64,000 nucleotides of DNA, from positions 1 to 64,000 of IMG/VR virus record IMGVR_UViG_3300017589_000080, one strand, 5' to 3'. Below the pieces are notes generated by a model, which was not told the DNA's origin, did not search any database, and saw only the letters and a program-made list of their open reading frames with translations. The DNA comes from a virus (taxonomy: Duplodnaviria; Caudoviricetes). Each line of letters opens with the position of its first letter. Within the stretch, counting starts at the first letter, position 1. This document shows positions 1 through 64,000 of this stretch, piece after piece. Both the position numbers and the translations under genes were made by a program.

Positions 1-1
1 T

Positions 2-163
2 AACACTGAACATGTTGAGATTACTGAGATACAATGTGGTTTCTATACAAGAGTCTATGATGGTTTGGTTGGAGATATAAATATCTCCTTCTTAAGAAGT
101 TATAACAAAAATGTTTTGGAAGCTACAACATGTAAACATGGTATGCATATAATAATACACTAA
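2..163 (+). CDS. 3' end of hypothetical protein (truncated by window edge)
   Basis: Frame 2 is open from the window start to TAA at 161-163 (NTEHVEITEIQCGFYTRVYDG...HIIIH), followed by the SD of the next gene. Confidence 0.6.
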   Translation, partial: NTEHVEITEIQCGFYTRVYDGLVGDINISFLRSYNKNVLEATTCKHGMHIIIH

Positions 164-176
164 GAGGAGAGTAATA

Positions 177-482
177 ATGTCAGAACCTATTAAGTACATG
201 GATATAAAAGAGTTTAGAGAAATGGGACTTTTGGTTGAACTCAATAGAACCTTTCTTCATCCATTAGGGTTAGCTCTTGAAGTTGTTGTTAACGATGATG
301 GCACTGAAACTATTGGTGGTATCTGGGATTCTAGAGACGATCCAGAAGGTTATCTGTATGGTAAGATTAATGAAGATAAAGTCAAACTCGCTAATGAGTT
401 CATAGCTAAAAAGCATGAAGAAAGAAGAAGAGAGATTGGGTTTGTTTATCAACCAACTGGAGTAGGGTTAGAGAAAGAATGA
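177..482 (+). CDS. hypothetical phage protein
   Basis: SD AGAGGAG then ATG; 101 aa; tight operon packing. Confidence 0.85.
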   Translation: MSEPIKYMDIKEFREMGLLVELNRTFLHPLGLALEVVVNDDGTETIGGIWDSRDDPEGYLYGKINEDKVKLANEFIAKKHEERRREIGFVYQPTGVGLEKE

Positions 483-488
483 GGGAAC

Positions 489-824
489 TTGGATTTGTTT
501 ATCAATAGTAAAAGAAAAAGAATGCTAAGGGAGTTGAATGAAATGGAAATCTCAAAAGTTTGTATGTTGGGTGGAACCCCAATAAAAGAAGGTGACATTG
601 TTGAATTAGTCTATGACGCAAATACAGATAGATCTTCTTCACATATAATGGAGAAGGTAGTTACTGGAAGAATAGTAGTCATAAAGACATGCGATGATGC
701 ATCTATTAAACTTGACAACAGCACATTATACAAATCAGACTGTATCTATGTCCAAATAAACAGTATCCTTGAAATTAAAAATCTTGGTGAATATTCTGCA
801 TGGAGGAAAGAAAATGAAAAATAG
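489..824 (+). CDS. hypothetical protein
   Basis: TTG start after GAGGGA; 111 aa; overlaps next gene. Confidence 0.75.
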   Translation: MDLFINSKRKRMLRELNEMEISKVCMLGGTPIKEGDIVELVYDANTDRSSSHIMEKVVTGRIVVIKTCDDASIKLDNSTLYKSDCIYVQINSILEIKNLGEYSAWRKENEK

Positions 825-1128
825 ATTAACAAAAGCATCCTGTCTTAACTGTGATAACTGCAGTCTGGAATACGAATTCTGTATTGATCAAGAGAAGATT
901 TGTGATGTAATCAGCAAATTAAAATGGTATGAAGACTTAGAATCTAAAGGGTTGTTAACGGTAATGACTTTAGACAAGGAAGAAAAGACAAAACCTGAAG
1001 GTCCACCACCAATAACAATAAATGAAGATTTCGGATATACAGTTAAGGAAGAAAAGATACCTGATGAAACACTCAAGACAATACTAATCTTAGGCAAAGA
1101 GGAGCAACAAAATGGAGTCAGTAAATAG
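814..1128 (+). CDS. hypothetical protein with Cys cluster (CLNCDNC...C...C)
   Basis: SD GGAGG at ~802 supports ATG 814 rather than the track start 769. Confidence 0.7.
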   Translation: MKNRLTKASCLNCDNCSLEYEFCIDQEKICDVISKLKWYEDLESKGLLTVMTLDKEEKTKPEGPPPITINEDFGYTVKEEKIPDETLKTILILGKEEQQNGVSK

Positions 1129-1414
1129 TACCCAGTTCTATGAAGAGCTAAGTAATAACAAGTTAGTGTGTGCAGTTTTCTCAGCAACATGGTGTAATCC
1201 ATGTAAGGCATTAACGGAGACCATTGGAACCATCAACAGTACAGATACAAAAGCCAAATTCATAAAGATGGATATCGAAGATAATCCATTAGCACAAGAA
1301 TTTGGAGTAAGATCTGTTCCAACAATGAAGATCTTTAAGAATGGTGAGCTGGTTGACAGCATCGTTGGGTTAAAATCTAAGTCAGAGCTAATCTCTATCT
1401 TAAACAATATGTGA
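1112..1414 (+). CDS. trxA: thioredoxin
   Basis: FSATWCNPC active site, cis-Pro motif GVRSVPT, FKNGE...GLKSK; 100 aa. Confidence 0.95.
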   Translation: MESVNSTQFYEELSNNKLVCAVFSATWCNPCKALTETIGTINSTDTKAKFIKMDIEDNPLAQEFGVRSVPTMKIFKNGELVDSIVGLKSKSELISILNNM

Positions 1415-1415
1415 T

Positions 1416-1631
1416 ATGGCTAATACAATAACAACTCGATGTCCTTATTGTGGAAATATAACGAACCATCAGTATCAGAGAAATGGAGAGGTAATTGGTT
1501 GTTCTCTCTGTATCTCAAGTTCTTATGCTGCATACAATAACTCAAGTTCAAATAATAATTATATTGACATGGTGAGTATTACAGATAATAAGACTGTTCC
1601 ATATGACACTAACTTCAAGAAGAAGTTGTAA
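1416..1631 (+). CDS. small zinc-ribbon protein
   Basis: CPYCG and CSLC pairs; abuts the thioredoxin stop. Confidence 0.6.
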   Translation: MANTITTRCPYCGNITNHQYQRNGEVIGCSLCISSSYAAYNNSSSNNNYIDMVSITDNKTVPYDTNFKKKL

Positions 1632-1661
1632 ATAATCTTACATAAGAGGAGAAAAGAAGAT

Positions 1662-1925
1662 ATGGCTAAGAAGTTGCAGAAGGTACATTCAATTCATGAG
1701 ATTGAAACAATTAAAACCTATGATGTAGAAAGCTCCAATGTTGCCTGTGTTGGCTACTCTGAAGGCTTTCTAAAAGTAATTTATAGGAACAGTCCTGGAA
1801 TTTATGTTTACATTGGGGTTGAAGAAAATGTTTACTCTGAACTTTACATGAATAATATTGGTGGTTCTGTTGGAAGTTATATCAACAAGAATATAAAACC
1901 AAATTATTTCTGTATTAAGATGTAG
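1662..1925 (+). CDS. KTSC domain protein
   Basis: VESSNVACVGY...LKVIY...YVYIGV...VYSEL...SVGSYINKNIKPNY fits the KTSC pattern; SD GAGGAG. Confidence 0.85.
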   Translation: MAKKLQKVHSIHEIETIKTYDVESSNVACVGYSEGFLKVIYRNSPGIYVYIGVEENVYSELYMNNIGGSVGSYINKNIKPNYFCIKM

Positions 1926-1939
1926 GAAGGAGTAAAACT

Positions 1940-2359
1940 TTGGATAAAGAACTCTTAATGGAAATAATAGACATTGGTATAAATTCAGATCTTAGCTATC
2001 TTGGTGTCTTGGTAGAGACAGTTGGTAGTCCTAACAAGGAGCTGATAATGAATTCTTTCAGCAGTTTTGAATTTAAGAAAGATTATTACAACAAAGCTTA
2101 TAATGATAATCTTGAATTAAACAGTTTTAATGGTATTAGAATTGTAGACGCATATGTTTCAGATAGTACACAAGAAATTGCTGATGCTTTGACATCTGAA
2201 TTTTGGGAACATAAAGACAAATGTTGTAACTGTGATTTTTATGACAATCTCTACAACAACCCAACAGATAAATCTGAAGGATACTGTAGAAACATGTGTA
2301 CGAAAAAGAAATATAATTCTAATTGTTCAGGTTATAAGAAAAGGATGGTAAAGAAATGA
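1940..2359 (+). CDS. hypothetical phage protein with Cys-rich C-terminus
   Basis: SD AGGAAGGAG, TTG start; 139 aa. Confidence 0.8.
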   Translation: MDKELLMEIIDIGINSDLSYLGVLVETVGSPNKELIMNSFSSFEFKKDYYNKAYNDNLELNSFNGIRIVDAYVSDSTQEIADALTSEFWEHKDKCCNCDFYDNLYNNPTDKSEGYCRNMCTKKKYNSNCSGYKKRMVKK

Positions 2360-2619
2360 AATTAAATTTTGGTCAAGCATTCAGTGCTCTTAAAGAAGCT
2401 AATTGTTGTATGAGACTTCCAAAGTGGAGTACAGATGTAGTAATTAAGATGCAGATACCTGACGAGAACTCAAAAATGTCAGCTCCATATTTGTATGTTG
2501 AAAGTAGATATGGCAGAGTTCCATGGATGCCAACAGTTATCGAATTATTCTCAGAAGACTGGGAAATACGATATATCTTAGAGCCAGCAAAGATGTCTGT
2601 AACAGAGGTAGGTAAATAA
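2356..2619 (+). CDS. tad2: DUF2829 / Tad2-like signal-sequestering anti-defence protein
   Basis: NFGQA..ALK...R..W...PYLY...VPW.P...ELFSEDW matches the DUF2829/Tad2 signature as recalled; ATGA overlap with the upstream gene. Confidence 0.75.
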   Translation: MKLNFGQAFSALKEANCCMRLPKWSTDVVIKMQIPDENSKMSAPYLYVESRYGRVPWMPTVIELFSEDWEIRYILEPAKMSVTEVGK

Positions 2620-2937
2620 ATGACACTCCCATTAGAAGTTATCTTAATAGGGTTAGTAATTACAGTCTGTCAGATCTTACTGTTCTTACTTATGTACCTG
2701 TTGCTTAATAAGAAGATAACTCATAGTTCTGCGTCAAGATGTAATTTACAAGAGAAGCATGCTGAGATCTTAGATGCTGTAAGCAACTCAATTATTGATC
2801 TAAAGAAAGAGTTTGATGATGCTGACAAAAAATGTTCAAGTGACTTAAAAACTTTATCTGACCACTTGTTGGTCTTAGAATCAAATATGAACCTAGTTAA
2901 AACAAATGTTAACAATGACAATTTCCTTAATTTATAA
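2620..2937 (+). CDS. membrane-anchored coiled-coil protein
   Basis: N-terminal hydrophobic run VILIGLVITVCQILLFLLMYLLL followed by a heptad-like region. Confidence 0.7.
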   Translation: MTLPLEVILIGLVITVCQILLFLLMYLLLNKKITHSSASRCNLQEKHAEILDAVSNSIIDLKKEFDDADKKCSSDLKTLSDHLLVLESNMNLVKTNVNNDNFLNL

Positions 2938-2946
2938 TGATTAAAT

Positions 2947-2996
2947 AGTGCGAACCCTTTATTGATAGTAATATCTTTAGGTGGTTCGCACTTTTA
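2947..2996 (+). terminator. intrinsic terminator
   Basis: AGTGCGAACC pairs with GGTTCGCACT, followed by TTT; long loop; lies just after the stop at 2937. Confidence 0.7.
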
Positions 2997-3014
2997 CATA
3001 ACTGTAGAAGTCGT

Positions 3015-3049
3015 ACCTGAATTGTTAAAAGGAGGTCGTTATTTGACCT
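3015..3049 (+). promoter_or_regulatory. conserved 35-bp element B, copy 1
   Basis: ACCTGAATTGTTAAAAGGAGGTCGTTATTTGACCT; 31/35 identical to 34373-34407. Confidence 0.75.
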
Positions 3050-3066
3050 CAGAAGGGAAATAAAGC

Positions 3067-3204
3067 ATGCCTACTAACACTGGTAGTATTGGTCAGTTCA
3101 AAAGGTCTCCAACAACCTCTAAGCCTTCAAATAATACTAAAACACAACCAAAGAGCAATGGAGATAAAAGTTCTTTGAATAAAATGAAAAATAAGAAAAA
3201 GTAA
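3067..3204 (+). CDS. small basic protein (45 aa, MPTNTGSIGQFKRS...KMKNKKK)
   Basis: Below the ORF-track cutoff; purine-rich GAAGGGA upstream; open to TAA 3202-3204. Confidence 0.5.
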   Translation: MPTNTGSIGQFKRSPTTSKPSNNTKTQPKSNGDKSSLNKMKNKKK

Positions 3205-3259
3205 GATGTTCTATTATATCAACAGCGTTGTTACTCTTATAAGTAACAAGTATCTAAAA
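3205..3259 (+). promoter_or_regulatory. conserved intergenic element A, copy 1 (divergent)
   Basis: GATGTTCTATT...AGCGTTGTTACTCTTATAAGT..AAGTATCTAAAA; aligns with copies at 6688, 8463 and 11909. Confidence 0.65.
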
Positions 3260-3290
3260 ACAGTTTAACAAAATAGAAAGTGAGACTAAA

Positions 3291-3665
3291 ATGATAAAAG
3301 TAACAGAATCAACACAAGGGTCTGAAAATTATAACTTTAATATAGGCAAGTACTTTAAGCCATCTGATGATCTATCACAACAAGGTGAGGTGCTCCCTTT
3401 AATAGATGGTAAGTATAAACCATTAGTCTATGAAGAAGACTTTTTAATGGTAACCTTATATGGCGGATCAAGTGCTGGCATGGTAGAAGTAATAGTTGAC
3501 AGAATAAGTGAAGATGATACAGAGTATGGAACTGGTGGTAAATCTATTCCAGTAGCGAAAGCACTTAAGTTCTTTAATGAATTTATTGCAAGATATGAAG
3601 ACAATCCTGAAGATGATGAATTGATTGAAACACTAACTTTTACAGATTTCTTAAAGGAGATATAA
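3291..3665 (+). CDS. putative internal head protein, leader MIKVTE
   Basis: Shared leader; paralogous to the C-terminal half of 7760..8455. Confidence 0.75.
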   Translation: MIKVTESTQGSENYNFNIGKYFKPSDDLSQQGEVLPLIDGKYKPLVYEEDFLMVTLYGGSSAGMVEVIVDRISEDDTEYGTGGKSIPVAKALKFFNEFIARYEDNPEDDELIETLTFTDFLKEI

Positions 3666-3666
3666 A

Positions 3667-4014
3667 ATGATAAAAGTAACAGAAGGATTAACAGGAAAAT
3701 TAACAGATGCAACTGACCTTGATCGACAGTTGTGGGATGCAAATGATTTGCCTTCTGGCAGACCTGCTCAAATCTATGAAGGAAAACGATTTACAGTAAT
3801 TGTATCTACAGAAGAAGGTGTTGGAGACGACTCTGATGTAATTGTTGTATATGCCAGTGATGATCTTGGTGAAGAAGGTTATGCCTTTGGAACTAAAGAA
3901 TTTGGACTTCATGATGAAAAGAAAGCATTGTTGCTTGGATCTAAGATAGCTGAGATGGCTGATAATACAGAGATTGACCACAAACAAATGAATAAAATGT
4001 TTAGACTTTCATAA
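3667..4014 (+). CDS. putative internal head protein, leader MIKVTE
   Basis: Same 22-bp start junction as 3291 and 6758; acidic. Confidence 0.75.
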   Translation: MIKVTEGLTGKLTDATDLDRQLWDANDLPSGRPAQIYEGKRFTVIVSTEEGVGDDSDVIVVYASDDLGEEGYAFGTKEFGLHDEKKALLLGSKIAEMADNTEIDHKQMNKMFRLS

Positions 4015-4042
4015 AATAAATTAAAATTTAAGGAGAAACAAA

Positions 4043-4417
4043 ATGATAAAAAGAGTTAACGAAGCAATTGGTTCTGGAGAACAAGTAAAGTATCCTATAG
4101 ATATTGCACCCTTTCATTCGTTCACTAAGAGTGATCAAATGGGATACCCTGATGCAGGAGGTATTCTTGTAGGTGGGTCAGAATTACCTCCAATAGTCTA
4201 CTATGGCGATGACATGGAAATACTGATTTGTCAAGACTATGATGACAAGTTCAAATGTTGTATGGAAGTACAATTAGAAGAAGATATCTATAGCACAAAT
4301 AATAAAGGAATTCAATTTAAACTAGCAATGTCAATTGCTAAAAAGCTAATTAACATAACAGACTATGAAGACTTAATGGGAGCTCTAGAAAGTTCACGTT
4401 ATCTTGTATTGATGTAA
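4043..4417 (+). CDS. putative internal head protein, leader MIKRVNE
   Basis: SD AAGGAG; leader variant. Confidence 0.7.
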   Translation: MIKRVNEAIGSGEQVKYPIDIAPFHSFTKSDQMGYPDAGGILVGGSELPPIVYYGDDMEILICQDYDDKFKCCMEVQLEEDIYSTNNKGIQFKLAMSIAKKLINITDYEDLMGALESSRYLVLM

Positions 4418-4617
4418 TGGTTAAGGTAGTTGAAAGAAAGCAAGTAACTCATAAACCATTAAACCCTAAGCAGAAGAGACTAATTAGAAAGTTAATCTAT
4501 GGAGACTTTGATGAGATGGTTTATGAGTTACAAGGTACAAGCCTTGAATGGATAATAGATGAAGCCAATTATGACTATGATGAAATTATCTACACAATGC
4601 AAGACTTATTAAGATAA
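4417..4617 (+). CDS. putative internal head protein, leader MVKVVE
   Basis: TAATG coupling; leader variant; acidic C-terminal half. Confidence 0.65.
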   Translation: MVKVVERKQVTHKPLNPKQKRLIRKLIYGDFDEMVYELQGTSLEWIIDEANYDYDEIIYTMQDLLR

Positions 4618-4629
4618 AGGAGAATAAGA

Positions 4630-4929
4630 ATGTATAAAGATCTTATACAAGAAATAAAGGACACAACTTTCCTAAGTGATTATGACTACACTGTTAAAGG
4701 CAACAAACTAATCATAACTCTTGGAGAATATGTAACAACTGAACTCGTTATTGATTTAGAGAATCTTGAAGACAGCATCATAAACTCAAGTTTTGTATAT
4801 CCTGCATTGGAACTAAACAATAATGGAATTGGTGAGTACTTCGACATTGGAAGTGAAATAACCAACACAGCAGGACTAATAAAAGATTTATTCAGTGAGA
4901 TAAAATATATCATAGAAGAATCTGAGTAA
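4630..4929 (+). CDS. acidic hypothetical protein (no clear leader)
   Basis: SD AAGGAG; 99 aa, D/E-rich. Confidence 0.75.
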   Translation: MYKDLIQEIKDTTFLSDYDYTVKGNKLIITLGEYVTTELVIDLENLEDSIINSSFVYPALELNNNGIGEYFDIGSEITNTAGLIKDLFSEIKYIIEESE

Positions 4930-4942
4930 AGGAGAAACTAAA

Positions 4943-5371
4943 ATGATTAAAATTACAAACACAGGATTTGAAGGACGAGAAGAAGCTCTTGGTATGTTGA
5001 GAGAGTTTAATTATGAACTCCGAGACGTTATCGATGACATCTATGAAAAGCTTGTTGACAACGATGATAAATTCCCAAACATAAATGCTGCAATGCATGG
5101 TGAACATGGTGTTAGAAATGGCTGGGATGATGAAGTTAATGATGCTTGCAAAGATATTGCTGAACAGGTGTTAGAAGCAATCTACAATGGCGATCCAGAT
5201 TTTGAGTATGGTGGCTTTGGAGAGATTGTTGACCGTCTTATAAATGAAGATGAGTCTGGGATAGTCAGTGACTTAGAGTATTCTATGTCTGAAGCTGGAG
5301 AACAGGAACAAAAAGAATATGAAGATGAGATGGCTGACTTAAACCATTATTATAACAGTACGAGGTTATAA
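4943..5371 (+). CDS. very acidic protein, leader variant MIKITN
   Basis: SD AAGGAG; strongly D/E-rich. Confidence 0.75.
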   Translation: MIKITNTGFEGREEALGMLREFNYELRDVIDDIYEKLVDNDDKFPNINAAMHGEHGVRNGWDDEVNDACKDIAEQVLEAIYNGDPDFEYGGFGEIVDRLINEDESGIVSDLEYSMSEAGEQEQKEYEDEMADLNHYYNSTRL

Positions 5372-5372
5372 G

Positions 5373-5810
5373 ATGATAAAGATAACTGAAAGTAGTTTCT
5401 CTGTTGGGAGACTTATTCCATTAAGCTTTATTCTTGAACTAATGGAAACCAAGACAGATATCTACAAACACATAAAAAAGAATTACGAGTCAATGGTAGA
5501 AGCTAATACAGATCTATCAATGGCTATTAACTCATGTGTAAGAAGAGGTTCACCAGCCAGACCAGTCTTCAAAGATATGGTAACAGAAGATAAGAAGTTA
5601 TCTCCAGAAAAGAACCTTGTTATAGAAATTAATAATAAGTTCTATGTTATCGAAAAAGATATGTTTGTTGAGAAGTATTCAGCAAGAGATATCATTTCAG
5701 ACTCAGTTATTCCAGATGTTAAAAGATCACCATCTGATAAATACTTCCAGATAATAGACTTATTTAAAGAGAAATATCTGGACAGTCTGGAAAAGAGATA
5801 TACAAAATGA
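5373..5810 (+). CDS. putative internal head protein, leader MIKITE
   Basis: Leader; 145 aa. Confidence 0.7.
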   Translation: MIKITESSFSVGRLIPLSFILELMETKTDIYKHIKKNYESMVEANTDLSMAINSCVRRGSPARPVFKDMVTEDKKLSPEKNLVIEINNKFYVIEKDMFVEKYSARDIISDSVIPDVKRSPSDKYFQIIDLFKEKYLDSLEKRYTK

Positions 5811-6136
5811 TAAGAATATTTGAAGATCTGGAAGTTAATGCATCTGGAAACAATAAAGCTCTTAAAGTTTACAATAACATACTTAGAGTTATAAAAGATA
5901 AAGAAGCAGAGATTGAAGAAGTATCTAATGTTCATACAATTCCTCTTAGCAAAACGAAGGATGGTAAACTTAACATCACATTTGATTATGACTATGATTA
6001 TACTATTCAGATAAACATAGTTAGTGAAGATGAGATAGAGTTAATTTGTCCTAAGGATATGGAAGATGGAACTTTCGATTTAATCTCTGGCGAATATCCA
6101 GAGTATATAAAGAAGATAAAAACCATTACAACATAG
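5807..6136 (+). CDS. putative internal head protein, leader MIRIFE
   Basis: Leader; ATGA overlap. Confidence 0.7.
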   Translation: MIRIFEDLEVNASGNNKALKVYNNILRVIKDKEAEIEEVSNVHTIPLSKTKDGKLNITFDYDYDYTIQINIVSEDEIELICPKDMEDGTFDLISGEYPEYIKKIKTITT

Positions 6137-6150
6137 GAAGGAGAACATAA

Positions 6151-6687
6151 ATGATAAGAATACTTGAAGAACTTGAACTTCCAACAGCTGATCAAGAATT
6201 TACAAGCTCAGAGACAAGCATTAACTCATCAAGATTACCAGCAGTCTTTAAGAAGATACACTTTAATCCTGGAGATATGAATTTGGATTATGGTGGTGGG
6301 AAATTTGATAATGTTGCTGAGTATCTTGAAGAATTTGAAGTTGTTAACTTAGTTTATGACCCATTCAATAGACCATACAAACATAACAGCACTGTCCTTA
6401 AGATGGTAGATGAGAATGGTGGTGCAGACTCTGTAACATGCTCTAATGTTCTGAATGTCATTAAAGAAGAACAAGCAAGAGAAGTCGTTATTAAAAACTG
6501 TTACGACTTGTTAAAGTCTGGTCGCCGAGCATACTTTACAGTTTATGAAGGTAATAGATCTGGAGAAGGCAAGCCAAGCAACAAAGGTTTTCAGTTAAAT
6601 AAGAAGACTGAAGAATATCTCGACGAAATTTCTCAAGTTTTCAGCAGCATCTCTTTAAAAAATAAAGTAATAATTGCTGGAAAGTAA
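6151..6687 (+). CDS. class I SAM-dependent methyltransferase with leader MIRILE
   Basis: Motif I MNLDYGGGK, VYDP, ADSVTCSNVLNVI, then R..VIKNCYDLLK.G..AYFTV. Confidence 0.85.
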   Translation: MIRILEELELPTADQEFTSSETSINSSRLPAVFKKIHFNPGDMNLDYGGGKFDNVAEYLEEFEVVNLVYDPFNRPYKHNSTVLKMVDENGGADSVTCSNVLNVIKEEQAREVVIKNCYDLLKSGRRAYFTVYEGNRSGEGKPSNKGFQLNKKTEEYLDEISQVFSSISLKNKVIIAGK

Positions 6688-6744
6688 GATGTTTCTATTT
6701 GAAGCTAACGTTGTTAATTATGTAAGTCGAAAATAATACTTAAA
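6688..6744 (+). promoter_or_regulatory. conserved intergenic element A, copy 2
   Basis: GATGTTTCTATTTGAAGCTAACGTTGTTAATTATGTAAGTCGAAAATAATACTTAAA. Confidence 0.8.
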
Positions 6745-6757
6745 AGGAGAAATTAAA

Positions 6758-7039
6758 ATGATAAAAGTAACAGAAAAATGGATGGATAATGATACTAAAC
6801 TCTCATCAAGAGAAACTGCTCTGGTGACAAGAGTACATGGTAAAGTAACCATTGGCAAGATATTAAGCACTAAAAATTACACAGACGAGTACTATTGGAC
6901 AAATGTGTTTGATACTTATAGAGAGTTTAATCCATGGATTACTATTGAAGGTGCTGAATTAATGGCAATAGAGATGGTAAAACGGATTAACAAAGATCTA
7001 GAAAACCATTACAATGATCCAATGACTTCGATGTCTTAA
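6758..7039 (+). CDS. putative internal head protein, leader MIKVTE
   Basis: SD AAGGAG; identical 22-bp junction. Confidence 0.75.
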   Translation: MIKVTEKWMDNDTKLSSRETALVTRVHGKVTIGKILSTKNYTDEYYWTNVFDTYREFNPWITIEGAELMAIEMVKRINKDLENHYNDPMTSMS

Positions 7040-7049
7040 GGAGAAAGAA

Positions 7050-7376
7050 ATGATAGATGTAAGAGAAATAAGTTATTCAGACTTTAAAGGTCGGATAGAT
7101 CTTGATAAAGCATTCAATGAGTGCAACCGAATTATCAGGATACATGACAAGCATACAGAAGGAGTAGAATTTAGCTCAGAATGGGATGATGATTTTCCAT
7201 CTTTTGTTATCTGTGCTGTTGGCGGAAGATATGATGGTGTAAGATTAGTACAAGTTACTAACAACTCTTCAAGAGGACTTGATATAAGAGAACTGGTTTT
7301 TGCAGACCATAAAGACAGAAGACTTATTGGTATTGAAAAATTAATGGTAAAAGCTCTCTTAGGACTGGAGAAATAA
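7050..7376 (+). CDS. putative internal head protein, leader variant MIDVRE
   Basis: SD AAGGAG; leader variant. Confidence 0.65.
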   Translation: MIDVREISYSDFKGRIDLDKAFNECNRIIRIHDKHTEGVEFSSEWDDDFPSFVICAVGGRYDGVRLVQVTNNSSRGLDIRELVFADHKDRRLIGIEKLMVKALLGLEK

Positions 7377-7378
7377 TA

Positions 7379-7735
7379 ATGATAAGAATTAATGAATCTG
7401 ACAGTAAGGTGTTCACTGATCCTAAGATGGATAAATTACGGAAGATTATAATTACTAACGGAGAATTATCTGACAAAGGTAATTACACCTTAGATGGTGC
7501 ATTAATGGCATGGTATTCTCCATCAAAAGGAGAAATTGTGGTGATGGATCCAATGTGGGGATACCCAAGATATGTTTATGATGGATCTAAGTTTTACAAG
7601 AAAGCATCTGGTGGTGGTACTGCAACACTTCAGAGAGCAACCTTAATAAAGAACGTGATACAACAGATACGTTATGGCAGGTATGCTAAACTTGATGAAT
7701 TTGATGAAGAAGGTAATGTCATCCAACAATCATAA
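7379..7735 (+). CDS. putative internal head protein, leader MIRINE
   Basis: Leader; 118 aa. Confidence 0.7.
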   Translation: MIRINESDSKVFTDPKMDKLRKIIITNGELSDKGNYTLDGALMAWYSPSKGEIVVMDPMWGYPRYVYDGSKFYKKASGGGTATLQRATLIKNVIQQIRYGRYAKLDEFDEEGNVIQQS

Positions 7736-7759
7736 AAATTTGAATGGAGAAATAAAGAA

Positions 7760-8455
7760 ATGAAAATTATTGATAAAAGTAAGGTTCTTAAAGAAAACTC
7801 TGGTAGCTATGATTTAGTCTCTCGTTTTGAAGAGATAATGTCTGAGATTGCTGATCTTGTTGATGAGGCATATAATATAACATATGCTAGTCAAGATAGT
7901 ATGAATGCAGAAAGATCTAAATCATACTGGTATGCCACAATGCTTGGAAATATTGGTGGCGACTATTCTAATGGATACTCTGGCAGTATGTTTAATATGA
8001 ATGATGTCTTACGAGACATGGAAAATGGTGGAGAAGAATTCGACGATGAGGACTATGATCTAAGACCAGGTTTTGAAGAGTCTAAACAAAGAAGCGTTAA
8101 AATTACTGAGAAAAGTAAAGTTGCTAAAGAAGAATTCAATCCTGAAGAATTCATTGGTTCTGGTATGAGACAACAATTAATAGATGAAGATGGGTTTGTA
8201 GATGATGAAGGTACATTAATTTATGAAAATGACTTTTTACTATTAACAATAACGCCATATAAAAATGGTCTTGTTAATATGGAATTTGACCGTCTTAGTG
8301 AGAATGATGATGTTTATAGCACTGAGAATGGAAAACCTTGGAAATTAATTGATGCATTAAAATTTTGTCATAATTTTGTAAGAAGATATGAAAACGATGA
8401 TTATCCTGAAGAACTTATAGAAGTTCTTGAGTACAACCATATTAAAGCATTATAA
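7760..8455 (+). CDS. two-unit acidic protein with duplicated leader; C-terminal unit paralogous to 3291..3665
   Basis: MKIIDKSKVLKE at the N-terminus and VKITEKSKVAKE internally; LIYENDFL...DRLSEND...ALKF...RYE...ELIE.L shared with 3291. Confidence 0.8.
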   Translation: MKIIDKSKVLKENSGSYDLVSRFEEIMSEIADLVDEAYNITYASQDSMNAERSKSYWYATMLGNIGGDYSNGYSGSMFNMNDVLRDMENGGEEFDDEDYDLRPGFEESKQRSVKITEKSKVAKEEFNPEEFIGSGMRQQLIDEDGFVDDEGTLIYENDFLLLTITPYKNGLVNMEFDRLSENDDVYSTENGKPWKLIDALKFCHNFVRRYENDDYPEELIEVLEYNHIKAL

Positions 8456-8462
8456 TTATTTA

Positions 8463-8515
8463 GCTGTTTTATTATTCTTTTAACGTTGTTAACTGTGTAA
8501 GTCGAAATACTTAAA
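8463..8515 (+). promoter_or_regulatory. conserved intergenic element A, copy 3
   Basis: GCTGTTTTATTATTCTTTTAACGTTGTTAACTGTGTAAGTCGAAATACTTAAA. Confidence 0.8.
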
Positions 8516-8533
8516 ATAATGGAGGTTTATACA

Positions 8534-8683
8534 GTGAACGTTAAAGAAGAAACGAAAGCTTTTAATTGTGAAGGGTGTTTTTATCTTGATCACTTTGAAG
8601 AAATGAAAGAAGACATCTGCTCAAAATGTGTCAAGGAACATGAAGAAAAATCTGCTAAGGATAATGGTGATGATAATGAGTAA
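8534..8683 (+). CDS. small CxxC/CxxC zinc-binding protein (49 aa)
   Basis: SD GGAGG, GTG start; CEGC...CSKC; overlaps ATG 8676; missed by the ORF track. Confidence 0.6.
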   Translation: MNVKEETKAFNCEGCFYLDHFEEMKEDICSKCVKEHEEKSAKDNGDDNE

Positions 8684-9749
8684 GTTTGAACTAAGTATCT
8701 CTAGCAATTATGTTCCTGACTGGACAGTAGTGGATGCAGTAAGAGAGATTTATCAAAATGCTTTAGATGAAGAAGTTCAAAATGATCGGAGTAAATTGGT
8801 GTTTGAGTATGATAAGTTTAATAAAATCATTACAATAACAAACACCAATTCAACTCTTGATATTAGATCTCTTCTTCTTGGTAAAACTGATAAAAGACAG
8901 AACGATGAATTGATTGGTAATCATGGTGAAGGATATAAAATTGCTTCATTGGTTCTTCTAAGACTTGGAAAGACAGTTACAGTCTTCAATGGTGACAAAG
9001 AAGTTTGGAAACCAAGACTTGTAAAGACAAGAAGATTCAAAGGAGAACAGGTTTTAACGTTCTTTACAGAGAGTACCGCTATCAGAGATAACGATGTTAA
9101 GTTCATAATCGGTGGTATCACTGAGTTTGATTATCAAGATATTGTTAAAAGCAATCTCAATCTTCAGGACATACCAGAATCTGATATGAAACATACAGTT
9201 AACGGCACAGTTCTTACAGATGATAAGTACAAAGGTAATCTTTATATCTCAGGCTTATTTGTCTGTCATAATAAAATGTTATCTGGTGGGTATAATTACA
9301 AACCAGGACATATTAAACTTGATCGAGATAGAAGAGTTATCACAGACTTCGATGTCAAGTATGAGACATCAAGAATTATTGCTTCAAGCGATGATAAGGA
9401 TTTTATTGTCTCAATGCTATGTGAAAAAGAATCTGTCTATGTTGGATATCACATGCAGCCAGATATGATACAAGAGGTCTCACAGCATTACTTTGATCTA
9501 TACAATGGATCAGAAACAATTGTAACATCTGACAGCAGTCTACATACAAAATGTTTGAAAGATGGTGTTAAATCTGTCTTGGTGGCTGAAGGTGTATCAG
9601 AGATTCTTAATAAGTCTGACCTCAAATTTAAAGAGTATGTTGAATCCAAGTCAACAAGAGTGATGATGGAAGAGCTAATAAGTAAAATCGAAGATAAGCT
9701 AACTGAAGATGAACTATTGGAAGCTAATCTTATCTTAAGAAGACTATAA
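8676..9749 (+). CDS. GHKL (HSP90-like/HATPase) ATPase
   Basis: N box AVREIYQNALD and G boxes LLLGKTDK...IGNHGEGYKIA; the probable start MSKFELSIS at 8676 overlaps the preceding small ORF. Confidence 0.85.
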   Translation: MSKFELSISSNYVPDWTVVDAVREIYQNALDEEVQNDRSKLVFEYDKFNKIITITNTNSTLDIRSLLLGKTDKRQNDELIGNHGEGYKIASLVLLRLGKTVTVFNGDKEVWKPRLVKTRRFKGEQVLTFFTESTAIRDNDVKFIIGGITEFDYQDIVKSNLNLQDIPESDMKHTVNGTVLTDDKYKGNLYISGLFVCHNKMLSGGYNYKPGHIKLDRDRRVITDFDVKYETSRIIASSDDKDFIVSMLCEKESVYVGYHMQPDMIQEVSQHYFDLYNGSETIVTSDSSLHTKCLKDGVKSVLVAEGVSEILNKSDLKFKEYVESKSTRVMMEELISKIEDKLTEDELLEANLILRRL

Positions 9750-9765
9750 ACAAGAAAGGGAATGT

Positions 9766-11907
9766 ATGAACGAGTTATCAAAAGACATATTATCGAGACT
9801 ATCTCCTGAAGAACATGCATTAACATTAAAGATTCTTAATGAAATGTCTAGTAATGGTAATTCAGATACTCTTAATGCTTTGTACAAAGAGGATTACGAT
9901 GAAATTCCTGTAGACATTGATACTTTTATCTCTGATGAGAAGTATCTTGGTAAGTCTACAAAAGGTGGGACAAGAATCTGGCCATATTGGAGACAAGCTC
10001 AGAGAGAAATCTTTGAACCTGATAAAGATGGTCAGATGAAATTCCAGCAAGTTATCTTAACAGGATCTATCGGGATTGGTAAGAGTCAGAATGCAGTTAT
10101 TGGATTAGCATATGTTCTATATAAGTTGTTATGTTTGAAAGATCCTCAAGAATACTATGAATTAGTTTCTGGATCTGAAATCGTAATAGCTTTCTTTAAT
10201 GCCACCTTGGATTTATCAAGTGGTGTTGGTTTCACATCATTACAGAATATCTTACAGGAATCACCATGGTTTATGGAGAGAGGTAAGATTATTGGAACAA
10301 AGAATAAAGAGTATGTTCCTAATAAGAATATAAGATTTAAAGTTGGTTCACAAGCCAGTCATGGTATTGGACAACATATCTTTGCAGGGATGCTCGATGA
10401 AGTCAACTTCGTTAAAGGATCGAATGTACATGTTGAACAGTCAAAGATAATGGATATCTACTCAGGAGTTCTTGAAAGAATGAAATCTCGATTTATGAGA
10501 AAAGGTAGATTGCCTGGAGTTCTGTTCTTAGTATCTTCAAAGAAATCTGAGCATGACTTTCTTGAAACTTATGTACAGAAACAAAAGCATAGAGAAGATG
10601 TTTATATAGTAGACAAGCCATTATGGGATGTTAAGCCTTCAAGAACATATAGTGGTAAATGGTTCGATTTAGCAGTTGGTAATGTTTATCAACCATCTAA
10701 AATTGTAAATGTTGGAGAAGACTTAGATGCACTGAAGACACAAGGATATGAAATCATACAGGTTCCAATAGAGCATTATGAAGAGTTTGTACTGGATATA
10801 GATAAGGCTTTAATGAATATCGCTGGTATCTCTATCTCACATTACACTCGATTTATCTCTTATGAGAGTATCAGTGGTTGTTATTGTCCTGACAAGAACC
10901 CATTTACTTCAGCAATTCTTGTCATCGGGTTCAAAGATACAATGTCTATTAAGGACTTTTATAAACCGAAACTTGTATCTGAAGAAATCTACACTAAACC
11001 AATATTTATCCACATTGATACATCACTAACAGGTGATATAACTGGTATTGGTGCTGTTGCTGTTATGGGATATAAATATGTAAATCATTATGACATCAAT
11101 GAAGGAACAGTTGTCCCAACGAAAGAAATACTGTATAAACATCTTTTCTCTGTTGGTATAAAAGCACCAGCAGGATCAGAAATATCGTTCCAGAAAACAA
11201 GAGAGTTCATCTATTATCTTAAGTATGTTTTAGAATACAATATTATTGCAACATCTCTAGATGGTTATCAATCTGCAGATAGTAAGCAACAGTTAATTGT
11301 CGCTGGATTTCAAGATTCAACAATTGTATCTCTTGATAGAAAGCCTGACGGATATCTAGTTCTTAAGTCAGCAATGAATGAGAAAAGAATTGCAATGTTA
11401 GATATCCCTGAGCTAGAACTTGAAGCAGTTAATCTTGAAAGAGATAATATAACTGGTAAAGTCGATCATAAGATAGATGGTTCTAAGGATTTAATGGATG
11501 GTCTTGCAGGAGCAATTTATAATGCATCACTGCACGAAGCAAAACTCAACTTATACCAATCAGAATTTGCAGAGTCTTTCATTGAATATAATGATGACAG
11601 TGAAGTCTACGATGTAAGAGAGAATTTATTACACAATCTTACAATAAGTCCAAGAAGACAAGAAGTTGATCTTGTTCTGGATGATGATAAAAGTGAAGAT
11701 GAGGATAAAACTCTGAAAGAGATATTGCAGGAACACATAAAAGATATAAAGAGTGAATCTTTGTTGGAAAATACTAAGAGTCTTACACCAGATGAAATTG
11801 AAAGAATCAAATTTAAGAATTCTAAGAATATGTTTAATGCATTGAAAATAGACAGTAGTACTTTAGAAGATCTTTTTGATGATCCTGACGATTTAATAAT
11901 GATGTAA
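9766..11907 (+). CDS. terL: terminase large subunit
   Basis: Walker A LTGSIGIGKS, Walker B GMLDEVN, LVSSK motif III, RNase H-like nuclease IHIDTSLTGD...SLDGYQS...DHKIDGSKDLMD; acidic C-terminal tail. Confidence 0.93.
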   Translation: MNELSKDILSRLSPEEHALTLKILNEMSSNGNSDTLNALYKEDYDEIPVDIDTFISDEKYLGKSTKGGTRIWPYWRQAQREIFEPDKDGQMKFQQVILTGSIGIGKSQNAVIGLAYVLYKLLCLKDPQEYYELVSGSEIVIAFFNATLDLSSGVGFTSLQNILQESPWFMERGKIIGTKNKEYVPNKNIRFKVGSQASHGIGQHIFAGMLDEVNFVKGSNVHVEQSKIMDIYSGVLERMKSRFMRKGRLPGVLFLVSSKKSEHDFLETYVQKQKHREDVYIVDKPLWDVKPSRTYSGKWFDLAVGNVYQPSKIVNVGEDLDALKTQGYEIIQVPIEHYEEFVLDIDKALMNIAGISISHYTRFISYESISGCYCPDKNPFTSAILVIGFKDTMSIKDFYKPKLVSEEIYTKPIFIHIDTSLTGDITGIGAVAVMGYKYVNHYDINEGTVVPTKEILYKHLFSVGIKAPAGSEISFQKTREFIYYLKYVLEYNIIATSLDGYQSADSKQQLIVAGFQDSTIVSLDRKPDGYLVLKSAMNEKRIAMLDIPELELEAVNLERDNITGKVDHKIDGSKDLMDGLAGAIYNASLHEAKLNLYQSEFAESFIEYNDDSEVYDVRENLLHNLTISPRRQEVDLVLDDDKSEDEDKTLKEILQEHIKDIKSESLLENTKSLTPDEIERIKFKNSKNMFNALKIDSSTLEDLFDDPDDLIMM

Positions 11908-11908
11908 C

Positions 11909-11962
11909 GATGTTTTTATTTAGTTTCAACGTTGTTAATTATGTAAGTAGGAAATACTTAAA
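11909..11962 (+). promoter_or_regulatory. conserved intergenic element A, copy 4
   Basis: GATGTTTTTATTTAGTTTCAACGTTGTTAATTATGTAAGTAGGAAATACTTAAA. Confidence 0.8.
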
Positions 11963-11976
11963 TAATGGAGGACGAA

Positions 11977-12366
11977 ATGAAACAACAAACATACACTAAG
12001 AAGTATAATGAGAAGACAAAATTATATGTTGTAAGCTGTGATGGAGTATTCGCTGGAAATGCCAGAACGTTGGAAGAAGCTGACGAGGTTATCAAAGATG
12101 ATGTCTTAGAAAAGCTTGGAGAAGTCAGAAGAGATTATCCTGAATACAATGTTGACTTTGAGAACATTCTAGCATACTTATACCAGAACACATCAAGTGG
12201 AATCATGTACTACTGTCGTGATGGGAGTCCTTTTGTGGAAGCCAACTTATTAAAGATGACTACTGAAGAAGCTTTAGCTCTGGCTCATAAATTTAATAAA
12301 TTTGATATTAATGATCCTAAGAATTCTGATCGTAATGTTTGGAAGGTTGGATATATTAAAAAGTAA
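11977..12366 (+). CDS. hypothetical protein
   Basis: SD GGAGG at 11967 favours ATG 11977. Confidence 0.75.
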   Translation: MKQQTYTKKYNEKTKLYVVSCDGVFAGNARTLEEADEVIKDDVLEKLGEVRRDYPEYNVDFENILAYLYQNTSSGIMYYCRDGSPFVEANLLKMTTEEALALAHKFNKFDINDPKNSDRNVWKVGYIKK

Positions 12367-12482
12367 TATCAAAGACATTGAATTAGCTTATAATCGCTTG
12401 ATTTAAACGTGTTAATAAGTTTATTGAACAAGCGTTAGGTGCTAAAATAAAAGATGCTTAAAGTCAAATTTATTAAAAGGAA

Positions 12483-12908
12483 ATGGTAATGAAAAATTAT
12501 TTAAACAAGGCTGACACTGATTGCATTATGATTATTTCTGGTCTATACAGAAGATTAGAACAGAAGCTAAGATTACAAACTGACATTGACAAGGAAGAAA
12601 AGAAGTACTTAAGTTTTGTTAAGACATACTGTTTAAAACATATTGACTTTATCTCAAATAATCTTGCTGAAAACGAGCTTAAGAAACTCTTAAAGTATAA
12701 TGAGAATTATGAAGTTAATGTTACAGCTAAGGGTTCAACAAGATTCAATGCTAAAGATTATGATAATCTTAGAAACTATGTTATTGCTGATAAATGCAAT
12801 AATTGTAATGGTGAATTGAAACTTAGTTGTGAACTTAGGAATATCTTAAGTGGGTATGATGAAAATGAAACTGATAAGTGCAAATTCTGTAAGATAGAGG
12901 TGGCTTAA
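12483..12908 (+). CDS. Cys-rich hypothetical protein (possibly DUF5651-like)
   Basis: MKNYLN start region; C-terminal CNNC...C...CKFC. Confidence 0.65.
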   Translation: MVMKNYLNKADTDCIMIISGLYRRLEQKLRLQTDIDKEEKKYLSFVKTYCLKHIDFISNNLAENELKKLLKYNENYEVNVTAKGSTRFNAKDYDNLRNYVIADKCNNCNGELKLSCELRNILSGYDENETDKCKFCKIEVA

Positions 12909-13105
12909 TGAAGAGATCATATATTATAGTTATGAGAGATAGAAGTTATCAAGAAGTCTATGGCAGTCTTAAAAACGTTTTACTGTATGCTAATAGTAAT
13001 TACGAAAATAAATGGGACTTCTTGTGTAAGCGTAAGCTTATTTCATTTAAAGGATATGGATCTTTTCCATATAATGATAAGATTGGAGATAAAGTTGTGC
13101 TTTAA
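12908..13105 (+). CDS. hypothetical protein
   Basis: TAATG coupling; 65 aa. Confidence 0.6.
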   Translation: MKRSYIIVMRDRSYQEVYGSLKNVLLYANSNYENKWDFLCKRKLISFKGYGSFPYNDKIGDKVVL

Positions 13106-13129
13106 AAATAAAATTAGGTTGGTAGACAT

Positions 13130-14440
13130 ATGGACATAAGAGTTGTAGGCAGAGATATCTGTGCCGATGATATTAATATATTTGAGATCACTAATGATGG
13201 TCTTGAATATATTAATTTTATTTTTGACCGTTATTCTGATGGTGTAGATCTATCAACTAGATTTGCATTTATTGTGTATAGACTTTCAACGGAGGTCTTG
13301 GTTGAACCTTTAATATTCGTAACATCTAACAGTGATACTGTAACTGTTAAATGGGGTATCGGAAAATCATTAACCAAGAACTTTGGAAGGTTTGAATTCA
13401 ATTTAACCTTTATTGAATCTGACAATATAAATATTGTTCTAGTCGATGAAAGTGCATGGTCAACAAGACTTAGTCATTTTGATATAATGCACGATGGTTC
13501 AGAACATGTAAATGATTTAGACCTAACTTTCTTAGTTAACAATGATACTGTTACTTATGTAAATTGTGACTATGATGGAAACCCTGATATTGGATGGGAA
13601 GATGCAAGTGTAAATACTTTATCTCTTCTTAGGAATGGCATAAAGATGGTACCTGTTCCAGAAGATGCGACAGAAGTATTATACAATCAATTTAAATACA
13701 AGATATCTTCATCAGTAAGGTGTACAGGAGAAAGAGTTAGCAACAGTTCTTTTAAATGTGTTTATCTTACTGAAGACAGTGGTTATCTTAATATCGATGT
13801 AACTGTATTAGAAGGTACAACGAGAAAGATCTTTAGGTTTGTAAAGTACAAGAAAAATAAACCTGGAGAAAGTTCTAAGACCTTATCTATTATTGGTACA
13901 TCTGTTTTTAAGTATAACAAAGACAATTTCCTTATTGCAGAGCCAAGTACAATAATTCTTACAGCTCTAATGCAGAATACTAACATGGGATATTGGATGT
14001 ACAAGAATATAGATGGTATCTATAATATTTTCTATCCTTCTCAGAATAATGATACATTAGAAATAGCACATGACTCTCCAATCTTTGTAGATAATAGTGT
14101 TACTCTAAGAGCTGTCGATTCTTCAGGAACTGCTGCAGACATCTTTACAATTAGTAAATTATTTGATGGTGAAGATAATTACAGATTAGAGATTATCTCC
14201 TCAAAAGGAAATATCTTTAAGAATGGCGATATTGAAACAATTCTTACAGCTGTGGCTTATAAAGGAGACATTGATGTAACAGATACACTTAATATGACAA
14301 GTTTTAGATGGTTAAGATCATCAAAGGATCAAGAGTCAGATGATCTGTGGAATGCTGCACATGCAGGTGGAACGAAGACAATAAATATAACGACAAATGA
14401 CGTTCTTGGAAGAGCATCATTTACATGTGTACTAACTTAA
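13130..14440 (+). CDS. BppU-like fibre/baseplate-upper protein with Ig-like C-terminal module
   Basis: DRYSDGVDLS N-terminus (BppU-like); C-terminal SSKGNIFKNG...LTA module shared with the next two genes. Confidence 0.65.
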   Translation: MDIRVVGRDICADDINIFEITNDGLEYINFIFDRYSDGVDLSTRFAFIVYRLSTEVLVEPLIFVTSNSDTVTVKWGIGKSLTKNFGRFEFNLTFIESDNINIVLVDESAWSTRLSHFDIMHDGSEHVNDLDLTFLVNNDTVTYVNCDYDGNPDIGWEDASVNTLSLLRNGIKMVPVPEDATEVLYNQFKYKISSSVRCTGERVSNSSFKCVYLTEDSGYLNIDVTVLEGTTRKIFRFVKYKKNKPGESSKTLSIIGTSVFKYNKDNFLIAEPSTIILTALMQNTNMGYWMYKNIDGIYNIFYPSQNNDTLEIAHDSPIFVDNSVTLRAVDSSGTAADIFTISKLFDGEDNYRLEIISSKGNIFKNGDIETILTAVAYKGDIDVTDTLNMTSFRWLRSSKDQESDDLWNAAHAGGTKTINITTNDVLGRASFTCVLT

Positions 14441-14458
14441 AGAAAGAGGTAAATTTTT

Positions 14459-15580
14459 ATGGCTAAGGCAACAGGACAGATAACAATAATTGATTATAAT
14501 GATGCACTCTCATTAACTGGTTTTATTGGTTCAAGTCATCCGAAGACACAACAATACAATCCAGATAATGGTCAGTACATCCCATCATGGGATACAGCAA
14601 CAGCTCCAGCAGGAGTTAATCTAATACTTACACCATCATTGTTTATTCTCGGAACGTCTTCAGATATTATTTCTGATGCAAATATCCAGAGTATTCAGTG
14701 GTTCGAAGTTAACTCAGGAACTGAGACAGCAATACTTGGATCTACAACAAATTATACAGCAAGTGCTTTAAATGGAAAGTCACCAATAACTTTAACAGTT
14801 AAAAAGAATGTACTGGCTGGACTAACTGGTAAAGACTTTATCTGTAAGATTGTTTACAGAGATCCAACGACTCTTCTTGACTTGGTTTATAAGACAAGCT
14901 TATCAATGAACAGAGTTGTTAATGGTGGTGGTATTGCAGATGCAGTAGCATGGTGTCCAGATGGTAACATATTTAAAAATACATCAGTTGCAACAATAAG
15001 AGCAACCTGTGACTTCTGGAGAGGTTCCTTAATTGACTCTTCATTGGTTGGTTTCCAATGGTTTGTTCAAGATCCTTCAATAACAAATTTATCTGGAGCA
15101 ACTCTTTACGATGCTGGGGCAGGAGAAGGATGGAGAAAACTTGCTGACGTTTCCAATAGTATTACAGGAACAGGAACAAGCAGTATGTTAGTATATAATT
15201 CATTTGTTCAGAACATGTCAGTCTTCAAAGTTAAAGTCTCAGATAATGATTCAACAACAAATCAGGTAACCCAATTTTATTATGATACAGTTGTTATAGT
15301 TGATCAATCAGATCTAATTCAACTCAGTGTCATGAGTTCTGGTGGGGATATCTTTAAGAACGGAGTTGGACCAACAACTTTAACTGCAAAAGTATTTAGA
15401 GCAGGTACGGATATTACATCAACTTTTGCTGCATCAAGTTATAGGTGGTATAAGTATAATAAACTTGGCAATCTTGTAACACTTTGGGGTACAACAGTTG
15501 ATTATAAAACTGGATATTCTTTAGTTGTTGATGCAAATGATGTTGATATCAAAGCAACATTTATTTGTGAATTAATCTAA
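14459..15580 (+). CDS. tail fibre/structural protein with GxIFKN Ig-like repeats
   Basis: MAKATGQITIID N-terminus paralogous to 15593; two GxIFKN modules. Confidence 0.75.
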   Translation: MAKATGQITIIDYNDALSLTGFIGSSHPKTQQYNPDNGQYIPSWDTATAPAGVNLILTPSLFILGTSSDIISDANIQSIQWFEVNSGTETAILGSTTNYTASALNGKSPITLTVKKNVLAGLTGKDFICKIVYRDPTTLLDLVYKTSLSMNRVVNGGGIADAVAWCPDGNIFKNTSVATIRATCDFWRGSLIDSSLVGFQWFVQDPSITNLSGATLYDAGAGEGWRKLADVSNSITGTGTSSMLVYNSFVQNMSVFKVKVSDNDSTTNQVTQFYYDTVVIVDQSDLIQLSVMSSGGDIFKNGVGPTTLTAKVFRAGTDITSTFAASSYRWYKYNKLGNLVTLWGTTVDYKTGYSLVVDANDVDIKATFICELI

Positions 15581-15592
15581 AAGGAGATAGAG

Positions 15593-18500
15593 ATGGCAAG
15601 AGCAACAGGACAGATAACAATAACAGACTTAAATGATGCTAAGACATTAACAATAACAGCCAGTAGTACAGTATTCTCATATGATCCAGATAATGTTGTA
15701 TCTCCATCTTCAATTGTCTTAACTGCTACTGGTGTTAATACTGAAAGTTCCGTCTATGTCTGGTCTTATTACAATGGATCAGCATGGGTAACTATTTCTG
15801 GATCAACGAACACAATAACAATACCAAGCAGTGCTACTTATTTTACAGACAGCACTTTATTGATAAAAGCTACTATTGCTTTTGATGGAGTATCTAACCA
15901 GATAACTCTATCTAAAGTACATGATGGATTTCCTCCTGTAGACATTGATATTGAGACTAATCTTGGAACTATCTTTAAGAATGCCTTAGATACAGAGTAC
16001 TTAACAGCTAAGTTAAATATGGTTCAAAAAGGTGTTGTTGTAACAGGAACTCCATATCAATGGTACTACAGAGATGCTTCTCAATTAACTGACATTGGTG
16101 GTGGTGTTGGATGGAAAGTTTGTGCCAATGCAACCAACAGTTATGCAGGTGCAACAACAAGCACTTTGACAGTTTATGCTATTAATGTTCCAGGGGTTCA
16201 ATCATTTAAAGGTAAGGTAACCTATAAAGGAGTTGTCTATTATTCTTCTGTTACATTTCTTGATCAGACAGATAACTTACAAGTTATTATAGAGTCTTCA
16301 AATGGTGACTTCTTTAAGAACGGAATTGTCTCTTCAACATTAACTGCAAGAATATATCAGAATGGTGGGATAATAACTTCTGGATATACTTACGCATGGA
16401 CAAGAGTTGACAAAGATGGAAATTCTGTTGCATGGTCAAAGACAACTGCATCATGTACTATTTCAATCTCAGATGTTGATGAACGTTCTACTTTCTGGGT
16501 TGAGATAAAAGAAGGAACAAATGTAAGAGCTAGGAATTTTAAAACAATAACTGATGTAAATGACATCACTATTTCAGATACTCCTCCAAGTAATCCAATA
16601 ATGGATCAACAGTGGTTTGACTCCTCAGATAGAACCTTAAAATCATGGAATGGTTCTTTTTGGATCAGTGTCAATAACTTTGGAAGTTTGGGAGAAGTAA
16701 CAGGTTCAGGAATAAGTTTTACAGGATCACAGAATTCAGTAGCTACCATTACCAAGATTGAAGGTAACACAGATTATGAGGTAAGTGTAGGAAGTACCAA
16801 CCTTTATGACTTAGATCTATTTATGACAACTCCCGACGGATATACTTGTGTTCCAGTGGATCATATCTTAGAACATGGTAAGGTTTATAACTGCTCAGCA
16901 AATACAGCTGTGTGGATGAAATTAACTGATGCTCATAGTAGTGGGTCTAGTTGCTTTGAAATACAGTCAACAACAGGAACTTTTACATACAATTCAGCTT
17001 ATAAGTATTTATACATTGGGATTAACACAGGAGTCATTCCTACAAGAGCGACTTTAGCTACTTATAGCATTATGCTAAATGAAGGGTCATCTGCTCTGGC
17101 TTATGTGCCTTTTATTCCTACAAGACCTTCAGTTAAATATCCATCAATAATTAAATCATCTTTTGACACAATAACAGGAAATTATCTAGGGACTACAGGA
17201 TATCAAAAGAATCTACTTCCAGATAGTAAGATAAATATGACAAGTGGGGTTTATGGTTTTGGAGAGAGAACTCTTACTACTATTCTTAAGAAAAACACAA
17301 CATATACTGTAACAGTAAATGGTAATAAAGGAACTAGTAATGGGAATCTAATGATACACATGGTAATAGGAAGCTATCATTGGGCAATGAGTACTTTTAT
17401 AGACTCATTAACTAATAGCACTATACAGTATACATTCACTTTACCTGATACGCACAATGTTCTTTGGGATAGAATAGTGTTACTCTATTATAATTATCCT
17501 GGAGGAAGTACAGGAGTAGTAACAGTTAATTGGGTAACTTTAGTAGAAGGATCTACAGCTCCTTTAACATGGTTCCCTTCAGTTTGGGATGCCACCACAG
17601 ATGCTACAGTGCTTAAGTTGCCTTACCCTGTAACAGCTCCTTTAAGATCAGTGGGAACTGTACGAGATAGCATTGAAGGCAATATTTTAACAAGAAGAGT
17701 GGGAGCACTATCAAAACCTAGTGTTGTGGAGTATTTTTCAATGTACTCGGATAGTAAGTATGCATGTTATGCATGGAGAATGGGAAATTTAACAACAATT
17801 AAAGATAATTGGCAATCAGGAAAATGTAATTACTTTAATGCTGTAGATTCTATCTGGAATTATAGTAAATCAGGCTTTACTATTCAAAATAGTGTTGGAA
17901 ATAATACAGGCTACATTTGGTTTAAGGTACTTAAGCAATTAACTCCTAACAATACTTCTGCTGAGTTCGTCTCTTTGTTAGGTTCAGACTTTAAAATATT
18001 ATATGAGTTACCAACACCAACCACTGAGTACATTAGTAATATTCAAATTCCTACTTTTGATCCTAAGACAGAAGTATTCTCCAATAATGTAATAGAACCT
18101 TATTATACCTTGGACTTTAAACCTAAGGGATGGGCTGAGCTAAATAATCAAATCATCTCTGAGAGAAGTAAAATAGATACTGTTATCTCTGACTTAACAA
18201 CGACTAAGGGAAGTTTGGTACAGTCCCAAGACATACTCAAAACTATTCAAACAGATATAGGAGGGGTTCACACTCAAATAAATCAATGGGTAGCTGATTA
18301 TGCTAAGGTTGGTGGGTACAACAGAATTCCGAACTCTACAGGTAGAAATGGAATTGTTGGGTGGACTGGAGTAGTGTTAGCAACACCACCTCAGTTTGAT
18401 ACTCAGTCAGGATCACATTTTACAACCAATGGGACATCTTTTGTATCTCCATCATTTCTAATAACAGTAAGTACAAACTACACATATTCATTAAAGATTA

Positions 18501-19087
18501 AAGCACCTGTTACCAATGCATCTGTTAAGTGGAATATCTCCATACAGGTTGTTACAGCATTAGGAACGACAACTTATCCCTTAATAACAAATATTGCAGT
18601 GGATAGTACGCAAGTAATGAATTATTCCAAGTCTTTCACTTTGTCTCCAGGAAGTAAAATCTTAAGTGCTTATATTGTAGGGTCTTGTACTGGAGGAACA
18701 GCTTCAATTTATCTAGCAGATATGATATTAAATGAAGGGGTTACCCAACTCTACTGGTCACAGGCTGAAAATGAGGTCTTTGGTGGTAATGTTAAAATTG
18801 ATGCGGATGGTGTAATGGTTGGTCAATATGATCCTACCAACCCTCCTGCAGAAGGAACAATGAGATCTTTTACAGTAATGGATGCAGATGAGTTTTCTGT
18901 TTACTACTCAGATACATCACTGGTGAAGAAACCTGAACATAAGGTTCTTACCTTTGCACAAGAGTTGTCAATACTTAAGAAAACAAAAGTAATGGACTCT
19001 TTAGAAATTGGAGATAACTCTGGTAGTGGTCAAAGTACAAGATTAGTACCACGTATTAATGGTCTAGATATAGTTATAATAGATTAA
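15593..19087 (+). CDS. large tail fibre/host-specificity protein (1164 aa)
   Basis: MARATGQITITD; two GxxFKN modules; carbohydrate-binding-like beta domains; coiled coil; C-terminus resembling siphophage minor tail proteins. Confidence 0.8.
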   Translation: MARATGQITITDLNDAKTLTITASSTVFSYDPDNVVSPSSIVLTATGVNTESSVYVWSYYNGSAWVTISGSTNTITIPSSATYFTDSTLLIKATIAFDGVSNQITLSKVHDGFPPVDIDIETNLGTIFKNALDTEYLTAKLNMVQKGVVVTGTPYQWYYRDASQLTDIGGGVGWKVCANATNSYAGATTSTLTVYAINVPGVQSFKGKVTYKGVVYYSSVTFLDQTDNLQVIIESSNGDFFKNGIVSSTLTARIYQNGGIITSGYTYAWTRVDKDGNSVAWSKTTASCTISISDVDERSTFWVEIKEGTNVRARNFKTITDVNDITISDTPPSNPIMDQQWFDSSDRTLKSWNGSFWISVNNFGSLGEVTGSGISFTGSQNSVATITKIEGNTDYEVSVGSTNLYDLDLFMTTPDGYTCVPVDHILEHGKVYNCSANTAVWMKLTDAHSSGSSCFEIQSTTGTFTYNSAYKYLYIGINTGVIPTRATLATYSIMLNEGSSALAYVPFIPTRPSVKYPSIIKSSFDTITGNYLGTTGYQKNLLPDSKINMTSGVYGFGERTLTTILKKNTTYTVTVNGNKGTSNGNLMIHMVIGSYHWAMSTFIDSLTNSTIQYTFTLPDTHNVLWDRIVLLYYNYPGGSTGVVTVNWVTLVEGSTAPLTWFPSVWDATTDATVLKLPYPVTAPLRSVGTVRDSIEGNILTRRVGALSKPSVVEYFSMYSDSKYACYAWRMGNLTTIKDNWQSGKCNYFNAVDSIWNYSKSGFTIQNSVGNNTGYIWFKVLKQLTPNNTSAEFVSLLGSDFKILYELPTPTTEYISNIQIPTFDPKTEVFSNNVIEPYYTLDFKPKGWAELNNQIISERSKIDTVISDLTTTKGSLVQSQDILKTIQTDIGGVHTQINQWVADYAKVGGYNRIPNSTGRNGIVGWTGVVLATPPQFDTQSGSHFTTNGTSFVSPSFLITVSTNYTYSLKIKAPVTNASVKWNISIQVVTALGTTTYPLITNIAVDSTQVMNYSKSFTLSPGSKILSAYIVGSCTGGTASIYLADMILNEGVTQLYWSQAENEVFGGNVKIDADGVMVGQYDPTNPPAEGTMRSFTVMDADEFSVYYSDTSLVKKPEHKVLTFAQELSILKKTKVMDSLEIGDNSGSGQSTRLVPRINGLDIVIID

Positions 19088-19100
19088 ATGGAGGTTAGCA

Positions 19101-19520
19101 ATGGCAATAATTAAAACACTTACAGATAAGAATGGAATAGAAGGGTCTTATACAAGAATCTCTAATATTGAGATTAATTATGATACGGGTTATATAAATG
19201 TTGAAGTAAAGATTTATACAGATAAATCTTATCGAGAATTGGAGATACAGGAGAAATTGGATAAAGATACTCTATATAAAGAGTATCTTAGGTTGACAGA
19301 TTTAAAACTTCAATCTGTCACTGATGATTCCATAATATTAACAGGGGATGAAATAGTCTTAGTTAGTAAATCAGAGAATGAAATATTGGAGATTGAACTT
19401 TTAGATCGTTTTATTGATAAGAGGTGCTTTGGTCTTCCAATAGTTTCCGACATTAGAAACATAATTTATGATAGGTTATCCACCAATGTACAGATCTATC
19501 AAGAAAGTGAACAGGTGTGA
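19101..19520 (+). CDS. tail-fibre-associated protein (paralog of next gene)
   Basis: MAI...G...Y.RI pattern and DIR...Y.RL C-terminus shared with 19524. Confidence 0.7.
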   Translation: MAIIKTLTDKNGIEGSYTRISNIEINYDTGYINVEVKIYTDKSYRELEIQEKLDKDTLYKEYLRLTDLKLQSVTDDSIILTGDEIVLVSKSENEILEIELLDRFIDKRCFGLPIVSDIRNIIYDRLSTNVQIYQESEQV

Positions 19521-19523
19521 ATA

Positions 19524-19946
19524 ATGGCAATTGGTGTTAGTCTAGTAGATGATGTTGGCACAATATGTAATTATCATAGAATAAATAAATTATCATATTT
19601 TGTAGATGAAAATAAACTTTGGGTAACTATTGATGAGTATCGGGATAGTACCTTTAGAGATCTGGAGAAAGCTCAGATAGACAGTAATATTGCTGATCTT
19701 AGAGAGTATATTGATCTAATAACTAAAGAAGATCTTGATGAGTACGAAAAATTAAGAATTACTAAGATAAATCCTCTTGAGTTAGTGGCAAACAAATATG
19801 ATAAGTTTAATAGTAAGGTTAATAGCGTTGAATTGCCTATTACAGAGGATATTAGAGAGGAAGTATACAGGCGTTTGCTGTTAGAAATAGAAGACTTTAA
19901 AGATGGTGTTTCCGACAATATAGTGGAGGTTACCAATGGCATATAA
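19524..19946 (+). CDS. tail-fibre-associated protein (paralog of previous gene)
   Basis: See 19101. Confidence 0.7.
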   Translation: MAIGVSLVDDVGTICNYHRINKLSYFVDENKLWVTIDEYRDSTFRDLEKAQIDSNIADLREYIDLITKEDLDEYEKLRITKINPLELVANKYDKFNSKVNSVELPITEDIREEVYRRLLLEIEDFKDGVSDNIVEVTNGI

Positions 19947-22008
19947 TGAACAATGGACAAACACAGGGTGGATTGAATGTTCCTGGTGTGATAATGTTAG
20001 AAAGATATACATGCGTTGTAATGTTAGAGCTGTTACCTTTGATAATGGTTCTACTTATGCTGATATTTATGTTGACCTAGCATCTTACAATAGAGGAAGT
20101 GATTGGGGATTCTACATTGATGGTTTCTATAATGGTAATAGTCAGAGACTTAAGAATGGAGAAAATCAGTGGGCAAGTGATCTAACTGTAGGTTGGGGTG
20201 CTCAAGGTTTAGGAGCTGGTGCTTCTGGCTCAAGTACCATTTCATGGGGAACAACATCTCCTCAATATGGTGGTGCAGATACCAGAAGTATGACATTTTA
20301 TTATCCAGCAAATCCTGCTACTGCAAGTGTGGCTATTGCAGGGTCAACATCTAATCTTACAATGGATCCTACTGGAACTACAAAATCAGTTGCTATCTCT
20401 AATTCAATTAGTGGTTGTAGTTGGACATCTTCTTATATAACTTTTCAATGTCAAGAAGCATACCCAATAGTTGGGGATCTTGGAAGGGTAGATAATGTTT
20501 CAGGTATGCTAAGCTCTCCTCAATCGTTAGCTTTAAATACAACTAAGATGTTACAAGTTTACCAGAACTTTCCAAACAGTAAAACTTTAACATCATTAGA
20601 GTATGTTGAAGGGACTGCTACAGTAGTAGGAGGGAGGAATGCACAGAGAACTGGAGTATTAACTTTAAAAGAATTCCCTCCGACTATCTCCACCCCAGCA
20701 GTTTCTTTTACAACTCCTGGTGCTTCTTTTGTTAATGCTAAGCCAATTAAAGGAAAGACTCTAGCTACAATTGTATCTACATGCACTTCTTTAAAATGGG
20801 CTTCATGTTCGTCTTATTCTGCTGTGTCTAATAATACAATAGCAGGCAGTTTTACAACAGTTACAGCAGCAGATGGAAGTGGGAATAGAACATCAGTTAT
20901 GAATGTTACAACTTTAGTCTGTGGTGGAGGTACATCATTGGATGGTAATGGTTCTATCTTGTTAACATTTACAGACTCAAGAGGTTTAAGTACTGCTCAG
21001 ACTTTGTCATATTCGAATTGGCAGAGCTATATCAGCCCATATCTTGAGAGTGGTCTTGTTACAAGAGCTGAGGGAGCAGAGACCTCTTTACAACTAACAG
21101 GTGTGGTTAAAGCACCTTCAATTTTACACACTAATGGATCTCAATTAAATGGTGTTGGTCAGACTCAATATCGATGGAAAGAATATGGAAGTGCTAATTT
21201 TAGTGGATGGATTAGTGTTGGGTCAATCACTACAGGAGTCTTATCATCAACTCTTGGAAATACACTTACCACTGGTGCACCCTTTGCCATAGATAAAGAG
21301 TATGCTATTGAAGTAAAGATAAAAGACACTTATGGCACAGAGGTAACTTATTCTTATAGTGTTCCAAAAGCAGCTGTAAATCTATCAATTAGAACAAATT
21401 CAGTAGGTGTTAATTCTATTCCTCCAACTTTATATTATGTAAATGGTAATGTTGTTACACCCAGATCGTTTGCAGGGTTTTATGTTAAAGGAAGAATGTG
21501 GTCAACTATGGGAGATACAGTTCCAGTAGGTTCAGTAACTGCTATGTCAGTTTATATGTTACCTTCAGGATATCTGGAATGCATAGGTCAATATGTTAAT
21601 ATTGCAGACTATCCTGATCTGTACAGTATTGTTGGCACCTTTTTTGGATCTGGCTCAGGATCCTTTAGATTGCCTGATTACACTTGTAGAGTATTAGGGG
21701 GAATAGGAACTTTAAATGATGGTCAGGAAAGTATTACTAAGTCTAATGGAATGGCTGATGGTACATGGTCACATTATTTAACGTATTATCAAATGCCCAG
21801 TCACAGCCACCAAGTTCCAGATACTGTATGGATGGACCAGCCAGGATCAAATACAAGGTGGACAGTTCCAGGATCTTCGGGAACTAACTGGTTTAACACA
21901 GTAGGGGTGGGAGGAAGATCTGCTGCCTATGTATCCAATGAGGGTAATGGAAATCTCCACTCTAACAGACAGCCAACAGCATATATTAGATGGTTAATGA
22001 AATACTAA
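19936..22008 (+). CDS. tail fibre protein with C-terminal phage tail collar domain
   Basis: VPVGSV...PSGYLEC.GQ...YPDLYSIVG...FRLPD...HSH...HSNRQP collar motif; N-terminus paralogous to 29166. Confidence 0.8.
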   Translation: MAYNEQWTNTGWIECSWCDNVRKIYMRCNVRAVTFDNGSTYADIYVDLASYNRGSDWGFYIDGFYNGNSQRLKNGENQWASDLTVGWGAQGLGAGASGSSTISWGTTSPQYGGADTRSMTFYYPANPATASVAIAGSTSNLTMDPTGTTKSVAISNSISGCSWTSSYITFQCQEAYPIVGDLGRVDNVSGMLSSPQSLALNTTKMLQVYQNFPNSKTLTSLEYVEGTATVVGGRNAQRTGVLTLKEFPPTISTPAVSFTTPGASFVNAKPIKGKTLATIVSTCTSLKWASCSSYSAVSNNTIAGSFTTVTAADGSGNRTSVMNVTTLVCGGGTSLDGNGSILLTFTDSRGLSTAQTLSYSNWQSYISPYLESGLVTRAEGAETSLQLTGVVKAPSILHTNGSQLNGVGQTQYRWKEYGSANFSGWISVGSITTGVLSSTLGNTLTTGAPFAIDKEYAIEVKIKDTYGTEVTYSYSVPKAAVNLSIRTNSVGVNSIPPTLYYVNGNVVTPRSFAGFYVKGRMWSTMGDTVPVGSVTAMSVYMLPSGYLECIGQYVNIADYPDLYSIVGTFFGSGSGSFRLPDYTCRVLGGIGTLNDGQESITKSNGMADGTWSHYLTYYQMPSHSHQVPDTVWMDQPGSNTRWTVPGSSGTNWFNTVGVGGRSAAYVSNEGNGNLHSNRQPTAYIRWLMKY

Positions 22009-22027
22009 ATGAGAAGAGGATACTGAA

Positions 22028-22369
22028 ATGAAGATTACAAGAAACAACATTAGCATGATAAGAGGAGACAGTGAGACAATTACTGTCTCATGCAAAGACT
22101 CTAACAAAGCTGACATCCCATTGGTAACTGGCGATACTGTATACTTTACAATAAAGAATACAGTCAATGATATAGAGAAGATATTACAAAAAGTTATTAC
22201 TGAATTTGTTAATGGCACTGCAATAATTCCAATCTCTCCAGAAGATACAAAGACATTAGACTTTTCAACATATGTCTATGACATTCAATTAAAGTTTGCA
22301 GATGGAACAATTAAAACAATTATTACTCCAAGTGAGTTTACGATTGAAGGTGAAGTAACCTATGAGTAA
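22028..22369 (+). CDS. BppU-like Ig-fold small structural protein
   Basis: IRGDSETITV...VYFTIK...ISPEDTKTL...YVYDIQL pattern. Confidence 0.7.
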   Translation: MKITRNNISMIRGDSETITVSCKDSNKADIPLVTGDTVYFTIKNTVNDIEKILQKVITEFVNGTAIIPISPEDTKTLDFSTYVYDIQLKFADGTIKTIITPSEFTIEGEVTYE

Positions 22370-22763
22370 TTCACTAATCGGAATTGTAACTTCCGATGGT
22401 GGTCTATCTGGTGTGTTAGACACAGGTCTATCAATAGAGACAACCATTAATGGTGAGTTACTCATCGAAACAACAATGATTGCATCTGGACCAAAAGGAG
22501 ATACTGGTGATCCTGGAGTTCAAGGAGTGCCAGGAGAGAAAGGAGATATGGGATACATTGATGGGGTGGATTTAACATTCCCATTTACTCAATTAACACC
22601 ATCAAAAATCTGGTGTATTAACCATAATCTAAATAAGATACCAAGTGTTACTGTAATGGATTCAGCAGGTACAGTTGTCTATGGCGATGTCACAAACCCA
22701 GATAAGAATAATACGGTAATAGAATTTTGCTCAGCTTTCTCAGGGAAAGCTTCTTTAAACTAG
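22362..22763 (+). CDS. collagen-repeat fibre/collar protein
   Basis: GPKGDTGDPGVQGVPGEKGDMG Gly-X-Y run; W.INHNL...PSVTV.D...FSGKA C-terminus. Confidence 0.8.
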   Translation: MSNSLIGIVTSDGGLSGVLDTGLSIETTINGELLIETTMIASGPKGDTGDPGVQGVPGEKGDMGYIDGVDLTFPFTQLTPSKIWCINHNLNKIPSVTVMDSAGTVVYGDVTNPDKNNTVIEFCSAFSGKASLN

Positions 22764-22778
22764 AAAGGACATAAAAAT

Positions 22779-24350
22779 ATGGCGACACCATTTTTAGCAG
22801 GAATAAACTTAGCAAGAACAGAGATATTAAATGCAAGAATTCAGAACCTTGCAACTGCTCCAGGGAGTCCATTAGATGGACTGATTTATTATGATACTAC
22901 AACTCATAAGTTATGTTACTATGCAAATGGAACATGGGTAGATTCAGGAAGTAATGGTGGTGAGATCTTCACTACTGCAATGATGAATCTATTAAACACA
23001 TCAACAAATCTTAACACTAACTCAGCAATTGTAATGAGAGATGCGTCAGGTAACTTTAGTGCTGGAACAATTACAGGTGCTTTAGCTGGTAACGCATCAA
23101 CAGCAACAAAATTAGCAACATCAAGAACAGTTTCCATTACAGGTGCTGGTACAGGTTCAGCTTCTTTCGATGGTAGTGCAAATGCATCAATAGCTTTAAC
23201 ATTAGCAACTGTTGCAACTGCAGGAACCTTCGGAAAAGTAACTATCAATGCACAAGGTCTTGTAACTAGTGGAACATCATTAGTTGCAGCTGACATTCCA
23301 ACTTTAACATTAGCAAAGATAAGTGATGCTGGAACTGCTGCAAGTAAGAATACTGGTACTGGGTCTGGTAACATTCCAGTCTTGGATGGTTCAGGTAAAT
23401 TAAGTACATCTATCTTACCATCAATTACAATCACGAATTCATTCCCAGTAGTGAGTCAAGCAGAGATGTTAGCATTGGTTGCTGAGACTGGAGACATTGC
23501 AATTCGATCAGACTTAAATAAGAGTTTTATCTTGTCAACTGATGCTCCATCCGTTCTTGCCAACTGGCTTGAATTATTAACACCAACAGATTCAGTATTC
23601 AGTGTTGCAGGTAAGACAGGAACAGTTACATTAGTTAAAGGAGATGTTGGTCTTGGAAATGTTGATAACACAGCAGATAGTGCAAAAGCAGTATTAAGTG
23701 CAACTAAGTTAGCAACAGCAAGAGCAATTGCATTAAGTGGAGATGCTACTGGAACAATTAACTTTGATGGTACTGCTGGTGTTACAATTCCAATGGTTCT
23801 TGCAAATATCGCAACTGCTGGAACTTATAGATCTGTAACAATTAATGCTAAAGGTCAAGTTACTGCAGGTACAAATCCAACAACTTTAGCAGGATATGGC
23901 ATTACCGATGCTGCTCCAAGTTCTCATGTTGGAACAGGTGGTGCTGCTCATGCTGATGCAACCACTTCTGTTGATGGCTTTATGACAGCTGCAGATAAAA
24001 CGAAGTTAGATGGAGTTGCTACAGGTGCAAATGCATACTCTCATCCAGCTAATCATCCAGCATCAGTAATAACTCAAGACTCTAGCAATAGATTTGTTTC
24101 AGATGCAGAGAAGACTTCTTGGGGTGGTAAGGCAAGCAAATATTCACAGGCAATTGGTAATGGAGTTTTAACTACAATTGTTGTTACTCATGGGCTAGGA
24201 ACTCAGGATGTGGCTGTAGGAATAAGAGAAACTTTGACACCATTTGAACATGTAATGTGTGATATTCATTCTACAACAGTTAATACAACAACCTTTACAT
24301 TTGCAAATCCACCAACATCAAATCAGTACACAGTAACAATTGTAGGTTAA
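22779..24350 (+). CDS. tail fibre protein (Ala/Thr/Gly-rich shaft)
   Basis: Two ATKLAT.R.I...G...G...FDG...I...LA.VA.AGT...VTINA.G.VT.G repeats. Confidence 0.85.
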   Translation: MATPFLAGINLARTEILNARIQNLATAPGSPLDGLIYYDTTTHKLCYYANGTWVDSGSNGGEIFTTAMMNLLNTSTNLNTNSAIVMRDASGNFSAGTITGALAGNASTATKLATSRTVSITGAGTGSASFDGSANASIALTLATVATAGTFGKVTINAQGLVTSGTSLVAADIPTLTLAKISDAGTAASKNTGTGSGNIPVLDGSGKLSTSILPSITITNSFPVVSQAEMLALVAETGDIAIRSDLNKSFILSTDAPSVLANWLELLTPTDSVFSVAGKTGTVTLVKGDVGLGNVDNTADSAKAVLSATKLATARAIALSGDATGTINFDGTAGVTIPMVLANIATAGTYRSVTINAKGQVTAGTNPTTLAGYGITDAAPSSHVGTGGAAHADATTSVDGFMTAADKTKLDGVATGANAYSHPANHPASVITQDSSNRFVSDAEKTSWGGKASKYSQAIGNGVLTTIVVTHGLGTQDVAVGIRETLTPFEHVMCDIHSTTVNTTTFTFANPPTSNQYTVTIVG

Positions 24351-24354
24351 TCCT

Positions 24355-25452
24355 ATGAAATATTTAAATACATTAAAAGATAGTACAGGTAGTTCTGTAT
24401 GGACTGGAAGTAATGATGGTACAGGTAGTGGGTTAGATGCAGACTTATTAGATGGACTAAGTTCTGCATCTTTTGCAAGAGCTCTGGATGCGACAGTGGC
24501 TCAGATAAATACAGTTCTTTTACTACCAGGAATTTATAGAGTAGAATCTGAAGATATAACTAACTTGCCTGGGAATTATTTTTATATCTATCATTCAGGA
24601 CCTTACTCTGGTGGAGGTTATTGTTCTCAGATAGCAATACCTTTTACAGGTGGGACTAATGAAGGTATGTATCTACGAGTAGCTAGTGGTTCTACTTGGG
24701 GAAATTGGGTTAAGTTAGCAGTAAATGCAACTGATGTAGGTCTTGGTAATGTTAATAATACTACAGATGCTTTAAAACCAGTATCAACTGCAACTCAAAC
24801 AGCTTTAAATTTAAAATTAGATATTTCATCATATACAGCTTCAGACATATTAACTAAATTAAAAACTGTAGATGGAGCAGGAAGTGGGTTAGATGCAGAT
24901 TTATTAGATGGTTTATCAAGTTCACAATTTTTAAGATCAGATATTTCAAATACAATAACAGGAACTTTAACAGCTAGTAATGGGGATGCAACATATGGCG
25001 TGTCTCCTTTACCTTCAATTGAATTAGGTACTAATTTAACTAAATGCGGAAGTATAAAATTATGGGGAACTACTACTAGTGCTTATGGGTCAGTTCATAT
25101 GACGACTAATAATTTACATATAGATCCAGGAGCAACTCCAGGTCGAATATATTTAAATTTTTATGCAGGAGATGGAGTAATATTTGGTAATGGAGCTTCA
25201 TCAATAGTAGCAAATATGGATATTAATGGTCAATTATGGAAAGGTAGTAGTAAGTATTGGCACGACACAAATGATGGGTCGGGATCAGGTTTAGATGCTG
25301 ATTTATTGGAAGGTTATCATGCCGCTTTTGTTAATGCAGCAAACACTATTCCAATAAGAGATGGAAATGGTAATATTGCATCAACAAGCAATACTGTTGG
25401 AACATGGACAATTAAAGAAAATGCAGATGGATCTTTAGGGTTCTTTGTATAG
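24355..25452 (+). CDS. tail fibre protein with three GSGLDADLL[DE]G repeats
   Basis: Motif occurs three times; knob-like segment MYLRVASGSTWGNW. Confidence 0.85.
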   Translation: MKYLNTLKDSTGSSVWTGSNDGTGSGLDADLLDGLSSASFARALDATVAQINTVLLLPGIYRVESEDITNLPGNYFYIYHSGPYSGGGYCSQIAIPFTGGTNEGMYLRVASGSTWGNWVKLAVNATDVGLGNVNNTTDALKPVSTATQTALNLKLDISSYTASDILTKLKTVDGAGSGLDADLLDGLSSSQFLRSDISNTITGTLTASNGDATYGVSPLPSIELGTNLTKCGSIKLWGTTTSAYGSVHMTTNNLHIDPGATPGRIYLNFYAGDGVIFGNGASSIVANMDINGQLWKGSSKYWHDTNDGSGSGLDADLLEGYHAAFVNAANTIPIRDGNGNIASTSNTVGTWTIKENADGSLGFFV

Positions 25453-25464
25453 TGAGGAAATAAA

Positions 25465-28371
25465 ATGGCTCAAGTAGCAAATATCTCAAAAGAAGGGGAT
25501 TTTAGTATTATATCAGAAGTTGACTCAAGACTACCATCTGTTAACTCTGAATTAACTGCTTATTTCCCTTTTGATGGTAAGGGGGGCACAGTTGATGTGG
25601 TACAGGGGTATACTAACACTCAGGGTACTGCATCTAAAGTAAATATATTAGAGAGTTTAAGTAAATCTTGGACTGATCCTTCTAACTGGACTGGGTCTCC
25701 TTATTGGGATTTTAATGAACAGGCTCTTGTGTTCCCAAATTCAGGAACAGTATTATCTAATCCCATTCCCATAGACACTTCAAAACACTGGTTTCTTGAA
25801 GCAACAATGAAAGAAAGTATAGGGTCTACAGGAGGAATGTACTTAGGGACTATATCTTATGATGCAAATATGAATCAGCTTACAGGACATCCTGGAAGTT
25901 ATGATTATTTTGGTAATGTGGGTTCTGCTTGTCCTACTACTTGGACAATATACAATAATAATATAATAGGTGGTATTAATGGTAATGGGAGAACTGGTGA
26001 AAATACAAATGCAGGAGATTATGCATCTTGGCACACAGGAACTAAGTTTGCTCGTATTATGATTCTTCCTAATTATAGTGGATCGGGGAAAACTTACGTA
26101 AAAGACTTAAAATTTTACTATAGTGATGCTGATACTTCTAATACTATAATTACAAATAAAGGAATATCTATTGAAGAGGGGACAACTAATTATGTAGTCT
26201 CTCCTTTAGACCCATCAGGTGGGTGGCAAGGAAGAACTTCTACAATAATTCCTTATTACAATCTCCCTTTAGGGAAGGGTTATGAGGATCTACCAGAAAA
26301 TGCTAAAGGGTACAAAATGGATAAAACCTGTAATGCAAATACATGGTCTGGTAATGCATATTCTTATACGAATGTGAGAAATCACCCATGTGTTATAAAT
26401 GTTAAGTATTCTATAAGTGTGTGGTGTTTTGTGTCTTCAGATTTTAATGGAACATGGGCAATGCTTGAGTGCGAAGGAAGTAGTAGTGGCTCAATAAATT
26501 ATGATATGTCTAAAAAAGGGACATGGCAAAAACTTACTATGACTAATACTGCAACAGCTACAGGAACTTTTCCAACACACCTATATTGGTGTAAAGGTGG
26601 AGTTACTGATTTTTCAACTTTAGAAGGGTATGTGATTTATTTAGCTCCTCAGATAGAAGAAAAAGCTTATGTTACTTCTTTTGTAAATGGATCAAAAGGA
26701 ATGGCTCAGATTAATATATTAACTAATATAGGGGTAAAAGATTTTACTATAGTTGGAGAGTTCATTCCTAATCAAAACTCTGATCTACTTCCTGATGGAT
26801 CTTATTTTCTGAATTTAGGGGGAGGTTTTATAATAAGCACTTATCAACAAGTTCCTTATTTAGCAGGTAATACTATAGCAGGTGCAGGAGGACATAATGT
26901 ACATCTTGACTATAATACCACTCCAAACAGTAAGGTAACCTACATTATACAGAGAAGTGGGACAACTTTTTCTTGGAGGATGATTGATACAAATGGTCAA
27001 GATGTAACATGGATTAAAACTCATACTAATGTACCTTTAATCTCTATTTCAACCTTGGTATTTTATGGGTCTTGGGGAGGAAAACATAAAAATCTATCTA
27101 TTTATAATAAAGTTTTATCAAGTACTGAAATAAGTGAGATGTTAAAGAGTAGGTTTCATTTAAATAAGATGGGTTCCCTTTTAAATGAGATCATAGAAAG
27201 ACCTTATGGAATTCCTCTTGATGCTTATTACTACCCCTTAGGTCTTGATACTAAAGATGAATATAAAAATTACTCCTCTTCCACTGCAAATAACTTAGCT
27301 TATGAGGAGGGGAGTGTATGGGTAGGTAGCTCTTCCACTAATCTATTACAACCTTTAGAGCCTAGTTGGGGAGTTTGGGGAGGGTTTACAGGCTCATCTA
27401 CTAATTTTTTAGCACCTGACGGAACTAATGGTGTTCATTTATCAGCTCTAACTTCGGGAGGGTGTCGTTGGTATGGTCCTGGAAACCGATTCAATGCCAG
27501 TGGCTCTAGCCTTTACATGGTAACAGCTATAGTAAAATATACAGTTGAGCCTTCTGTTAATTTATTTTATATAAGACAATATAGAGCTGACAACACTCAA
27601 ATTTCTGAGTTTGGGATTTTTAGTCCATCAGGAAAAGTGTCTTTAGGGAATGGATGGTATAGAGTAAGTAAAACTTTTACCAGTTCCTCTGAATGTACCA
27701 CTTTCTCAGTTGAGGGTTATGAATATGGTGTAACTGATGTATATATGTATAATATACAATGTGAACAGAAGTCTTTTCCAACGCCATACGTAAATGGGAC
27801 TAGAAGTACTAGTTACATAGCATTTAATTTTAACTCGTCCATTGGTTTAAGTTGGGCTGGTGACTGGTCAATTGTTTATTGGAAAAAACCAGTAGCTACA
27901 CATTCTAATAATTTAACAGGATATAATATAGAATCTCTTGGGTGTAATGGTAATAGCACTGGAGGAGGTTATACTTGGTGGGGTAAGACAGATGGAGTAG
28001 ATACCATTAATAGCTCGAATCCTTTAGGATTTACACCAAGTAAGTTTTTTAATAAATGGAGAATGGTTAGTTTAGTTAAATCAGGGACTACAGTGATTGT
28101 AAAAGAATGGTCTCAGGAAGCTGTACATATAAGAACTATATCAACCACAAATACAGTGTCTAACTATTATGTTACTCAGTATGGTTATGACTTTAAGATG
28201 AGTGGCTGGGATAATGGAAACTCTTGTAACTCATATTTTAGAGATTTAATTGTTACTAAAAGAGCATTAACAGATATAGAAGTAAGCAATTTATATAAAA
28301 ATATGCTAACTGATAATAAATTAGGAGATGTTTATATTCAAAATCAATTAATGGAAGGAGATGTATTTTAA
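25465..28371 (+). CDS. multi-domain receptor-binding protein (LamG/carbohydrate-binding-like)
   Basis: Internal duplication (AYFPFDG / AYYYPLG; IEEGTTN / YEEGSV; QIEEKAYVTSFVNG / QCEQKSFPTPYVNG); Trp/Tyr-rich beta domains. Confidence 0.75.
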   Translation: MAQVANISKEGDFSIISEVDSRLPSVNSELTAYFPFDGKGGTVDVVQGYTNTQGTASKVNILESLSKSWTDPSNWTGSPYWDFNEQALVFPNSGTVLSNPIPIDTSKHWFLEATMKESIGSTGGMYLGTISYDANMNQLTGHPGSYDYFGNVGSACPTTWTIYNNNIIGGINGNGRTGENTNAGDYASWHTGTKFARIMILPNYSGSGKTYVKDLKFYYSDADTSNTIITNKGISIEEGTTNYVVSPLDPSGGWQGRTSTIIPYYNLPLGKGYEDLPENAKGYKMDKTCNANTWSGNAYSYTNVRNHPCVINVKYSISVWCFVSSDFNGTWAMLECEGSSSGSINYDMSKKGTWQKLTMTNTATATGTFPTHLYWCKGGVTDFSTLEGYVIYLAPQIEEKAYVTSFVNGSKGMAQINILTNIGVKDFTIVGEFIPNQNSDLLPDGSYFLNLGGGFIISTYQQVPYLAGNTIAGAGGHNVHLDYNTTPNSKVTYIIQRSGTTFSWRMIDTNGQDVTWIKTHTNVPLISISTLVFYGSWGGKHKNLSIYNKVLSSTEISEMLKSRFHLNKMGSLLNEIIERPYGIPLDAYYYPLGLDTKDEYKNYSSSTANNLAYEEGSVWVGSSSTNLLQPLEPSWGVWGGFTGSSTNFLAPDGTNGVHLSALTSGGCRWYGPGNRFNASGSSLYMVTAIVKYTVEPSVNLFYIRQYRADNTQISEFGIFSPSGKVSLGNGWYRVSKTFTSSSECTTFSVEGYEYGVTDVYMYNIQCEQKSFPTPYVNGTRSTSYIAFNFNSSIGLSWAGDWSIVYWKKPVATHSNNLTGYNIESLGCNGNSTGGGYTWWGKTDGVDTINSSNPLGFTPSKFFNKWRMVSLVKSGTTVIVKEWSQEAVHIRTISTTNTVSNYYVTQYGYDFKMSGWDNGNSCNSYFRDLIVTKRALTDIEVSNLYKNMLTDNKLGDVYIQNQLMEGDVF

Positions 28372-29147
28372 TGGGATCTTTAAGAGGTGGAACTACCATT
28401 GGAGGGTTTCTAGCAACACATTATGATAATTTTAGACTAATGTTAAAGAATCTTACTAATATAACGTTAACTGGAGAAGTGACAGGAACTGCTAAATTTG
28501 ACGCTGATGGAAATCTTTCAATGGCAACTTCTTTAACTGCTGCTGATGTTTTAGCAAAGATTAAAACAGTTGATGGATCGGGAAGTGGTTTAGATGCAGA
28601 TACTGTTGATGGTATGAATGTAGTTTCTGGGTCACCTACGGCAAGTTCAATCGTAGCACGTACCTCAGATGGCTATATCTATGCAAATTATTATAATAGT
28701 AGTCGGGGAGAAGAAGGAACAGCAGCAGCATCTTATATTTATGATACAGGTGATGGATGGATGCGTAAGAAATCATTAGCGAATGTAAGAACTGAAATAA
28801 TGGGTGTTGGTAGCGGAACTTCTTTTATGAGAACAGATGCTAATACAGCAACAACGGGTTCAATAGATGTCAGTGGTGGGTCAGGAACAGCTTATAATAC
28901 AGCCCCTATAGAAATACTAATGGGTTTTCCCAGAATAGGATTTCATATACCAGGTGTCGTAGCTTCTCAAGTAGGGATGAATAGTAGTGGAGAGATTGTT
29001 GCATATAATAATCCAGGAACAGGTTATACTGCTTTTAGAGCTGCTGCTATTTATACAAATGATGTCCCAGTGTCTACTACTAAAGTATATTATCAAGCAG
29101 CAACTCCAACAATGAATAATGGAGATATCTGGTTTAAAATTATATAA
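28371..29147 (+). CDS. tail fibre protein
   Basis: DVLAKIKTVDGSGSGLDADTVDG motif shared with 24355. Confidence 0.8.
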   Translation: MGSLRGGTTIGGFLATHYDNFRLMLKNLTNITLTGEVTGTAKFDADGNLSMATSLTAADVLAKIKTVDGSGSGLDADTVDGMNVVSGSPTASSIVARTSDGYIYANYYNSSRGEEGTAAASYIYDTGDGWMRKKSLANVRTEIMGVGSGTSFMRTDANTATTGSIDVSGGSGTAYNTAPIEILMGFPRIGFHIPGVVASQVGMNSSGEIVAYNNPGTGYTAFRAAAIYTNDVPVSTTKVYYQAATPTMNNGDIWFKII

Positions 29148-29165
29148 TTAAGAGAGGTCATCTAG

Positions 29166-30470
29166 ATGGCATATAATGAACAATGGACTGATACTGGATG
29201 GCAGGTATGTGCATATTGTGATAATGTTAGAAAGTTCTCACAACGGTGTAGAGTAAGAGCTGTCACCAATGATAATGGCACAACTTTTGCAGATGTCTAT
29301 GTCGATCTTAGTGCATATAACTCTGGTAGTTACTGGGGTTACGCAATAAGAGGTAGATATGCATCAGGGAGCATTCAGTTAAAAGGCACTGAAAGTTCTT
29401 GGGCTACTGATAAGACTGTTAGTTGGGGAGGTCAAGGTCTTGGTGGAGTAGCATCAGGGACAAGTTATATCACATGGGGTACAGAATCAGACTATGGTAG
29501 TCCTGATATACGTGGATTAACATTTAGTTATCCAGTATCGCCAACAACATGGGGATCTCCTGTATGGATTGGACTTAATTCAACAATGACCACAGGTCAG
29601 CCAGAGATAAATGCAACATGGGCAAGATACTCTAATTCAACTTATTGTCAATTTCAACTAAGAGGGACAATGAATGGGGCGATTATATTTAATAGAGGTT
29701 ATAACAGAAATGTACTGTCTTCTAAATTTACCTTAGATAAACATGAATTGGCTCGTTTATTTGATGCTCTTGGAGAGAGTACTACTGGAACTTTAAGTGT
29801 TTCAATTATTGGAAGGTACTTGGGTAATGGATATGGAACAGCAAGTAATTCAATTAATGTTACTGTAACTAAGAACTCTACAAAATTACTTCCTTTACAA
29901 GCTGATATGCATACTAAGAATAGTTCAGTGTCAGCAGACCCTATTCGAGTTCTTCCATATACAAATTTAGATCTATATGAATATGCTGAACCAATAACTC
30001 TAAAAAATTACAATGATCTGGCGTGGCCAGCAATTCCTGATAATTATTCGTATGATTTTATATTTGAAGAGGTATCAGTTGGAGTTAAGGAATATAATCC
30101 GAAACATTGTGCATTTTCTACTGAGTGGGGACTTCCTTATGATAAGGGAATAAGAGTTTTAAAATCTGGATGGTATACAGTAGCAGCTCAATTATATATT
30201 TCAAATAATAACTCAAGAGGTATACTGGAGATTATAAGGTGGAATAGTAGTGGGGCTTTAATTGACTCAAAGTTAGCTAATTTTGGATATCCAGCAGATA
30301 TCTACACAGGAGTTACAACCAACTTAACAATGTATGTTTCAGCAGGAGAGGCATTGTCTATGAGATGGTCAAATGCAAATAATATAACAGGCAGACTTCA
30401 TAATTCATTAGGGACTCACTTTACCATATTCCCTTTGTCTTATTCAGAAAATCTAATAGTGGGAGGGTGA
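29166..30470 (+). CDS. fibre/structural protein, N-terminal paralog of 19936
   Basis: MAYNEQWT...CDNVRK...RAV..DNG...AD.YVDL; C-terminal TNF/C1q-like segment GWYTVAAQL. Confidence 0.75.
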   Translation: MAYNEQWTDTGWQVCAYCDNVRKFSQRCRVRAVTNDNGTTFADVYVDLSAYNSGSYWGYAIRGRYASGSIQLKGTESSWATDKTVSWGGQGLGGVASGTSYITWGTESDYGSPDIRGLTFSYPVSPTTWGSPVWIGLNSTMTTGQPEINATWARYSNSTYCQFQLRGTMNGAIIFNRGYNRNVLSSKFTLDKHELARLFDALGESTTGTLSVSIIGRYLGNGYGTASNSINVTVTKNSTKLLPLQADMHTKNSSVSADPIRVLPYTNLDLYEYAEPITLKNYNDLAWPAIPDNYSYDFIFEEVSVGVKEYNPKHCAFSTEWGLPYDKGIRVLKSGWYTVAAQLYISNNNSRGILEIIRWNSSGALIDSKLANFGYPADIYTGVTTNLTMYVSAGEALSMRWSNANNITGRLHNSLGTHFTIFPLSYSENLIVGG

Positions 30471-30471
30471 A

Positions 30472-31041
30472 ATGGATAAAAGAATAGATTTAGAGGTTAA
30501 CTCAGCTAGCACAGATATTAATTGTGTTAGAACGAGAACTGGTGTAATGAAAAGAGTAGATACTGTTGACCCAGGAGTATTTTTCTGTAGAAATCAGGTA
30601 GACGGTGTTTGGGATCCTTCCATAATAACAGCTGGGATGGTTCCGATGAATAGAGCTGCAGGAGGGACCAACCCAGTAACAGATTATGCTGAAGTAATGA
30701 CGTCAGGTAATGGTCAGGTGCTTATCAAAAAGACTGGATGGTATAATGTAGAAACTTATTTTCATAGTTCAGATGCTACAACAGTTCCAGCTCTAGTTTT
30801 AACCATAACAAAAGAAACAGCAGGAGTGTCATCTTCTATTGTAACTCATGATACTCAAGATATGACATTTTGGGCAGGAAACTCTAGAATGCAGTCAACA
30901 GCAGATGCATTAGTATATCTTTTAGCAAATGATAAGATATGGATGACTATAAAAGAATCTCATGCAGTGAATTGGTTTAGAGTTAGTGCAGACTCGCACA
31001 TAATAATTAATCCATACTGTTATCTTGGAAATGAATATTAA
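30472..31041 (+). CDS. fibre-associated beta-sandwich protein
   Basis: IKKTGWYNV...A..LV.L..ND.I pattern, TNF/C1q-like. Confidence 0.65.
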   Translation: MDKRIDLEVNSASTDINCVRTRTGVMKRVDTVDPGVFFCRNQVDGVWDPSIITAGMVPMNRAAGGTNPVTDYAEVMTSGNGQVLIKKTGWYNVETYFHSSDATTVPALVLTITKETAGVSSSIVTHDTQDMTFWAGNSRMQSTADALVYLLANDKIWMTIKESHAVNWFRVSADSHIIINPYCYLGNEY

Positions 31042-31050
31042 GGAGAGGTT

Positions 31051-32490
31051 ATGGCTTTAGTAAATGTAGAAACAAATATTAAATATGATGGTGTTGTCAA
31101 GCCTTTAAGTATAGCAACTTCAACAGACATGATAAAGAAACCAAAACCTTTTGGAGTTAAGATGTCTGGAGACATTGTTAGTGCAGGAGAAATCTTGATG
31201 CAATACAGTCTTCCAATAGATTCTAATTATGTCTCCTCAAATGAATATGCTGAGCTCTATGAAATGGGACAAGGGAGAATAGGAATTCTTAAGAATGGGT
31301 TTTATAAACTCTCAATATATTCTACCATAAGTGATGCTAATGGTAATAATGTAGGAAAAGCTTATATAAGAGTTAAAGATAAAAGAGCTGATTCTCAATT
31401 AATGATTCTAGAGAATTCATTTGCTCCAACAGTAGACGGGATGCATCGGAAATCCTGGTCAACTTATGCTTATCTATACAAAACAATGTATCTGGAAAGT
31501 AATACACAATGTTGGACAAACTGGGATAATATGGGACAAGGTAATTATAGAGTTGCAGGATATTTAAATACAACACTAATAATTACACCAGTTTACTATT
31601 TATCTGATGACAGAAGTGATTACCATGTAAGGAATCTCCCTACTCAGATAAGATATGTTAGAGATTGGCTCTGTGGTAGCAGTGTAAGCACTGGTAGTCA
31701 TTGGGTAGAAATTCAAGCATTTGACTCAGGTGGAACTAATAGAGCACTAAATAAGTCAGTGTACAGCTCTTGGGGTTCAACTTCAGGAGTGCTGGTAGAT
31801 GGGGCAACTGCTACAGGATCATATATTGATGGACCTGTTTCTACAAACTGTTCTATGTGGGTAGATCTTGGAGCTCTTTATACAATCCCTAAGATAAAAG
31901 TGTGGCATTATCATGGAGATAATCGAATGTTCTTTGGAACTAAAACAGAAGTATCTCCTGATGGATATAATTGGTATCCTTTCTTTGACAGTTCTGTAGA
32001 AGGATTATATATTGAGAATAGTCTTGGTAAACTACATGATAGAACCTACAAGACAACAATCCCAAAACAATTTAGATATATCAGAGATACTGCCAATGGA
32101 AGTACTTCTAACTCAGGAACTCACTGGGTAGAGATAAAAGCTTTCAATGAAGCAGGAACTAATATTGCATTAAATAAAACAACATCTAGTTCATGGGGTG
32201 GTGTTTATCCTGTTTGGTGCGATGGTAGTATTGACAGTGCTTCATATGCAGGTATAGAAGCTGCAAATCAATGGATTAAGATTGATCTTGGTGCTCTATA
32301 TACCATTCCATTGGTTAAGGTTTGGCATTATTATGCAGATAAAAGGATCTATTATCAAACGAAGACAGAAGTATCCGTTGATAATGTTAATTGGATACCT
32401 ATCTATGATAGTTTAAATGAAGGATTATATAGAGAAACATTACATGGTAATGCAATTTCAACAAAGAATCTAGAATATAATGTAGTCTAA
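31051..32490 (+). CDS. receptor-binding protein with tandem discoidin (F5/8-type C)-like domains
   Basis: Two copies of RY.RD...GS...G.HWVEI.AF...GTN.ALNK...DLGALYTIP..KVWHY...TKTEVS.D..NW. Confidence 0.8.
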   Translation: MALVNVETNIKYDGVVKPLSIATSTDMIKKPKPFGVKMSGDIVSAGEILMQYSLPIDSNYVSSNEYAELYEMGQGRIGILKNGFYKLSIYSTISDANGNNVGKAYIRVKDKRADSQLMILENSFAPTVDGMHRKSWSTYAYLYKTMYLESNTQCWTNWDNMGQGNYRVAGYLNTTLIITPVYYLSDDRSDYHVRNLPTQIRYVRDWLCGSSVSTGSHWVEIQAFDSGGTNRALNKSVYSSWGSTSGVLVDGATATGSYIDGPVSTNCSMWVDLGALYTIPKIKVWHYHGDNRMFFGTKTEVSPDGYNWYPFFDSSVEGLYIENSLGKLHDRTYKTTIPKQFRYIRDTANGSTSNSGTHWVEIKAFNEAGTNIALNKTTSSSWGGVYPVWCDGSIDSASYAGIEAANQWIKIDLGALYTIPLVKVWHYYADKRIYYQTKTEVSVDNVNWIPIYDSLNEGLYRETLHGNAISTKNLEYNVV

Positions 32491-32501
32491 GGAGGATTAT
32501 T

Positions 32502-32936
32502 ATGGAAAGAGTACTTATTGGATATGAAGGAAGAGCTCCTGGAGAGATAAATGTTTTCAGAGTTGCACAGGAGATCAAAGATGTGGGTATCATATTTACA
32601 AATCTCCAGATTGATACAGATACCAATGGTCAAGTTTATTTAATACTTGAGAGCAATGAATATTACTTAACAATTAAAGATCAATTAGAGTTGTTAATTT
32701 CAATACATGAACCAATACCAATTCCAATGACTGCTGTTACATTCGATAATCTTCAACAGAAAGTTGTTGACACTGAAGCTGAGAATGTAAGACTTAAGTT
32801 GGAGATCGATAACTTATCTAAGAAGATGGTTGAAGATAAAGTTATAAGTGATGAAGTTAATGCTTCATACGATGTTGTTTTACAAGAGATATTATTTGAA
32901 ATTATTCCTGACTTACAATCTCAGATACTTTCATAA
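32502..32936 (+). CDS. tail fibre assembly-like coiled-coil protein
   Basis: SD AAGGAGG; position at the end of the fibre block; C-terminal coiled coil. Confidence 0.65.
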   Translation: MERVLIGYEGRAPGEINVFRVAQEIKDVGIIFTNLQIDTDTNGQVYLILESNEYYLTIKDQLELLISIHEPIPIPMTAVTFDNLQQKVVDTEAENVRLKLEIDNLSKKMVEDKVISDEVNASYDVVLQEILFEIIPDLQSQILS

Positions 32937-32976
32937 TATAGATTTAAATCTACACCGAAAGGAGGTGATTATTATA

Positions 32977-33126
32977 ATGGCTGGTTATTTAGCAGAAAAG
33001 ATTATGGACGGTGTTCAGACTTATGCAAAGATCTTCAGTATCTCTTACTATAAGAAGTACCAAGAAGATGTTGATGCTATTCTTATCTTAGAAGGTAAGG
33101 ATGATCTTATTACACCTTTAGTTTAA
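32977..33126 (+). CDS. CD1375/XkdX-like small protein (49 aa)
   Basis: SD GGAGGT then ATG 32977; MAGYLAEKIMDG...Y...VDAIL..EGK.DL. Confidence 0.7.
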   Translation: MAGYLAEKIMDGVQTYAKIFSISYYKKYQEDVDAILILEGKDDLITPLV

Positions 33127-33168
33127 TTACTTGGATCGAACTCGTGTTTAAAGAAAGAAGGAATTATT

Positions 33169-33927
33169 ATGAATGATGCACAAATACAAGGCAACCTTTA
33201 TGCTTTAAACTACTCTCCTGGACCTTTAGATGGTCAAATAGGAACGCTGGGTACTGGTGCTGTTAGAACAGCTCAATCAGGCTATGGCATTGAAGTAGAT
33301 GGAGTTCCAGGTCCAGTTACGCAAGGTAAGTTGATGGGTCAATTGGCAGTTGTTCAGCAACGGTTAAAAGACTTAGGATATTACAATGGAGATATTGATG
33401 GCATCTGGGGACCAATGACTCATGCTGCAATTATTGCATTCCAGATAGATAATGGATTATCTGATGATGGTATCGTTGGAGATTATACATCTGAAAAACT
33501 CTTTGGAACTGCTGCACCATCTCAACCTGCTGCACCACCTGCAAGTAATCCTATTGATGGTGACATGTATACAGAACACTTCTCTAAGTTTGAAATGAGT
33601 TGTGAATGTATCTGGCAAGGAGGTCCAGGTTATTGTAGTGGTCATCTTGGTGAAATGCATCCTGAGCTAATGAGAAGACTAGAGCTGGTTAGACAAGAGC
33701 TTAATATTCCAATGTCAATTAGTTCAGGCTTCAGATGTGATCAACTCAATGCTGATGTTGGTGGTGTCTGGGATAGCTATCATAAACTTGGTCGTGCCTG
33801 TGATGTTCCATGTATCTCTGCAAATGGATACTCTGTTGATGAAATGGCTAACTGTGGTGAACGACATGGTCTTAAAACTATTCGTTATTACAATGATCGT
33901 TTCGTTCATTATCAATGGAATGATTAA
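33169..33927 (+). CDS. endolysin: peptidoglycan-binding repeats + peptidase M15 (M15A-type)
   Basis: VQQRLKDLGYY.GDIDGIWGP.T..A...FQ...GL..DGIVG (PG_binding_1); SSGFRC...NADVGG...SYH..GRACD...FVH. Confidence 0.92.
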   Translation: MNDAQIQGNLYALNYSPGPLDGQIGTLGTGAVRTAQSGYGIEVDGVPGPVTQGKLMGQLAVVQQRLKDLGYYNGDIDGIWGPMTHAAIIAFQIDNGLSDDGIVGDYTSEKLFGTAAPSQPAAPPASNPIDGDMYTEHFSKFEMSCECIWQGGPGYCSGHLGEMHPELMRRLELVRQELNIPMSISSGFRCDQLNADVGGVWDSYHKLGRACDVPCISANGYSVDEMANCGERHGLKTIRYYNDRFVHYQWND

Positions 33928-33953
33928 AAGTTACATGGTCAAGTAATATTTAT

Positions 33954-33990
33954 GGAGATTAGTCTTAATTGATTAGTCTCCTTTTTATTT
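33954..33990 (+). terminator. intrinsic terminator after endolysin
   Basis: GGAGATTAGTC pairs with GATTAGTCTCC (two G-U pairs), then TTTTTATTT. Confidence 0.85.
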
Positions 33991-34372
33991 ATACATGGTT
34001 AGAAAAAACTTTACATTATCTCTCAATGTCATCTTAATATTAATAAGAATAGTAATCTGTATAGTAACTTATAAAGGAACAATAAAAAGAATAAGAAGAA
34101 GTGTTATTAACTGTCTTATTATCTATTATCTTATTAATATCTCTCTTAATTATCTGTTAATCCTCTATTATCTTTCAGTTATCTCTCAATCTGTGTCTGT
34201 CTGTCATTATTACCTGTGTTGAAATCTATGTGTTTTCTGTGGTTTGTATGCATTTAACTCAGTGAAAAAGAAAGAATTCTCTCAAAATCAACTGAAATTA
34301 ACCAAAATCGTTCATTTAATTAAGATATCCTTAAAACTGTCCTGTAGATCGATCATGATGAAGATTAACCCG

Positions 34373-34407
34373 ACCTGAATTGTTAAAAGAGGGTCGTAAT
34401 TAGACCT
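34373..34407 (+). promoter_or_regulatory. conserved 35-bp element B, copy 2 (upstream of portal)
   Basis: ACCTGAATTGTTAAAAGAGGGTCGTAATTAGACCT. Confidence 0.75.
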
Positions 34408-34436
34408 GTTCGAAAAGTCTGTAAGGAGGATATTGA

Positions 34437-36845
34437 ATGGCAAATAATAGATTTAAAACGTTTATTGAGAACATTGGTCAAGGCAATAAGAAGTCAAAAG
34501 ATTCCTTAACGACTCGAAGAATTCGAATCAAAGGTAATCCCTCAAGTCAAGATCATGTTCCAATAGCACGTAAAGGCAGAACTCTTCCAGACTTCCTTGA
34601 AAGTATCGAAGGTTCAAGTCTTGTCGATGTCTCAGAATTAAATCAATTTAGAACAATGTCAAGCGATAGAGAGATTCAATATAAGATCTATGATGAGATG
34701 GCAAGAGATACAATTATCTCCTCTGCATTAGAATTATATTCTGATGATGCAACTCAGTACAATTCAAAAGGTCAGATCGTTTGGGCAGAAGCAGAAGATC
34801 CAGACATCTCAGCATTTGCTAACCGACTTATTGAAATCCTCGATCTTAATAACAATGCATGGTCTCACATTTACACAATGGTTAAATATGGAGATCTGTA
34901 TCTTGAAACTTATCGAGATGATGAAACCGATGAACAATCAATTCTTACAGGAGATCTAAGTTATTCTGATGTTAAAGTACATCGAGAACGAGAAGGATCT
35001 CAAATGGAAGAATATATAGAAGCAGTTAGTAACCCTTCAGACATCTTTGATTTAACAAGTCGAGGAAAGACAGTTGGGTTTATTCGTGTTCCTACAGATG
35101 ACAGAGATTCATTAGAACCACATGCAAGTTATCAATATCTTGGTGATGAAGAGGAGACAGTTGTTCTTAGACCAACCAAGTACATCCATGTCGCCATGTC
35201 CAATGATGTCGATAGATTCCCACAAACTCTTAAGTTACGTTACGTTAAGGATGGAACCACTGATCTCGATGAACAGTACACTCGTTCTTATGTTGTTAGT
35301 CGTGGTAAATCTGTTCTACATAACATTTACAAATCCTACAAAGAACTTTCTCTTATGGAAGATTCTCTTTTATTAAATCGTGTTACTCGTTCTTCAATAA
35401 TAAGACTTCTTCAAATTGAAGTTGGTGACATGCCTAAAGGTAAGATCCGTGAATTGTTAAAACGATTTAAATCACTTATTGAACAGAAGAACTACATGGA
35501 CAAGAATGATGGAACTTATACATCAATGGCAGCTCCAGGTCCAATTGACAATGTTATCTATGTTCCTACTAAGGATGGTAAGGGAGCGATCTCAGCATCT
35601 AACTTAGGTGGCGATGTAGATATTAAGTCGATAGTCGACATTGATTACTTTAAGAACAAAGTGTATGGTGGTCTAAAGATTCCCTCAGCATTCTTAGAAG
35701 GCAAGTGTTTACATCAAAGTGTTGTTCCTGTTCTTCTTGATGGTTCTACTAATAACATTAAAAGCATGTACGAGGACAAGGATGCATTCATTGGTAGAGA
35801 CATTGTAACCTGCTCAATTTCAGGATCAGTTACCTCTTCCAAGATAGTTGATGTACAGAGAACAAGAATCAATGCTAACTTCGTAAGAGTTAACTTAGAC
35901 AATGAGAAGAGCTTCATTGTTACTCCTGATCATCCAGTCATGTTAGACAATGGTATCTTTCTTGAAGCCATCTATCTGTCAGAAGGATTAAAGTTAATGC
36001 CATATTCTACAACAGTAATTGACAATGACTTAATAACTCTTGACAATGAGACTGGTACTTATCTTGATCTTAAGACAGGATCTACTATTCCTTATATTGT
36101 TACTCTTAATGAGGTGTCTACTGCAGTCATGGTAACAAGTGTTGATGTCCTTGACATTATTGAAGATGCCTATGACCTAACAGTTGAAAGTGATAATCAT
36201 ACTTTTGCAATTGACAGTGGTCTCTTTATTCATAACAGTGATGATGGCGGTTTATCTGCAGGAACAGCTTTAACAAAACTTGACTCACGTTATGCCAGAA
36301 CAATTAAGAGAATTCAAAACTCTTATATCATGGGAATAACCACTCTTGTAAATCTCTTTGCATTGGATCGTGGTCTTGATGATCATGTTAATAACTTTGT
36401 AATTAAGATGGTATCTCCTTCAACCATAGAAGACTCAGAACGAGATGAAGTAATGGACAGTCGTATGAACATGATTGGAACCTTTATGGATTTGATAGCT
36501 GATGAGAACATAGTAGACAATACAACAAGGAAAGACATCTTGATGTACTTCGTAAGCAATTTCCTTAATGAACCTGAGATTGCTAAGTTCCTTGCAGAGG
36601 ATACAACGACAGAAATACAAGAAGAAATACCTGAAGAGGGGTCAGAAGAAGATGGCTTCAGTCCTTCAGGTGGAAGCTTCAGTAGTTCTGGGTCTTCTCC
36701 TCCTTCCTCAAGTGGAATTGATGGACCTGCTGAAACAGGTGATGGTTCTGAAGGTGGTGATATCCCTGACAACCTTGGTGCTGATGACAATGGTATAACC
36801 GACAATACAGAGTTTGGAAACTTTGAAGATGAATTTGACAGATAG
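34437..36845 (+). CDS. portal protein (T4 gp20-like) containing an intein
   Basis: YDEMARD.IISSALELYSDDA, MVKYGDLY, MEDSLLLNR...R, IDYFKNK...LKIPSAFL; acidic Gly/Ser-rich tail; SD AAGGAGG. Confidence 0.92.
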   Translation: MANNRFKTFIENIGQGNKKSKDSLTTRRIRIKGNPSSQDHVPIARKGRTLPDFLESIEGSSLVDVSELNQFRTMSSDREIQYKIYDEMARDTIISSALELYSDDATQYNSKGQIVWAEAEDPDISAFANRLIEILDLNNNAWSHIYTMVKYGDLYLETYRDDETDEQSILTGDLSYSDVKVHREREGSQMEEYIEAVSNPSDIFDLTSRGKTVGFIRVPTDDRDSLEPHASYQYLGDEEETVVLRPTKYIHVAMSNDVDRFPQTLKLRYVKDGTTDLDEQYTRSYVVSRGKSVLHNIYKSYKELSLMEDSLLLNRVTRSSIIRLLQIEVGDMPKGKIRELLKRFKSLIEQKNYMDKNDGTYTSMAAPGPIDNVIYVPTKDGKGAISASNLGGDVDIKSIVDIDYFKNKVYGGLKIPSAFLEGKCLHQSVVPVLLDGSTNNIKSMYEDKDAFIGRDIVTCSISGSVTSSKIVDVQRTRINANFVRVNLDNEKSFIVTPDHPVMLDNGIFLEAIYLSEGLKLMPYSTTVIDNDLITLDNETGTYLDLKTGSTIPYIVTLNEVSTAVMVTSVDVLDIIEDAYDLTVESDNHTFAIDSGLFIHNSDDGGLSAGTALTKLDSRYARTIKRIQNSYIMGITTLVNLFALDRGLDDHVNNFVIKMVSPSTIEDSERDEVMDSRMNMIGTFMDLIADENIVDNTTRKDILMYFVSNFLNEPEIAKFLAEDTTTEIQEEIPEEGSEEDGFSPSGGSFSSSGSSPPSSSGIDGPAETGDGSEGGDIPDNLGADDNGITDNTEFGNFEDEFDR
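35706..36236 (+). mobile_element. mini-intein (177 aa, no homing endonuclease) in portal
   Basis: Block A K/CLHQSVVPVLLDG, block B VTPDHPVM, block F AYDLTVESDNHTF, block G LFIHN/S. Confidence 0.93.
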
Positions 36846-36857
36846 GGGAAGACAGAA

Positions 36858-37298
36858 ATGACAGTAGACCTGGACAATGTTCTCTATATAATGGGATTTA
36901 TCATAACATTGTCTGCAGTAGTTGGGATAGTTATTAAGGTTGTATCAAATGTTATTAAGAAGGTTACAGCTGAGACAATAAGTGGACAGATCGATCAGTT
37001 CACAAAGATCTTCAATAATCAGCTTAGTGAATTATCAACCAGCCTTGTAACACATATTGGAAACGATGGGGATAATACTCAAATTATTAAGGATTGTTTA
37101 CTCTTCATGACAAGAGATAAATTAAACACTGCTCATCAATTCTATATGGCTAAGGGTTCAATTGACAACAATTCATTGTGTGTGTTGGAAGATATTTACA
37201 CTTCCTATAAAACATTGGGTGGTAATTCATTCATTGATTCTATCATGGTTGACTTAAGAAACCTTAAGATTATAAACTACATTGTAGACAGGACATAA
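36858..37298 (+). CDS. single-pass membrane protein of a family often found next to holins
   Basis: N-terminal TM helix; C-terminal KGSI...L..IY..Y..LGGNS motif. Confidence 0.7.
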   Translation: MTVDLDNVLYIMGFIITLSAVVGIVIKVVSNVIKKVTAETISGQIDQFTKIFNNQLSELSTSLVTHIGNDGDNTQIIKDCLLFMTRDKLNTAHQFYMAKGSIDNNSLCVLEDIYTSYKTLGGNSFIDSIMVDLRNLKIINYIVDRT

Positions 37299-37322
37299 AA
37301 GAAGAAAGGTAATGTTCATAAT

Positions 37323-37781
37323 ATGAAATTATTAAGTAAGTCAAACGTTTATTTAGAACTCTTCAAGATTCAAGAAGAACAAGAAATTAATGTTAACAGA
37401 TACATAAAAGAGCTAGCAGGTAAAAGCGAAATACCATATGACATTTTAGTTTTTATAAACAAACATTCTCCTCTTCAGCAGTTAGAAACATATAACCATA
37501 TTTATAACAACAGAAGGAAGAACCCATTATACAAAAACTTAGTCAATGAAGAATTAAGCCAAGAAGATAAAGCAGTGTCGATTTCATCTTTAATAACTCA
37601 AGTCTTAATAAGAATGAAATCGATGAATGAAGAGGACAGAAAAGAGTTCTCTGAGATCATGAATATGGACTTGCTTGTGGAAGCTTTGAAAGGCTACTCA
37701 AACAACGACAACGATGGCTTAAACGAGTGCTGTATTAATGTACGAAGCATACTAAAGAAATTATACTCAAAGGAGGATTAG
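37323..37781 (+). CDS. hypothetical protein (head cluster)
   Basis: SD AAAGG; 152 aa. Confidence 0.8.
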   Translation: MKLLSKSNVYLELFKIQEEQEINVNRYIKELAGKSEIPYDILVFINKHSPLQQLETYNHIYNNRRKNPLYKNLVNEELSQEDKAVSISSLITQVLIRMKSMNEEDRKEFSEIMNMDLLVEALKGYSNNDNDGLNECCINVRSILKKLYSKED

Positions 37782-38078
37782 ATGTCTATTTTAACTATTA
37801 AGGATCTAGAAGAGAGAAGTAAATCTTTACCAAGCTATGTTGATGATATTCTGTTAGCTATTGAAAGTGAGACAGATGCTGTGAAAGAATACGATTCAAT
37901 TTTAGAGATTCCTAATCTTCCGAGTAAGGTACAAGAACTCATAAGAGAGATTAGAGATGATGAGAAAGATCACATGACACTGTTGTCTGCATTACTTTAT
38001 CAGATAACCTCAACAGGACAAATGAACAATGAAGAGGAAGTCAGTGTCAGTGATGAAGATCTGGAGCTTGATTTATGA
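37782..38078 (+). CDS. ferritin-like (two-helix) protein
   Basis: AIESETDAVKEY (ExxA..Y) and IREIRDDEKDH (DExxH). Confidence 0.75.
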   Translation: MSILTIKDLEERSKSLPSYVDDILLAIESETDAVKEYDSILEIPNLPSKVQELIREIRDDEKDHMTLLSALLYQITSTGQMNNEEEVSVSDEDLELDL

Positions 38079-38743
38079 TAAGGGTTTATGAAGGTGTAAA
38101 TGATTATTACTTATATCATTCTACTCCAGCAATAAATGCTATCAGAATAATAACTGATAATAAGTTAATGGCAATTAGAGCCGATGATGAAAAGGCTATT
38201 TCTTTCAGTAGGAATAAGAGAGTTATCTATGGTGACATTGCATTTACTATTGACAGAAGAAAGCTATCACATAACTACAAAATTATTCCTGTCTCAAAAG
38301 GACTTGAACAAGGATACAGATCAGATGGAGATGCAGAGGTTTCCGATGAAGAACGTGTGCTAAGAGATGTCAAAAACTTCTTAAGCTATGTTCTCTCAAT
38401 TGATTTCTGTGCTGCTAAGACTCCTGAGAGAATTATCAGGAAAGCATTATTCACCTCTTCTATTGAAGAGATAACAACTATTACAGATAACTCTAATAAC
38501 AATAAGAGATGTAACAATTTCTATAATCTGTATCTTGTTGTAAATGCTAAAGGAATCCCAGTTGGTAAGAAATTATCAAGCTTATTTAAAGTCCTAGAGG
38601 ATAAGCTAAATGACACTGGCAGTGATGAAGAATGGGTAACTGCTAATACAAGTTATGGTAAGTATAATTCCCCATACGTTCCAGCAAAAAGGAACAAAGG
38701 AAAACCAATACCTAACACTTATGGTGGTGGGGAAGATATTTAA
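38075..38743 (+). CDS. ADP-ribosyltransferase-like protein with leader MIRVYE
   Basis: YLYHST (beta-1), ISFSRN (S-x-S), F.ID..KL...Y.I.P, DEERV (acidic catalytic-loop position). Confidence 0.6.
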   Translation: MIRVYEGVNDYYLYHSTPAINAIRIITDNKLMAIRADDEKAISFSRNKRVIYGDIAFTIDRRKLSHNYKIIPVSKGLEQGYRSDGDAEVSDEERVLRDVKNFLSYVLSIDFCAAKTPERIIRKALFTSSIEEITTITDNSNNNKRCNNFYNLYLVVNAKGIPVGKKLSSLFKVLEDKLNDTGSDEEWVTANTSYGKYNSPYVPAKRNKGKPIPNTYGGGEDI

Positions 38744-38760
38744 TAAGAAAGGTTGATGAG

Positions 38761-39672
38761 ATGATTAGACCATTAAAAGAAAGTGTAGCTGTCAGATACA
38801 GTAAAGTGTATCAGCAAGATGGCTTTAAGTTTAGATACAATTATAAACTTGCTGAGTTAGAAGTGCTTGACGGAACTGAGGTAATTGATTCAATGGGTTT
38901 ATCTTCTGGAGACTGGGATGAAAGTCCTCGATACTGGATAGATCAATACATGAGTAACTTTGAAAGTGAGTTCGACCTTGCTGACTTGGAAGATGAATTT
39001 GGTTACTTGAATGAATCAGAAGAGTTGGAGCCTTTAATCCTCGATGAAGATGACTTTGATGTTGTTGATGGAGATGGCAACCGTCCTCCTGTAAAACGAA
39101 GAGGAATGACAGGTGGGTCAAGAAAAGAAATAGATAACACTTATTATTTCAGAAGTCCACTGATGGTGACAACCACTTCAGACTATGATGACTATGAAGT
39201 TGGAGATGGGTCAGAACTTGTAAACAGAGGAATTGAGAATCAGCTTCTTAATGCTTTATATGATGAGTTTAAAGAACTTGACTTAGCAGAATACATTGAT
39301 GAGAAATACAACAGTGTAATCTATGGTAAGATCAAATCTATCAAAGTTACTGCAGAGTTGACAAGTGATCATCGATCAATGATTGGTGTTGCAGTTGTTG
39401 AAGCTAATGAAGAACTTGATGATGAAACTATCATGGCATTAAAAGAATATATTTCTGGACAGTACTCTGATGGTTGGGGTGAGGGATTCGAACAACGACC
39501 TATTTCAGAATACAATGACACTGTTGAATTTGAGAATGAAGAATACGATGAAGAGACAGGAGAAACTGAGTACAATACAGAATATGAAACAGGTCACTTT
39601 GAAACCTGTGTATCTTTCTGGTATGGTCATGACCAGTTACCAAGATCACCATGGTCATTAAAACTAAGTTAA
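38761..39672 (+). CDS. very acidic multidomain protein with leader MIRPLKE
   Basis: D/E-rich; internal YLNE site; GQYSDGWGEGFEQR motif. Confidence 0.75.
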   Translation: MIRPLKESVAVRYSKVYQQDGFKFRYNYKLAELEVLDGTEVIDSMGLSSGDWDESPRYWIDQYMSNFESEFDLADLEDEFGYLNESEELEPLILDEDDFDVVDGDGNRPPVKRRGMTGGSRKEIDNTYYFRSPLMVTTTSDYDDYEVGDGSELVNRGIENQLLNALYDEFKELDLAEYIDEKYNSVIYGKIKSIKVTAELTSDHRSMIGVAVVEANEELDDETIMALKEYISGQYSDGWGEGFEQRPISEYNDTVEFENEEYDEETGETEYNTEYETGHFETCVSFWYGHDQLPRSPWSLKLS

Positions 39673-39685
39673 GAAAGGGATAACA

Positions 39686-39919
39686 ATGATAAGATTACTT
39701 AAAGAGGAGAGAGCTCCTAAGAGAAAGATAATTAAGAAGTTCAGTTACAAAGGCTTCAAGATTAAACAATACTCTGAAGACACTGATCCAGAGAGTGCTA
39801 AATATGAGTTTGAAGTCTTCACCAAAGATAACCCATATGATGTTGAATGGGAATGTGATAGTCTGAAAGAAGTTCATGAGTTCATTGATTCATGGTCTGC
39901 TGATGATGGTGAATGGTAA
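39686..39919 (+). CDS. putative internal head protein, leader MIRLLKE
   Basis: Leader; directly upstream of the protease. Confidence 0.7.
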   Translation: MIRLLKEERAPKRKIIKKFSYKGFKIKQYSEDTDPESAKYEFEVFTKDNPYDVEWECDSLKEVHEFIDSWSADDGEW

Positions 39920-39965
39920 TCCAATAACAATTATATTTTATAGAAAGTGTGGTGAGTAAATACTA

Positions 39966-41516
39966 ATGGCAAAGAAAGATAAGATGATTCTTACAGAACG
40001 ACTTGGACCTTTAACTTATGTTAAAGAATCAGGTGAAAGAAATGGTAAAAATTATATTGGTCGACTTGTTGGAGAAGGTTCTAACTTCTTAAAACCTACT
40101 CGTAATGGTAGAAAGTATAATTTGCAGTTATGGGAGAATGTTGAATCTAGTCCTGACTTTATTGAATCAATGGAGACTCTTACATGTTTCGGAGAAGCCG
40201 ATCATCCTGAGACTCGTGCTGACACTTCTATAAAAGAAATTGCAGTAGTATTAACTAAGTTTGAGATAAGAAGACAAGAAGGAATTGTTGCTGTTGAATT
40301 TGATATTCTGGATACTCCTAATGGTCGACTTGTTAAAAGCATTTTAGACTATGGCAGTAAACTTGGTGTTTCAAGCAGAGGTCTTGGCGATGAAATATTT
40401 GTTGATGGTGAAACTTTAATTGACCCAGAAACTTATGAATTTTATGGCTTTGATGTTGTTGTAACACCAGCGGTTAAAAGTGCTCGACCTTCCTTAGTAG
40501 AATCAAAAACTAAGACAGGTTTAGTGGAATCTTTTAATCGAGAAATTAAAGAAGCTTCCTCTTCGAATGAGCTTGAATCAATTCGAAGACTTGCAGAAAC
40601 ATTAAAAATACCAGAGTTAGATTCTATTAAAGAATCTTTGAATAATAAACTTTCTAACTTACCTGCAGGAGATGATATCTCAGAAGGCTTAAAGAAAGAT
40701 CTGGAAGAAGTTATTTTGGAAAATGATCAGTTGCTTAAAGAAAACGAGACTTTAAAAAGCAAGCTATCAGCTAATGATATTAGAGTTAGAAAGCTAGAAG
40801 GCAAGTTAAAAGTAACAATGGTCAAGGGAACAAAGATTCAAAAGAACTTACAAGAATCCCAACTAACTATTGTAAGTCTAGAAGATGAGTTAGTTATTGG
40901 TTCAGAACAGATGAATGAACTCTCAGGAACCAGTGAAAGAAAGATTAAGAAGCTCGAAACTCGTTTAGCATCACTAAGCAGAATTGTCAAGGAAACCAAA
41001 GATGGTCATGAAAAGATTATCAATGAACTTAATAGCAACTATGAAGATGATGTTAAAGAATACCTTACAGAAATTGACAGTCTCAGAATTCGAGTGGACA
41101 GATTAAAAGAATCAAAAGATAATCTTAAATCACAGGTGAAAGTTCTTAATGACTCTCTTGTTAAAGAAACATCTAATAAGAAGTTAATTGAGAAGAAGAT
41201 ACATGAAAAGCATTCGTCCGAAGAGGAAGCCATAAAGAAGCTTCTTGTTACAGAGAATACAATAAAGAGTAAGTACTTAAAAGTTAAATGTGCCCAGTCT
41301 GGTATTAAGCTGGACACTGCAACGGGACTTCTTCCTAAAGAGTACACTGTTGAAGACATTGATAAAATTGTTGGAGATCTAGCTGATAGAAAGTTGAGAC
41401 TTGGGAAACTTCCTGTTGAGATTCGTCCAAGAACAGCAATCTTAAGTGAAGGATTAAGTAACATTACTCCAGAAGAAAAACAAACGATGTCGTTCTTAAC
41501 AGGCAAGATCTTATAA
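39966..41516 (+). CDS. prohead protease (T4 gp21-like) fused to coiled-coil scaffold-like domain
   Basis: NGRKY, FGEADHP (His), ILDTPNG, GVSSRGLG (Ser), FDVVVTPA (Asp); ~330 aa heptad-rich tail. Confidence 0.92.
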   Translation: MAKKDKMILTERLGPLTYVKESGERNGKNYIGRLVGEGSNFLKPTRNGRKYNLQLWENVESSPDFIESMETLTCFGEADHPETRADTSIKEIAVVLTKFEIRRQEGIVAVEFDILDTPNGRLVKSILDYGSKLGVSSRGLGDEIFVDGETLIDPETYEFYGFDVVVTPAVKSARPSLVESKTKTGLVESFNREIKEASSSNELESIRRLAETLKIPELDSIKESLNNKLSNLPAGDDISEGLKKDLEEVILENDQLLKENETLKSKLSANDIRVRKLEGKLKVTMVKGTKIQKNLQESQLTIVSLEDELVIGSEQMNELSGTSERKIKKLETRLASLSRIVKETKDGHEKIINELNSNYEDDVKEYLTEIDSLRIRVDRLKESKDNLKSQVKVLNDSLVKETSNKKLIEKKIHEKHSSEEEAIKKLLVTENTIKSKYLKVKCAQSGIKLDTATGLLPKEYTVEDIDKIVGDLADRKLRLGKLPVEIRPRTAILSEGLSNITPEEKQTMSFLTGKIL

Positions 41517-41567
41517 AGATGCAAAATTAATTAAAAATAATATAAAACCGAAAGAAGGACATAAATT

Positions 41568-42953
41568 ATGGCAAATACAATTAACCAAAGAACTAAACAA
41601 TTAATTGGTCGTTATGCTAAAAGAATTAGCATGGTTGAAAAAGCACAAGGTTCTCCACTGACATTAGAAAAACGAGCTGTTCTTGCTAACTCCTTACATA
41701 ATGTTTCTCAGCTGGTACAGATGAAAGAAGCAACGAACCCTGGATCCATTGGTCAGTACAAACGATATGCACTTGACATCGTAACTGCCACTGTTCCTAA
41801 CTTGATTGCATTCGATGTAATGTCTGTACAATCTATGGACAATAGAATTGGTATGATCAACTACATGGACTACCAATACTCCAAGGATAAAGGAACCACT
41901 AAAGCTGGTGATGTATTTGCAAGCTCTATCAACATGGGACCTTCCAACCATGAGTATTCCAGTAACCGAGTAACCGATCAAGAAATTGGTTCTGCTGGAC
42001 AAACTGAATATGGTACAACTGCTTTCCCAATCCAATTGAACTGGCATCCAGTAACTCTTGGAACCTTTACTGTTGAAGCTAACGATGGTGCAATTATCGG
42101 TTCTGCCGATCCTGCTACTGGTGTAATTACTGGTATTGGTGTTTCTGGTAAAGTAACCGTTGATGGTCGACTTAACTTGACTTTCACTGCTGGTACTACT
42201 AATCCTCCAGTTATCAACTATGTATTTAACAATGAAGACATCCGTTCTGATGGACCTTTAAACTCTGCTTTCAGTAATGTTCCTGAAGTTGAATTAAAAC
42301 TCAACAGCTTACCAATTACTGCTACTGCACGTACAATGAGAACTTACTGGGCATTCGATGCACAATTCGAGCTTCAGAAAGAATATGGTCAGGACATCGA
42401 AACTCTGTTGGCAACTCAGTCAACTGGTGAGTTAGCACATGAAATCGATACTGAATTAACTCTTGACCTGTTACACTTCGCCAATGCTGGTACTCCTCAA
42501 GTTTGGTCAAAAGCCATGACTCCTGGGATTGCATTAGTCGATCATTATGACAGCTTCAATGCTAAAGTAGTTGAAGGTGCCAATGTTATCTTTGGTGCTA
42601 CTCGTAAAGTAAAAGCTAATTTCATGGTCTGCGGACTTGAAGTTGCTGGTATCATCGAGATCATGAGAAACTTTACTGCTTCTGGTGTAACTGCTGTTGG
42701 TCCACATTTCCTTGGTACTCTTGGAACCTTAAAAGTGTATGTCAATCCTGATTACCCATCACGTGAATATGTACTTGGTTACAAAGGTGCAAACATGTTT
42801 GATGCTGGTGCTTTCTACTGTCCTTATATGCCAATCAGTTCTACTGATTTAATCATGGATGCAAACTTCCGAGGTCAACGTGGCTGGGCAACAATGTATG
42901 GTAAGAAATTCCTTAACAGCAAAATGTACTTACGAGGTTCCATTACTGACTAA
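41568..42953 (+). CDS. major capsid protein (T4 gp23-like)
   Basis: PNLIAFDVMSVQSM, ITATARTMR..W......L...YG.D.E, EID.E, YKG....DAG.FYCPY.P. Confidence 0.95.
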   Translation: MANTINQRTKQLIGRYAKRISMVEKAQGSPLTLEKRAVLANSLHNVSQLVQMKEATNPGSIGQYKRYALDIVTATVPNLIAFDVMSVQSMDNRIGMINYMDYQYSKDKGTTKAGDVFASSINMGPSNHEYSSNRVTDQEIGSAGQTEYGTTAFPIQLNWHPVTLGTFTVEANDGAIIGSADPATGVITGIGVSGKVTVDGRLNLTFTAGTTNPPVINYVFNNEDIRSDGPLNSAFSNVPEVELKLNSLPITATARTMRTYWAFDAQFELQKEYGQDIETLLATQSTGELAHEIDTELTLDLLHFANAGTPQVWSKAMTPGIALVDHYDSFNAKVVEGANVIFGATRKVKANFMVCGLEVAGIIEIMRNFTASGVTAVGPHFLGTLGTLKVYVNPDYPSREYVLGYKGANMFDAGAFYCPYMPISSTDLIMDANFRGQRGWATMYGKKFLNSKMYLRGSITD

Positions 42954-42964
42954 GAACAATTATA

Positions 42965-43103
42965 ATGCCTCCCCTTTATTTTATATATGTGTGCAGAGGA
43001 AGTGTAAAAAGCTTCCTCAGGCATGCTGAATAACTTAAATCCAATATCTGAGGTCTTTAATAATGGTGGTTAGTAACCTCTTCCCTCCAAAGTTAAAGAG
43101 ACT
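42965..43103 (+). promoter_or_regulatory. structured intergenic RNA element after the capsid gene
   Basis: ATGCCT/AGGCAT stem enclosing the GAGGAAG/CTTCCTC hairpin; second stem GTCTTTAA/TTAAAGAGAC. Confidence 0.55.
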
Positions 43104-43137
43104 TAAAAACTAAATTAAACGAAAGAAGGAATAATAA

Positions 43138-43497
43138 ATGGCAACTAAAGATTACACAATTATCCCAGCTATTGTTACCATCACGAATGTAGCAGTACCT
43201 GTTGAAGTATTTGACGCTGGAACAAAATCAATTGAAGTAGACGTTCTCGATGCTGCAGTACGACCAGGAGAACTGGTTGTTAGAGATGGCGATGTTGCAG
43301 GTCACTCAATTGTCCGACGTAAATATCAGACAGCTGAAAGAAAGATTCAACTTTACAAAGCAAACTCCTGGATTACCCTTGACTCCTTACAGGTGTTAAA
43401 CATCCATGTTGCAAGCTCAGATATCTTGGCATACTTCATGTCATTAGCATCTGCTGATATTACTGTAACTGCTGCAGCTGTGGTTGTTACTCCCTAA
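43138..43497 (+). CDS. putative head decoration/stabilisation protein
   Basis: Directly after the MCP; strong SD; highly expressed codon style; Val/Ala-rich. Confidence 0.6.
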   Translation: MATKDYTIIPAIVTITNVAVPVEVFDAGTKSIEVDVLDAAVRPGELVVRDGDVAGHSIVRRKYQTAERKIQLYKANSWITLDSLQVLNIHVASSDILAYFMSLASADITVTAAAVVVTP

Positions 43498-43501
43498 TTA
43501 G

Positions 43502-43580
43502 CTATCTATCTTAACTGAATATAGATAGAGTTACCTTATCCGAGAGTGGTGGTTAACCTCCGATCGCCACTCGGGTAACT
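43502..43580 (+). promoter_or_regulatory. two stem-loops downstream of the decoration-like gene
   Basis: CTATCTAT/ATAGATAG; AGTTAC..CCGA..GTGGTG/CGCCACTCGG GTAACT. Confidence 0.55.
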
Positions 43581-43619
43581 TTAAATGAACATTACAAAAT
43601 TATGAAGGTGGTGATATAA

Positions 43620-43928
43620 ATGATAGTAAGAATGATAAACAATACGGAGAGAGAACTTACAGCTTACATGATACCAATTCAACCTGACGTTGATCCTATA
43701 ATTGTTAAAAGTGGTGATTATTGTGACATTGGAACTTACAACCAACAGATCTATGGTAAGTTTTATGTATCAATGATATTACAAGGTTTTTCAATGAGCC
43801 TAGCCAAAGAAGATACAGAAGAGAAAGTTGTCGTAAAAGAAGTTATCAAAGAGGTTGCAAAACCTAAGAGAGCTAAAAAGACAGCAACCCCAGCTGTAGA
43901 AGAAGAGGTTGGTGAGACAGTTGAGTAA
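43620..43928 (+). CDS. hypothetical virion protein
   Basis: SD GAAGGTGG; charged tail. Confidence 0.7.
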   Translation: MIVRMINNTERELTAYMIPIQPDVDPIIVKSGDYCDIGTYNQQIYGKFYVSMILQGFSMSLAKEDTEEKVVVKEVIKEVAKPKRAKKTATPAVEEEVGETVE

Positions 43929-44610
43929 GACAGGTTTAACTGTTGATCAGTATGTTAGTTTCATAAAGGTTCAACTTGGTGGTGGCATTGTAAATGTCGA
44001 GGTAGAGGAAATTATACCAGACATCTTAGAAATAGCTTTTATTGAGATCAATAATAATATCACGTCAACGGAAATGATGACTGTCCCATTCCAAACTGTT
44101 ATAGACTTAACTGATAAGAAAGTTGCTGATGTTGTTTATATAATGAGAGGTAGAAATACCAATGGTCCAGGTGGTTTCCAAGATGTAATGTATATCTACT
44201 CAAGACAAAGTGCGATGAATTCATATACACTTACAGATTATTCAAGAGCATTGATGGCAAATCAAAACAAAAGTGCTTTATCAACTGACTTAGATTTCCA
44301 TTATGACAAAAGAGAAGAGAAGTTATTTCTCTATGCTCAACAAGCACTTCCAACAACCGTAACTTTATGTTACATTCCTGAGTATTCTGATGTCTCAGAA
44401 ATCATAGATCCCTTCTGGCAAAATTTATTGAAACGTCTGGCTTTAGCGTTAACAAAAGAAACGTTAGGAAGAGTCAGAGGTAAATATAAATTAGATTCTG
44501 CATTATATAATTTGGATTCAGATCAACTTCTTAGTGAAGCTCAAGCTGAACTCTCAGAGATTAGAAATTATCTTGATGCTAATACAGATGTATTACTACC
44601 AATAGACTAA
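43921..44610 (+). CDS. neck/head-tail adaptor (T4 gp13-like)
   Basis: IKVQLGG.IVNVE; LALA..KE.LGRVRGKY...LD...L..EA..E; TTG 43921 after GAGG/GGTGA (track start 43909). Confidence 0.8.
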   Translation: MSKTGLTVDQYVSFIKVQLGGGIVNVEVEEIIPDILEIAFIEINNNITSTEMMTVPFQTVIDLTDKKVADVVYIMRGRNTNGPGGFQDVMYIYSRQSAMNSYTLTDYSRALMANQNKSALSTDLDFHYDKREEKLFLYAQQALPTTVTLCYIPEYSDVSEIIDPFWQNLLKRLALALTKETLGRVRGKYKLDSALYNLDSDQLLSEAQAELSEIRNYLDANTDVLLPID

Positions 44611-44634
44611 CATAATAAAAGGAGAATTAAAACT

Positions 44635-45780
44635 ATGGCTAAATTAAAAGAAGATGTATTTGCAAAAACTATGGCAATGTGCCTGGAGAGCAAGAAAAGA
44701 AAAGCACCTGCAGGTAAAGCAGCTCCCAAATCTCGTAAAATGACTGAGTCAGCTAAACGTCGTCGACAACTGAGAGAATCAGAAGACGAAGAAACATATG
44801 GCATTGATGAAGAATTATTGACCGAAGAGGAAGACGAAGATGTGGATTCTTATATGGATGATATCTCTGACACTATGGTTCTGGTGGACCCTGAATTAGA
44901 CGTGGATGATTTAGAATCTGCTGCTGACGATCTTCAGGATCTTGTTGATGGAACTCCTGATGGAGAAATTCCTTTCTTGGATGACTACATTGGCGATGAC
45001 GCTTACACTTGTCCTATCTGTGCTAACACTTTCATTTCAGAAGATCCTATGGAAGATGGAGAAGAATGCCCAGTTTGTGGAGACTTCCCAAGCAAGTTCA
45101 TTATCGTTGGTGGTATTGAAGAACCAGAAGCAGTATCTGAAAATGACGATGAAGATCTTGACATTGATGAGCCTGAAGAAGACTTAGAAATGGAAGAACC
45201 AGAAGAGGAAGAAGAAGAAAAAGAAGAATCATTCAGACGTCGTAAAGCTCCTTCCAGAACTCGAACAGCTTCTAAGAAACCTACTGCTCGTAAACCAGTT
45301 AAGAAAGAATCTAAGTTCTCTTTAGATGAAACTACTTTTAATCCATTCCTGACCAAATTCATTCAGGAAAATTATAAGAATGCACGTTCAATGAAAGTTG
45401 TATCTGCAAACTTAAGTGGTGCTAAATTATCTTTGGAATGTAAACTTACCTTTAAGACTGGCACTGTTAAGCCTGTAACCTTAAGAGTTGAAAACTTTAA
45501 ACCTGCACGACAGATGAAACTTGCTGCAACGGAACAATCATTCTTCAAGATCGAATCCAAACGTGGTGCTAAAGTTGCTCCATTCATCTTCACAACCAAA
45601 ATGGAAAAGAACATTATTACTTGTGAAGGCTTGAAATACAAGTTCGTTACCAAAGCTAAGAATGAAAACAAACGTTATGAAGTTTACGGTGACTTGATTG
45701 TTGAATCAACATCTCGACGAGCTCCTGCAAAGCAATTGCCTGCAAAAAGAAAAGCACCTGCTTCCCGACGACGCATCTAA
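44635..45780 (+). CDS. acidic/basic prohead core-like protein with zinc finger
   Basis: Repeated KLKE/MTE/LRE/KKE motifs, long D/E tracts, CPIC...CPVC, Lys/Arg-rich termini. Confidence 0.65.
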   Translation: MAKLKEDVFAKTMAMCLESKKRKAPAGKAAPKSRKMTESAKRRRQLRESEDEETYGIDEELLTEEEDEDVDSYMDDISDTMVLVDPELDVDDLESAADDLQDLVDGTPDGEIPFLDDYIGDDAYTCPICANTFISEDPMEDGEECPVCGDFPSKFIIVGGIEEPEAVSENDDEDLDIDEPEEDLEMEEPEEEEEEKEESFRRRKAPSRTRTASKKPTARKPVKKESKFSLDETTFNPFLTKFIQENYKNARSMKVVSANLSGAKLSLECKLTFKTGTVKPVTLRVENFKPARQMKLAATEQSFFKIESKRGAKVAPFIFTTKMEKNIITCEGLKYKFVTKAKNENKRYEVYGDLIVESTSRRAPAKQLPAKRKAPASRRRI

Positions 45781-45805
45781 TAAACTAAGAGAGGAATGAT
45801 TAGTT

Positions 45806-46546
45806 ATGAAATCGAATTTAAGATCTAGATCTGGTCATTCCAATCTATCTAAGTTAGATGAGATTGGTCGAAGGAATCTAGTTGGTAAAACTAAGGCACA
45901 GTCTCCAGAAAGATTCAATAAAAGAATGTCATACAAGCCACTCTCTTACAGAGATATAAGCTTTGAAGACTTGCTTGAGAATGATCTTCTGGTTGCTCGA
46001 ATTAGTATTGGGAAATATATCTCAACAATAGCATTCAAGGGAGTTATAAAAGACTTAATTGAAATTGTTAAGAAGCAACAGAAACCTTACCTGACACTAC
46101 AGTCAGTTATTAGAGCATTAACTTATGCTATTGATAAGACTGACATATTTGTGGACTGCTCTTGTGATGACTTCAAATACAGATATGCTTATTGGGCAAC
46201 TTACCATGGTTACAAATATGGTAAACCTGAAACTCGTAAGGCAGACGTCAGAAATCCTGGTGATAACATTGGGTCGACATGCAAGCACCTTTCAGCACTA
46301 TTGTCTAATAAGAGATGGTTGGTAAAGACCTCTTCAATTGTTAATGATTATATCAAGAAGAACCTTGATGCTTTCATTGATGAATATCAGATTGATCCAG
46401 ACTTATTCATTGTTAATCCAAATCAGATACCAAAGAAAATTGTTGAACCTGAAGAGGAACCAGAACTTGATGTTGAAGAACCTGAAGAGGAACCAGAAGC
46501 AGAAGAACCTGAGGAAGATGAAGAAGAATTGGAACTTAATAAATAA
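45806..46546 (+). CDS. SWIM zinc-finger protein
   Basis: VDCSCDDF...TCKHL; acidic EP-repeat tail. Confidence 0.8.
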   Translation: MKSNLRSRSGHSNLSKLDEIGRRNLVGKTKAQSPERFNKRMSYKPLSYRDISFEDLLENDLLVARISIGKYISTIAFKGVIKDLIEIVKKQQKPYLTLQSVIRALTYAIDKTDIFVDCSCDDFKYRYAYWATYHGYKYGKPETRKADVRNPGDNIGSTCKHLSALLSNKRWLVKTSSIVNDYIKKNLDAFIDEYQIDPDLFIVNPNQIPKKIVEPEEEPELDVEEPEEEPEAEEPEEDEEELELNK

Positions 46547-46569
46547 CTTAATAAAGGAGGTACAATCAA

Positions 46570-47103
46570 GTGGGATACTTAATAGATAATGACTCAACAC
46601 TCTTCAGAAACTTCTTTAAGGAGATGGCATTCTTGAGAGGAATCTCAGTTCAGTATCAGTATTCAATTGCTGATCAAGAGACTGTCAGTATTCATGGTGA
46701 AATAAAGCCAGTGTTGTCCAGTAAGATGAAAATGAATGTTATCTTCGATGAGAACCCTAAAGTTGAAACACTTAAGAAGATTGGATGGGTCTCAGAATAT
46801 CCAGATAGCAAGCCAATAATTTGTATGGTTCCCTTTGATGCTCCTAATTTAACAACTGAATGTGTGATATCAATTCCACCATTCAAAGAGATCAACAGCA
46901 GAAGTAGAATGTTTAAGGTAACTGCTATAACAACTATTCTAGAATACCCAGACTGCTGGACATGTACTCTTGCACCAATCTTTGATGATGCTGATACAAA
47001 AGACACCTATGAAGATTCTAATTATAATTATGCTGTAACAACCGAGACACCAACAGAAGATACATCAAGCAATAATTATACATTCTTAAAGGTTGATCCA
47101 TGA
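46570..47103 (+). CDS. head closure/neck protein (gp14-like)
   Basis: Position between neck and tail completion genes; beta-rich; start at GTG after AAAGGAGG. Confidence 0.6.
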   Translation: MGYLIDNDSTLFRNFFKEMAFLRGISVQYQYSIADQETVSIHGEIKPVLSSKMKMNVIFDENPKVETLKKIGWVSEYPDSKPIICMVPFDAPNLTTECVISIPPFKEINSRSRMFKVTAITTILEYPDCWTCTLAPIFDDADTKDTYEDSNYNYAVTTETPTEDTSSNNYTFLKVDP

Positions 47104-47576
47104 GAATCGAATACAGTTTAACTGGTGAACAAGATGAGATGGACTTGGGAAGAGAATTTTGTGCTTTGATTACTAACCTGATAAAGCATGAAATTAAGGA
47201 TAGCCTGTATAGATATAAGATGCAACAAAAAGAACAGGATCTTATTAATGCAGAGTGGATACAATGGAAGAGTAAACCGAAGAATTTAAATGTTGTTAAG
47301 CTTTGTTATTACATTGCTGATAACATTATTTTCAAGTGTAGAAGAAATAATAGTTACTTAATCGAAGTTAATAGATCTGTTACCATGAGGTACAGTAATA
47401 CACCACTGGAAGCAGTTGCTCGATTCTTAGACAAAGGTAATAATGTATCTCAATACACTGGCTTTATTGACAAAGTGTTTAAGAAGTATCGTGACAACAT
47501 TAAGAAGTATTGGGAATCTTTTATCTTTAAGAAACTTAATAGATTGGCTGTTAGTTCAATTGTTTTAATCTCATAA
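47100..47576 (+). CDS. hypothetical tail completion-region protein
   Basis: ATGA overlap; 158 aa. Confidence 0.7.
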   Translation: MRIEYSLTGEQDEMDLGREFCALITNLIKHEIKDSLYRYKMQQKEQDLINAEWIQWKSKPKNLNVVKLCYYIADNIIFKCRRNNSYLIEVNRSVTMRYSNTPLEAVARFLDKGNNVSQYTGFIDKVFKKYRDNIKKYWESFIFKKLNRLAVSSIVLIS

Positions 47577-47591
47577 AGGAGGTGTTGTGGA

Positions 47592-48170
47592 TTGAGCGTA
47601 TACATGTATGACGAAGCACTTGTTGCCGATCTGAGACGGATCGTTGACGATGACAGAATAACCATAACTCCTCCTGATAATGTCTTTAGGACTATTGGAA
47701 GAATTGCTGATGACAAGATTGAGTTTCCACTGATCTCATTAACAAGAACAGGGTGGTCAATTAGCAATAATCGTCCACACTTTATGAAACATGAAGGAGT
47801 GGTGGCTGGGTATGATGACATATCCAAGAAGTATAAAAGAGTTCAAAGCATCCCAATAAGAATAAGTTATCAGGTTGATGTGTGGACAAAGACAAGAATC
47901 GATAATGATAATATATTAAGAGAACTCATCTTTTATTACAGTGTTCACCCAACAATGAAAATTGTTATCCCTTATGGTTTGAACATAGAGATTGATTTTA
48001 ATATATTTATAGATGAAGACATTGAAGATAACTCAGATATAATTGATCATTGGAGCAAGGGACAGTACTTCAGACAAACGTTTTCAATCTATACTGATGA
48101 TGCTTATTTATGGAAATCTTCTTCTAGGTTCCCAACATTTGTTGATGTTAATATTGACGTAAAGGAGTGA
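47592..48170 (+). CDS. tail terminator/sheath stabiliser (gp15-like)
   Basis: FPLISLTR, P....YQVDVWT..R.D.D.I; upstream of the sheath. Confidence 0.75.
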   Translation: MSVYMYDEALVADLRRIVDDDRITITPPDNVFRTIGRIADDKIEFPLISLTRTGWSISNNRPHFMKHEGVVAGYDDISKKYKRVQSIPIRISYQVDVWTKTRIDNDNILRELIFYYSVHPTMKIVIPYGLNIEIDFNIFIDEDIEDNSDIIDHWSKGQYFRQTFSIYTDDAYLWKSSSRFPTFVDVNIDVKE

Positions 48171-48174
48171 TATA

Positions 48175-48396
48175 TTGTTAGTTATATTTAATAAAACAGG
48201 TAGAGCCTTACCAGTTATGGGAGTTTCAATCCCACCGAAACAGTCAGTTAACTTTAGTTCAGGAATGACTAAGTCAATTAAACTGTTGGAATCTAATGGT
48301 CTCATCTCAGTAACAGAGATCAAAGACGTTGATCAACCAAAGATAGTAAAGAAATCTAAGGAAGATCCTAAGGTATTTGTACCTGATTCAGAATAA
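48175..48396 (+). CDS. small hypothetical virion protein
   Basis: SD AAGGAGTG, TTG start. Confidence 0.65.
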   Translation: MLVIFNKTGRALPVMGVSIPPKQSVNFSSGMTKSIKLLESNGLISVTEIKDVDQPKIVKKSKEDPKVFVPDSE

Positions 48397-48415
48397 AAGA
48401 AAGTGAGTGGTGTTT

Positions 48416-49975
48416 ATGCCTTCAATTAATATCCAAGAAACAGATAATACAGTCTATGGCTTGTCAACAGTAACCAATGACAACATTGTATTTATCCCTG
48501 GATCAGCAATCACTGGTCCATCTGACGAGCCTGTCTTAATTGGCTCTGGTGCAGAATTCATAAGTAAATTCGGACCTTATGCTCCTGAACGTGGAGATAG
48601 CACTGTTGGATCTACATGGGATTACGCTTATAACCTGTTACTCTATGGTTTACCAGTCCTCTTCAAACGTATTACAACCAAGACCGATGTTGGTGGAACC
48701 GTTACATCATTAGTAACTAAAGCGACTGCAGATTTGAAAGATCTATACACTGAAGTCGGTGTTGTCGTTGGTAAGGTTACTGAGTTGTATGGTGGTTCAT
48801 ATGGTAACTCTTTAAATGTTACTGTTGAAAGATTAACCACTTCAATTTACTTCAGAGTCTATAGAGATGCTAAGTTGATTGAAAGTGTTCGAGTTATTAA
48901 CATTACTGTTGGAGAAACTGAAGCTAACATAAGAGCTAAGTTACTTTTAGCAATTCCAATGTTAAGTTTAACAACTGTCAAAATTGAGATCACTGATCCA
49001 ATTAAATTTGCATTAGCTCCAATTGTAAGTCTTAAGTTGGCTGGTGGTACAGATGCTGATGATGAAGAAGTCTTAGCACAGATCCCAGCATCCTTTGAAG
49101 GACTGCTTGACAAATATGTTTATGACATTAAATTTGTAACATCTGGTGGATACACTGATTCAACCTCAACCGATACTCCAATCTCTGATGCAATGATTCT
49201 GTTAGCAGAAACTCGTGGAGATAGTACTTCAATCCTAGACATGCCTTTGGGAACTCCTCCTGAAGATGTCACAAGCTTCTGGACAGCTCTTAATACTTCT
49301 TATGGTACAGCCTTCGGACCTTGGTTCTTTACCAAGCTTAAAGATCGTACAGAGAAGTGGATGCCACCTTCCTTTATATTCTTGAGAGCTCTTGCTAAGT
49401 CCTTGAGTGCTGGAAACAAAATCTGGAACCCACCTGCTGGTGTGAAGAGGGCATCTATTACAGAAGCCATCAAGCCAGAATACGAAATTGGTGGATCAAT
49501 CCTGGATTCATGGCAGGAAACTAATCCACAGTGTGTCAATCCAATTATGAAACTCCGACAGTATGGTTATGTAATCTTCGGTCAGAGAACTCTATATGCA
49601 ACGATTGATGGAGCAACTGATAAACGTTCAGGTCTCCAAGAGTTAGGTGTTAGAATAACTGCTAATGAAATTAAACGCTTAATCTTTAATATCTCATTAG
49701 GTTTATCCTTTGACCAGAACACTCTTAGAACTTGGAATGAGTTTAGAGGTCTCTTAGATCCTCAGCTGGCTCAGATGAAAGCCGATCGTGGTATTACAGA
49801 TTACCAGATAATTATGGATGAAACTGTAATTACTGACCAAGATGTAAATGAAAACAAAGTTCGTGGTAATGTTCGAGTTTCAATCACTCGTGCTTCAGAA
49901 GACTTTGATATCAACTTCGATTTAGATCCACAGTCTACTATCTTCACCGAGACCGTATCCGAATTCATTATTTAA
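48416..49975 (+). CDS. tail sheath protein (gp18-like)
   Basis: MPSINIQETD, W.PPAG..R, VNPI....G..IFGQRT, LGVR, F.QN...TW..F...L.P.L; likely ATG 48416. Confidence 0.95.
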   Translation: MPSINIQETDNTVYGLSTVTNDNIVFIPGSAITGPSDEPVLIGSGAEFISKFGPYAPERGDSTVGSTWDYAYNLLLYGLPVLFKRITTKTDVGGTVTSLVTKATADLKDLYTEVGVVVGKVTELYGGSYGNSLNVTVERLTTSIYFRVYRDAKLIESVRVINITVGETEANIRAKLLLAIPMLSLTTVKIEITDPIKFALAPIVSLKLAGGTDADDEEVLAQIPASFEGLLDKYVYDIKFVTSGGYTDSTSTDTPISDAMILLAETRGDSTSILDMPLGTPPEDVTSFWTALNTSYGTAFGPWFFTKLKDRTEKWMPPSFIFLRALAKSLSAGNKIWNPPAGVKRASITEAIKPEYEIGGSILDSWQETNPQCVNPIMKLRQYGYVIFGQRTLYATIDGATDKRSGLQELGVRITANEIKRLIFNISLGLSFDQNTLRTWNEFRGLLDPQLAQMKADRGITDYQIIMDETVITDQDVNENKVRGNVRVSITRASEDFDINFDLDPQSTIFTETVSEFII

Positions 49976-49997
49976 TTAGAAAGGTGGTAAAAGTAAT

Positions 49998-50558
49998 ATG
50001 CCAAGAAATACTCCGTTACAATTAGGAACTTATCATATGGTACAGAATGCTGGCTTTGAACCTCAAAGAAACAATAACTTTGAAGTCCAGATTATTGATA
50101 TTGGATCACTTAAGTCTGTCGATAAAGGCAATTCACTTCCTTCAAACGCAAGTGACTTGATAACTTTATCAGTGGCATCTTATGCTGCTCCACAAATTAA
50201 TATCTCAGCAATCAGTGTTGCCTATGGTAATAACAAGATTAAGTATGCAGGTGTTCCTGAATTCCCAGATTCAACTATTGTACTTAATGACTACATTGGT
50301 GTTAACATCGAAAGAATCTTATCTGCATGGCAAAAATTGGTTTACAATCCTAAGACTCAGGCAATTGGTAATGCAGTTGATTATAAGAAGGTTGGATATC
50401 TGTTAGAATTCGATCCTTCTGGACAACAGTGTCGACAATGGCAACTTAACGGTGTCTGGCCGACTCAGTTACAGCTTGGTGACTTTAATCAAGAAGGTAA
50501 CAGCGTTCGACAGATTACTATGTCTCTTAGTTATGATCATATTATTCCTCTGGACTGA
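49998..50558 (+). CDS. tail tube protein (gp19-like)
   Basis: EPQRNNNFEV, K.AG.P.F, W..L.Y...T, W.L.GVWP....G..N. Confidence 0.93.
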   Translation: MPRNTPLQLGTYHMVQNAGFEPQRNNNFEVQIIDIGSLKSVDKGNSLPSNASDLITLSVASYAAPQINISAISVAYGNNKIKYAGVPEFPDSTIVLNDYIGVNIERILSAWQKLVYNPKTQAIGNAVDYKKVGYLLEFDPSGQQCRQWQLNGVWPTQLQLGDFNQEGNSVRQITMSLSYDHIIPLD

Positions 50559-50629
50559 TATATAACCAAGATTGATTCGAGTTCACTTGTAAGAACTTAT
50601 TGAGTATACCAAATTCAGTTGATTAAAAC

Positions 50630-50688
50630 AAAGCCTAAGAGGTTTCCGCAAAAGAACTTAAAACATTCTGGAGACCTCTGAGAGCTTT
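50630..50688 (+). promoter_or_regulatory. long stem-loop between tube and chaperone genes
   Basis: AAAGC..AGAGGTTTCC pairs with GGAGACCTCT..GCTTT. Confidence 0.6.
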
Positions 50689-50720
50689 ATCTATTATTAT
50701 ATTTCTAGGAGGAAATTACA

Positions 50721-51485
50721 ATGGTAAAAAGAACAAACACAAGACTGTCAATTCAAGAAACTCATGAGATTCCAAGTCGTGGAATTTTATATGATGGAGT
50801 CCCTTCAACATTAACATTAAGGGCAATGGATACACTGGATGAGAAAAGACGTTTATCTGGCGTTGGCTATCCTGCAATCGCTGATTTAATTAATGGTTGT
50901 ATCACTGATAACGACACCGTTGATGCTAGACAACTTAAGCTGCAGGATTTACAATTCTTAATGTATAAGCTCAGGATAGAAACCTATGGTCCAGATTATA
51001 AACTTAACTTAATGTGCCCTAATCCAAAGTGTTATAAGACTGGTGAGTTTACAATAAATCTCGATACGCTCCCGATAACTTATCTAGAAGATGACTTCTC
51101 AGAACCTTTCTTAATCGAGAAATTACCTAAGAGTGGTGACATTATTGAAGCAAGACTGATGTCTGTTTCAGATTATATTTCTTTAGACAATGACGTAAAG
51201 AGAACGCTTGCTAAGAATAAGGACTATGAGGGCGACCCAGAGATTATTATTAAACCAACCTATCAGATTGTCAAGGTTAACGGAGAAGAGATTCCATCAT
51301 ATAAAAGACAGACGTATGTTGAGAAAATGCATGCAATGGACAGACGATTCTTTGATTGTAAATATTTAGAAGTATTCAACAGTTTTGGTCTAGATACACA
51401 AATGGTAGAGATCTGCCCAGTGTGTGGAGAGGAGATCCTTTTCGACCTGCCTGTGACGGACGAGTTCTTTCGACCCACATACTAA
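50721..51485 (+). CDS. tail assembly chaperone / baseplate hub assembly protein (gp26-like)
   Basis: IPSRG.LY...LTLRAM..EK, L.DLQFL...LRI.TYG, CP..C, LPKSG, CPVCG; lies between tube and tape measure. Confidence 0.85.
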   Translation: MVKRTNTRLSIQETHEIPSRGILYDGVPSTLTLRAMDTLDEKRRLSGVGYPAIADLINGCITDNDTVDARQLKLQDLQFLMYKLRIETYGPDYKLNLMCPNPKCYKTGEFTINLDTLPITYLEDDFSEPFLIEKLPKSGDIIEARLMSVSDYISLDNDVKRTLAKNKDYEGDPEIIIKPTYQIVKVNGEEIPSYKRQTYVEKMHAMDRRFFDCKYLEVFNSFGLDTQMVEICPVCGEEILFDLPVTDEFFRPTY

Positions 51486-51693
51486 GCTTGATGATGGGCG
51501 ATGGTATCGACAAGTCAAATATGAACACATACTTGAAGAACAAACGAGGATAGCTTATTACAGCAAAGGTGGCATATCGATCTCAGATACTGACAAGGTT
51601 ACTGAGTTCGATAGAAAACTGATCCTCAAAGCAATGAGCAAAATTGTTGAAGAGGAACGTTCTGCAAGCACTCCTGGTGTTCGATATAATTAA
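51457..51693 (+). CDS. start-less gp51-like frame, probable +1 frameshift extension of the chaperone
   Basis: Open for 78 codons from TGA 51454-56 to TAA 51691-93, with no ATG/GTG/TTG until its last third; ...YEHILEEQTRIAYYSKGGISISDTDKVTEFDRKLILKAMSKIVEEE. Confidence 0.7.
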   Translation, partial: RTSSFDPHTKLDDGRWYRQVKYEHILEEQTRIAYYSKGGISISDTDKVTEFDRKLILKAMSKIVEEERSASTPGVRYN

Positions 51694-51716
51694 ATTATGA
51701 ATTGGAGGTGAAGATA

Positions 51717-54700
51717 TTGGCAAATGACAAAGGCAAGACACCTGATAATGACTCGAATAAAAATAACAGTGATCCTCTAGGAACCAAAAGAAGTAATCCT
51801 TTTAGATCTAATAAGACTGACAAATATGATTTTATTTCAGTGGATGTTAAAGGTGTCTCAAAAGACGTTGAAAAGATCTTCAGTGTTGCTAAGTCTGAAT
51901 TATCCAGTTATAATAAAGTTTACAATAAAACTATTGATAACATGATCTCTTATACAGAGAAGAGTTATGACTCAATGTATTCTAGATTAAGAAGCAAACA
52001 CAACTCTTATATGTCAGACATCTATGGCAGTCAAAAAACTAATGCTGCCAAGATGGATGACTTGTTTGGTAAGCCTGTTAAGAAGCAGATTATTATTGAC
52101 TCACAAGGTACTGTTAAGAACCTTGATGCAGTTGCTCCTTCAAATAAGGAACCAACTGACAAAGAATCTAAAGGTCTTGTTCAACATGGTGCTGAACTCA
52201 TTGTTGGAACGCTTGAAAAGTATCTTGATATTTGGATTGATCGTTTCTTAAATGGTGTTAATAAAATTGCTGGAACCTATGAAGCAACTTACAAAGGTGT
52301 TTCAGTAATGATGAATGAAAACCAATCTCAATACATGGGTTGGCAGACATCTGCAATGGGTGAGATTAAGAACATGGGTCTCACTAACAATGTCGCAATA
52401 AGTGCTGTAATGAGTGAGTTGTCTGACATTACTAAGATGGGTGTTATTGGTGAACGTGCTAAGAATAAGGCTCTTGCTGATACAATTAGTAAGACTCTTT
52501 CTCCATACATTAGCACAACTACAGATGCTTATACAGATCTACAGTTCAAACTTGGTGACAACTTCACAACCTCAATGAGAGGAATGGGAGCATCAATACA
52601 AGAACAAACAGGTCAGTTAAGATTCTTAGTTAAGAATGCTGATGACATTTTAACAAACATGGAACCAATGTTCTTGAATGCTAAATCAGATTCCTTTGAT
52701 AAACAATTCTCACAGATGGCAGGAACGCTTGAACAAATGGTTGCTTCTGGAGATATTACATCAGTTCAAGCTGAACAGTATAAACAAGACACTTATAGTT
52801 TAGTAATGGATCAATATGGAACATTACAGAATGGAACGACTGCTCAAATAACTGCCCTTAATGACATGTACAACAAGGGTGTTAATCCTGAAGATGATAT
52901 TGCTAAAACATTGGCAACCTATGGTAAAACCTCTGCTGATCTTATGAATCTTGCAGATACATCTGGTGTCTTTGGTGGTGTTAACAGAAGTGCTGTTGGT
53001 ACAAATCTTGTTGGTGGTAGTTCACAAATGTGGTACACTCCTGAAGAATCATCAACATGGATAGAAGCTCTTAATAAGATGTCTGAGATAGATCCAAATG
53101 CTTCTGGAGAACAACTTCTTAAACAACTTGAAGATGACAAGTACACCACAGCATTAGAAGCAAAAGATACATGGACAGAAAATCAATCTTTAGCAACTGC
53201 TCAATTCAAACAGACTTATCCTGATGCTTATACATTATTAGAAGGAATGGCATTGTCTTTAAAAGCAATTGTATTTGCAACTGCTGCATCTGGCATTACT
53301 AACCTCTTCTCTGGTAGTGGATCTTCTGCAGTTGGAAAGATGTTTGGTAATGGTACTGGTAAGATTATCAGTGAGTCAACTGCTCTTGGTGCCAAAGAAG
53401 CAATCAAAACAACAGGATCTAAATTCTTGACTTCTGCAACAAGTATTCTAAGCACTAATGCTGCAAAGATTGTCGGTGGTGCTGGTGGTGCTTTAGCTCT
53501 TGGACTTGATGCCTATCAAGGATATAAGAAAGCTGATGAATGGAAGACAAGTCAAACTGCTTCTGCTGTTGGTGGTGCTCTTGGTGGATCTGGTAAAGGT
53601 CTTGGAGAAGGTGGACTAATAGAGGTTGGTGGGAACATTGCTCTCAACGCATTGAAAGGTGCTGCAATTGGAACAATCTTTGGACCAGTTGGAACATTAG
53701 TTGGTGCTGGAGTTGGTGGATTGTTTGGTGCCATTGGTGGTAAACGATTTGCAGAGGGCATGGATACTGTTACAGATACGTTAGGGAAGTTTGGAAAACA
53801 AATAAGTGGATCTACAAATGCTTTCTCAGAAACAATGGGGAAACTTGAAGATCAATTTAAAAACCAGACAGAGATAATGAAAGATGAACATAACACCAAT
53901 GTTACTCAGATGGAAGACCTTAAGAAGACTTGGGAATCTGCTACAACTCTTGAAGAGAAACGCAAGATCCTAGTTGATAAAGGAATCATGACGAATGAAG
54001 AGGCATCCAATTCAACATCTGCTAAGCTCGAATCAATGTTTGAAAACTATTACAAAGACTCAACTACTCAGGAAGAAGTCAGAACAACTGCAGAGAAAGA
54101 GTATTACAAAGAACGACAGAAAGCTACAGAAGACCAGTTCAATGCTGACTTAGATAAGAACAAACAAATATTAAAAGACCAATTAAAATCTAAGACAGGT
54201 GATGAATTAAAAGCCTTCGGAGAAGACATTGGATTAAATGAACAACAAATTAAAAACATCCAAAACTCTAAAGGCAAGTTCAATGAAGAGAATCTTATTA
54301 ATGCTATCATCAACAATACTTCAAAGGTTGGAGAAGGTGCAACTGATACAGAGAACTCTAAGATCTTAAACAAGAAGTATAATTTAAGTTTGAATGGTCT
54401 TGATCCTGAACAAGCTGCAGTTGACAATGCTGCATACGCTACAAAGATGGCAGAAGAGAAAGCTAAGACTGCAACTGCTGAAGCTACTAAGGCTCCAACT
54501 AAGACAGTAAACTTTGGCATGGGAAATATTCTTGGATATGCTGTTGGAGATGATCTTGTTTCTAAAGACTCCATTGTTAAGGTACACCAAGATGAAGGAA
54601 TCTTAACGAAGGATGACAATCGGGAATACAGAAAAGTTCAGCAAGCAGTTCCAGTAATAAGTGATTTCATTAATAAAGCGTCATCTTTGACAGCTACAAA

Positions 54701-54917
54701 TAACACTGACAATACAAGTAATCAGACTATTGATCTTGACAACACTGATGTTATTAAAGCACTGTATGATATTGCAAATAATATTGTGACAGCAGTCAAA
54801 GGAATCAGTGTCGGCAAGGATACGACAGCAACAAATAATCTATTATCAAAAGGTGGAACCTCGAGTTATGATTTTAACTTGACAAACTTAGTCCCATCAA
54901 TGCCAACTAACAGGTAG
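51717..54917 (+). CDS. tape measure protein
   Basis: ~1066 aa helical; Gly/Ala-rich hydrophobic segment; C-terminal GYAVG...VKVHQDEGILT; SD GGAGGT favours TTG 51717. Confidence 0.9.
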   Translation: MANDKGKTPDNDSNKNNSDPLGTKRSNPFRSNKTDKYDFISVDVKGVSKDVEKIFSVAKSELSSYNKVYNKTIDNMISYTEKSYDSMYSRLRSKHNSYMSDIYGSQKTNAAKMDDLFGKPVKKQIIIDSQGTVKNLDAVAPSNKEPTDKESKGLVQHGAELIVGTLEKYLDIWIDRFLNGVNKIAGTYEATYKGVSVMMNENQSQYMGWQTSAMGEIKNMGLTNNVAISAVMSELSDITKMGVIGERAKNKALADTISKTLSPYISTTTDAYTDLQFKLGDNFTTSMRGMGASIQEQTGQLRFLVKNADDILTNMEPMFLNAKSDSFDKQFSQMAGTLEQMVASGDITSVQAEQYKQDTYSLVMDQYGTLQNGTTAQITALNDMYNKGVNPEDDIAKTLATYGKTSADLMNLADTSGVFGGVNRSAVGTNLVGGSSQMWYTPEESSTWIEALNKMSEIDPNASGEQLLKQLEDDKYTTALEAKDTWTENQSLATAQFKQTYPDAYTLLEGMALSLKAIVFATAASGITNLFSGSGSSAVGKMFGNGTGKIISESTALGAKEAIKTTGSKFLTSATSILSTNAAKIVGGAGGALALGLDAYQGYKKADEWKTSQTASAVGGALGGSGKGLGEGGLIEVGGNIALNALKGAAIGTIFGPVGTLVGAGVGGLFGAIGGKRFAEGMDTVTDTLGKFGKQISGSTNAFSETMGKLEDQFKNQTEIMKDEHNTNVTQMEDLKKTWESATTLEEKRKILVDKGIMTNEEASNSTSAKLESMFENYYKDSTTQEEVRTTAEKEYYKERQKATEDQFNADLDKNKQILKDQLKSKTGDELKAFGEDIGLNEQQIKNIQNSKGKFNEENLINAIINNTSKVGEGATDTENSKILNKKYNLSLNGLDPEQAAVDNAAYATKMAEEKAKTATAEATKAPTKTVNFGMGNILGYAVGDDLVSKDSIVKVHQDEGILTKDDNREYRKVQQAVPVISDFINKASSLTATNNTDNTSNQTIDLDNTDVIKALYDIANNIVTAVKGISVGKDTTATNNLLSKGGTSSYDFNLTNLVPSMPTNR

Positions 54918-54924
54918 GTGAGAA

Positions 54925-56331
54925 ATGAATTTAAACTATGAAAGTAATAACTATCTTGTCAAGTATCTACAGACATTCTTGCAAGAGAATTATTCAACGT
55001 CAATAAATGTATCTGGTCGATATGATTCTGAAACACATGAATACCTTTTAAATTACCTAAGACTACCAAACACTTCTAACATTGAGATAATAAACACTGC
55101 ATTGAAAGCTGATTTTGTTGAGCTTTTTGACAGGTTCATCTTATACAGAAGTAGCAGTGATTTAGTATTTGTAAGTAAGGTTTATGACACAGATACGATA
55201 AGATACATTGATGATATCCGATATGAATTGTCTGATTATGTTAACAAATATGGCTATGTAATCTCTGAGTTATCTAACTCTAACAATAGCGATACAACAA
55301 AATTAAGAATAGTCATTAAAGGGAAAGATAAGAAAGACTTATTTCCAAACAAAGATATGTTATGTCTTGTCAATTCCTTTAATAACAGATACATCTACAA
55401 CATGGCAATCGTTGATAATATTGGTCAGGATGACATCCTCCATGAATCAGCTGGATACAAAGTTGGAGTTATTCCATGTGAACCAAATACAACTTATGGA
55501 ATTTGCCATGGTTATGATCATACAACACCAATCGTAGTATCTTCAAGTATGCATAGTTTAAAAGAAATAAGTCTTGGAGACATCTCAGTTGATAACACTG
55601 TTAGTGTAAACTTAGGTGTCTCCACCTTTTTAAATTACACTACATCAGATACTTGCAAACATTTATTAATTCAGATGCCACACACAAGTAATATTATAGA
55701 CAAGACAACAACTGTTAAAGTTCCTGTGCTTGTTGGTGATGTTAATCTTGACAACGTTGTTAATAAGACTGATAGAGATCTGTTAAAAGGATTCATTGAT
55801 TCTAATACAGTCTTAAAAGGAATGCAATTCGTTGCAGCAAATACAGATACATCTCATAAGACAAATGGTCAACAGGTCATTGACAACTGGGATCTTGCAA
55901 AACTTGATGATTATCTGGAGGGTGTTGTTGGGAACCTTGGCGTTGTCTATTATGATCAATTAATAAATGATGGGACAAGCGATTACAATAAACTCCTTGT
56001 AATTCAAGGGGACTACTCTAATCTTAATGTTCCTGCTGAAGAATTCATTACAGATCCTTGGTCTGTCCATGGTAAGTTCTTAAATTATCTTATGGACATT
56101 GGGATTACAGGTTACAGTAATCAAGATGATATTTATTATGCACAGAAGCTTATTGGGAAATTATATACCAGTTATTCTTACAATCCAGGGTTATTCGATT
56201 CTGAAATGAGAACATACATCAAAGAGTTCCAAGACTCAAGAGATATAAATTTCTCCTTTGGATATCTTGATGTTGAAACAGAAGCTGAGATATTAAAAAT
56301 ATTATCAGATAAAGGAGGTATCTCAGTATGA
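54925..56331 (+). CDS. tail protein with PG-binding-like ends and a dockerin-like domain
   Basis: N- and C-terminal LQ..L...G.YD.ET / Q.L...G.FD.E....I.EFQ; central GDVNLDNVVNKTDRDLL...ANTD...VIDNWDLAKL. Confidence 0.7.
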   Translation: MNLNYESNNYLVKYLQTFLQENYSTSINVSGRYDSETHEYLLNYLRLPNTSNIEIINTALKADFVELFDRFILYRSSSDLVFVSKVYDTDTIRYIDDIRYELSDYVNKYGYVISELSNSNNSDTTKLRIVIKGKDKKDLFPNKDMLCLVNSFNNRYIYNMAIVDNIGQDDILHESAGYKVGVIPCEPNTTYGICHGYDHTTPIVVSSSMHSLKEISLGDISVDNTVSVNLGVSTFLNYTTSDTCKHLLIQMPHTSNIIDKTTTVKVPVLVGDVNLDNVVNKTDRDLLKGFIDSNTVLKGMQFVAANTDTSHKTNGQQVIDNWDLAKLDDYLEGVVGNLGVVYYDQLINDGTSDYNKLLVIQGDYSNLNVPAEEFITDPWSVHGKFLNYLMDIGITGYSNQDDIYYAQKLIGKLYTSYSYNPGLFDSEMRTYIKEFQDSRDINFSFGYLDVETEAEILKILSDKGGISV

Positions 56332-56807
56332 TAGGGTGTTATGTTTCATTAAACACAATAAAAGATAATGTAGCAATAGAACTTCCAAGTTATCCAGATG
56401 AATTATCAGATAATACCAGTGCTAACTGGGCTGATCAAACAATAGTCGGAAGAAGTTCACCGATTGCAGCATTCACTGGAACTGGTTATAGAAATGTGAG
56501 CTTTAACTTCTTGATGCATCGTGAGATGGCTAATAACATTGAAGAGGTTATAAAGTTTCTAAGGTCTACAGTCTATCCTTCTTATCAAGCTTCTGGATTA
56601 ATACCTCCAATAACAACTTTCAGATTTGGAGCCTTCAGAATAAAAGGAATTGTAAGATCTGTTGGCTTCGTTTTCAAGAAACCAATTATTAATGAGGTCT
56701 ATCAACTTTGTGAAGTTTCAATAAACATTGACAGTACACCAGAAAATGTAATTGATGTTGATTATATCATGTACTCAAGTTCAGCTATGAATCCAATGAA
56801 TGACTAA
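56328..56807 (+). CDS. tail tube initiator (gp48/gp54-like)
   Basis: PDELSD...ANW....IVGRSSPI..F.GTG.R.VSF, PP...F.FG. Confidence 0.8.
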   Translation: MIGCYVSLNTIKDNVAIELPSYPDELSDNTSANWADQTIVGRSSPIAAFTGTGYRNVSFNFLMHREMANNIEEVIKFLRSTVYPSYQASGLIPPITTFRFGAFRIKGIVRSVGFVFKKPIINEVYQLCEVSINIDSTPENVIDVDYIMYSSSAMNPMND

Positions 56808-56818
56808 AGGAGATAACT

Positions 56819-57244
56819 ATGAGTGATTACAGACCAAAGTTTGATCAATATAAATATCCAATGTCACCTGCATATTTATCTAATCTTAGGGATATTTATT
56901 ATGATGTTGAGTATGTGAAGCCAGCGATATATAAATATGTTTCAAGATATCAGGAAACAAGACAGATAATAGATGCTGAGACAAGAAATGTACATCATGA
57001 GACATTTAATTACAAGGTTATTAAAGAGAGTAAAGAAGATAAGTATCTTACTGTTGATAACATTAGTGCTAATCGTCTTGACATTATTTCCCTGTATGAA
57101 TATGGGAGTCCAACTTATTGGTGGGTGTTAGCAGTTGCTAATAATATCTTAGATCCATTCAATATTTCTCTCGATACAATAATAAGAATCCCTCCATTAT
57201 TTGCTCTTTATAATAAAGGAGGTGTGTTAGAAGATGCCTACTAA
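56819..57244 (+). CDS. baseplate wedge LysM-like protein (gp53-like)
   Basis: RLDIIS...YGSPTYWWVLA.ANNI.DPF.....IRIP. Confidence 0.88.
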   Translation: MSDYRPKFDQYKYPMSPAYLSNLRDIYYDVEYVKPAIYKYVSRYQETRQIIDAETRNVHHETFNYKVIKESKEDKYLTVDNISANRLDIISLYEYGSPTYWWVLAVANNILDPFNISLDTIIRIPPLFALYNKGGVLEDAY

Positions 57245-58637
57245 GTCAGAAGGTATTAAAGTTCTAAATAACACACTCTCCTCTCTTAACACAATCCTAA
57301 CCAAGTCTTATTACAGTGTCTGGGTTAAGTTTACCATTGGAGAATTTGTAATAAATACAGCTTCAATGGAGAATAATTACTTTATGCACCTTGAAAACGT
57401 TAAGAATGGGACTGGTCAAGCTAATCAATTTACGATTACTTTGGCATATGTTCCAAGACTTGGACCTGGATTGTCAGGTACTATTTACGACGCAGACTAT
57501 TTAGATCAAATAATTGTTCAGTCGAATAGAAAGTGCAAAATACAATATGGATATAGTCACAGCCAAGATAACTTGATTTCACCTGAGTACAATGGCATGA
57601 TTATAGACTATGGAATTGAAATAAGAGATGGCATGTTGTTATACACTCTTACAGGTTACAGTGGTTTGGTTGCAATTGCAAACACTTCTTTAAACTTTGA
57701 TGCTAAGAAGAATATGAAACCAACAGAAGCAGTTGCAGAAGAATTAACTGCTAAGCTTGCTAATCTCGGATACACAGTTGAATGGGAAGATGGTGTAAAA
57801 GGCTCTGATAAATTGCCAACAAGTACAGATGACTCAAAGACTCCAATTATTCCAGCGATGTCAGATGTAACTTTATTTCAATATGTTGATTCAGTCCTTG
57901 GAATGGCTGTCTATGAAGGAAACGATATTAATACAGATGATCCTCTGAAATTATCCACTTATTATTATAACATAAGTGATAGTGACATGAAGATTTACAT
58001 TGGTAGGAACGATCCAACAGAAGAATCTGTAAATACTCAGTCAGCTATCTTTGTATTCAATTGGATGGACAGAACTAATAACATTGTTCTTGATTTCAAG
58101 CCAGACTTCAAAGGTTCTGTACTAATGTCTATGGCATCTCAGATAGCTTCAGATTCTTATGCTATTGGACCTGATGGTAAGAAAGTTGATAACACAAGAT
58201 ACATAAGCAACTTTCCAATTGCAGGTGGTCAAGCAGTAGAAGATGGTGTTGCTGATGTATTAACATGGTCAGATGCAGTTAAGATATCTTATAAAGCCAC
58301 TCTTATGTTGGTTGGTGTTCCTTGTGAAGTTCCAATAGGTGCTTACATTAAAGTAGTTCCTTTAATTTATGGCAAACCTCATCACACTCAAGGAACTTAT
58401 ATGGTTACAAAATGCACTGACATAATTGATTCAGGTGGGTTTATCTCTTCTTTAAATCTTGTTAAGATTAATTCAGAAGAGGTTACTAACTTTACAACAA
58501 TGATTAGTCAGACAAGTGCATCAAGTAATATGCCAGCAAAATCTGAAATGAATTACAAGTACCAGGAAACAAAAGATAAGAATTTAGCTAATGGTAAAAC
58601 AGAGAATGGTGGAGGTATCAATAATGGCGGAAGTTAA
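57234..58637 (+). CDS. baseplate hub protein (gp27/late control D-like)
   Basis: Position; C-terminal G.P....G..I.V.......G.YMVTKCTDII..GGF.S.L.L. Confidence 0.8.
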   Translation: MPTKSEGIKVLNNTLSSLNTILTKSYYSVWVKFTIGEFVINTASMENNYFMHLENVKNGTGQANQFTITLAYVPRLGPGLSGTIYDADYLDQIIVQSNRKCKIQYGYSHSQDNLISPEYNGMIIDYGIEIRDGMLLYTLTGYSGLVAIANTSLNFDAKKNMKPTEAVAEELTAKLANLGYTVEWEDGVKGSDKLPTSTDDSKTPIIPAMSDVTLFQYVDSVLGMAVYEGNDINTDDPLKLSTYYYNISDSDMKIYIGRNDPTEESVNTQSAIFVFNWMDRTNNIVLDFKPDFKGSVLMSMASQIASDSYAIGPDGKKVDNTRYISNFPIAGGQAVEDGVADVLTWSDAVKISYKATLMLVGVPCEVPIGAYIKVVPLIYGKPHHTQGTYMVTKCTDIIDSGGFISSLNLVKINSEEVTNFTTMISQTSASSNMPAKSEMNYKYQETKDKNLANGKTENGGGINNGGS

Positions 58638-60114
58638 TATTCAATCAAAATTATCCTCATACAAAAGCTTCTACACGCCATTAAAAGGAATTGTAACAAG
58701 AGAAAATACAGATGACCCTCTTAGACTTGATAGAATCCAGGTTAGAATACCTTCTTATCATGGAGAAGAGAAGAAACACTTGATTGGAACTGGTACAGAT
58801 CCTGGAGGTTATCCATGGGCACAGATGTGTGTCCTTGACTTCAAAGAGAATGGTAAAAATGTGTTCTCTTCAGTGACTTCAACTGTAAAAGATGCTGTTT
58901 CAAACTTATTCGGTAAAAGAAACCTTGGAGAGAAGAAGGAAACCAATATTCCAATCATTTATCCCAAGACTGGAGATACAATCTGGTTAATGTTTGAAGG
59001 TGGAGACATTAGATGTCCAATTTATATGGGGTCTCTTTCCTCGACTGTTAAAGCATTAGCAGTTTCCTCTGGACTATCTGGTCTTATCGGTGGTGACCTT
59101 GCAAAGATTGCAGCACAAGTAATAATGTCTAATGAAGGATCTTATGACTCAATAAACTGGGATGATGTTGGTAAAACATCAGTTGGAGTCTTACAATGGA
59201 GAGATAGTAGAGCACAGAAGTGTTTCAGTTATATCAGAGAAGCAAATTCAGCTTCTTTTGACTCAGCATGTGCTTCAAATAATGCTTCTGACTTTGTAAG
59301 CATGGTAAGTGGCTCATGGCCAGGACTATTCTCTGAATACTCAGCTGTTGGTAGTGCAATGTCAAGTATAATTTCAACTGACTACTCAAAAACTGGTCAG
59401 GATAAGTTATTGCAGGAAGATGTATCAGGATACTTGCAAGTTGGTAGAGATCTAGGACTAACAGATCCTGCAGCACTAGTATTCTTTGCAGACTGTTATA
59501 ATCAATCACCAGCAGGAGCTGAAAGCATTGTTGTTGCTGGAATGAGCTTGGACGATATCTACAATGCTTCCTTAAATGCAGGAGGTCTAAGTGGTAGTTC
59601 AAATTGGTTATCACCAAGACGTTCTAAGACATATGAGATGATAAAAACATTACAATCTCAAGGTGCTTTCAATCAACAACAAGCATCAAGTGCAGGTGGA
59701 ACATTATTGTGGCCAGTCCCAGGTGCAGGATTAGATTCAAGTGATCCAACGAACTTATTTGGAAACAGAATTAATCCTTACTCTGGAGAATATAAGATGC
59801 ATAATGGTGTAGATATTCAGGCACCAACAGGAACGCCATGTATTGCAGTATTTGATGGAGTTGTGAAGAGGGCAGGTAGTGGAGATGGATATGGTAATCG
59901 TGTCGATGTTTATAAACCTGATGGTTCAATGTCAACTTTATATGGTCATTTATCAGCAATAACAGTAAGTGTAAATCAAACAGTTACAGCAGGAACAGTT
60001 ATTGGATTGGTTGGAAGTACTGGTAATTCTACAGGTCCACATTTACATTTCAGTTTATTCAATGAACCTGCTGGAGAAGCCATAGATCCAGTTCCATATA
60101 TTGGATCACCATAA
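58624..60114 (+). CDS. baseplate spike (gp5-like OB-fold) + lysozyme-like domain + M23 peptidase
   Basis: DPLRLDRIQVRIP..H...PWA, P..GD.IW.MFEGGD...PIY.G; NEGSY...SVG.LQW; HNGVDI...YGHL...GSTGNSTGPHLHF. Confidence 0.9.
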   Translation: MAEVNIQSKLSSYKSFYTPLKGIVTRENTDDPLRLDRIQVRIPSYHGEEKKHLIGTGTDPGGYPWAQMCVLDFKENGKNVFSSVTSTVKDAVSNLFGKRNLGEKKETNIPIIYPKTGDTIWLMFEGGDIRCPIYMGSLSSTVKALAVSSGLSGLIGGDLAKIAAQVIMSNEGSYDSINWDDVGKTSVGVLQWRDSRAQKCFSYIREANSASFDSACASNNASDFVSMVSGSWPGLFSEYSAVGSAMSSIISTDYSKTGQDKLLQEDVSGYLQVGRDLGLTDPAALVFFADCYNQSPAGAESIVVAGMSLDDIYNASLNAGGLSGSSNWLSPRRSKTYEMIKTLQSQGAFNQQQASSAGGTLLWPVPGAGLDSSDPTNLFGNRINPYSGEYKMHNGVDIQAPTGTPCIAVFDGVVKRAGSGDGYGNRVDVYKPDGSMSTLYGHLSAITVSVNQTVTAGTVIGLVGSTGNSTGPHLHFSLFNEPAGEAIDPVPYIGSP

Positions 60115-60133
60115 AGAAAGGACAGTGATATAA

Positions 60134-60523
60134 ATGTTAGCAGAGAATTCGATCTCGTTCCCGAACATCGTAAATGTTTCAACAGGCTTCTCACAATACA
60201 GTTATGATTTACAATCTATTAATGAATGCCTTGGACTATTGTTTACGACTAGTCGTGGAGAATTACTTGGTGATCCTTTATTTGGAACTAACTTATTAAA
60301 GTTAATACATGAACCAAATGATTATGTCCTTCAGGACTCAGTCCAAGATGAAATATTAAAAGCTGTTAAGTACTATGAGAATAGAGTAACAATGAATGAG
60401 AGCAGCATAACAATGATCAACGAAGATAACAAGCTCACAATAAACCTGAATTATTATGTTAAAAAGTCTGGTGAAATTGGTGAGTTTGAATTAGTAATGA
60501 TGAAAGGGGATTTAAATGTCTGA
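60134..60523 (+). CDS. baseplate wedge subunit (gp25-like)
   Basis: I.E.L.LL..T.RGE..GDP.FG..L....E...AV..YE.RV. Confidence 0.9.
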   Translation: MLAENSISFPNIVNVSTGFSQYSYDLQSINECLGLLFTTSRGELLGDPLFGTNLLKLIHEPNDYVLQDSVQDEILKAVKYYENRVTMNESSITMINEDNKLTINLNYYVKKSGEIGEFELVMMKGDLNV

Positions 60524-62366
60524 TAATAACTTATCGAAATTATCTTATACAAGCAGAGATTATGCATCTATCTTTCAAGACCTTGTTAACGCTATTCCAT
60601 CCTTAACAAACACATGGGTTGCAAGGGAAGAAACAGATCCAGGGATAGTGTTAGTTAAACTCATGTCAATGCTTGGAGATATGTTATCATATAACCAAGA
60701 TAAAATGGTTTTGGAATTGTATCCAGAGTCAGTGACACAACGTAAGAATGCTGCACAGATATTCAACTTAATTGGTTATAAGATGCACTGGTATCGATCT
60801 GCAAGATCTGTGGCGACACTAACGAATGTTAATGTTAATCCTGCAACTGTTCCAAGATATACAAAATTTGTAACATCTGATGAATCTCTCTGTTACACCA
60901 ATGTTTACCAACTGGAGCTTCCAAGTAACACGACTAACAGTGGTATAGAATATCAGCTTGAACTCGTTCAGGGTCTTCCTAAGACTCCAACGATAGCTTC
61001 TGGATCTATTGCACCTGAATATAATGCAGCATGGCATTCTGTTTACTCTTTTAATGTTGTTTCAAGTGAAATTGTTTCCAACAGATTGTATATTAATGAC
61101 GGAAATATTGATGAATCTACAATAACTCTGATAGATGATGTTGGAGCAGAATGGATTCAAGTGAACAATGTTGACATCATGACAGCTACTGGTAAATTCT
61201 TTGAATTAAAAGTTGATGAATATGACAAAGCTTATCTTAAGATGGTAAATTACTGGTCAGACTTTGACTTGAAAAGATTTAAGTTATTCTATATTGTTTC
61301 TAATGGTGAGTCAGGTCAGATCTCAAGTAACACATTGGTAAGATCTATTACACCAATCTACACAATAACAGGAGATACAAACAACCGAACTTTTACAGAT
61401 GTTTCTTCTGACATAAGAATACTTAACAGAGCAAGTACATATGGATATAATCCAATGACACCAGATGAAGCTCGAGCAGACTCTGCTAAATATGTTAACA
61501 CATATGATACTCTGATAAATCTTGATGACTTTACGAGAGCTACAATGAGATTAAATGGAGTTGCAAATTGTATATCTTTGGACAGTTCAAATGATCCAAA
61601 CCCAGATCTTCCTTCTAATACTGTTAAGATCTATATTACTAAGGAACCTGAGTACGAAGACATAAATCCTGAGTCTTACAACGAGTACATTAATACAGAG
61701 TTAAGAAGTTACAAGCTTATTCCAATTGATATTATTGTTGATACAACATCAATAAATTATTATTACTGGACTGTAAAAGGCGACTTATTCTTAACGACTC
61801 CTGCAACCATTGACAAATGTAATGACCTTCTTGTTCGTGTTAACAATCAATTAAGATTTATGTTCAGTCAATCAAAGGTTGGGTATAATCAAACAGTTAA
61901 GTTCTTGGATGTTATAAACAAAACAATGTTAACTGACAAGGTTATAAATTATGCTGAGATAGATCCTATTGAGTACAAAGACAGCTTGGGAAATATTGTT
62001 CCGAACAATGTTATCACAGGGAAGTATACACAAGAATTCCCTAACCATAATGTTTCAGTTCCAAACTTTAATTATACTTTACAGGCTCTTGAGTTCCCAA
62101 TAAAACCTGGATCTGTAATCTTGAAAGCTGAAGTTGGTCTCTACACAATCTATGACAATGGAAATGGCAAGTTAATAGATGATAATGGTCTTTTAAGACA
62201 GTACGGATCTATAAATTATAAGACAGGTCTCATCTCTTTTGAAACGAACATCCTTTTGAATGTTCCATTAACTCTTGTTTATTACAAGAACGTTGTTAAC
62301 ATGGTTGTCTATCAAAACTTTAATACACAATACTTTAATGTTGCAACTGAAAGTGTAAAGGTGTAA
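60516..62366 (+). CDS. baseplate wedge protein (gp6 / P2 J-like)
   Basis: YTSRDY.SI...L......W...DPG..L..L....GD.LSY.QD; A..IGYK. Confidence 0.9.
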   Translation: MSDNNLSKLSYTSRDYASIFQDLVNAIPSLTNTWVAREETDPGIVLVKLMSMLGDMLSYNQDKMVLELYPESVTQRKNAAQIFNLIGYKMHWYRSARSVATLTNVNVNPATVPRYTKFVTSDESLCYTNVYQLELPSNTTNSGIEYQLELVQGLPKTPTIASGSIAPEYNAAWHSVYSFNVVSSEIVSNRLYINDGNIDESTITLIDDVGAEWIQVNNVDIMTATGKFFELKVDEYDKAYLKMVNYWSDFDLKRFKLFYIVSNGESGQISSNTLVRSITPIYTITGDTNNRTFTDVSSDIRILNRASTYGYNPMTPDEARADSAKYVNTYDTLINLDDFTRATMRLNGVANCISLDSSNDPNPDLPSNTVKIYITKEPEYEDINPESYNEYINTELRSYKLIPIDIIVDTTSINYYYWTVKGDLFLTTPATIDKCNDLLVRVNNQLRFMFSQSKVGYNQTVKFLDVINKTMLTDKVINYAEIDPIEYKDSLGNIVPNNVITGKYTQEFPNHNVSVPNFNYTLQALEFPIKPGSVILKAEVGLYTIYDNGNGKLIDDNGLLRQYGSINYKTGLISFETNILLNVPLTLVYYKNVVNMVVYQNFNTQYFNVATESVKV

Positions 62367-62368
62367 TA

Positions 62369-62983
62369 ATGATTAACACAAAGGGAATGGTTCCAAAGAC
62401 ATATAACAATTCAAGAGATTTTCAGGTGCTTAATAAACTTCTTGATCTCTCAGTTAATATTCCTAAGTCAGATATTAATAATCTGAACAGGATATTTGAT
62501 CCTAAGATGTGTCCTGAACATATGTTACCATTGTTGGCAAGTTATGTTGGTTATGAATATGATTATAATGAATCAGTTTATGCCAACAGACTTATCATTG
62601 AATATTTCCCTCTTCTAATAAGACATCGTGGAAGTGAAATTGGAATCTCTCTGGCATTAGCAATCGCTATCAATGCTGCAGATGACTTCAACGATCTTGA
62701 AATGACATCCTTATTTAGTATCGATTATATTAAAGAAGAGGGGTTAATAAATCTTTATGTTTATTCTAAGAATTACATTAAGAAGATAGATTACTTGCTG
62801 AACATCGCTAAGCCAGTTGGTCTTAAATATGAGTTAATTAATTCAGAGCCATTATATTCAGTTGATAAGATTTCTTTCACAGATGTCTGGGATAAGTATA
62901 AAGAGTATTATCCAAACAGTAACAGATACAAGGTTGGAAGCAGTGTTGGGTTTGGTCAAGTTTCTAAGAATTCGGAGGGTTAG
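62369..62983 (+). CDS. baseplate protein (gp7 / P2 I-like)
   Basis: DP..CP...LP.LA..VGY; RGS..GI; KPVG. Confidence 0.8.
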   Translation: MINTKGMVPKTYNNSRDFQVLNKLLDLSVNIPKSDINNLNRIFDPKMCPEHMLPLLASYVGYEYDYNESVYANRLIIEYFPLLIRHRGSEIGISLALAIAINAADDFNDLEMTSLFSIDYIKEEGLINLYVYSKNYIKKIDYLLNIAKPVGLKYELINSEPLYSVDKISFTDVWDKYKEYYPNSNRYKVGSSVGFGQVSKNSEG

Positions 62984-62984
62984 A

Positions 62985-63545
62985 ATGGAAAGTGTACAAT
63001 CATCTCAGTTACTCCCACAAATTAATGTCTTGATAAATAAAAGAGACAGTAAGACTGGAAGAATTCTTGAGACTCGAATGGTTAAGAACAGAGTTACAAA
63101 ATTGGCATTACTTGGAATTGTAAGACTGATAAATGGGGAGTTCAATAATACGACTCCTTTGAACATTGAGAATTATATTCCAAAGTATTTAGCACTCGGA
63201 TCAAATACAGCTGAAGAAATATCTCCAGGAGTTACAACAGAGGTAACTGTAAATGATTCACGACTGCTTGATGAAATAATCGGATCAAACAACTTACAGC
63301 AACGAATCTTGTTAACACAGAAGAACATACTAGAGAATAATCTGGTAAATCCTTATATCAAGTTAACAATGAAAGTCTTTATTCCAACAGATGCATTTGT
63401 AAATGAAGTTATTGGAGAAGCAGGGTTGTTTACACAGTCCTCTGGCAATAATTGTTGGGCAAGAGTTGCTTTTGCACCATTTACAAAGACCTATAATGAA
63501 GTTATTGACGTTACATGGGACATAAACATTATGTCTGTTGTATAA
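62985..63545 (+). CDS. baseplate/tail-fibre attachment protein
   Basis: SD GGAGG then ATG 62985; YLALGS...I.EAGLF...WARV.F.P..K...W.I. Confidence 0.75.
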   Translation: MESVQSSQLLPQINVLINKRDSKTGRILETRMVKNRVTKLALLGIVRLINGEFNNTTPLNIENYIPKYLALGSNTAEEISPGVTTEVTVNDSRLLDEIIGSNNLQQRILLTQKNILENNLVNPYIKLTMKVFIPTDAFVNEVIGEAGLFTQSSGNNCWARVAFAPFTKTYNEVIDVTWDINIMSVV

Positions 63546-63566
63546 TATAGAAAGAAGAGTGAGATA

Positions 63567-64000
63567 ATGGCTACAGATGTTGCTAAATACTATCTAACAC
63601 AGAACATTGTTGTTTATCCAAGTAGTAATTCAATTGACAATGGTAAATTGACTATTGAAGAGAACTTAAAGAACATGGTTTCAAGAATAACCAGTCGTAA
63701 CTATGCTTTAAAAAGTTCAGACTTTGTCCTATCAATTGTTGGTGGGAAGATTCAAATTGGTGCTGGTTCTGGTAACATACAAGGCTATGATGTTGTAAGT
63801 TCTGCTGCACTGCTTCTTGATAATCCGATCTCAGAAGTCGGTTACAAACTCATTGGTCTTAAAGTAACCAAAGATGGTTCTAACCATGTTCGAGGAGAAG
63901 TTTTAGATGGAAATGACACTTACTTCGAAGGAATATGGGCAGGATTCTTCCCAGAAGCTTCTGCAACTGATCCAGATCTATTAATTCTTGGAAGAGTCTA
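63567..64000 (+). CDS. 5' part of baseplate/tail fibre protein (truncated by window edge)
   Basis: ATG 63567, MATDVAKYYLTQNIVVYPS..., open to the end of the window. Confidence 0.75.
   Translation, partial: MATDVAKYYLTQNIVVYPSSNSIDNGKLTIEENLKNMVSRITSRNYALKSSDFVLSIVGGKIQIGAGSGNIQGYDVVSSAALLLDNPISEVGYKLIGLKVTKDGSNHVRGEVLDGNDTYFEGIWAGFFPEASATDPDLLILGRV

Follow-up and report, generated by a model that had tools for sequence, protein, structure and literature searches.

The array described here lies in an uncultured phage, IMGVR_UViG_3300017589_000080, whose host is probably a Firmicute. Its 75-kb contig is about 62% complete, and the window is a 64,000-nt stretch of it. Thirteen consecutive genes occupy positions 3291-8455 (Table 1), ten of which (starting at 3291, 3667, 4043, 4417, 5373, 5807, 6151, 6758, 7050 and 7379) match the strict N-terminal pattern ^M[IV][KRD].{2,3}E. 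An earlier note on this DNA had counted the leader or a longer form of it on 11 of the 13, with MIKITN as a twelfth, and those N-termini are all present at the gene starts concerned; the MYKDLIQE start of gene 4630 is possibly a further variant. Three more leaders, which the note had placed just upstream of the prohead protease gene at 39966, likewise all match the strict pattern (genes 38075, 38761 and 39686).

Table 1. Genes of the array and of the head module; positions are those of the window, and "cargo" denotes a putative role
Feature	Coordinates	Strand	Length (aa)	N-terminus	Other characteristics
Cargo gene 1	3291..3665	+	124	MIKVTE	pI 4.2
Cargo gene 2	3667..4014	+	115	MIKVTE	acidic; weakly similar to gene 1
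Cargo gene 3	4043..4417	+	124	MIKRVNE (7 residues)	
Cargo gene 4	4417..4617	+	66	MVKVVE	
Array gene 5	4630..4929	+	99	MYKDLIQE	without strict leader; I-Q-E at residue 8
Array gene 6	4943..5371	+	142	MIKITN (variant, Asn for Glu)	net charge -27
Cargo gene 7	5373..5810	+	145	MIKITE	pI 8.5
Cargo gene 8	5807..6136	+	109	MIRIFE	
Cargo gene 9	6151..6687	+	178	MIRILE	class I SAM-methyltransferase-like core after leader
Cargo gene 10	6758..7039	+	93	MIKVTE	
Cargo gene 11	7050..7376	+	108	MIDVRE	
Cargo gene 12	7379..7735	+	118	MIRINE	pI 8.75
Cargo gene 13	7760..8455	+	231	MKIIDKSKVLKE (long form)	
T4-type (gp20-type) portal	34437..36845	+			Pfam Portal_T4; gene interrupted by intein-like insert
Head-module gene	38075..38743	+	222	MIRVYE	predicted ADP-ribosyltransferase-superfamily fold after leader
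Head-module gene	38761..39672	+	303	MIRPLKE	very acidic
Head-module gene	39686..39919	+	77	MIRLLKE	
Prohead protease	39966..41516	+			Peptidase_S77, gp21-like, fused to coiled-coil, scaffold-like tail
Major capsid protein	41568..42953	+			Pfam Gp23, domain from residue 62

The tagged proteins have no Pfam or PHROG family in common. In an all-against-all BLASTP comparison, gene 1 and the C-terminal half of gene 7760 prove to be paralogous (E = 3e-14), and a homolog search of 5.8 billion proteins found no homolog of gene 1. Inside gene 7760 the leader recurs (VKITEKSKVAKEE, residues 113-125) ahead of the domain paralogous to gene 1, so the gene appears to be a fusion of two tagged modules. The claim that the bodies are unrelated except for one paralog pair thus stands for the one clear pair, but two faint links must be added to it (both at E = 1e-3: 3291 with 3667, and 38761 with the N-terminal portion of 7760). 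Isoelectric points of the 16 tagged proteins are 4.0-5.3 for twelve, 5.6 for one and above 8 for three.

The head genes are of the T4 type, with matches to PF07230, PF03420 and PF07068 and to PHROGs 207 and 138. Pfam scores are 5.9e-53 for Portal_T4 and 1.8e-48 for Gp23; Peptidase_S77 (PF03420) is matched at 28.2 bits, just above its cut-off of 27, and PHROG 207 (head maturation protease) at 2.7e-28. An alignment of the protease with T4 gp21 shows its catalytic His80 and Ser136 to be invariant, and its N-terminus MAKKDKMILTE aligns with the MNEPQLLIE of gp21, giving a site comparable to the leader ends. The capsid protein has a candidate maturation site, ...VQMKE/ATNP (residues 50-58, cut after residue 54); this sequence, to which the earlier note had pointed, stands directly ahead of the Gp23 domain.

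Leader enrichment in the contig and its relatives

The two strands of the 75-kb contig together have 3,188 ATGs; the strict pattern occurs at 17 of them, 14 of which are real gene starts. Thirteen of the 16 genes in the two clusters have it as against 1 of the 85 others (Fisher p = 9e-13, for a motif defined post hoc, after the data had been inspected). The lone exception (MIKVINEE, 72035, minus strand) lies outside the window, and a strict-pattern scan of gene starts bears out the statement that neither the genes at 1-3.2 kb nor the tail genes carry a leader. P1 is always Glu and P3 one of I, V or L in the long form and in each of the 13 strict leaders of the clusters, and P2 is free. T4 gp21 follows the rule L/I-x-E (PMC9026906), as the note had stated. 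Leader positions 2-4 (I, K/R, I/V) are conserved in addition to the cleavage triplet, which indicates selection on more than a cut site.

Related contigs have arrays of genes starting with MIKIVNE, MIKIINE and MKLRINE, among them Tad6-family and DUF3175 proteins, and some relatives have tags on about half the genes of a 10-kb block. These leaders use ATA/ATT/ATC, GAA/GAG, AAA/AAG and AAT/AAC freely, and such synonymous variation shows selection on the peptide. In the phage itself, 11 of 13 leaders have ATA as codon 2, whereas ATA makes up 30% of the Ile codons of the genome (p = 7e-5), an excess which shows that 5' ends are to some extent conserved as DNA or were recently copied. No leader was found in the nearest cultured phages with S77 proteases (HSE3, LIS04 and GXN1).

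Homologs of the methyltransferase-like and ART-like proteins

The product of gene 6151 has no Pfam match at E <= 0.01; it matches PHROG 14016 (function unknown) at 4e-10, and among the homologs that are 55-66% identical to it, most have a precomputed match to PF13489 (Methyltransf_23). Relatives of this protein exist in three states: leaderless, with a 10-residue capsid targeting sequence (CTS) of the T4 type, or with short leaders of the MIRILE or MRFKLVE type. In 52 of 119 homologs a hydrophobic-x-E triplet ends exactly at residue 6 or 7 (background about 2-5 per position), and the leader peptide is retained between homologs that are 55-60% identical. The distance from leader to conserved core varies from 13 to 135 residues, so the leader is tied to the N-terminus and not to the core of the cargo. 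KVP40.0066 (MKQFCNFLAE) and 13 IMG/VR homologs have instead MK.F..FL.E directly ahead of the methyltransferase core, comparable to the T4 CTS, MKTYQEFIAE (PMC8442874). The strict CTS pattern finds one gene only in KVP40 (245 kb), namely this one; CTS-bearing homologs occur in KVP40-like and other gp23-type phages. Gp23 is present in 13 of 15 records with a leader-bearing methyltransferase and in 1 of 8 with a leaderless one (Fisher 0.001 among IMG/VR records >= 75% complete, with kinship ignored and few independent lineages), and S77 shows the same pattern in such records. One of the two leader-bearing records without Gp23 is a fragment with replication genes only.

Gene 38075 is a candidate DarT/Tpt1-like protein of ADP-ribosyltransferase (ART) fold, in the H-Y-E clade (Tox-ART-HYD1 / DarT / Tpt1-like). 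Y14, H15 and E92 do not vary among 35 homologs, and the top Foldseek matches of its model are DarT and Tpt1 (probability ~1, but E = 4e-3 and TM ~0.36); the Pfam family HYD1 is matched, partially, by large homologs only. AlphaFold models the fold from residue 12 onward and gives residues 1-7 a pLDDT < 50, consistent with a disordered leader. A hydrophobic-x-E triplet lies about 5-6 residues ahead of the LYH core in 35 of 42 ART-like homologs, 4.8 times as dense there as in the rest of the protein, and in giant members of the family the Glu site also precedes internal domain copies, far from start codons. The C-terminal domain of the neighbouring protein 38761 is common in non-phage proteins, which are leaderless; phage versions start with MIKIIGE or MIKTLKE.

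A probable T4-like capsid-targeting propeptide and its alternatives

We consider it reasonably probable, from sequence and by analogy, that M-[IV]-[KR]-[IVL]-x-E, with its longer variants, is a modular N-terminal propeptide acting like the T4 CTS. The leader would recruit unrelated proteins to the prohead core, which would be built around the protease-scaffold fusion protein; the gp21-type serine protease would clip it after the Glu of [IVL]-x-E; and the mature proteins would stay inside the head until they pass into the host together with the DNA. The 3.3-8.5 kb array would then be a cassette of head-loaded cargo genes, the SAM-methyltransferase-like protein among them. The parts of the note's proposal that stand on observation are the fit between leader and protease, the T4-type head genes, the CTS-bearing homologs and the co-occurrence of leaders with gp23 and S77, the comparison of methyltransferase relatives being the strongest evidence, while core binding, cleavage, packaging with retention in the head, and injection are inferred by analogy. 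Its description of the leader as much shorter than that of T4 (6-7 residues against 10) needs qualifying because T4 gp67 and gp68 start with MEGLIE and MLLIPE. Several things count against a CTS-like role. The ATA excess at codon 2 is one, and the lack of the leader in HSE3, LIS04 and GXN1 another. In T4 the CTS has to be 10 residues long, and its positions 4 and 7 hold targeting determinants (PMC9026906), whereas a 6-residue tag offers scant space for targeting and cleavage as distinct functions; the cargo is largely acidic where T4 internal proteins are basic; and half of the genes per 10-kb block, as in some relatives, makes many proteins for one head.

The last two points, which sit poorly with DNA co-packaging, favour instead a protease-cleavable propeptide or partner tag that is no packaging signal, for example a timing switch by which enzymes would stay inactive until the prohead protease begins to work late in infection, with neither head retention nor injection. 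The [IVL]-x-E end fits cleavage here too, sequence by itself being silent on capsid retention, and phage proteases are reported in a preprint to act on non-capsid substrates (PMC12991175). Such a role is nonetheless unlikely: it leaves the conservation of positions 2-4 beyond the triplet unaccounted for, homologs have the experimentally defined T4 packaging tag in the same position, and T4 gp21 is described as acting on prohead core components (PMC9026906). A modifying enzyme encoded elsewhere, such as a radical-SAM maturase, could also recognize the leader, and in the relative L004 the array's first tagged gene does have a radical-SAM gene some 750 bp upstream. We regard this as very improbable, since a domain search of the 75-kb contig (~62% complete) found no radical-SAM domain, and the small gene of the leader-array record G009 directly after an NrdD-family gene is most simply a putative anaerobic ribonucleotide reductase activase.

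Two other explanations would make the peptide incidental, and to both the ATA bias at codon 2 lends some weight. The conserved start might be a feature of RNA or translation (an initiation region that is A-rich and weakly structured, a translational ramp, or the operator of a translational repressor): A makes up 54% of codons 2-7 in genes with a leader but 42% in the rest, an 18-nt stretch is identical in three leaders, and similarity reaches into the ribosome-binding site. This is improbable given that conservation is codon-periodic and by residue class, that relatives keep the peptide with free synonymous codons, that MIRILE, MRFKLVE and MK.F..FL.E interchange on one protein family, that the ART-like Glu site recurs ahead of internal domains, and that the highly expressed structural genes, like all but one of the other genes, are without the motif. 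Alternatively, the 5' ends might be left over from serial duplication or serve as recombination handles, the ~30 nt that span ribosome-binding site and leader allowing cassettes to be exchanged, with the peptide itself functionless. Direct repeats of 30-35 nt with 74-87% identity do cover ribosome-binding site and leader at several gene starts, the one paralog pair and the two faint links fit, and T4-like phages are known to shuffle modules at conserved intergenic motifs (PMC4122927). Yet this is quite improbable as the reason for conservation, because the peptide persists at 55-60% homolog identity and across phages with synonymous changes, and because the invariant Glu, the match to the protease rule and the gp23/S77 link are left unexplained; recombination at the ~30-nt handles could well be an added benefit.

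Comparison with known systems

The T4 internal proteins resemble the proposed capsid-targeted cargo in having an N-terminal tag on unrelated proteins, a hydrophobic-x-Glu end to that tag, homologs of gp20, gp21 and gp23 in the same phage, and a polymorphic cargo; the methyltransferase family carries a true T4-type CTS in KVP40-like phages, and T4 Alt is paralleled by the candidate ART-fold protein among the tagged genes. The tags themselves differ (about 10 residues, MK.[YF]..F[IL].E, in T4 but 6-7, MI[KR][IV]xE, here), and comparison of leaders finds the T4-type consensus in other phages, on homologs, but nowhere in the present phage. T4 has about half a dozen tagged genes, whereas the 62%-complete contig has at least 14. 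T4 internal proteins are small, highly basic and DNA-associated, unlike the mostly acidic cargo here. The phage also differs from T4 in its protease-scaffold fusion and its probable Firmicute host.

Genes 38075, 38761 and 39686 occupy the position of T4 genes 67 and 68 (T4 order 20-67-68-21-22-23), small genes between portal and protease with 6-residue hydrophobic-x-E starts. Other T4 head proteins start comparably (gp24 MAKINELLRE, gp22 MLKEQLIAE), and gp67 and gp68 are cleaved by gp21 (PMC9026906). No sequence similarity was detected between gp67 or gp68 and the three genes, and the T4 proteins are short scaffold-like peptides whereas their counterparts here include a putative, enzyme-like ART fold and a 303-residue acidic protein. 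The P1 Dar antirestriction proteins act against host defence and, being packed in the head, are delivered along with the DNA; they differ in an ordered protein-protein incorporation hierarchy with no common cleavable N-terminal tag, and in head type. In the giant phages phiKZ, 201phi2-1 and SPN3US, a diverged gp21 homolog likewise cuts many head proteins after Glu, and the cargo of ejected proteins is large (PMC9026906), but the motif is S/A-x-E, the propeptides are long and heterogeneous with no short common tag, and capsid and genome are much larger.

A polymorphic cargo set with only a CTS in common has been published for T-even phages (PMC3012670), so the present phage would extend a known system and not constitute a new one. 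What sets it apart is the shorter leader, the more numerous and mostly acidic cargo, and the probable Firmicute host.

Distribution of the leader along the contig

The 75,011-bp IMG/VR record whose first 64 kb form the window is linear, is rated 62% complete by CheckV, and carries nearly all of its genes on the plus strand. Thirteen small genes packed tightly into one array, most of them with good ribosome-binding sites, include ten that begin with M-[IV]-[KRD]-x(2,3)-E; three more genes with such starts form a second cluster, and the sole strict leader outside the two clusters belongs to gene 72035 (see the table). In all leaders the third residue before the putative cut (P3) is Ile, Val or Leu, P2 is any residue, and P1 is Glu. 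The strict pattern follows 17 of the 3,188 ATG triplets on both strands, and 14 of these 17 are real gene starts. Counted by gene, it occurs in 13 of 16 members of the two clusters versus 1 of 85 others (Fisher p = 9e-13, for a motif set after inspection of the data, a choice that we judge immaterial to a contrast of this size). These counts bear out the observation of the earlier note that consecutive array genes share a leader with three genes ahead of the protease gene, and the converse, a motif equally common in other genes, is not what the contig holds. In this record, which covers 62% of a genome, strict tags number at least 14 and variants 3.

The thirteenth array gene (7760-8455) contains, at residues 113-125, an internal near-copy (VKITEKSKVAKEE) of its own long leader MKIIDKSKVLKE, directly ahead of a domain that is a paralog of gene 3291. 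It looks like two tagged modules fused, and if the protease cuts its product at the internal copy, two cargo proteins would come from one gene. Two intergenic copies of a 27-nt direct repeat (TAACGTTGTTAAyTrTGTAAGTCGAAA, 93% identical) may divide the array as a regulatory element or a mark of transcript ends. Elsewhere in the window, two pairs of large tail-fibre-like genes have common N-termini, which suggests duplicated receptor-binding proteins sharing an attachment domain.

Features of the record G000 (IMGVR_UViG_3300017589_000080) and of one related contig
Feature	Record	Position	Strand	Remarks
Array, strict leaders	G000	3291-8455	plus	MIKVTE (three genes), MIKRVNE, MVKVVE, MIKITE, MIRIFE, MIRILE, MIDVRE, MIRINE
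Array, variant starts	G000			MKIIDKSKVLKE (gene 7760-8455), MIKITN, MYKDLIQE; one gene each
27-nt repeat, first copy	G000	6706-6732		after gene 6151
27-nt repeat, second copy	G000	8481-8507		after gene 7760
359-aa protein	G000	8670-9749		PHROG 6077 (E = 4e-71), conserved phage family of unknown function; between array and putative large terminase
Putative large terminase	G000	9766-11907		weak PHROG match only; no Pfam match
Tail-fibre-like pair	G000	14459/15593		MAKATGQITI / MARATGQITI
Tail-fibre-like pair	G000	19936/29166		MAYNEQWTNTGW / MAYNEQWTDTGW
Portal gene	G000	34437-36845		Pfam Portal_T4
Second cluster, three genes	G000	starts 38075, 38761, 39686		MIRVYE, MIRPLKE, MIRLLKE; directly upstream of protease gene
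113-aa protein	G000, outside the window	72035-71694	minus	starts MIKVINEE; within a minus-strand block of small Cys-rich genes
Tad6-family protein (PF25188)	L004, 78-kb contig	10549-10812		starts MIKIID; in leader-bearing run, adjoins methyltransferase homolog

Relatives of the leader-bearing proteins

Megablast matched the array to none of 50,697 phage records, and single-query scans of IMG/VR with gene 8670-9749 and with the protease found no relatives. For 12 of the 13 array proteins neither PHROGs nor Pfam gave a usable match, and the methyltransferase-like protein matched PHROG 14016 alone, a family of unknown function. A collection of 5.8 billion proteins contains no homolog of gene 3291; in the ESM Atlas, genes 7760 and 5373 draw low-score matches that disagree with each other, and the models are of low confidence. 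Runs of tagged genes occur in related contigs, namely L004/L008 (78 kb) and L009 (11 kb), from one JGI sample, and the IMG/VR records L023, L027 and L035. Their leaders read MIKIVNE, MIKIIKE, MKLRINE, MIIKE or MKLIFE, one Tad6-family and one DUF3175 protein are among the products of their arrays, and in some relatives tagged genes are very numerous.

Gene 6151, with its leader MIRILE and a class I methyltransferase-like core, shares 55-66% identity with hundreds of homologs. In 52 of the 119 homologs retrieved, the Glu of hydrophobic-x-E falls exactly on residue 6 or 7 (background about 2-5 per position), and the leaders fall into two classes, M-I-[RK]-[IL]-x-E and M-[RK]-F-[KR]-L-x-E. Between the leader and the TSIN motif of the conserved core lie anywhere from 13 to 135 residues, so the tag goes with the N-terminus rather than with the methyltransferase-like core. 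In cultured phages, homologs are confined to KVP40-like T4-type vibriophages; in KVP40.0066 the conserved core follows MKQFCNFLAE without a gap, and this gene is the sole match to a strict T4-type DNA pattern for the capsid-targeting sequence (CTS) in KVP40 (245 kb).

A family-alignment scan of IMG/VR gave 69 loci, and the whole records of 50 were searched for Gp23, the T4-type capsid protein, and for Peptidase_S77 (S77), the T4 gp21 family. The methyltransferase-like protein bears a T4-type CTS (MK.F..FL.E) at 14 of the 50 loci, begins at its core with no leader at 16, has other leaders or N-terminal extensions at 16, and lies in giant proteins at 4. Gp23 is present in 13 of 15 leader-bearing versus 1 of 8 leaderless records at least 75% complete (Fisher 0.001, kinship ignored), and in 17 of 19 versus 1 of 10 at least 50% complete. 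With kinship ignored, three different leader types all belong to phages with gp23/S77, and the leaderless protein occurs elsewhere. This three-state series (no leader, T4-type CTS, short leader) is a ready-made experimental design. A loose hydrophobic-x-E that ends at residues 5-8 is not enriched among the 2,083 ORFs of the 69 loci (9.5%, versus 7.6-11.2% at shifted positions), so that only specific leaders in particular arrays are informative.

One of the two Gp23 exceptions, a 66-kb record (G009, IMGVR_UViG_3300031555_003048) in which 14 genes are tagged and gp23 is lacking and which CheckV rates 91% complete, was considered as a counter-example and rejected as a fragment. It encodes NrdD, PolA, clamp loader, DnaB, UvrD, RecA and primase; its ten largest ORFs almost all serve replication or nucleotide metabolism, its tagged array lies at one end, and neither gp23 nor S77 nor anything else structural-looking showed up in it. 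The CheckV estimate is misleading for its clade. Four small IMG/VR phages of about 40 kb without gp23 (L038-L041) have the methyltransferase-like core inside giant proteins of 2,283-2,689 aa, reminiscent of large internal or ejection proteins.

In the second cluster, an exhaustive HMMER search with the 38075 protein yields 52 proteins, the query included; Y14, H15 and E92 are invariant in 35 homologs. Hydrophobic-x-E stands about 5-6 residues before the LYH core in 35 of 42 anchorable N-termini, 4.8 times its density elsewhere in the proteins. The AlphaFold model (mean pLDDT 82.6) places the leader outside the domain: residues 1-7 fall below 50, and residue 12 is where the fold begins. Foldseek gives DarT and Tpt1 as the best solved matches (probability about 1, E = 4e-3, TM about 0.36), and Pfam Tox-ART-HYD1 partially matches large homologs; the protein is probably an ART-superfamily enzyme, with the packaged T4 protein Alt as its functional parallel, and this assignment is of moderate strength. 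Two long homologs, P0245 (1,200 aa) and P0246 (2,290 aa), have internal ART-like domain copies, each preceded by hydrophobic-x-E-[GAS], and may be polyproteins cut into modules by a head protease. The C-terminal domain of the 38761 protein is common in proteins without such a leader, two of them with bacterial names (Bengtsoniella intestinalis and uncultured Dorea); its versions in related phage contigs start MIKIIGE and MIKTLKE.

The T4 precedent and the head genes

[quoted passage not shown] Diverse internal proteins with only the CTS in common were already known from T-even phages (PMC3012670). The leaders described here have 6-7 residues instead of 10. Short versions exist in T4 as well, since head-core proteins in its record start MEGLIE (gp67) and MLLIPE (gp68), beside MAKINELLRE (gp24), MNEPQLLIE (gp21) and MLKEQLIAE (gp22). 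T4 genes 67 and 68 sit between portal and protease, the exact position of genes 38075, 38761 and 39686.

The head module of this phage is of the T4 type. The 39966 protein (516 aa) matches PHROG 207 (E = 2.7e-28) and, at its N-terminus, Peptidase_S77 (28.2 bits, cut-off 27); since the S77 part runs on into a long coiled coil, it is read as a protease-scaffold fusion. Aligned with T4 gp21 and three further homologs, it shows invariant His80 and Ser136 (GE.xHP, GVSSRG), and its start, MAKKDKMILTE, lines up with gp21's MNEPQLLIE. The capsid protein matches Pfam Gp23 (1.8e-48), and its closest cultured relatives are from Bacillus phage HSE3 (43%), Listeria phage LIS04, Streptococcus phage GXN1 and Bacillus phage SP-15, from which the host is probably a Firmicute. 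The MI[KR][IV]xE leader was looked for in HSE3, LIS04 and GXN1 and is absent, so the tag consensus is lineage-specific. An intein-like insert splits the Portal_T4 match of the portal in two (Pfam Intein_splicing, residues 432-600, 29.7 bits, below the cut-off of 35.8).

Readings of the leader and their consequences

The best-supported reading, which we consider fairly probable, is that the leader would be a counterpart of the T4 CTS, shortened and specific to its lineage, carried by a large, exchangeable set of cargo proteins. Weighing against it are the very short tag, the mostly acidic cargo, the very large number of tags in some relatives, and a codon bias, ATA being codon 2 in 11 of 13 leaders versus 30% of Ile codons genome-wide. 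This bias, together with gene-start repeats that within this genome span only about 30-35 nt (ribosome-binding site plus leader), means that there is some DNA-level sharing, and two rival explanations are framed at that level: the leader as a translation-level signal, and the shared starts as recombination handles. Across related metagenomic contigs, MIKIVNE, MIKIINE, MIKVIE and others are written with ATA/ATT/ATC, GAA/GAG, AAA/AAG and AAT/AAC, and leader conservation is codon-periodic and by residue class; judged from these codons, selection is acting on the leader peptide. A peptide might also be cleaved without packaging, or be a tag for a modifying enzyme; for a radical-SAM version of the latter, no such gene occurs in the 75-kb contig (62% complete). 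None of these four rivals accounts for the swap with a canonical CTS and the gp23/S77 link together.

The principle of CTS-tagged internal proteins is textbook for T4, and the polymorphic internal-protein loci of T-even phages are published. What is new here, as read from the sequences, is the 6-7-residue consensus, the scale, the acidic, enzyme-rich predicted cargo, and an apparent spread among uncultured phages that are of the gp23 type and have Gram-positive hosts. The literature searched, incomplete in coverage, gave T4, phiKZ and SPN3US background and no description of this short leader.

A joint reading can be offered, as a whole only tentatively: in a large clade of uncultured phages of the gp23/gp21 type (about 100-270 kb, hosts probably Firmicutes), lineage-specific "zip codes" of 6-7 residues (MIKVTE, MIKIVNE, MKLRINE, MRFKLVE) would serve to preload the capsid with dozens of exchangeable enzymes and anti-defence proteins, including methyltransferases, DarT-like ARTs and Tad6-family sponges. 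The incoming genome would already be escorted by counter-defence, the arrays would be a hold of swappable cargo, and the tag, as a packaging signal both minimal and portable, could be used in engineering; with six residues, it would be a very compact means of putting foreign proteins into phage heads. If this is true, the T4 internal-protein strategy would be no peculiarity of T-even coliphages; it would be widespread and greatly expanded in phages of Gram-positive anaerobes, which would deliver proteins together with their DNA. Many small ORFans of metagenomic phages would move from "early accessory genes" to virion cargo, and some anti-defence proteins (methylase, ART, Tad6-like sponge) would act before any phage gene is expressed.

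Follow-up and report, generated by a model that had tools for sequence, protein, structure and literature searches.

The question raised by this locus is whether a small phage methyltransferase can travel in the virion head as cargo, and what it would modify if it does. Known proteins that are injected with phage DNA are few, i.e. the T4 internal proteins, Alt, the P1 Dar proteins and the N4 RNA polymerase, and they act before phage gene expression, the stage at which host defences are most dangerous to the genome. The window analysed here, a stretch of 64,000 nucleotides from an IMG/VR virus record of 75,011 bp (estimated 62% complete, 35% G+C), contains at 6151-6687 on the + strand an ORF of 178 aa, for which an earlier note had proposed a virion-delivered, stand-alone SAM methyltransferase carrying a capsid leader.

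The ORF is a real gene, with a strong ribosome-binding site and many homologues. Its ATG is the first start codon past the upstream stop, and a Shine-Dalgarno element read from the sequence, GGAAGGAGAA (6136-6145, + strand), is located 5 nt before it, the first base of the element being the final base of the TAG stop of the upstream gene (6134-6136). Scanning of 2800-10000 for promoters and terminators yielded sites no commoner than in shuffles, and megablast of 3000-12000 against cultured phages returned no match. The encoded protein is composed of MIRILE, an 8-residue acidic linker and a class I SAM-methyltransferase domain, all on the + strand. MIRILE (residues 1-6, 6151-6168) is a predicted capsid-targeting propeptide, with a predicted prohead-protease cut after Glu6, between I-L-E and the next E. 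The linker ELELPTAD (residues 7-14, 6169-6192), which joins the leader to the domain, differs in length and sequence among homologues. The domain itself (residues 15-178, 6193-6684) includes a family-specific N-terminal segment, QEFTS..TSINS..LP..F, followed by motif I, NLDYGGG (residues 44-50, 6280-6300), as the SAM-binding glycine loop past strand 1. YDP (residues 69-71, 6355-6363) carries the acidic residue ending strand 2, the modelled strand being 65-69, and strand 4 with the next loop is ADSVTCSNVLNVI (residues 92-104, 6424-6462), in which S98, N99, V100, L101, N102 and V103 are invariant. Every motif that the earlier note had quoted, including MIRILE, is found at these positions.

The minimal class I methyltransferase fold claimed in that note is borne out by an AlphaFold2 model of the 178-aa protein built with 61 homologues as input (pLDDT 90.3, pTM 0.86), by Foldseek and by VIA-align. 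Foldseek against PDB yielded 325 matches at E<=1e-3, all SAM methyltransferases among the matches listed, which include UbiG, RPA2492, METTL6 and Trm9 with E about 1e-5 and TM 0.5-0.6. The best VIA-align match is Trm9 (Z 13.4, rmsd 3.0, 139 aligned residues), and 258 chains have Z of at least 8. As judged from the model, the protein has the class I SAM-methyltransferase fold. The rows of structural neighbours are tied, so that they confirm the fold and name no substrate. The top structural matches Trm9 and METTL6, together with MnmM-like profile matches, were considered as a guide to the substrate and rejected, as these rows are within 1 Z unit of small-molecule enzymes. Hen1 is absent among the best 50 structural matches listed, where the rows are tied and generic.

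At the level of sequence profiles the window protein has weak matches to Methyltransf_12 (E 0.024) and TIGR04096 (E 0.018), and no match to Methyltransf_23 (PF13489) at E<=1. Homologues at 55-63% identity reach 28-32 bits with PF13489, just above the gathering threshold of 27 bits. The family profile found nothing significant among PDB sequences, the best E being 0.72. The family is large: 398 homologues of similar length were found at E<=1e-5, and an exhaustive search at E<=1e-3 gave 2,054 cluster representatives, of which 467 have E below 1e-30. These about 2,000 cluster representatives are almost wholly viral.

About 35 columns are invariant in the family alignment of 61 homologues. They comprise D46, G48, G49 and G50 of the glycine loop and D70, the acidic residue ending strand 2 being the usual SAM ribose ligand; the polar residues N73, R74, H78, N79, S98, N99, E106, R110, Y132 and Q148 in the loops that follow strands 2, 4 and 5; and S19, T22, S23, I24, N25, P30 and F33 of the N-terminal segment. 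This pattern seems to be that of an active enzyme with a fixed substrate under strong selection, and the gene product is probably a small, active SAM-dependent methyltransferase made of leader, linker and enzyme. A catalytically dead fold with a structural or binding role inside the head, e.g. a sponge for SAM or a related molecule, would agree with the six main strands of the model, one below the canonical seven, in a minimal fold, and with the scores of the window protein below the Pfam thresholds. Since motif I, the strand-2 aspartate and many pocket residues are invariant in all 61 homologues, however, we hold this explanation to be very improbable.

The leader recurs within the phage. The DNA pattern for M-I-(K/R)-(I/V)-x-E is present in 8 copies on the + strand of the 75-kb record, all of them at gene starts, with seven in an array at 3291-8455 and one at 38075. 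No copy is found on the - strand of the record, and the reversed control pattern gave none as well. The leader is not a chance feature. The array (3291-8455, + strand) is a run of 13 small genes that includes the methyltransferase gene, and the majority start with the leader or a variant of it: MIKVTE (three genes), MIKITE, MIRIFE, MIRILE, MIDVRE, MIRINE, MIKRVNE, MVKVVE and MKIIDKSKVLKE. Three further leader-bearing genes, starting MIRVYE, MIRPLKE and MIRLLKE, are located at 38075-39919 on the + strand, just upstream of the protease gene. The leader of the window protein is outside the fold, as residues 1-4 of the model, within MIRILE, have pLDDT <50 and the matches of fused homologues to the window protein start only at residues 5-13.

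A shared gene start could also have a meaning at the level of nucleic acid. The protein might be an ordinary cytoplasmic methyltransferase made after entry, in which case the start would serve translation initiation, a translational regulator or a recombination handle for shuffling accessory genes, and not protein targeting. Consistent with this, three genes have exactly the 18-nt start ATGATAAAAGTAACAGAA in common, suggesting conservation at the DNA level. The other copies, however, hold the peptide pattern with different codons, which argues against such a role, and a function as recombination handle would be compatible with targeting.

The majority of the leader-bearing products of the array are strongly acidic, with net charges of -9 to -28 and pI values of 4.0-4.5; DNA-mimic anti-restriction proteins are one possibility for them. 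The 231-aa product of 7760-8455, which starts MKIIDKSKVLKE, has an internal near-repeat of its start, VKITEKSKVAKEE, at about residue 100, and its C-terminal half is a paralogue of the product of 3291-3665 (41% identity, E 3e-14). By its sequence it resembles two cargo units joined in one polypeptide, with a putative cleavage site inside. BLASTP of the other window ORFs against the fused homologues of the methyltransferase, in which the cargo neighbours could have appeared as fusion partners elsewhere, gave no matches.

A candidate enzyme for processing of the leader is encoded at 39966-41516 (+ strand), where a predicted prohead protease (residues ~1-215) is followed by a coiled-coil scaffold-like tail. 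It matches Peptidase_S77 (PF03420, the T4 gp21 family) with 28.2 bits, a narrow margin over the cut-off of 27, and phrog_207 with an E of 2.7e-28. PF03420 is found in the majority of 120 protease-domain homologues among the matches listed. Phmmer of the protease against PDB gave no gp21 match because the protease is too distant, and the assignment rests on Pfam and PHROGs. The major capsid protein, of the T4 gp23 family (41568-42953, + strand; Pfam Gp23, PF07068, 1.8e-48), has a predicted propeptide ending Q-M-K-E54, with the cut before A. In the alignment with the capsid proteins of HSE3 (a Bacillus phage) and LIS04 (a Listeria phage), E54 with (M/L)-x before it is invariant. Among cultured phages the closest capsid proteins, with 37-43% identity, come from HSE3 and SP-15 of Bacillus, LIS04 of Listeria and a Streptococcus phage. 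On the coding strand of HSE3 and LIS04, no copy of the leader DNA pattern was found.

MIRILE is of the hydrophobic-x-Glu type, and the capsid propeptide ends likewise. The leader thus agrees with the kind of site cut by S77 proteases, one of which the phage encodes, as well as with the end of the capsid propeptide, and this speaks against a purely cytoplasmic enzyme. The term capsid leader, as used in the earlier note, needs qualification: the leader is real, but the major capsid protein does not carry it, having instead a propeptide of about 54 residues that ends M-K-E. The term should therefore mean a capsid-targeting leader. The head module also encodes a 98-aa rubrerythrin/ferritin-like protein at 37782-38078 (Pfam Rubrerythrin, E 0.003, below threshold), and a 373-aa gene at 8628-9749, just upstream of the large terminase, matches phrog_6077 at 5e-71.

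Homologues in other phages allow the leader to be examined apart from its own genome. A hydrophobic-x-E motif is present in the first 10 residues of 43 of the 71 stand-alone homologues, compared with 18% at internal control positions, and the first Glu occupies position 6 or 7 in 33 of the 71. The leader varies together with the starts of neighbouring genes in the same phage. One locus (L026) has two adjacent genes with identical MKLNINE, and other sets of related starts are MIKVIE, MIKIID, MISITDE and again MIKVIE in L006, MIIKE and MKLRINE in L025, MRIFLE, MVTMLE and MKIFIE adjoining the terminase in L003, and MIRILE, MITRLEE and MIRFLEE in L084, which has a T4-type portal. Homologues in unrelated phages keep a basic-hydrophobic...-x-Glu start, quite different in DNA and in peptide and matching that of their own neighbours, which is a further point against a start conserved for translation in the cytoplasm. 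By a strict, ungapped measure (at least 4 of 6 residues), the leader is shared with neighbours at 6 of 43 distinct loci, implying that certain lineages, but not all, show such sharing.

Leaderless stand-alone homologues start exactly at a conserved Q-E/K-Y/F-T/S-S, equivalent to Q15 of the window protein, so that the first 14 residues of the latter are an add-on. There are many such homologues, and the enzyme is evidently able to work without packaging; their existence is in favor of a cytoplasmic role.

The only cultured phages with a homologue are the KVP40-like vibriophages. KVP40.0066 is homologous to the window protein with an hhalign probability of 97.8% and a BLASTP value of 3e-14, and the window protein matches phrog_14016, annotated as of unknown function, at 4e-10. 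Both are true homologues, in which the conserved domain starts right after a short leader, although the likeness is confined to residues ~15-120 and the C-terminal halves are dissimilar. In KVP40 the gene is placed two genes downstream of gp24, with gp55 and KVP40.0065 between. Its product starts MKQFCNFLAE, which equals the T4 targeting sequence MKTYQEFIAE at M1, K2, F7, A9 and E10 and differs from it conservatively at positions 4 and 8, and the homology to the window protein begins at residue 11. Gene 0066 is the sole match in KVP40 to a strict T4-like targeting-sequence pattern. The T4-like targeting sequence on this homologue counts against an enzyme that stays in the cytoplasm. KVP40.0065 (L001 2514-3959, 481 aa) starts MLGNFDSFLSE and is a looser candidate for a T4-like targeting sequence near gp24 and gp55. 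Our literature search found no virion proteomics for KVP40.0066 or another homologue, and no packaged small methyltransferase.

In other phages the domain is fused to modules of virions or of delivered proteins. P0129 has it with a DarB-like anti-restriction module (phrog_10089, 9.6e-182) and LPD38, P0140 has an XkdF-type prohead protease at the N-terminal end, and P0346 has a Dit-like tail domain at its start. An encapsulated-ferritin-like domain (PF22277, 37 bits) is ahead of the methyltransferase domain in P0281, and the same EncFtn-like and methyltransferase pair occurs in many other proteins of ~400 aa according to precomputed Pfam labels. In IMG/VR loci the domain is also found within ORFs of 2,000-4,000 residues. 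All-against-all clustering of the fusion partners revealed modules in common, few of which are named by Pfam or PHROGs. Homologues of the domain are thus found inside polyvalent proteins, a class described by Iyer et al. 2017 (PMC5512222), together with DarB-like, LPD38, XkdF-protease and other modules. The window protein differs from these in being single-domain, by profile search and model, and not made of the two to fifteen domains of polyvalent proteins. The main text of that paper makes no mention of the minimal methyltransferase domain (PMC5512222), and our search of the literature for a paper on the domain found none. Repeated fusion to virion modules is the last of the points against an ordinary cytoplasmic methyltransferase, which we consider unlikely on balance.

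We assign a probability of roughly 55% to the reading that the protein is a leader-tagged head cargo enzyme, which would be packaged, trimmed after Glu6 and ejected with the DNA. MIRILE, of a type common to about a dozen unrelated neighbour genes, would dock the protein on the protease-scaffold core during prohead formation. The gp21-type (S77) prohead protease would then cut after Glu6 at the hydrophobic-x-Glu site, a specificity that is extrapolated from T4, and the mature enzyme of ~172 residues would be retained in the DNA-filled head. It may be ejected with the genome and methylate a target with host SAM before phage gene expression. The leader reading is well supported, if indirectly. 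Virion delivery is likewise supported indirectly, as it fits the gp21-type protease, the common leader, the homologues that lack the leader or are fused, and the sequence resembling T4 targeting on the KVP40 homologue. Points against this reading are the brevity of the leader and its lack of likeness to the T4 internal-protein sequence, its absence from HSE3 and LIS04, clear sharing with neighbours at no more than 6 of 43 loci, the many leaderless homologues, the S77 score close to its cut-off and the window protein's failure to reach the Methyltransf_23 threshold. The analysis itself shows the fold, the intact cofactor motifs, the families of the protease and capsid protein, the statistics and comparative behaviour of the leader, and the fusion partners; we infer the docking, cleavage, head retention, ejection, enzymatic activity and target.

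Close parallels are found in T4. Alt is a head-packaged ADP-ribosyltransferase that is ejected with the DNA and modifies host components. T4 gp21 removes exactly six N-terminal residues from Alt at I-T-E (ITE-6), and mature Alt is 68.2 kDa (PMC5694885). The two systems are alike in the T4-type head and in a six-residue propeptide, ending I-T-E in Alt and following M-I-(K/R)-(I/V)-x-E here, where MIKITE is one of the starts. They differ in that Alt carries out ADP-ribosylation rather than methyl transfer, is far larger than 178 aa and has no sequence similarity to the window protein, the packaging of which is a prediction.

[quoted passage not shown] As with the MIRILE type, a short N-terminal sequence is thus common to unrelated proteins of one phage. 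The leader is 10 residues long in T4 and 6 here, however, and the cargo is basic in T4 but mostly acidic here, where it includes an enzyme fold. MIRILE and the T4 targeting sequence MKTYQEFIAE are unrelated; a resemblance is seen only in the KVP40 homologue with its MKQFCNFLAE (PMC8442874). The earlier note had called a virion-delivered methylase unusual, which is overstated, as P1 DarB is a known head-packaged methyltransferase that is delivered in the virion (PMC5512222). DarB is an adenine methyltransferase of the EcoKI/TaqI type that has NPP(Y/F) and is fused to a helicase, whereas the window enzyme belongs to a different minimal family with a single domain and a leader.

The chemical nature of the target can be approached from what the protein contains and what it does not contain. 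Protection of incoming DNA was one of the roles suggested before. The catalytic motif of DNA amino-methyltransferases sits in strand 4 and the following loop. In the window protein, neither (D/N/S)PP(Y/F/W) nor a Pro-Cys motif is present after strand 4, and S-N-V-L-N-V is located there instead. YDPFN, which holds the only D-P of the protein, was considered as a disguised DPPY-type catalytic motif and rejected, since its position is after strand 2, at the SAM ribose site, and not after strand 4. No target-recognition domain is seen in sequence or model, as the 164-residue domain has no extra lobe. The mature protein is acidic, with a pI of 5.2 and a net charge of about -5. The missing motif, the lack of room for a recognition domain and the acidity together make ordinary methylation of DNA bases unlikely as the activity, and DNA protection by such methylation is disfavored. 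As far as the sequence allows us to judge, an ordinary DNA base is an unlikely target.

The earlier note had also pointed to a resemblance to TIGR04096, the DNA phosphorothioation-associated putative methyltransferase family. The likeness is real, though distant and limited to the SAM-binding half: the window protein scores 13.8 bits, with residues 34-121 aligned on profile positions 23-99 of a model of 478 positions. Since the curated cut-off is 150 bits, the protein is not a member, and the C-terminal ~380 positions of the family are missing from the 178-aa phage protein. TIGR04096 is the nearest named NCBIfam family and the commonest weak NCBIfam match, being found in 30 of the 61 homologues with a best E of 2e-5, although all of them stay well short of the cut-off. 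A TIGR04096 search of the record and 14 control genomes found no true member.

These findings bear on the proposal that the protein is packaged but acts in cis on phage DNA, at ejection or packaging, against restriction. Such a role has a precedent in the methyltransferase DarB, which is packaged in the head and protects DNA in cis (PMC5512222), and one homologous domain is inside the DarB-like P0129. The tie of TIGR04096 to DNA phosphorothioation and the ParB-N and Methyltransf_23 fusions among the ESM Atlas structural neighbours also point in this direction. The absence of (D/N/S)PP(Y/F/W) and Pro-Cys motifs, a domain of 164 residues without room for target recognition, and the net charge of the mature protein all oppose it. 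The structural neighbours listed are RNA and small-molecule methyltransferases, not DNA enzymes, and in P0129 the domain is added to a DarB-type module, suggesting a different job. Protection of the phage's own DNA seems quite unlikely to us.

For the cargo enzyme that we prefer, the pocket is nearly invariant among phages whose hosts differ widely, and this suggests a universal substrate. In a rough split, we lean weakly towards RNA or a nucleotide-like molecule as the target, at somewhat short of even odds. A small metabolite appears considerably less probable, and a protein target or an unusual DNA chemistry would each be improbable. Because the chemistry is presumably other than ordinary DNA protection, identification of the substrate could reveal a new methylation route to disarm or reprogram hosts.

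The principle of head cargo is already known from T4 Alt and the internal proteins, P1 DarB and the polyvalent proteins. The new elements are a methyltransferase family as predicted cargo, a leader of so few residues in a T4-like phage of the Gram-positive type, and the large extent of the family, which is met repeatedly, either behind a leader as apparent cargo or built into polyvalent proteins. A wider proposal would be that the family acts widely in counter-defence as an enzyme delivered with the virion, is loaded through leaders particular to each lineage or as part of polyvalent proteins, and methylates a universal target other than a DNA base (tRNA, other RNA or a nucleotide-derived immune signal) before phage gene expression; we put this forward only tentatively and regard it as doubtful in its full extent. 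The six-residue leader could provide a short tag to bring foreign proteins into the T4-like heads of phages of Gram-positive hosts, and gene 0066 of Vibrio phage KVP40 provides a cultivable test case.

Several minor observations concern the neighborhoods of the homologues. On a 77.9-kb JGI contig (L006), a Pfam Tad6 gene at 6549-6812 directly follows the methyltransferase homologue and starts MIKIID, the local leader type; its product may be an anti-defence sponge loaded as cargo. At L012 7099-12545, four consecutive genes adjoining a methyltransferase homologue that starts MNNLIAQELVRSRMKR share a M..I..IV..LRESR start, which suggests lineage-specific leaders of another kind. Many fused homologues (L013-L029 and P0024-P0151) start M-K/R-I-x-R/K...(A/S)(A/S)-S, e.g. 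MRIIKSQRNIAAS and MKITRRSKIAAS, and this start may represent a third leader class that is cut by a different protease type. On a closely related contig (L084), a Thg1-family tRNA-His guanylyltransferase-like gene is located at 1587-2354, 2 kb upstream of the MIRILE-bearing homologue.
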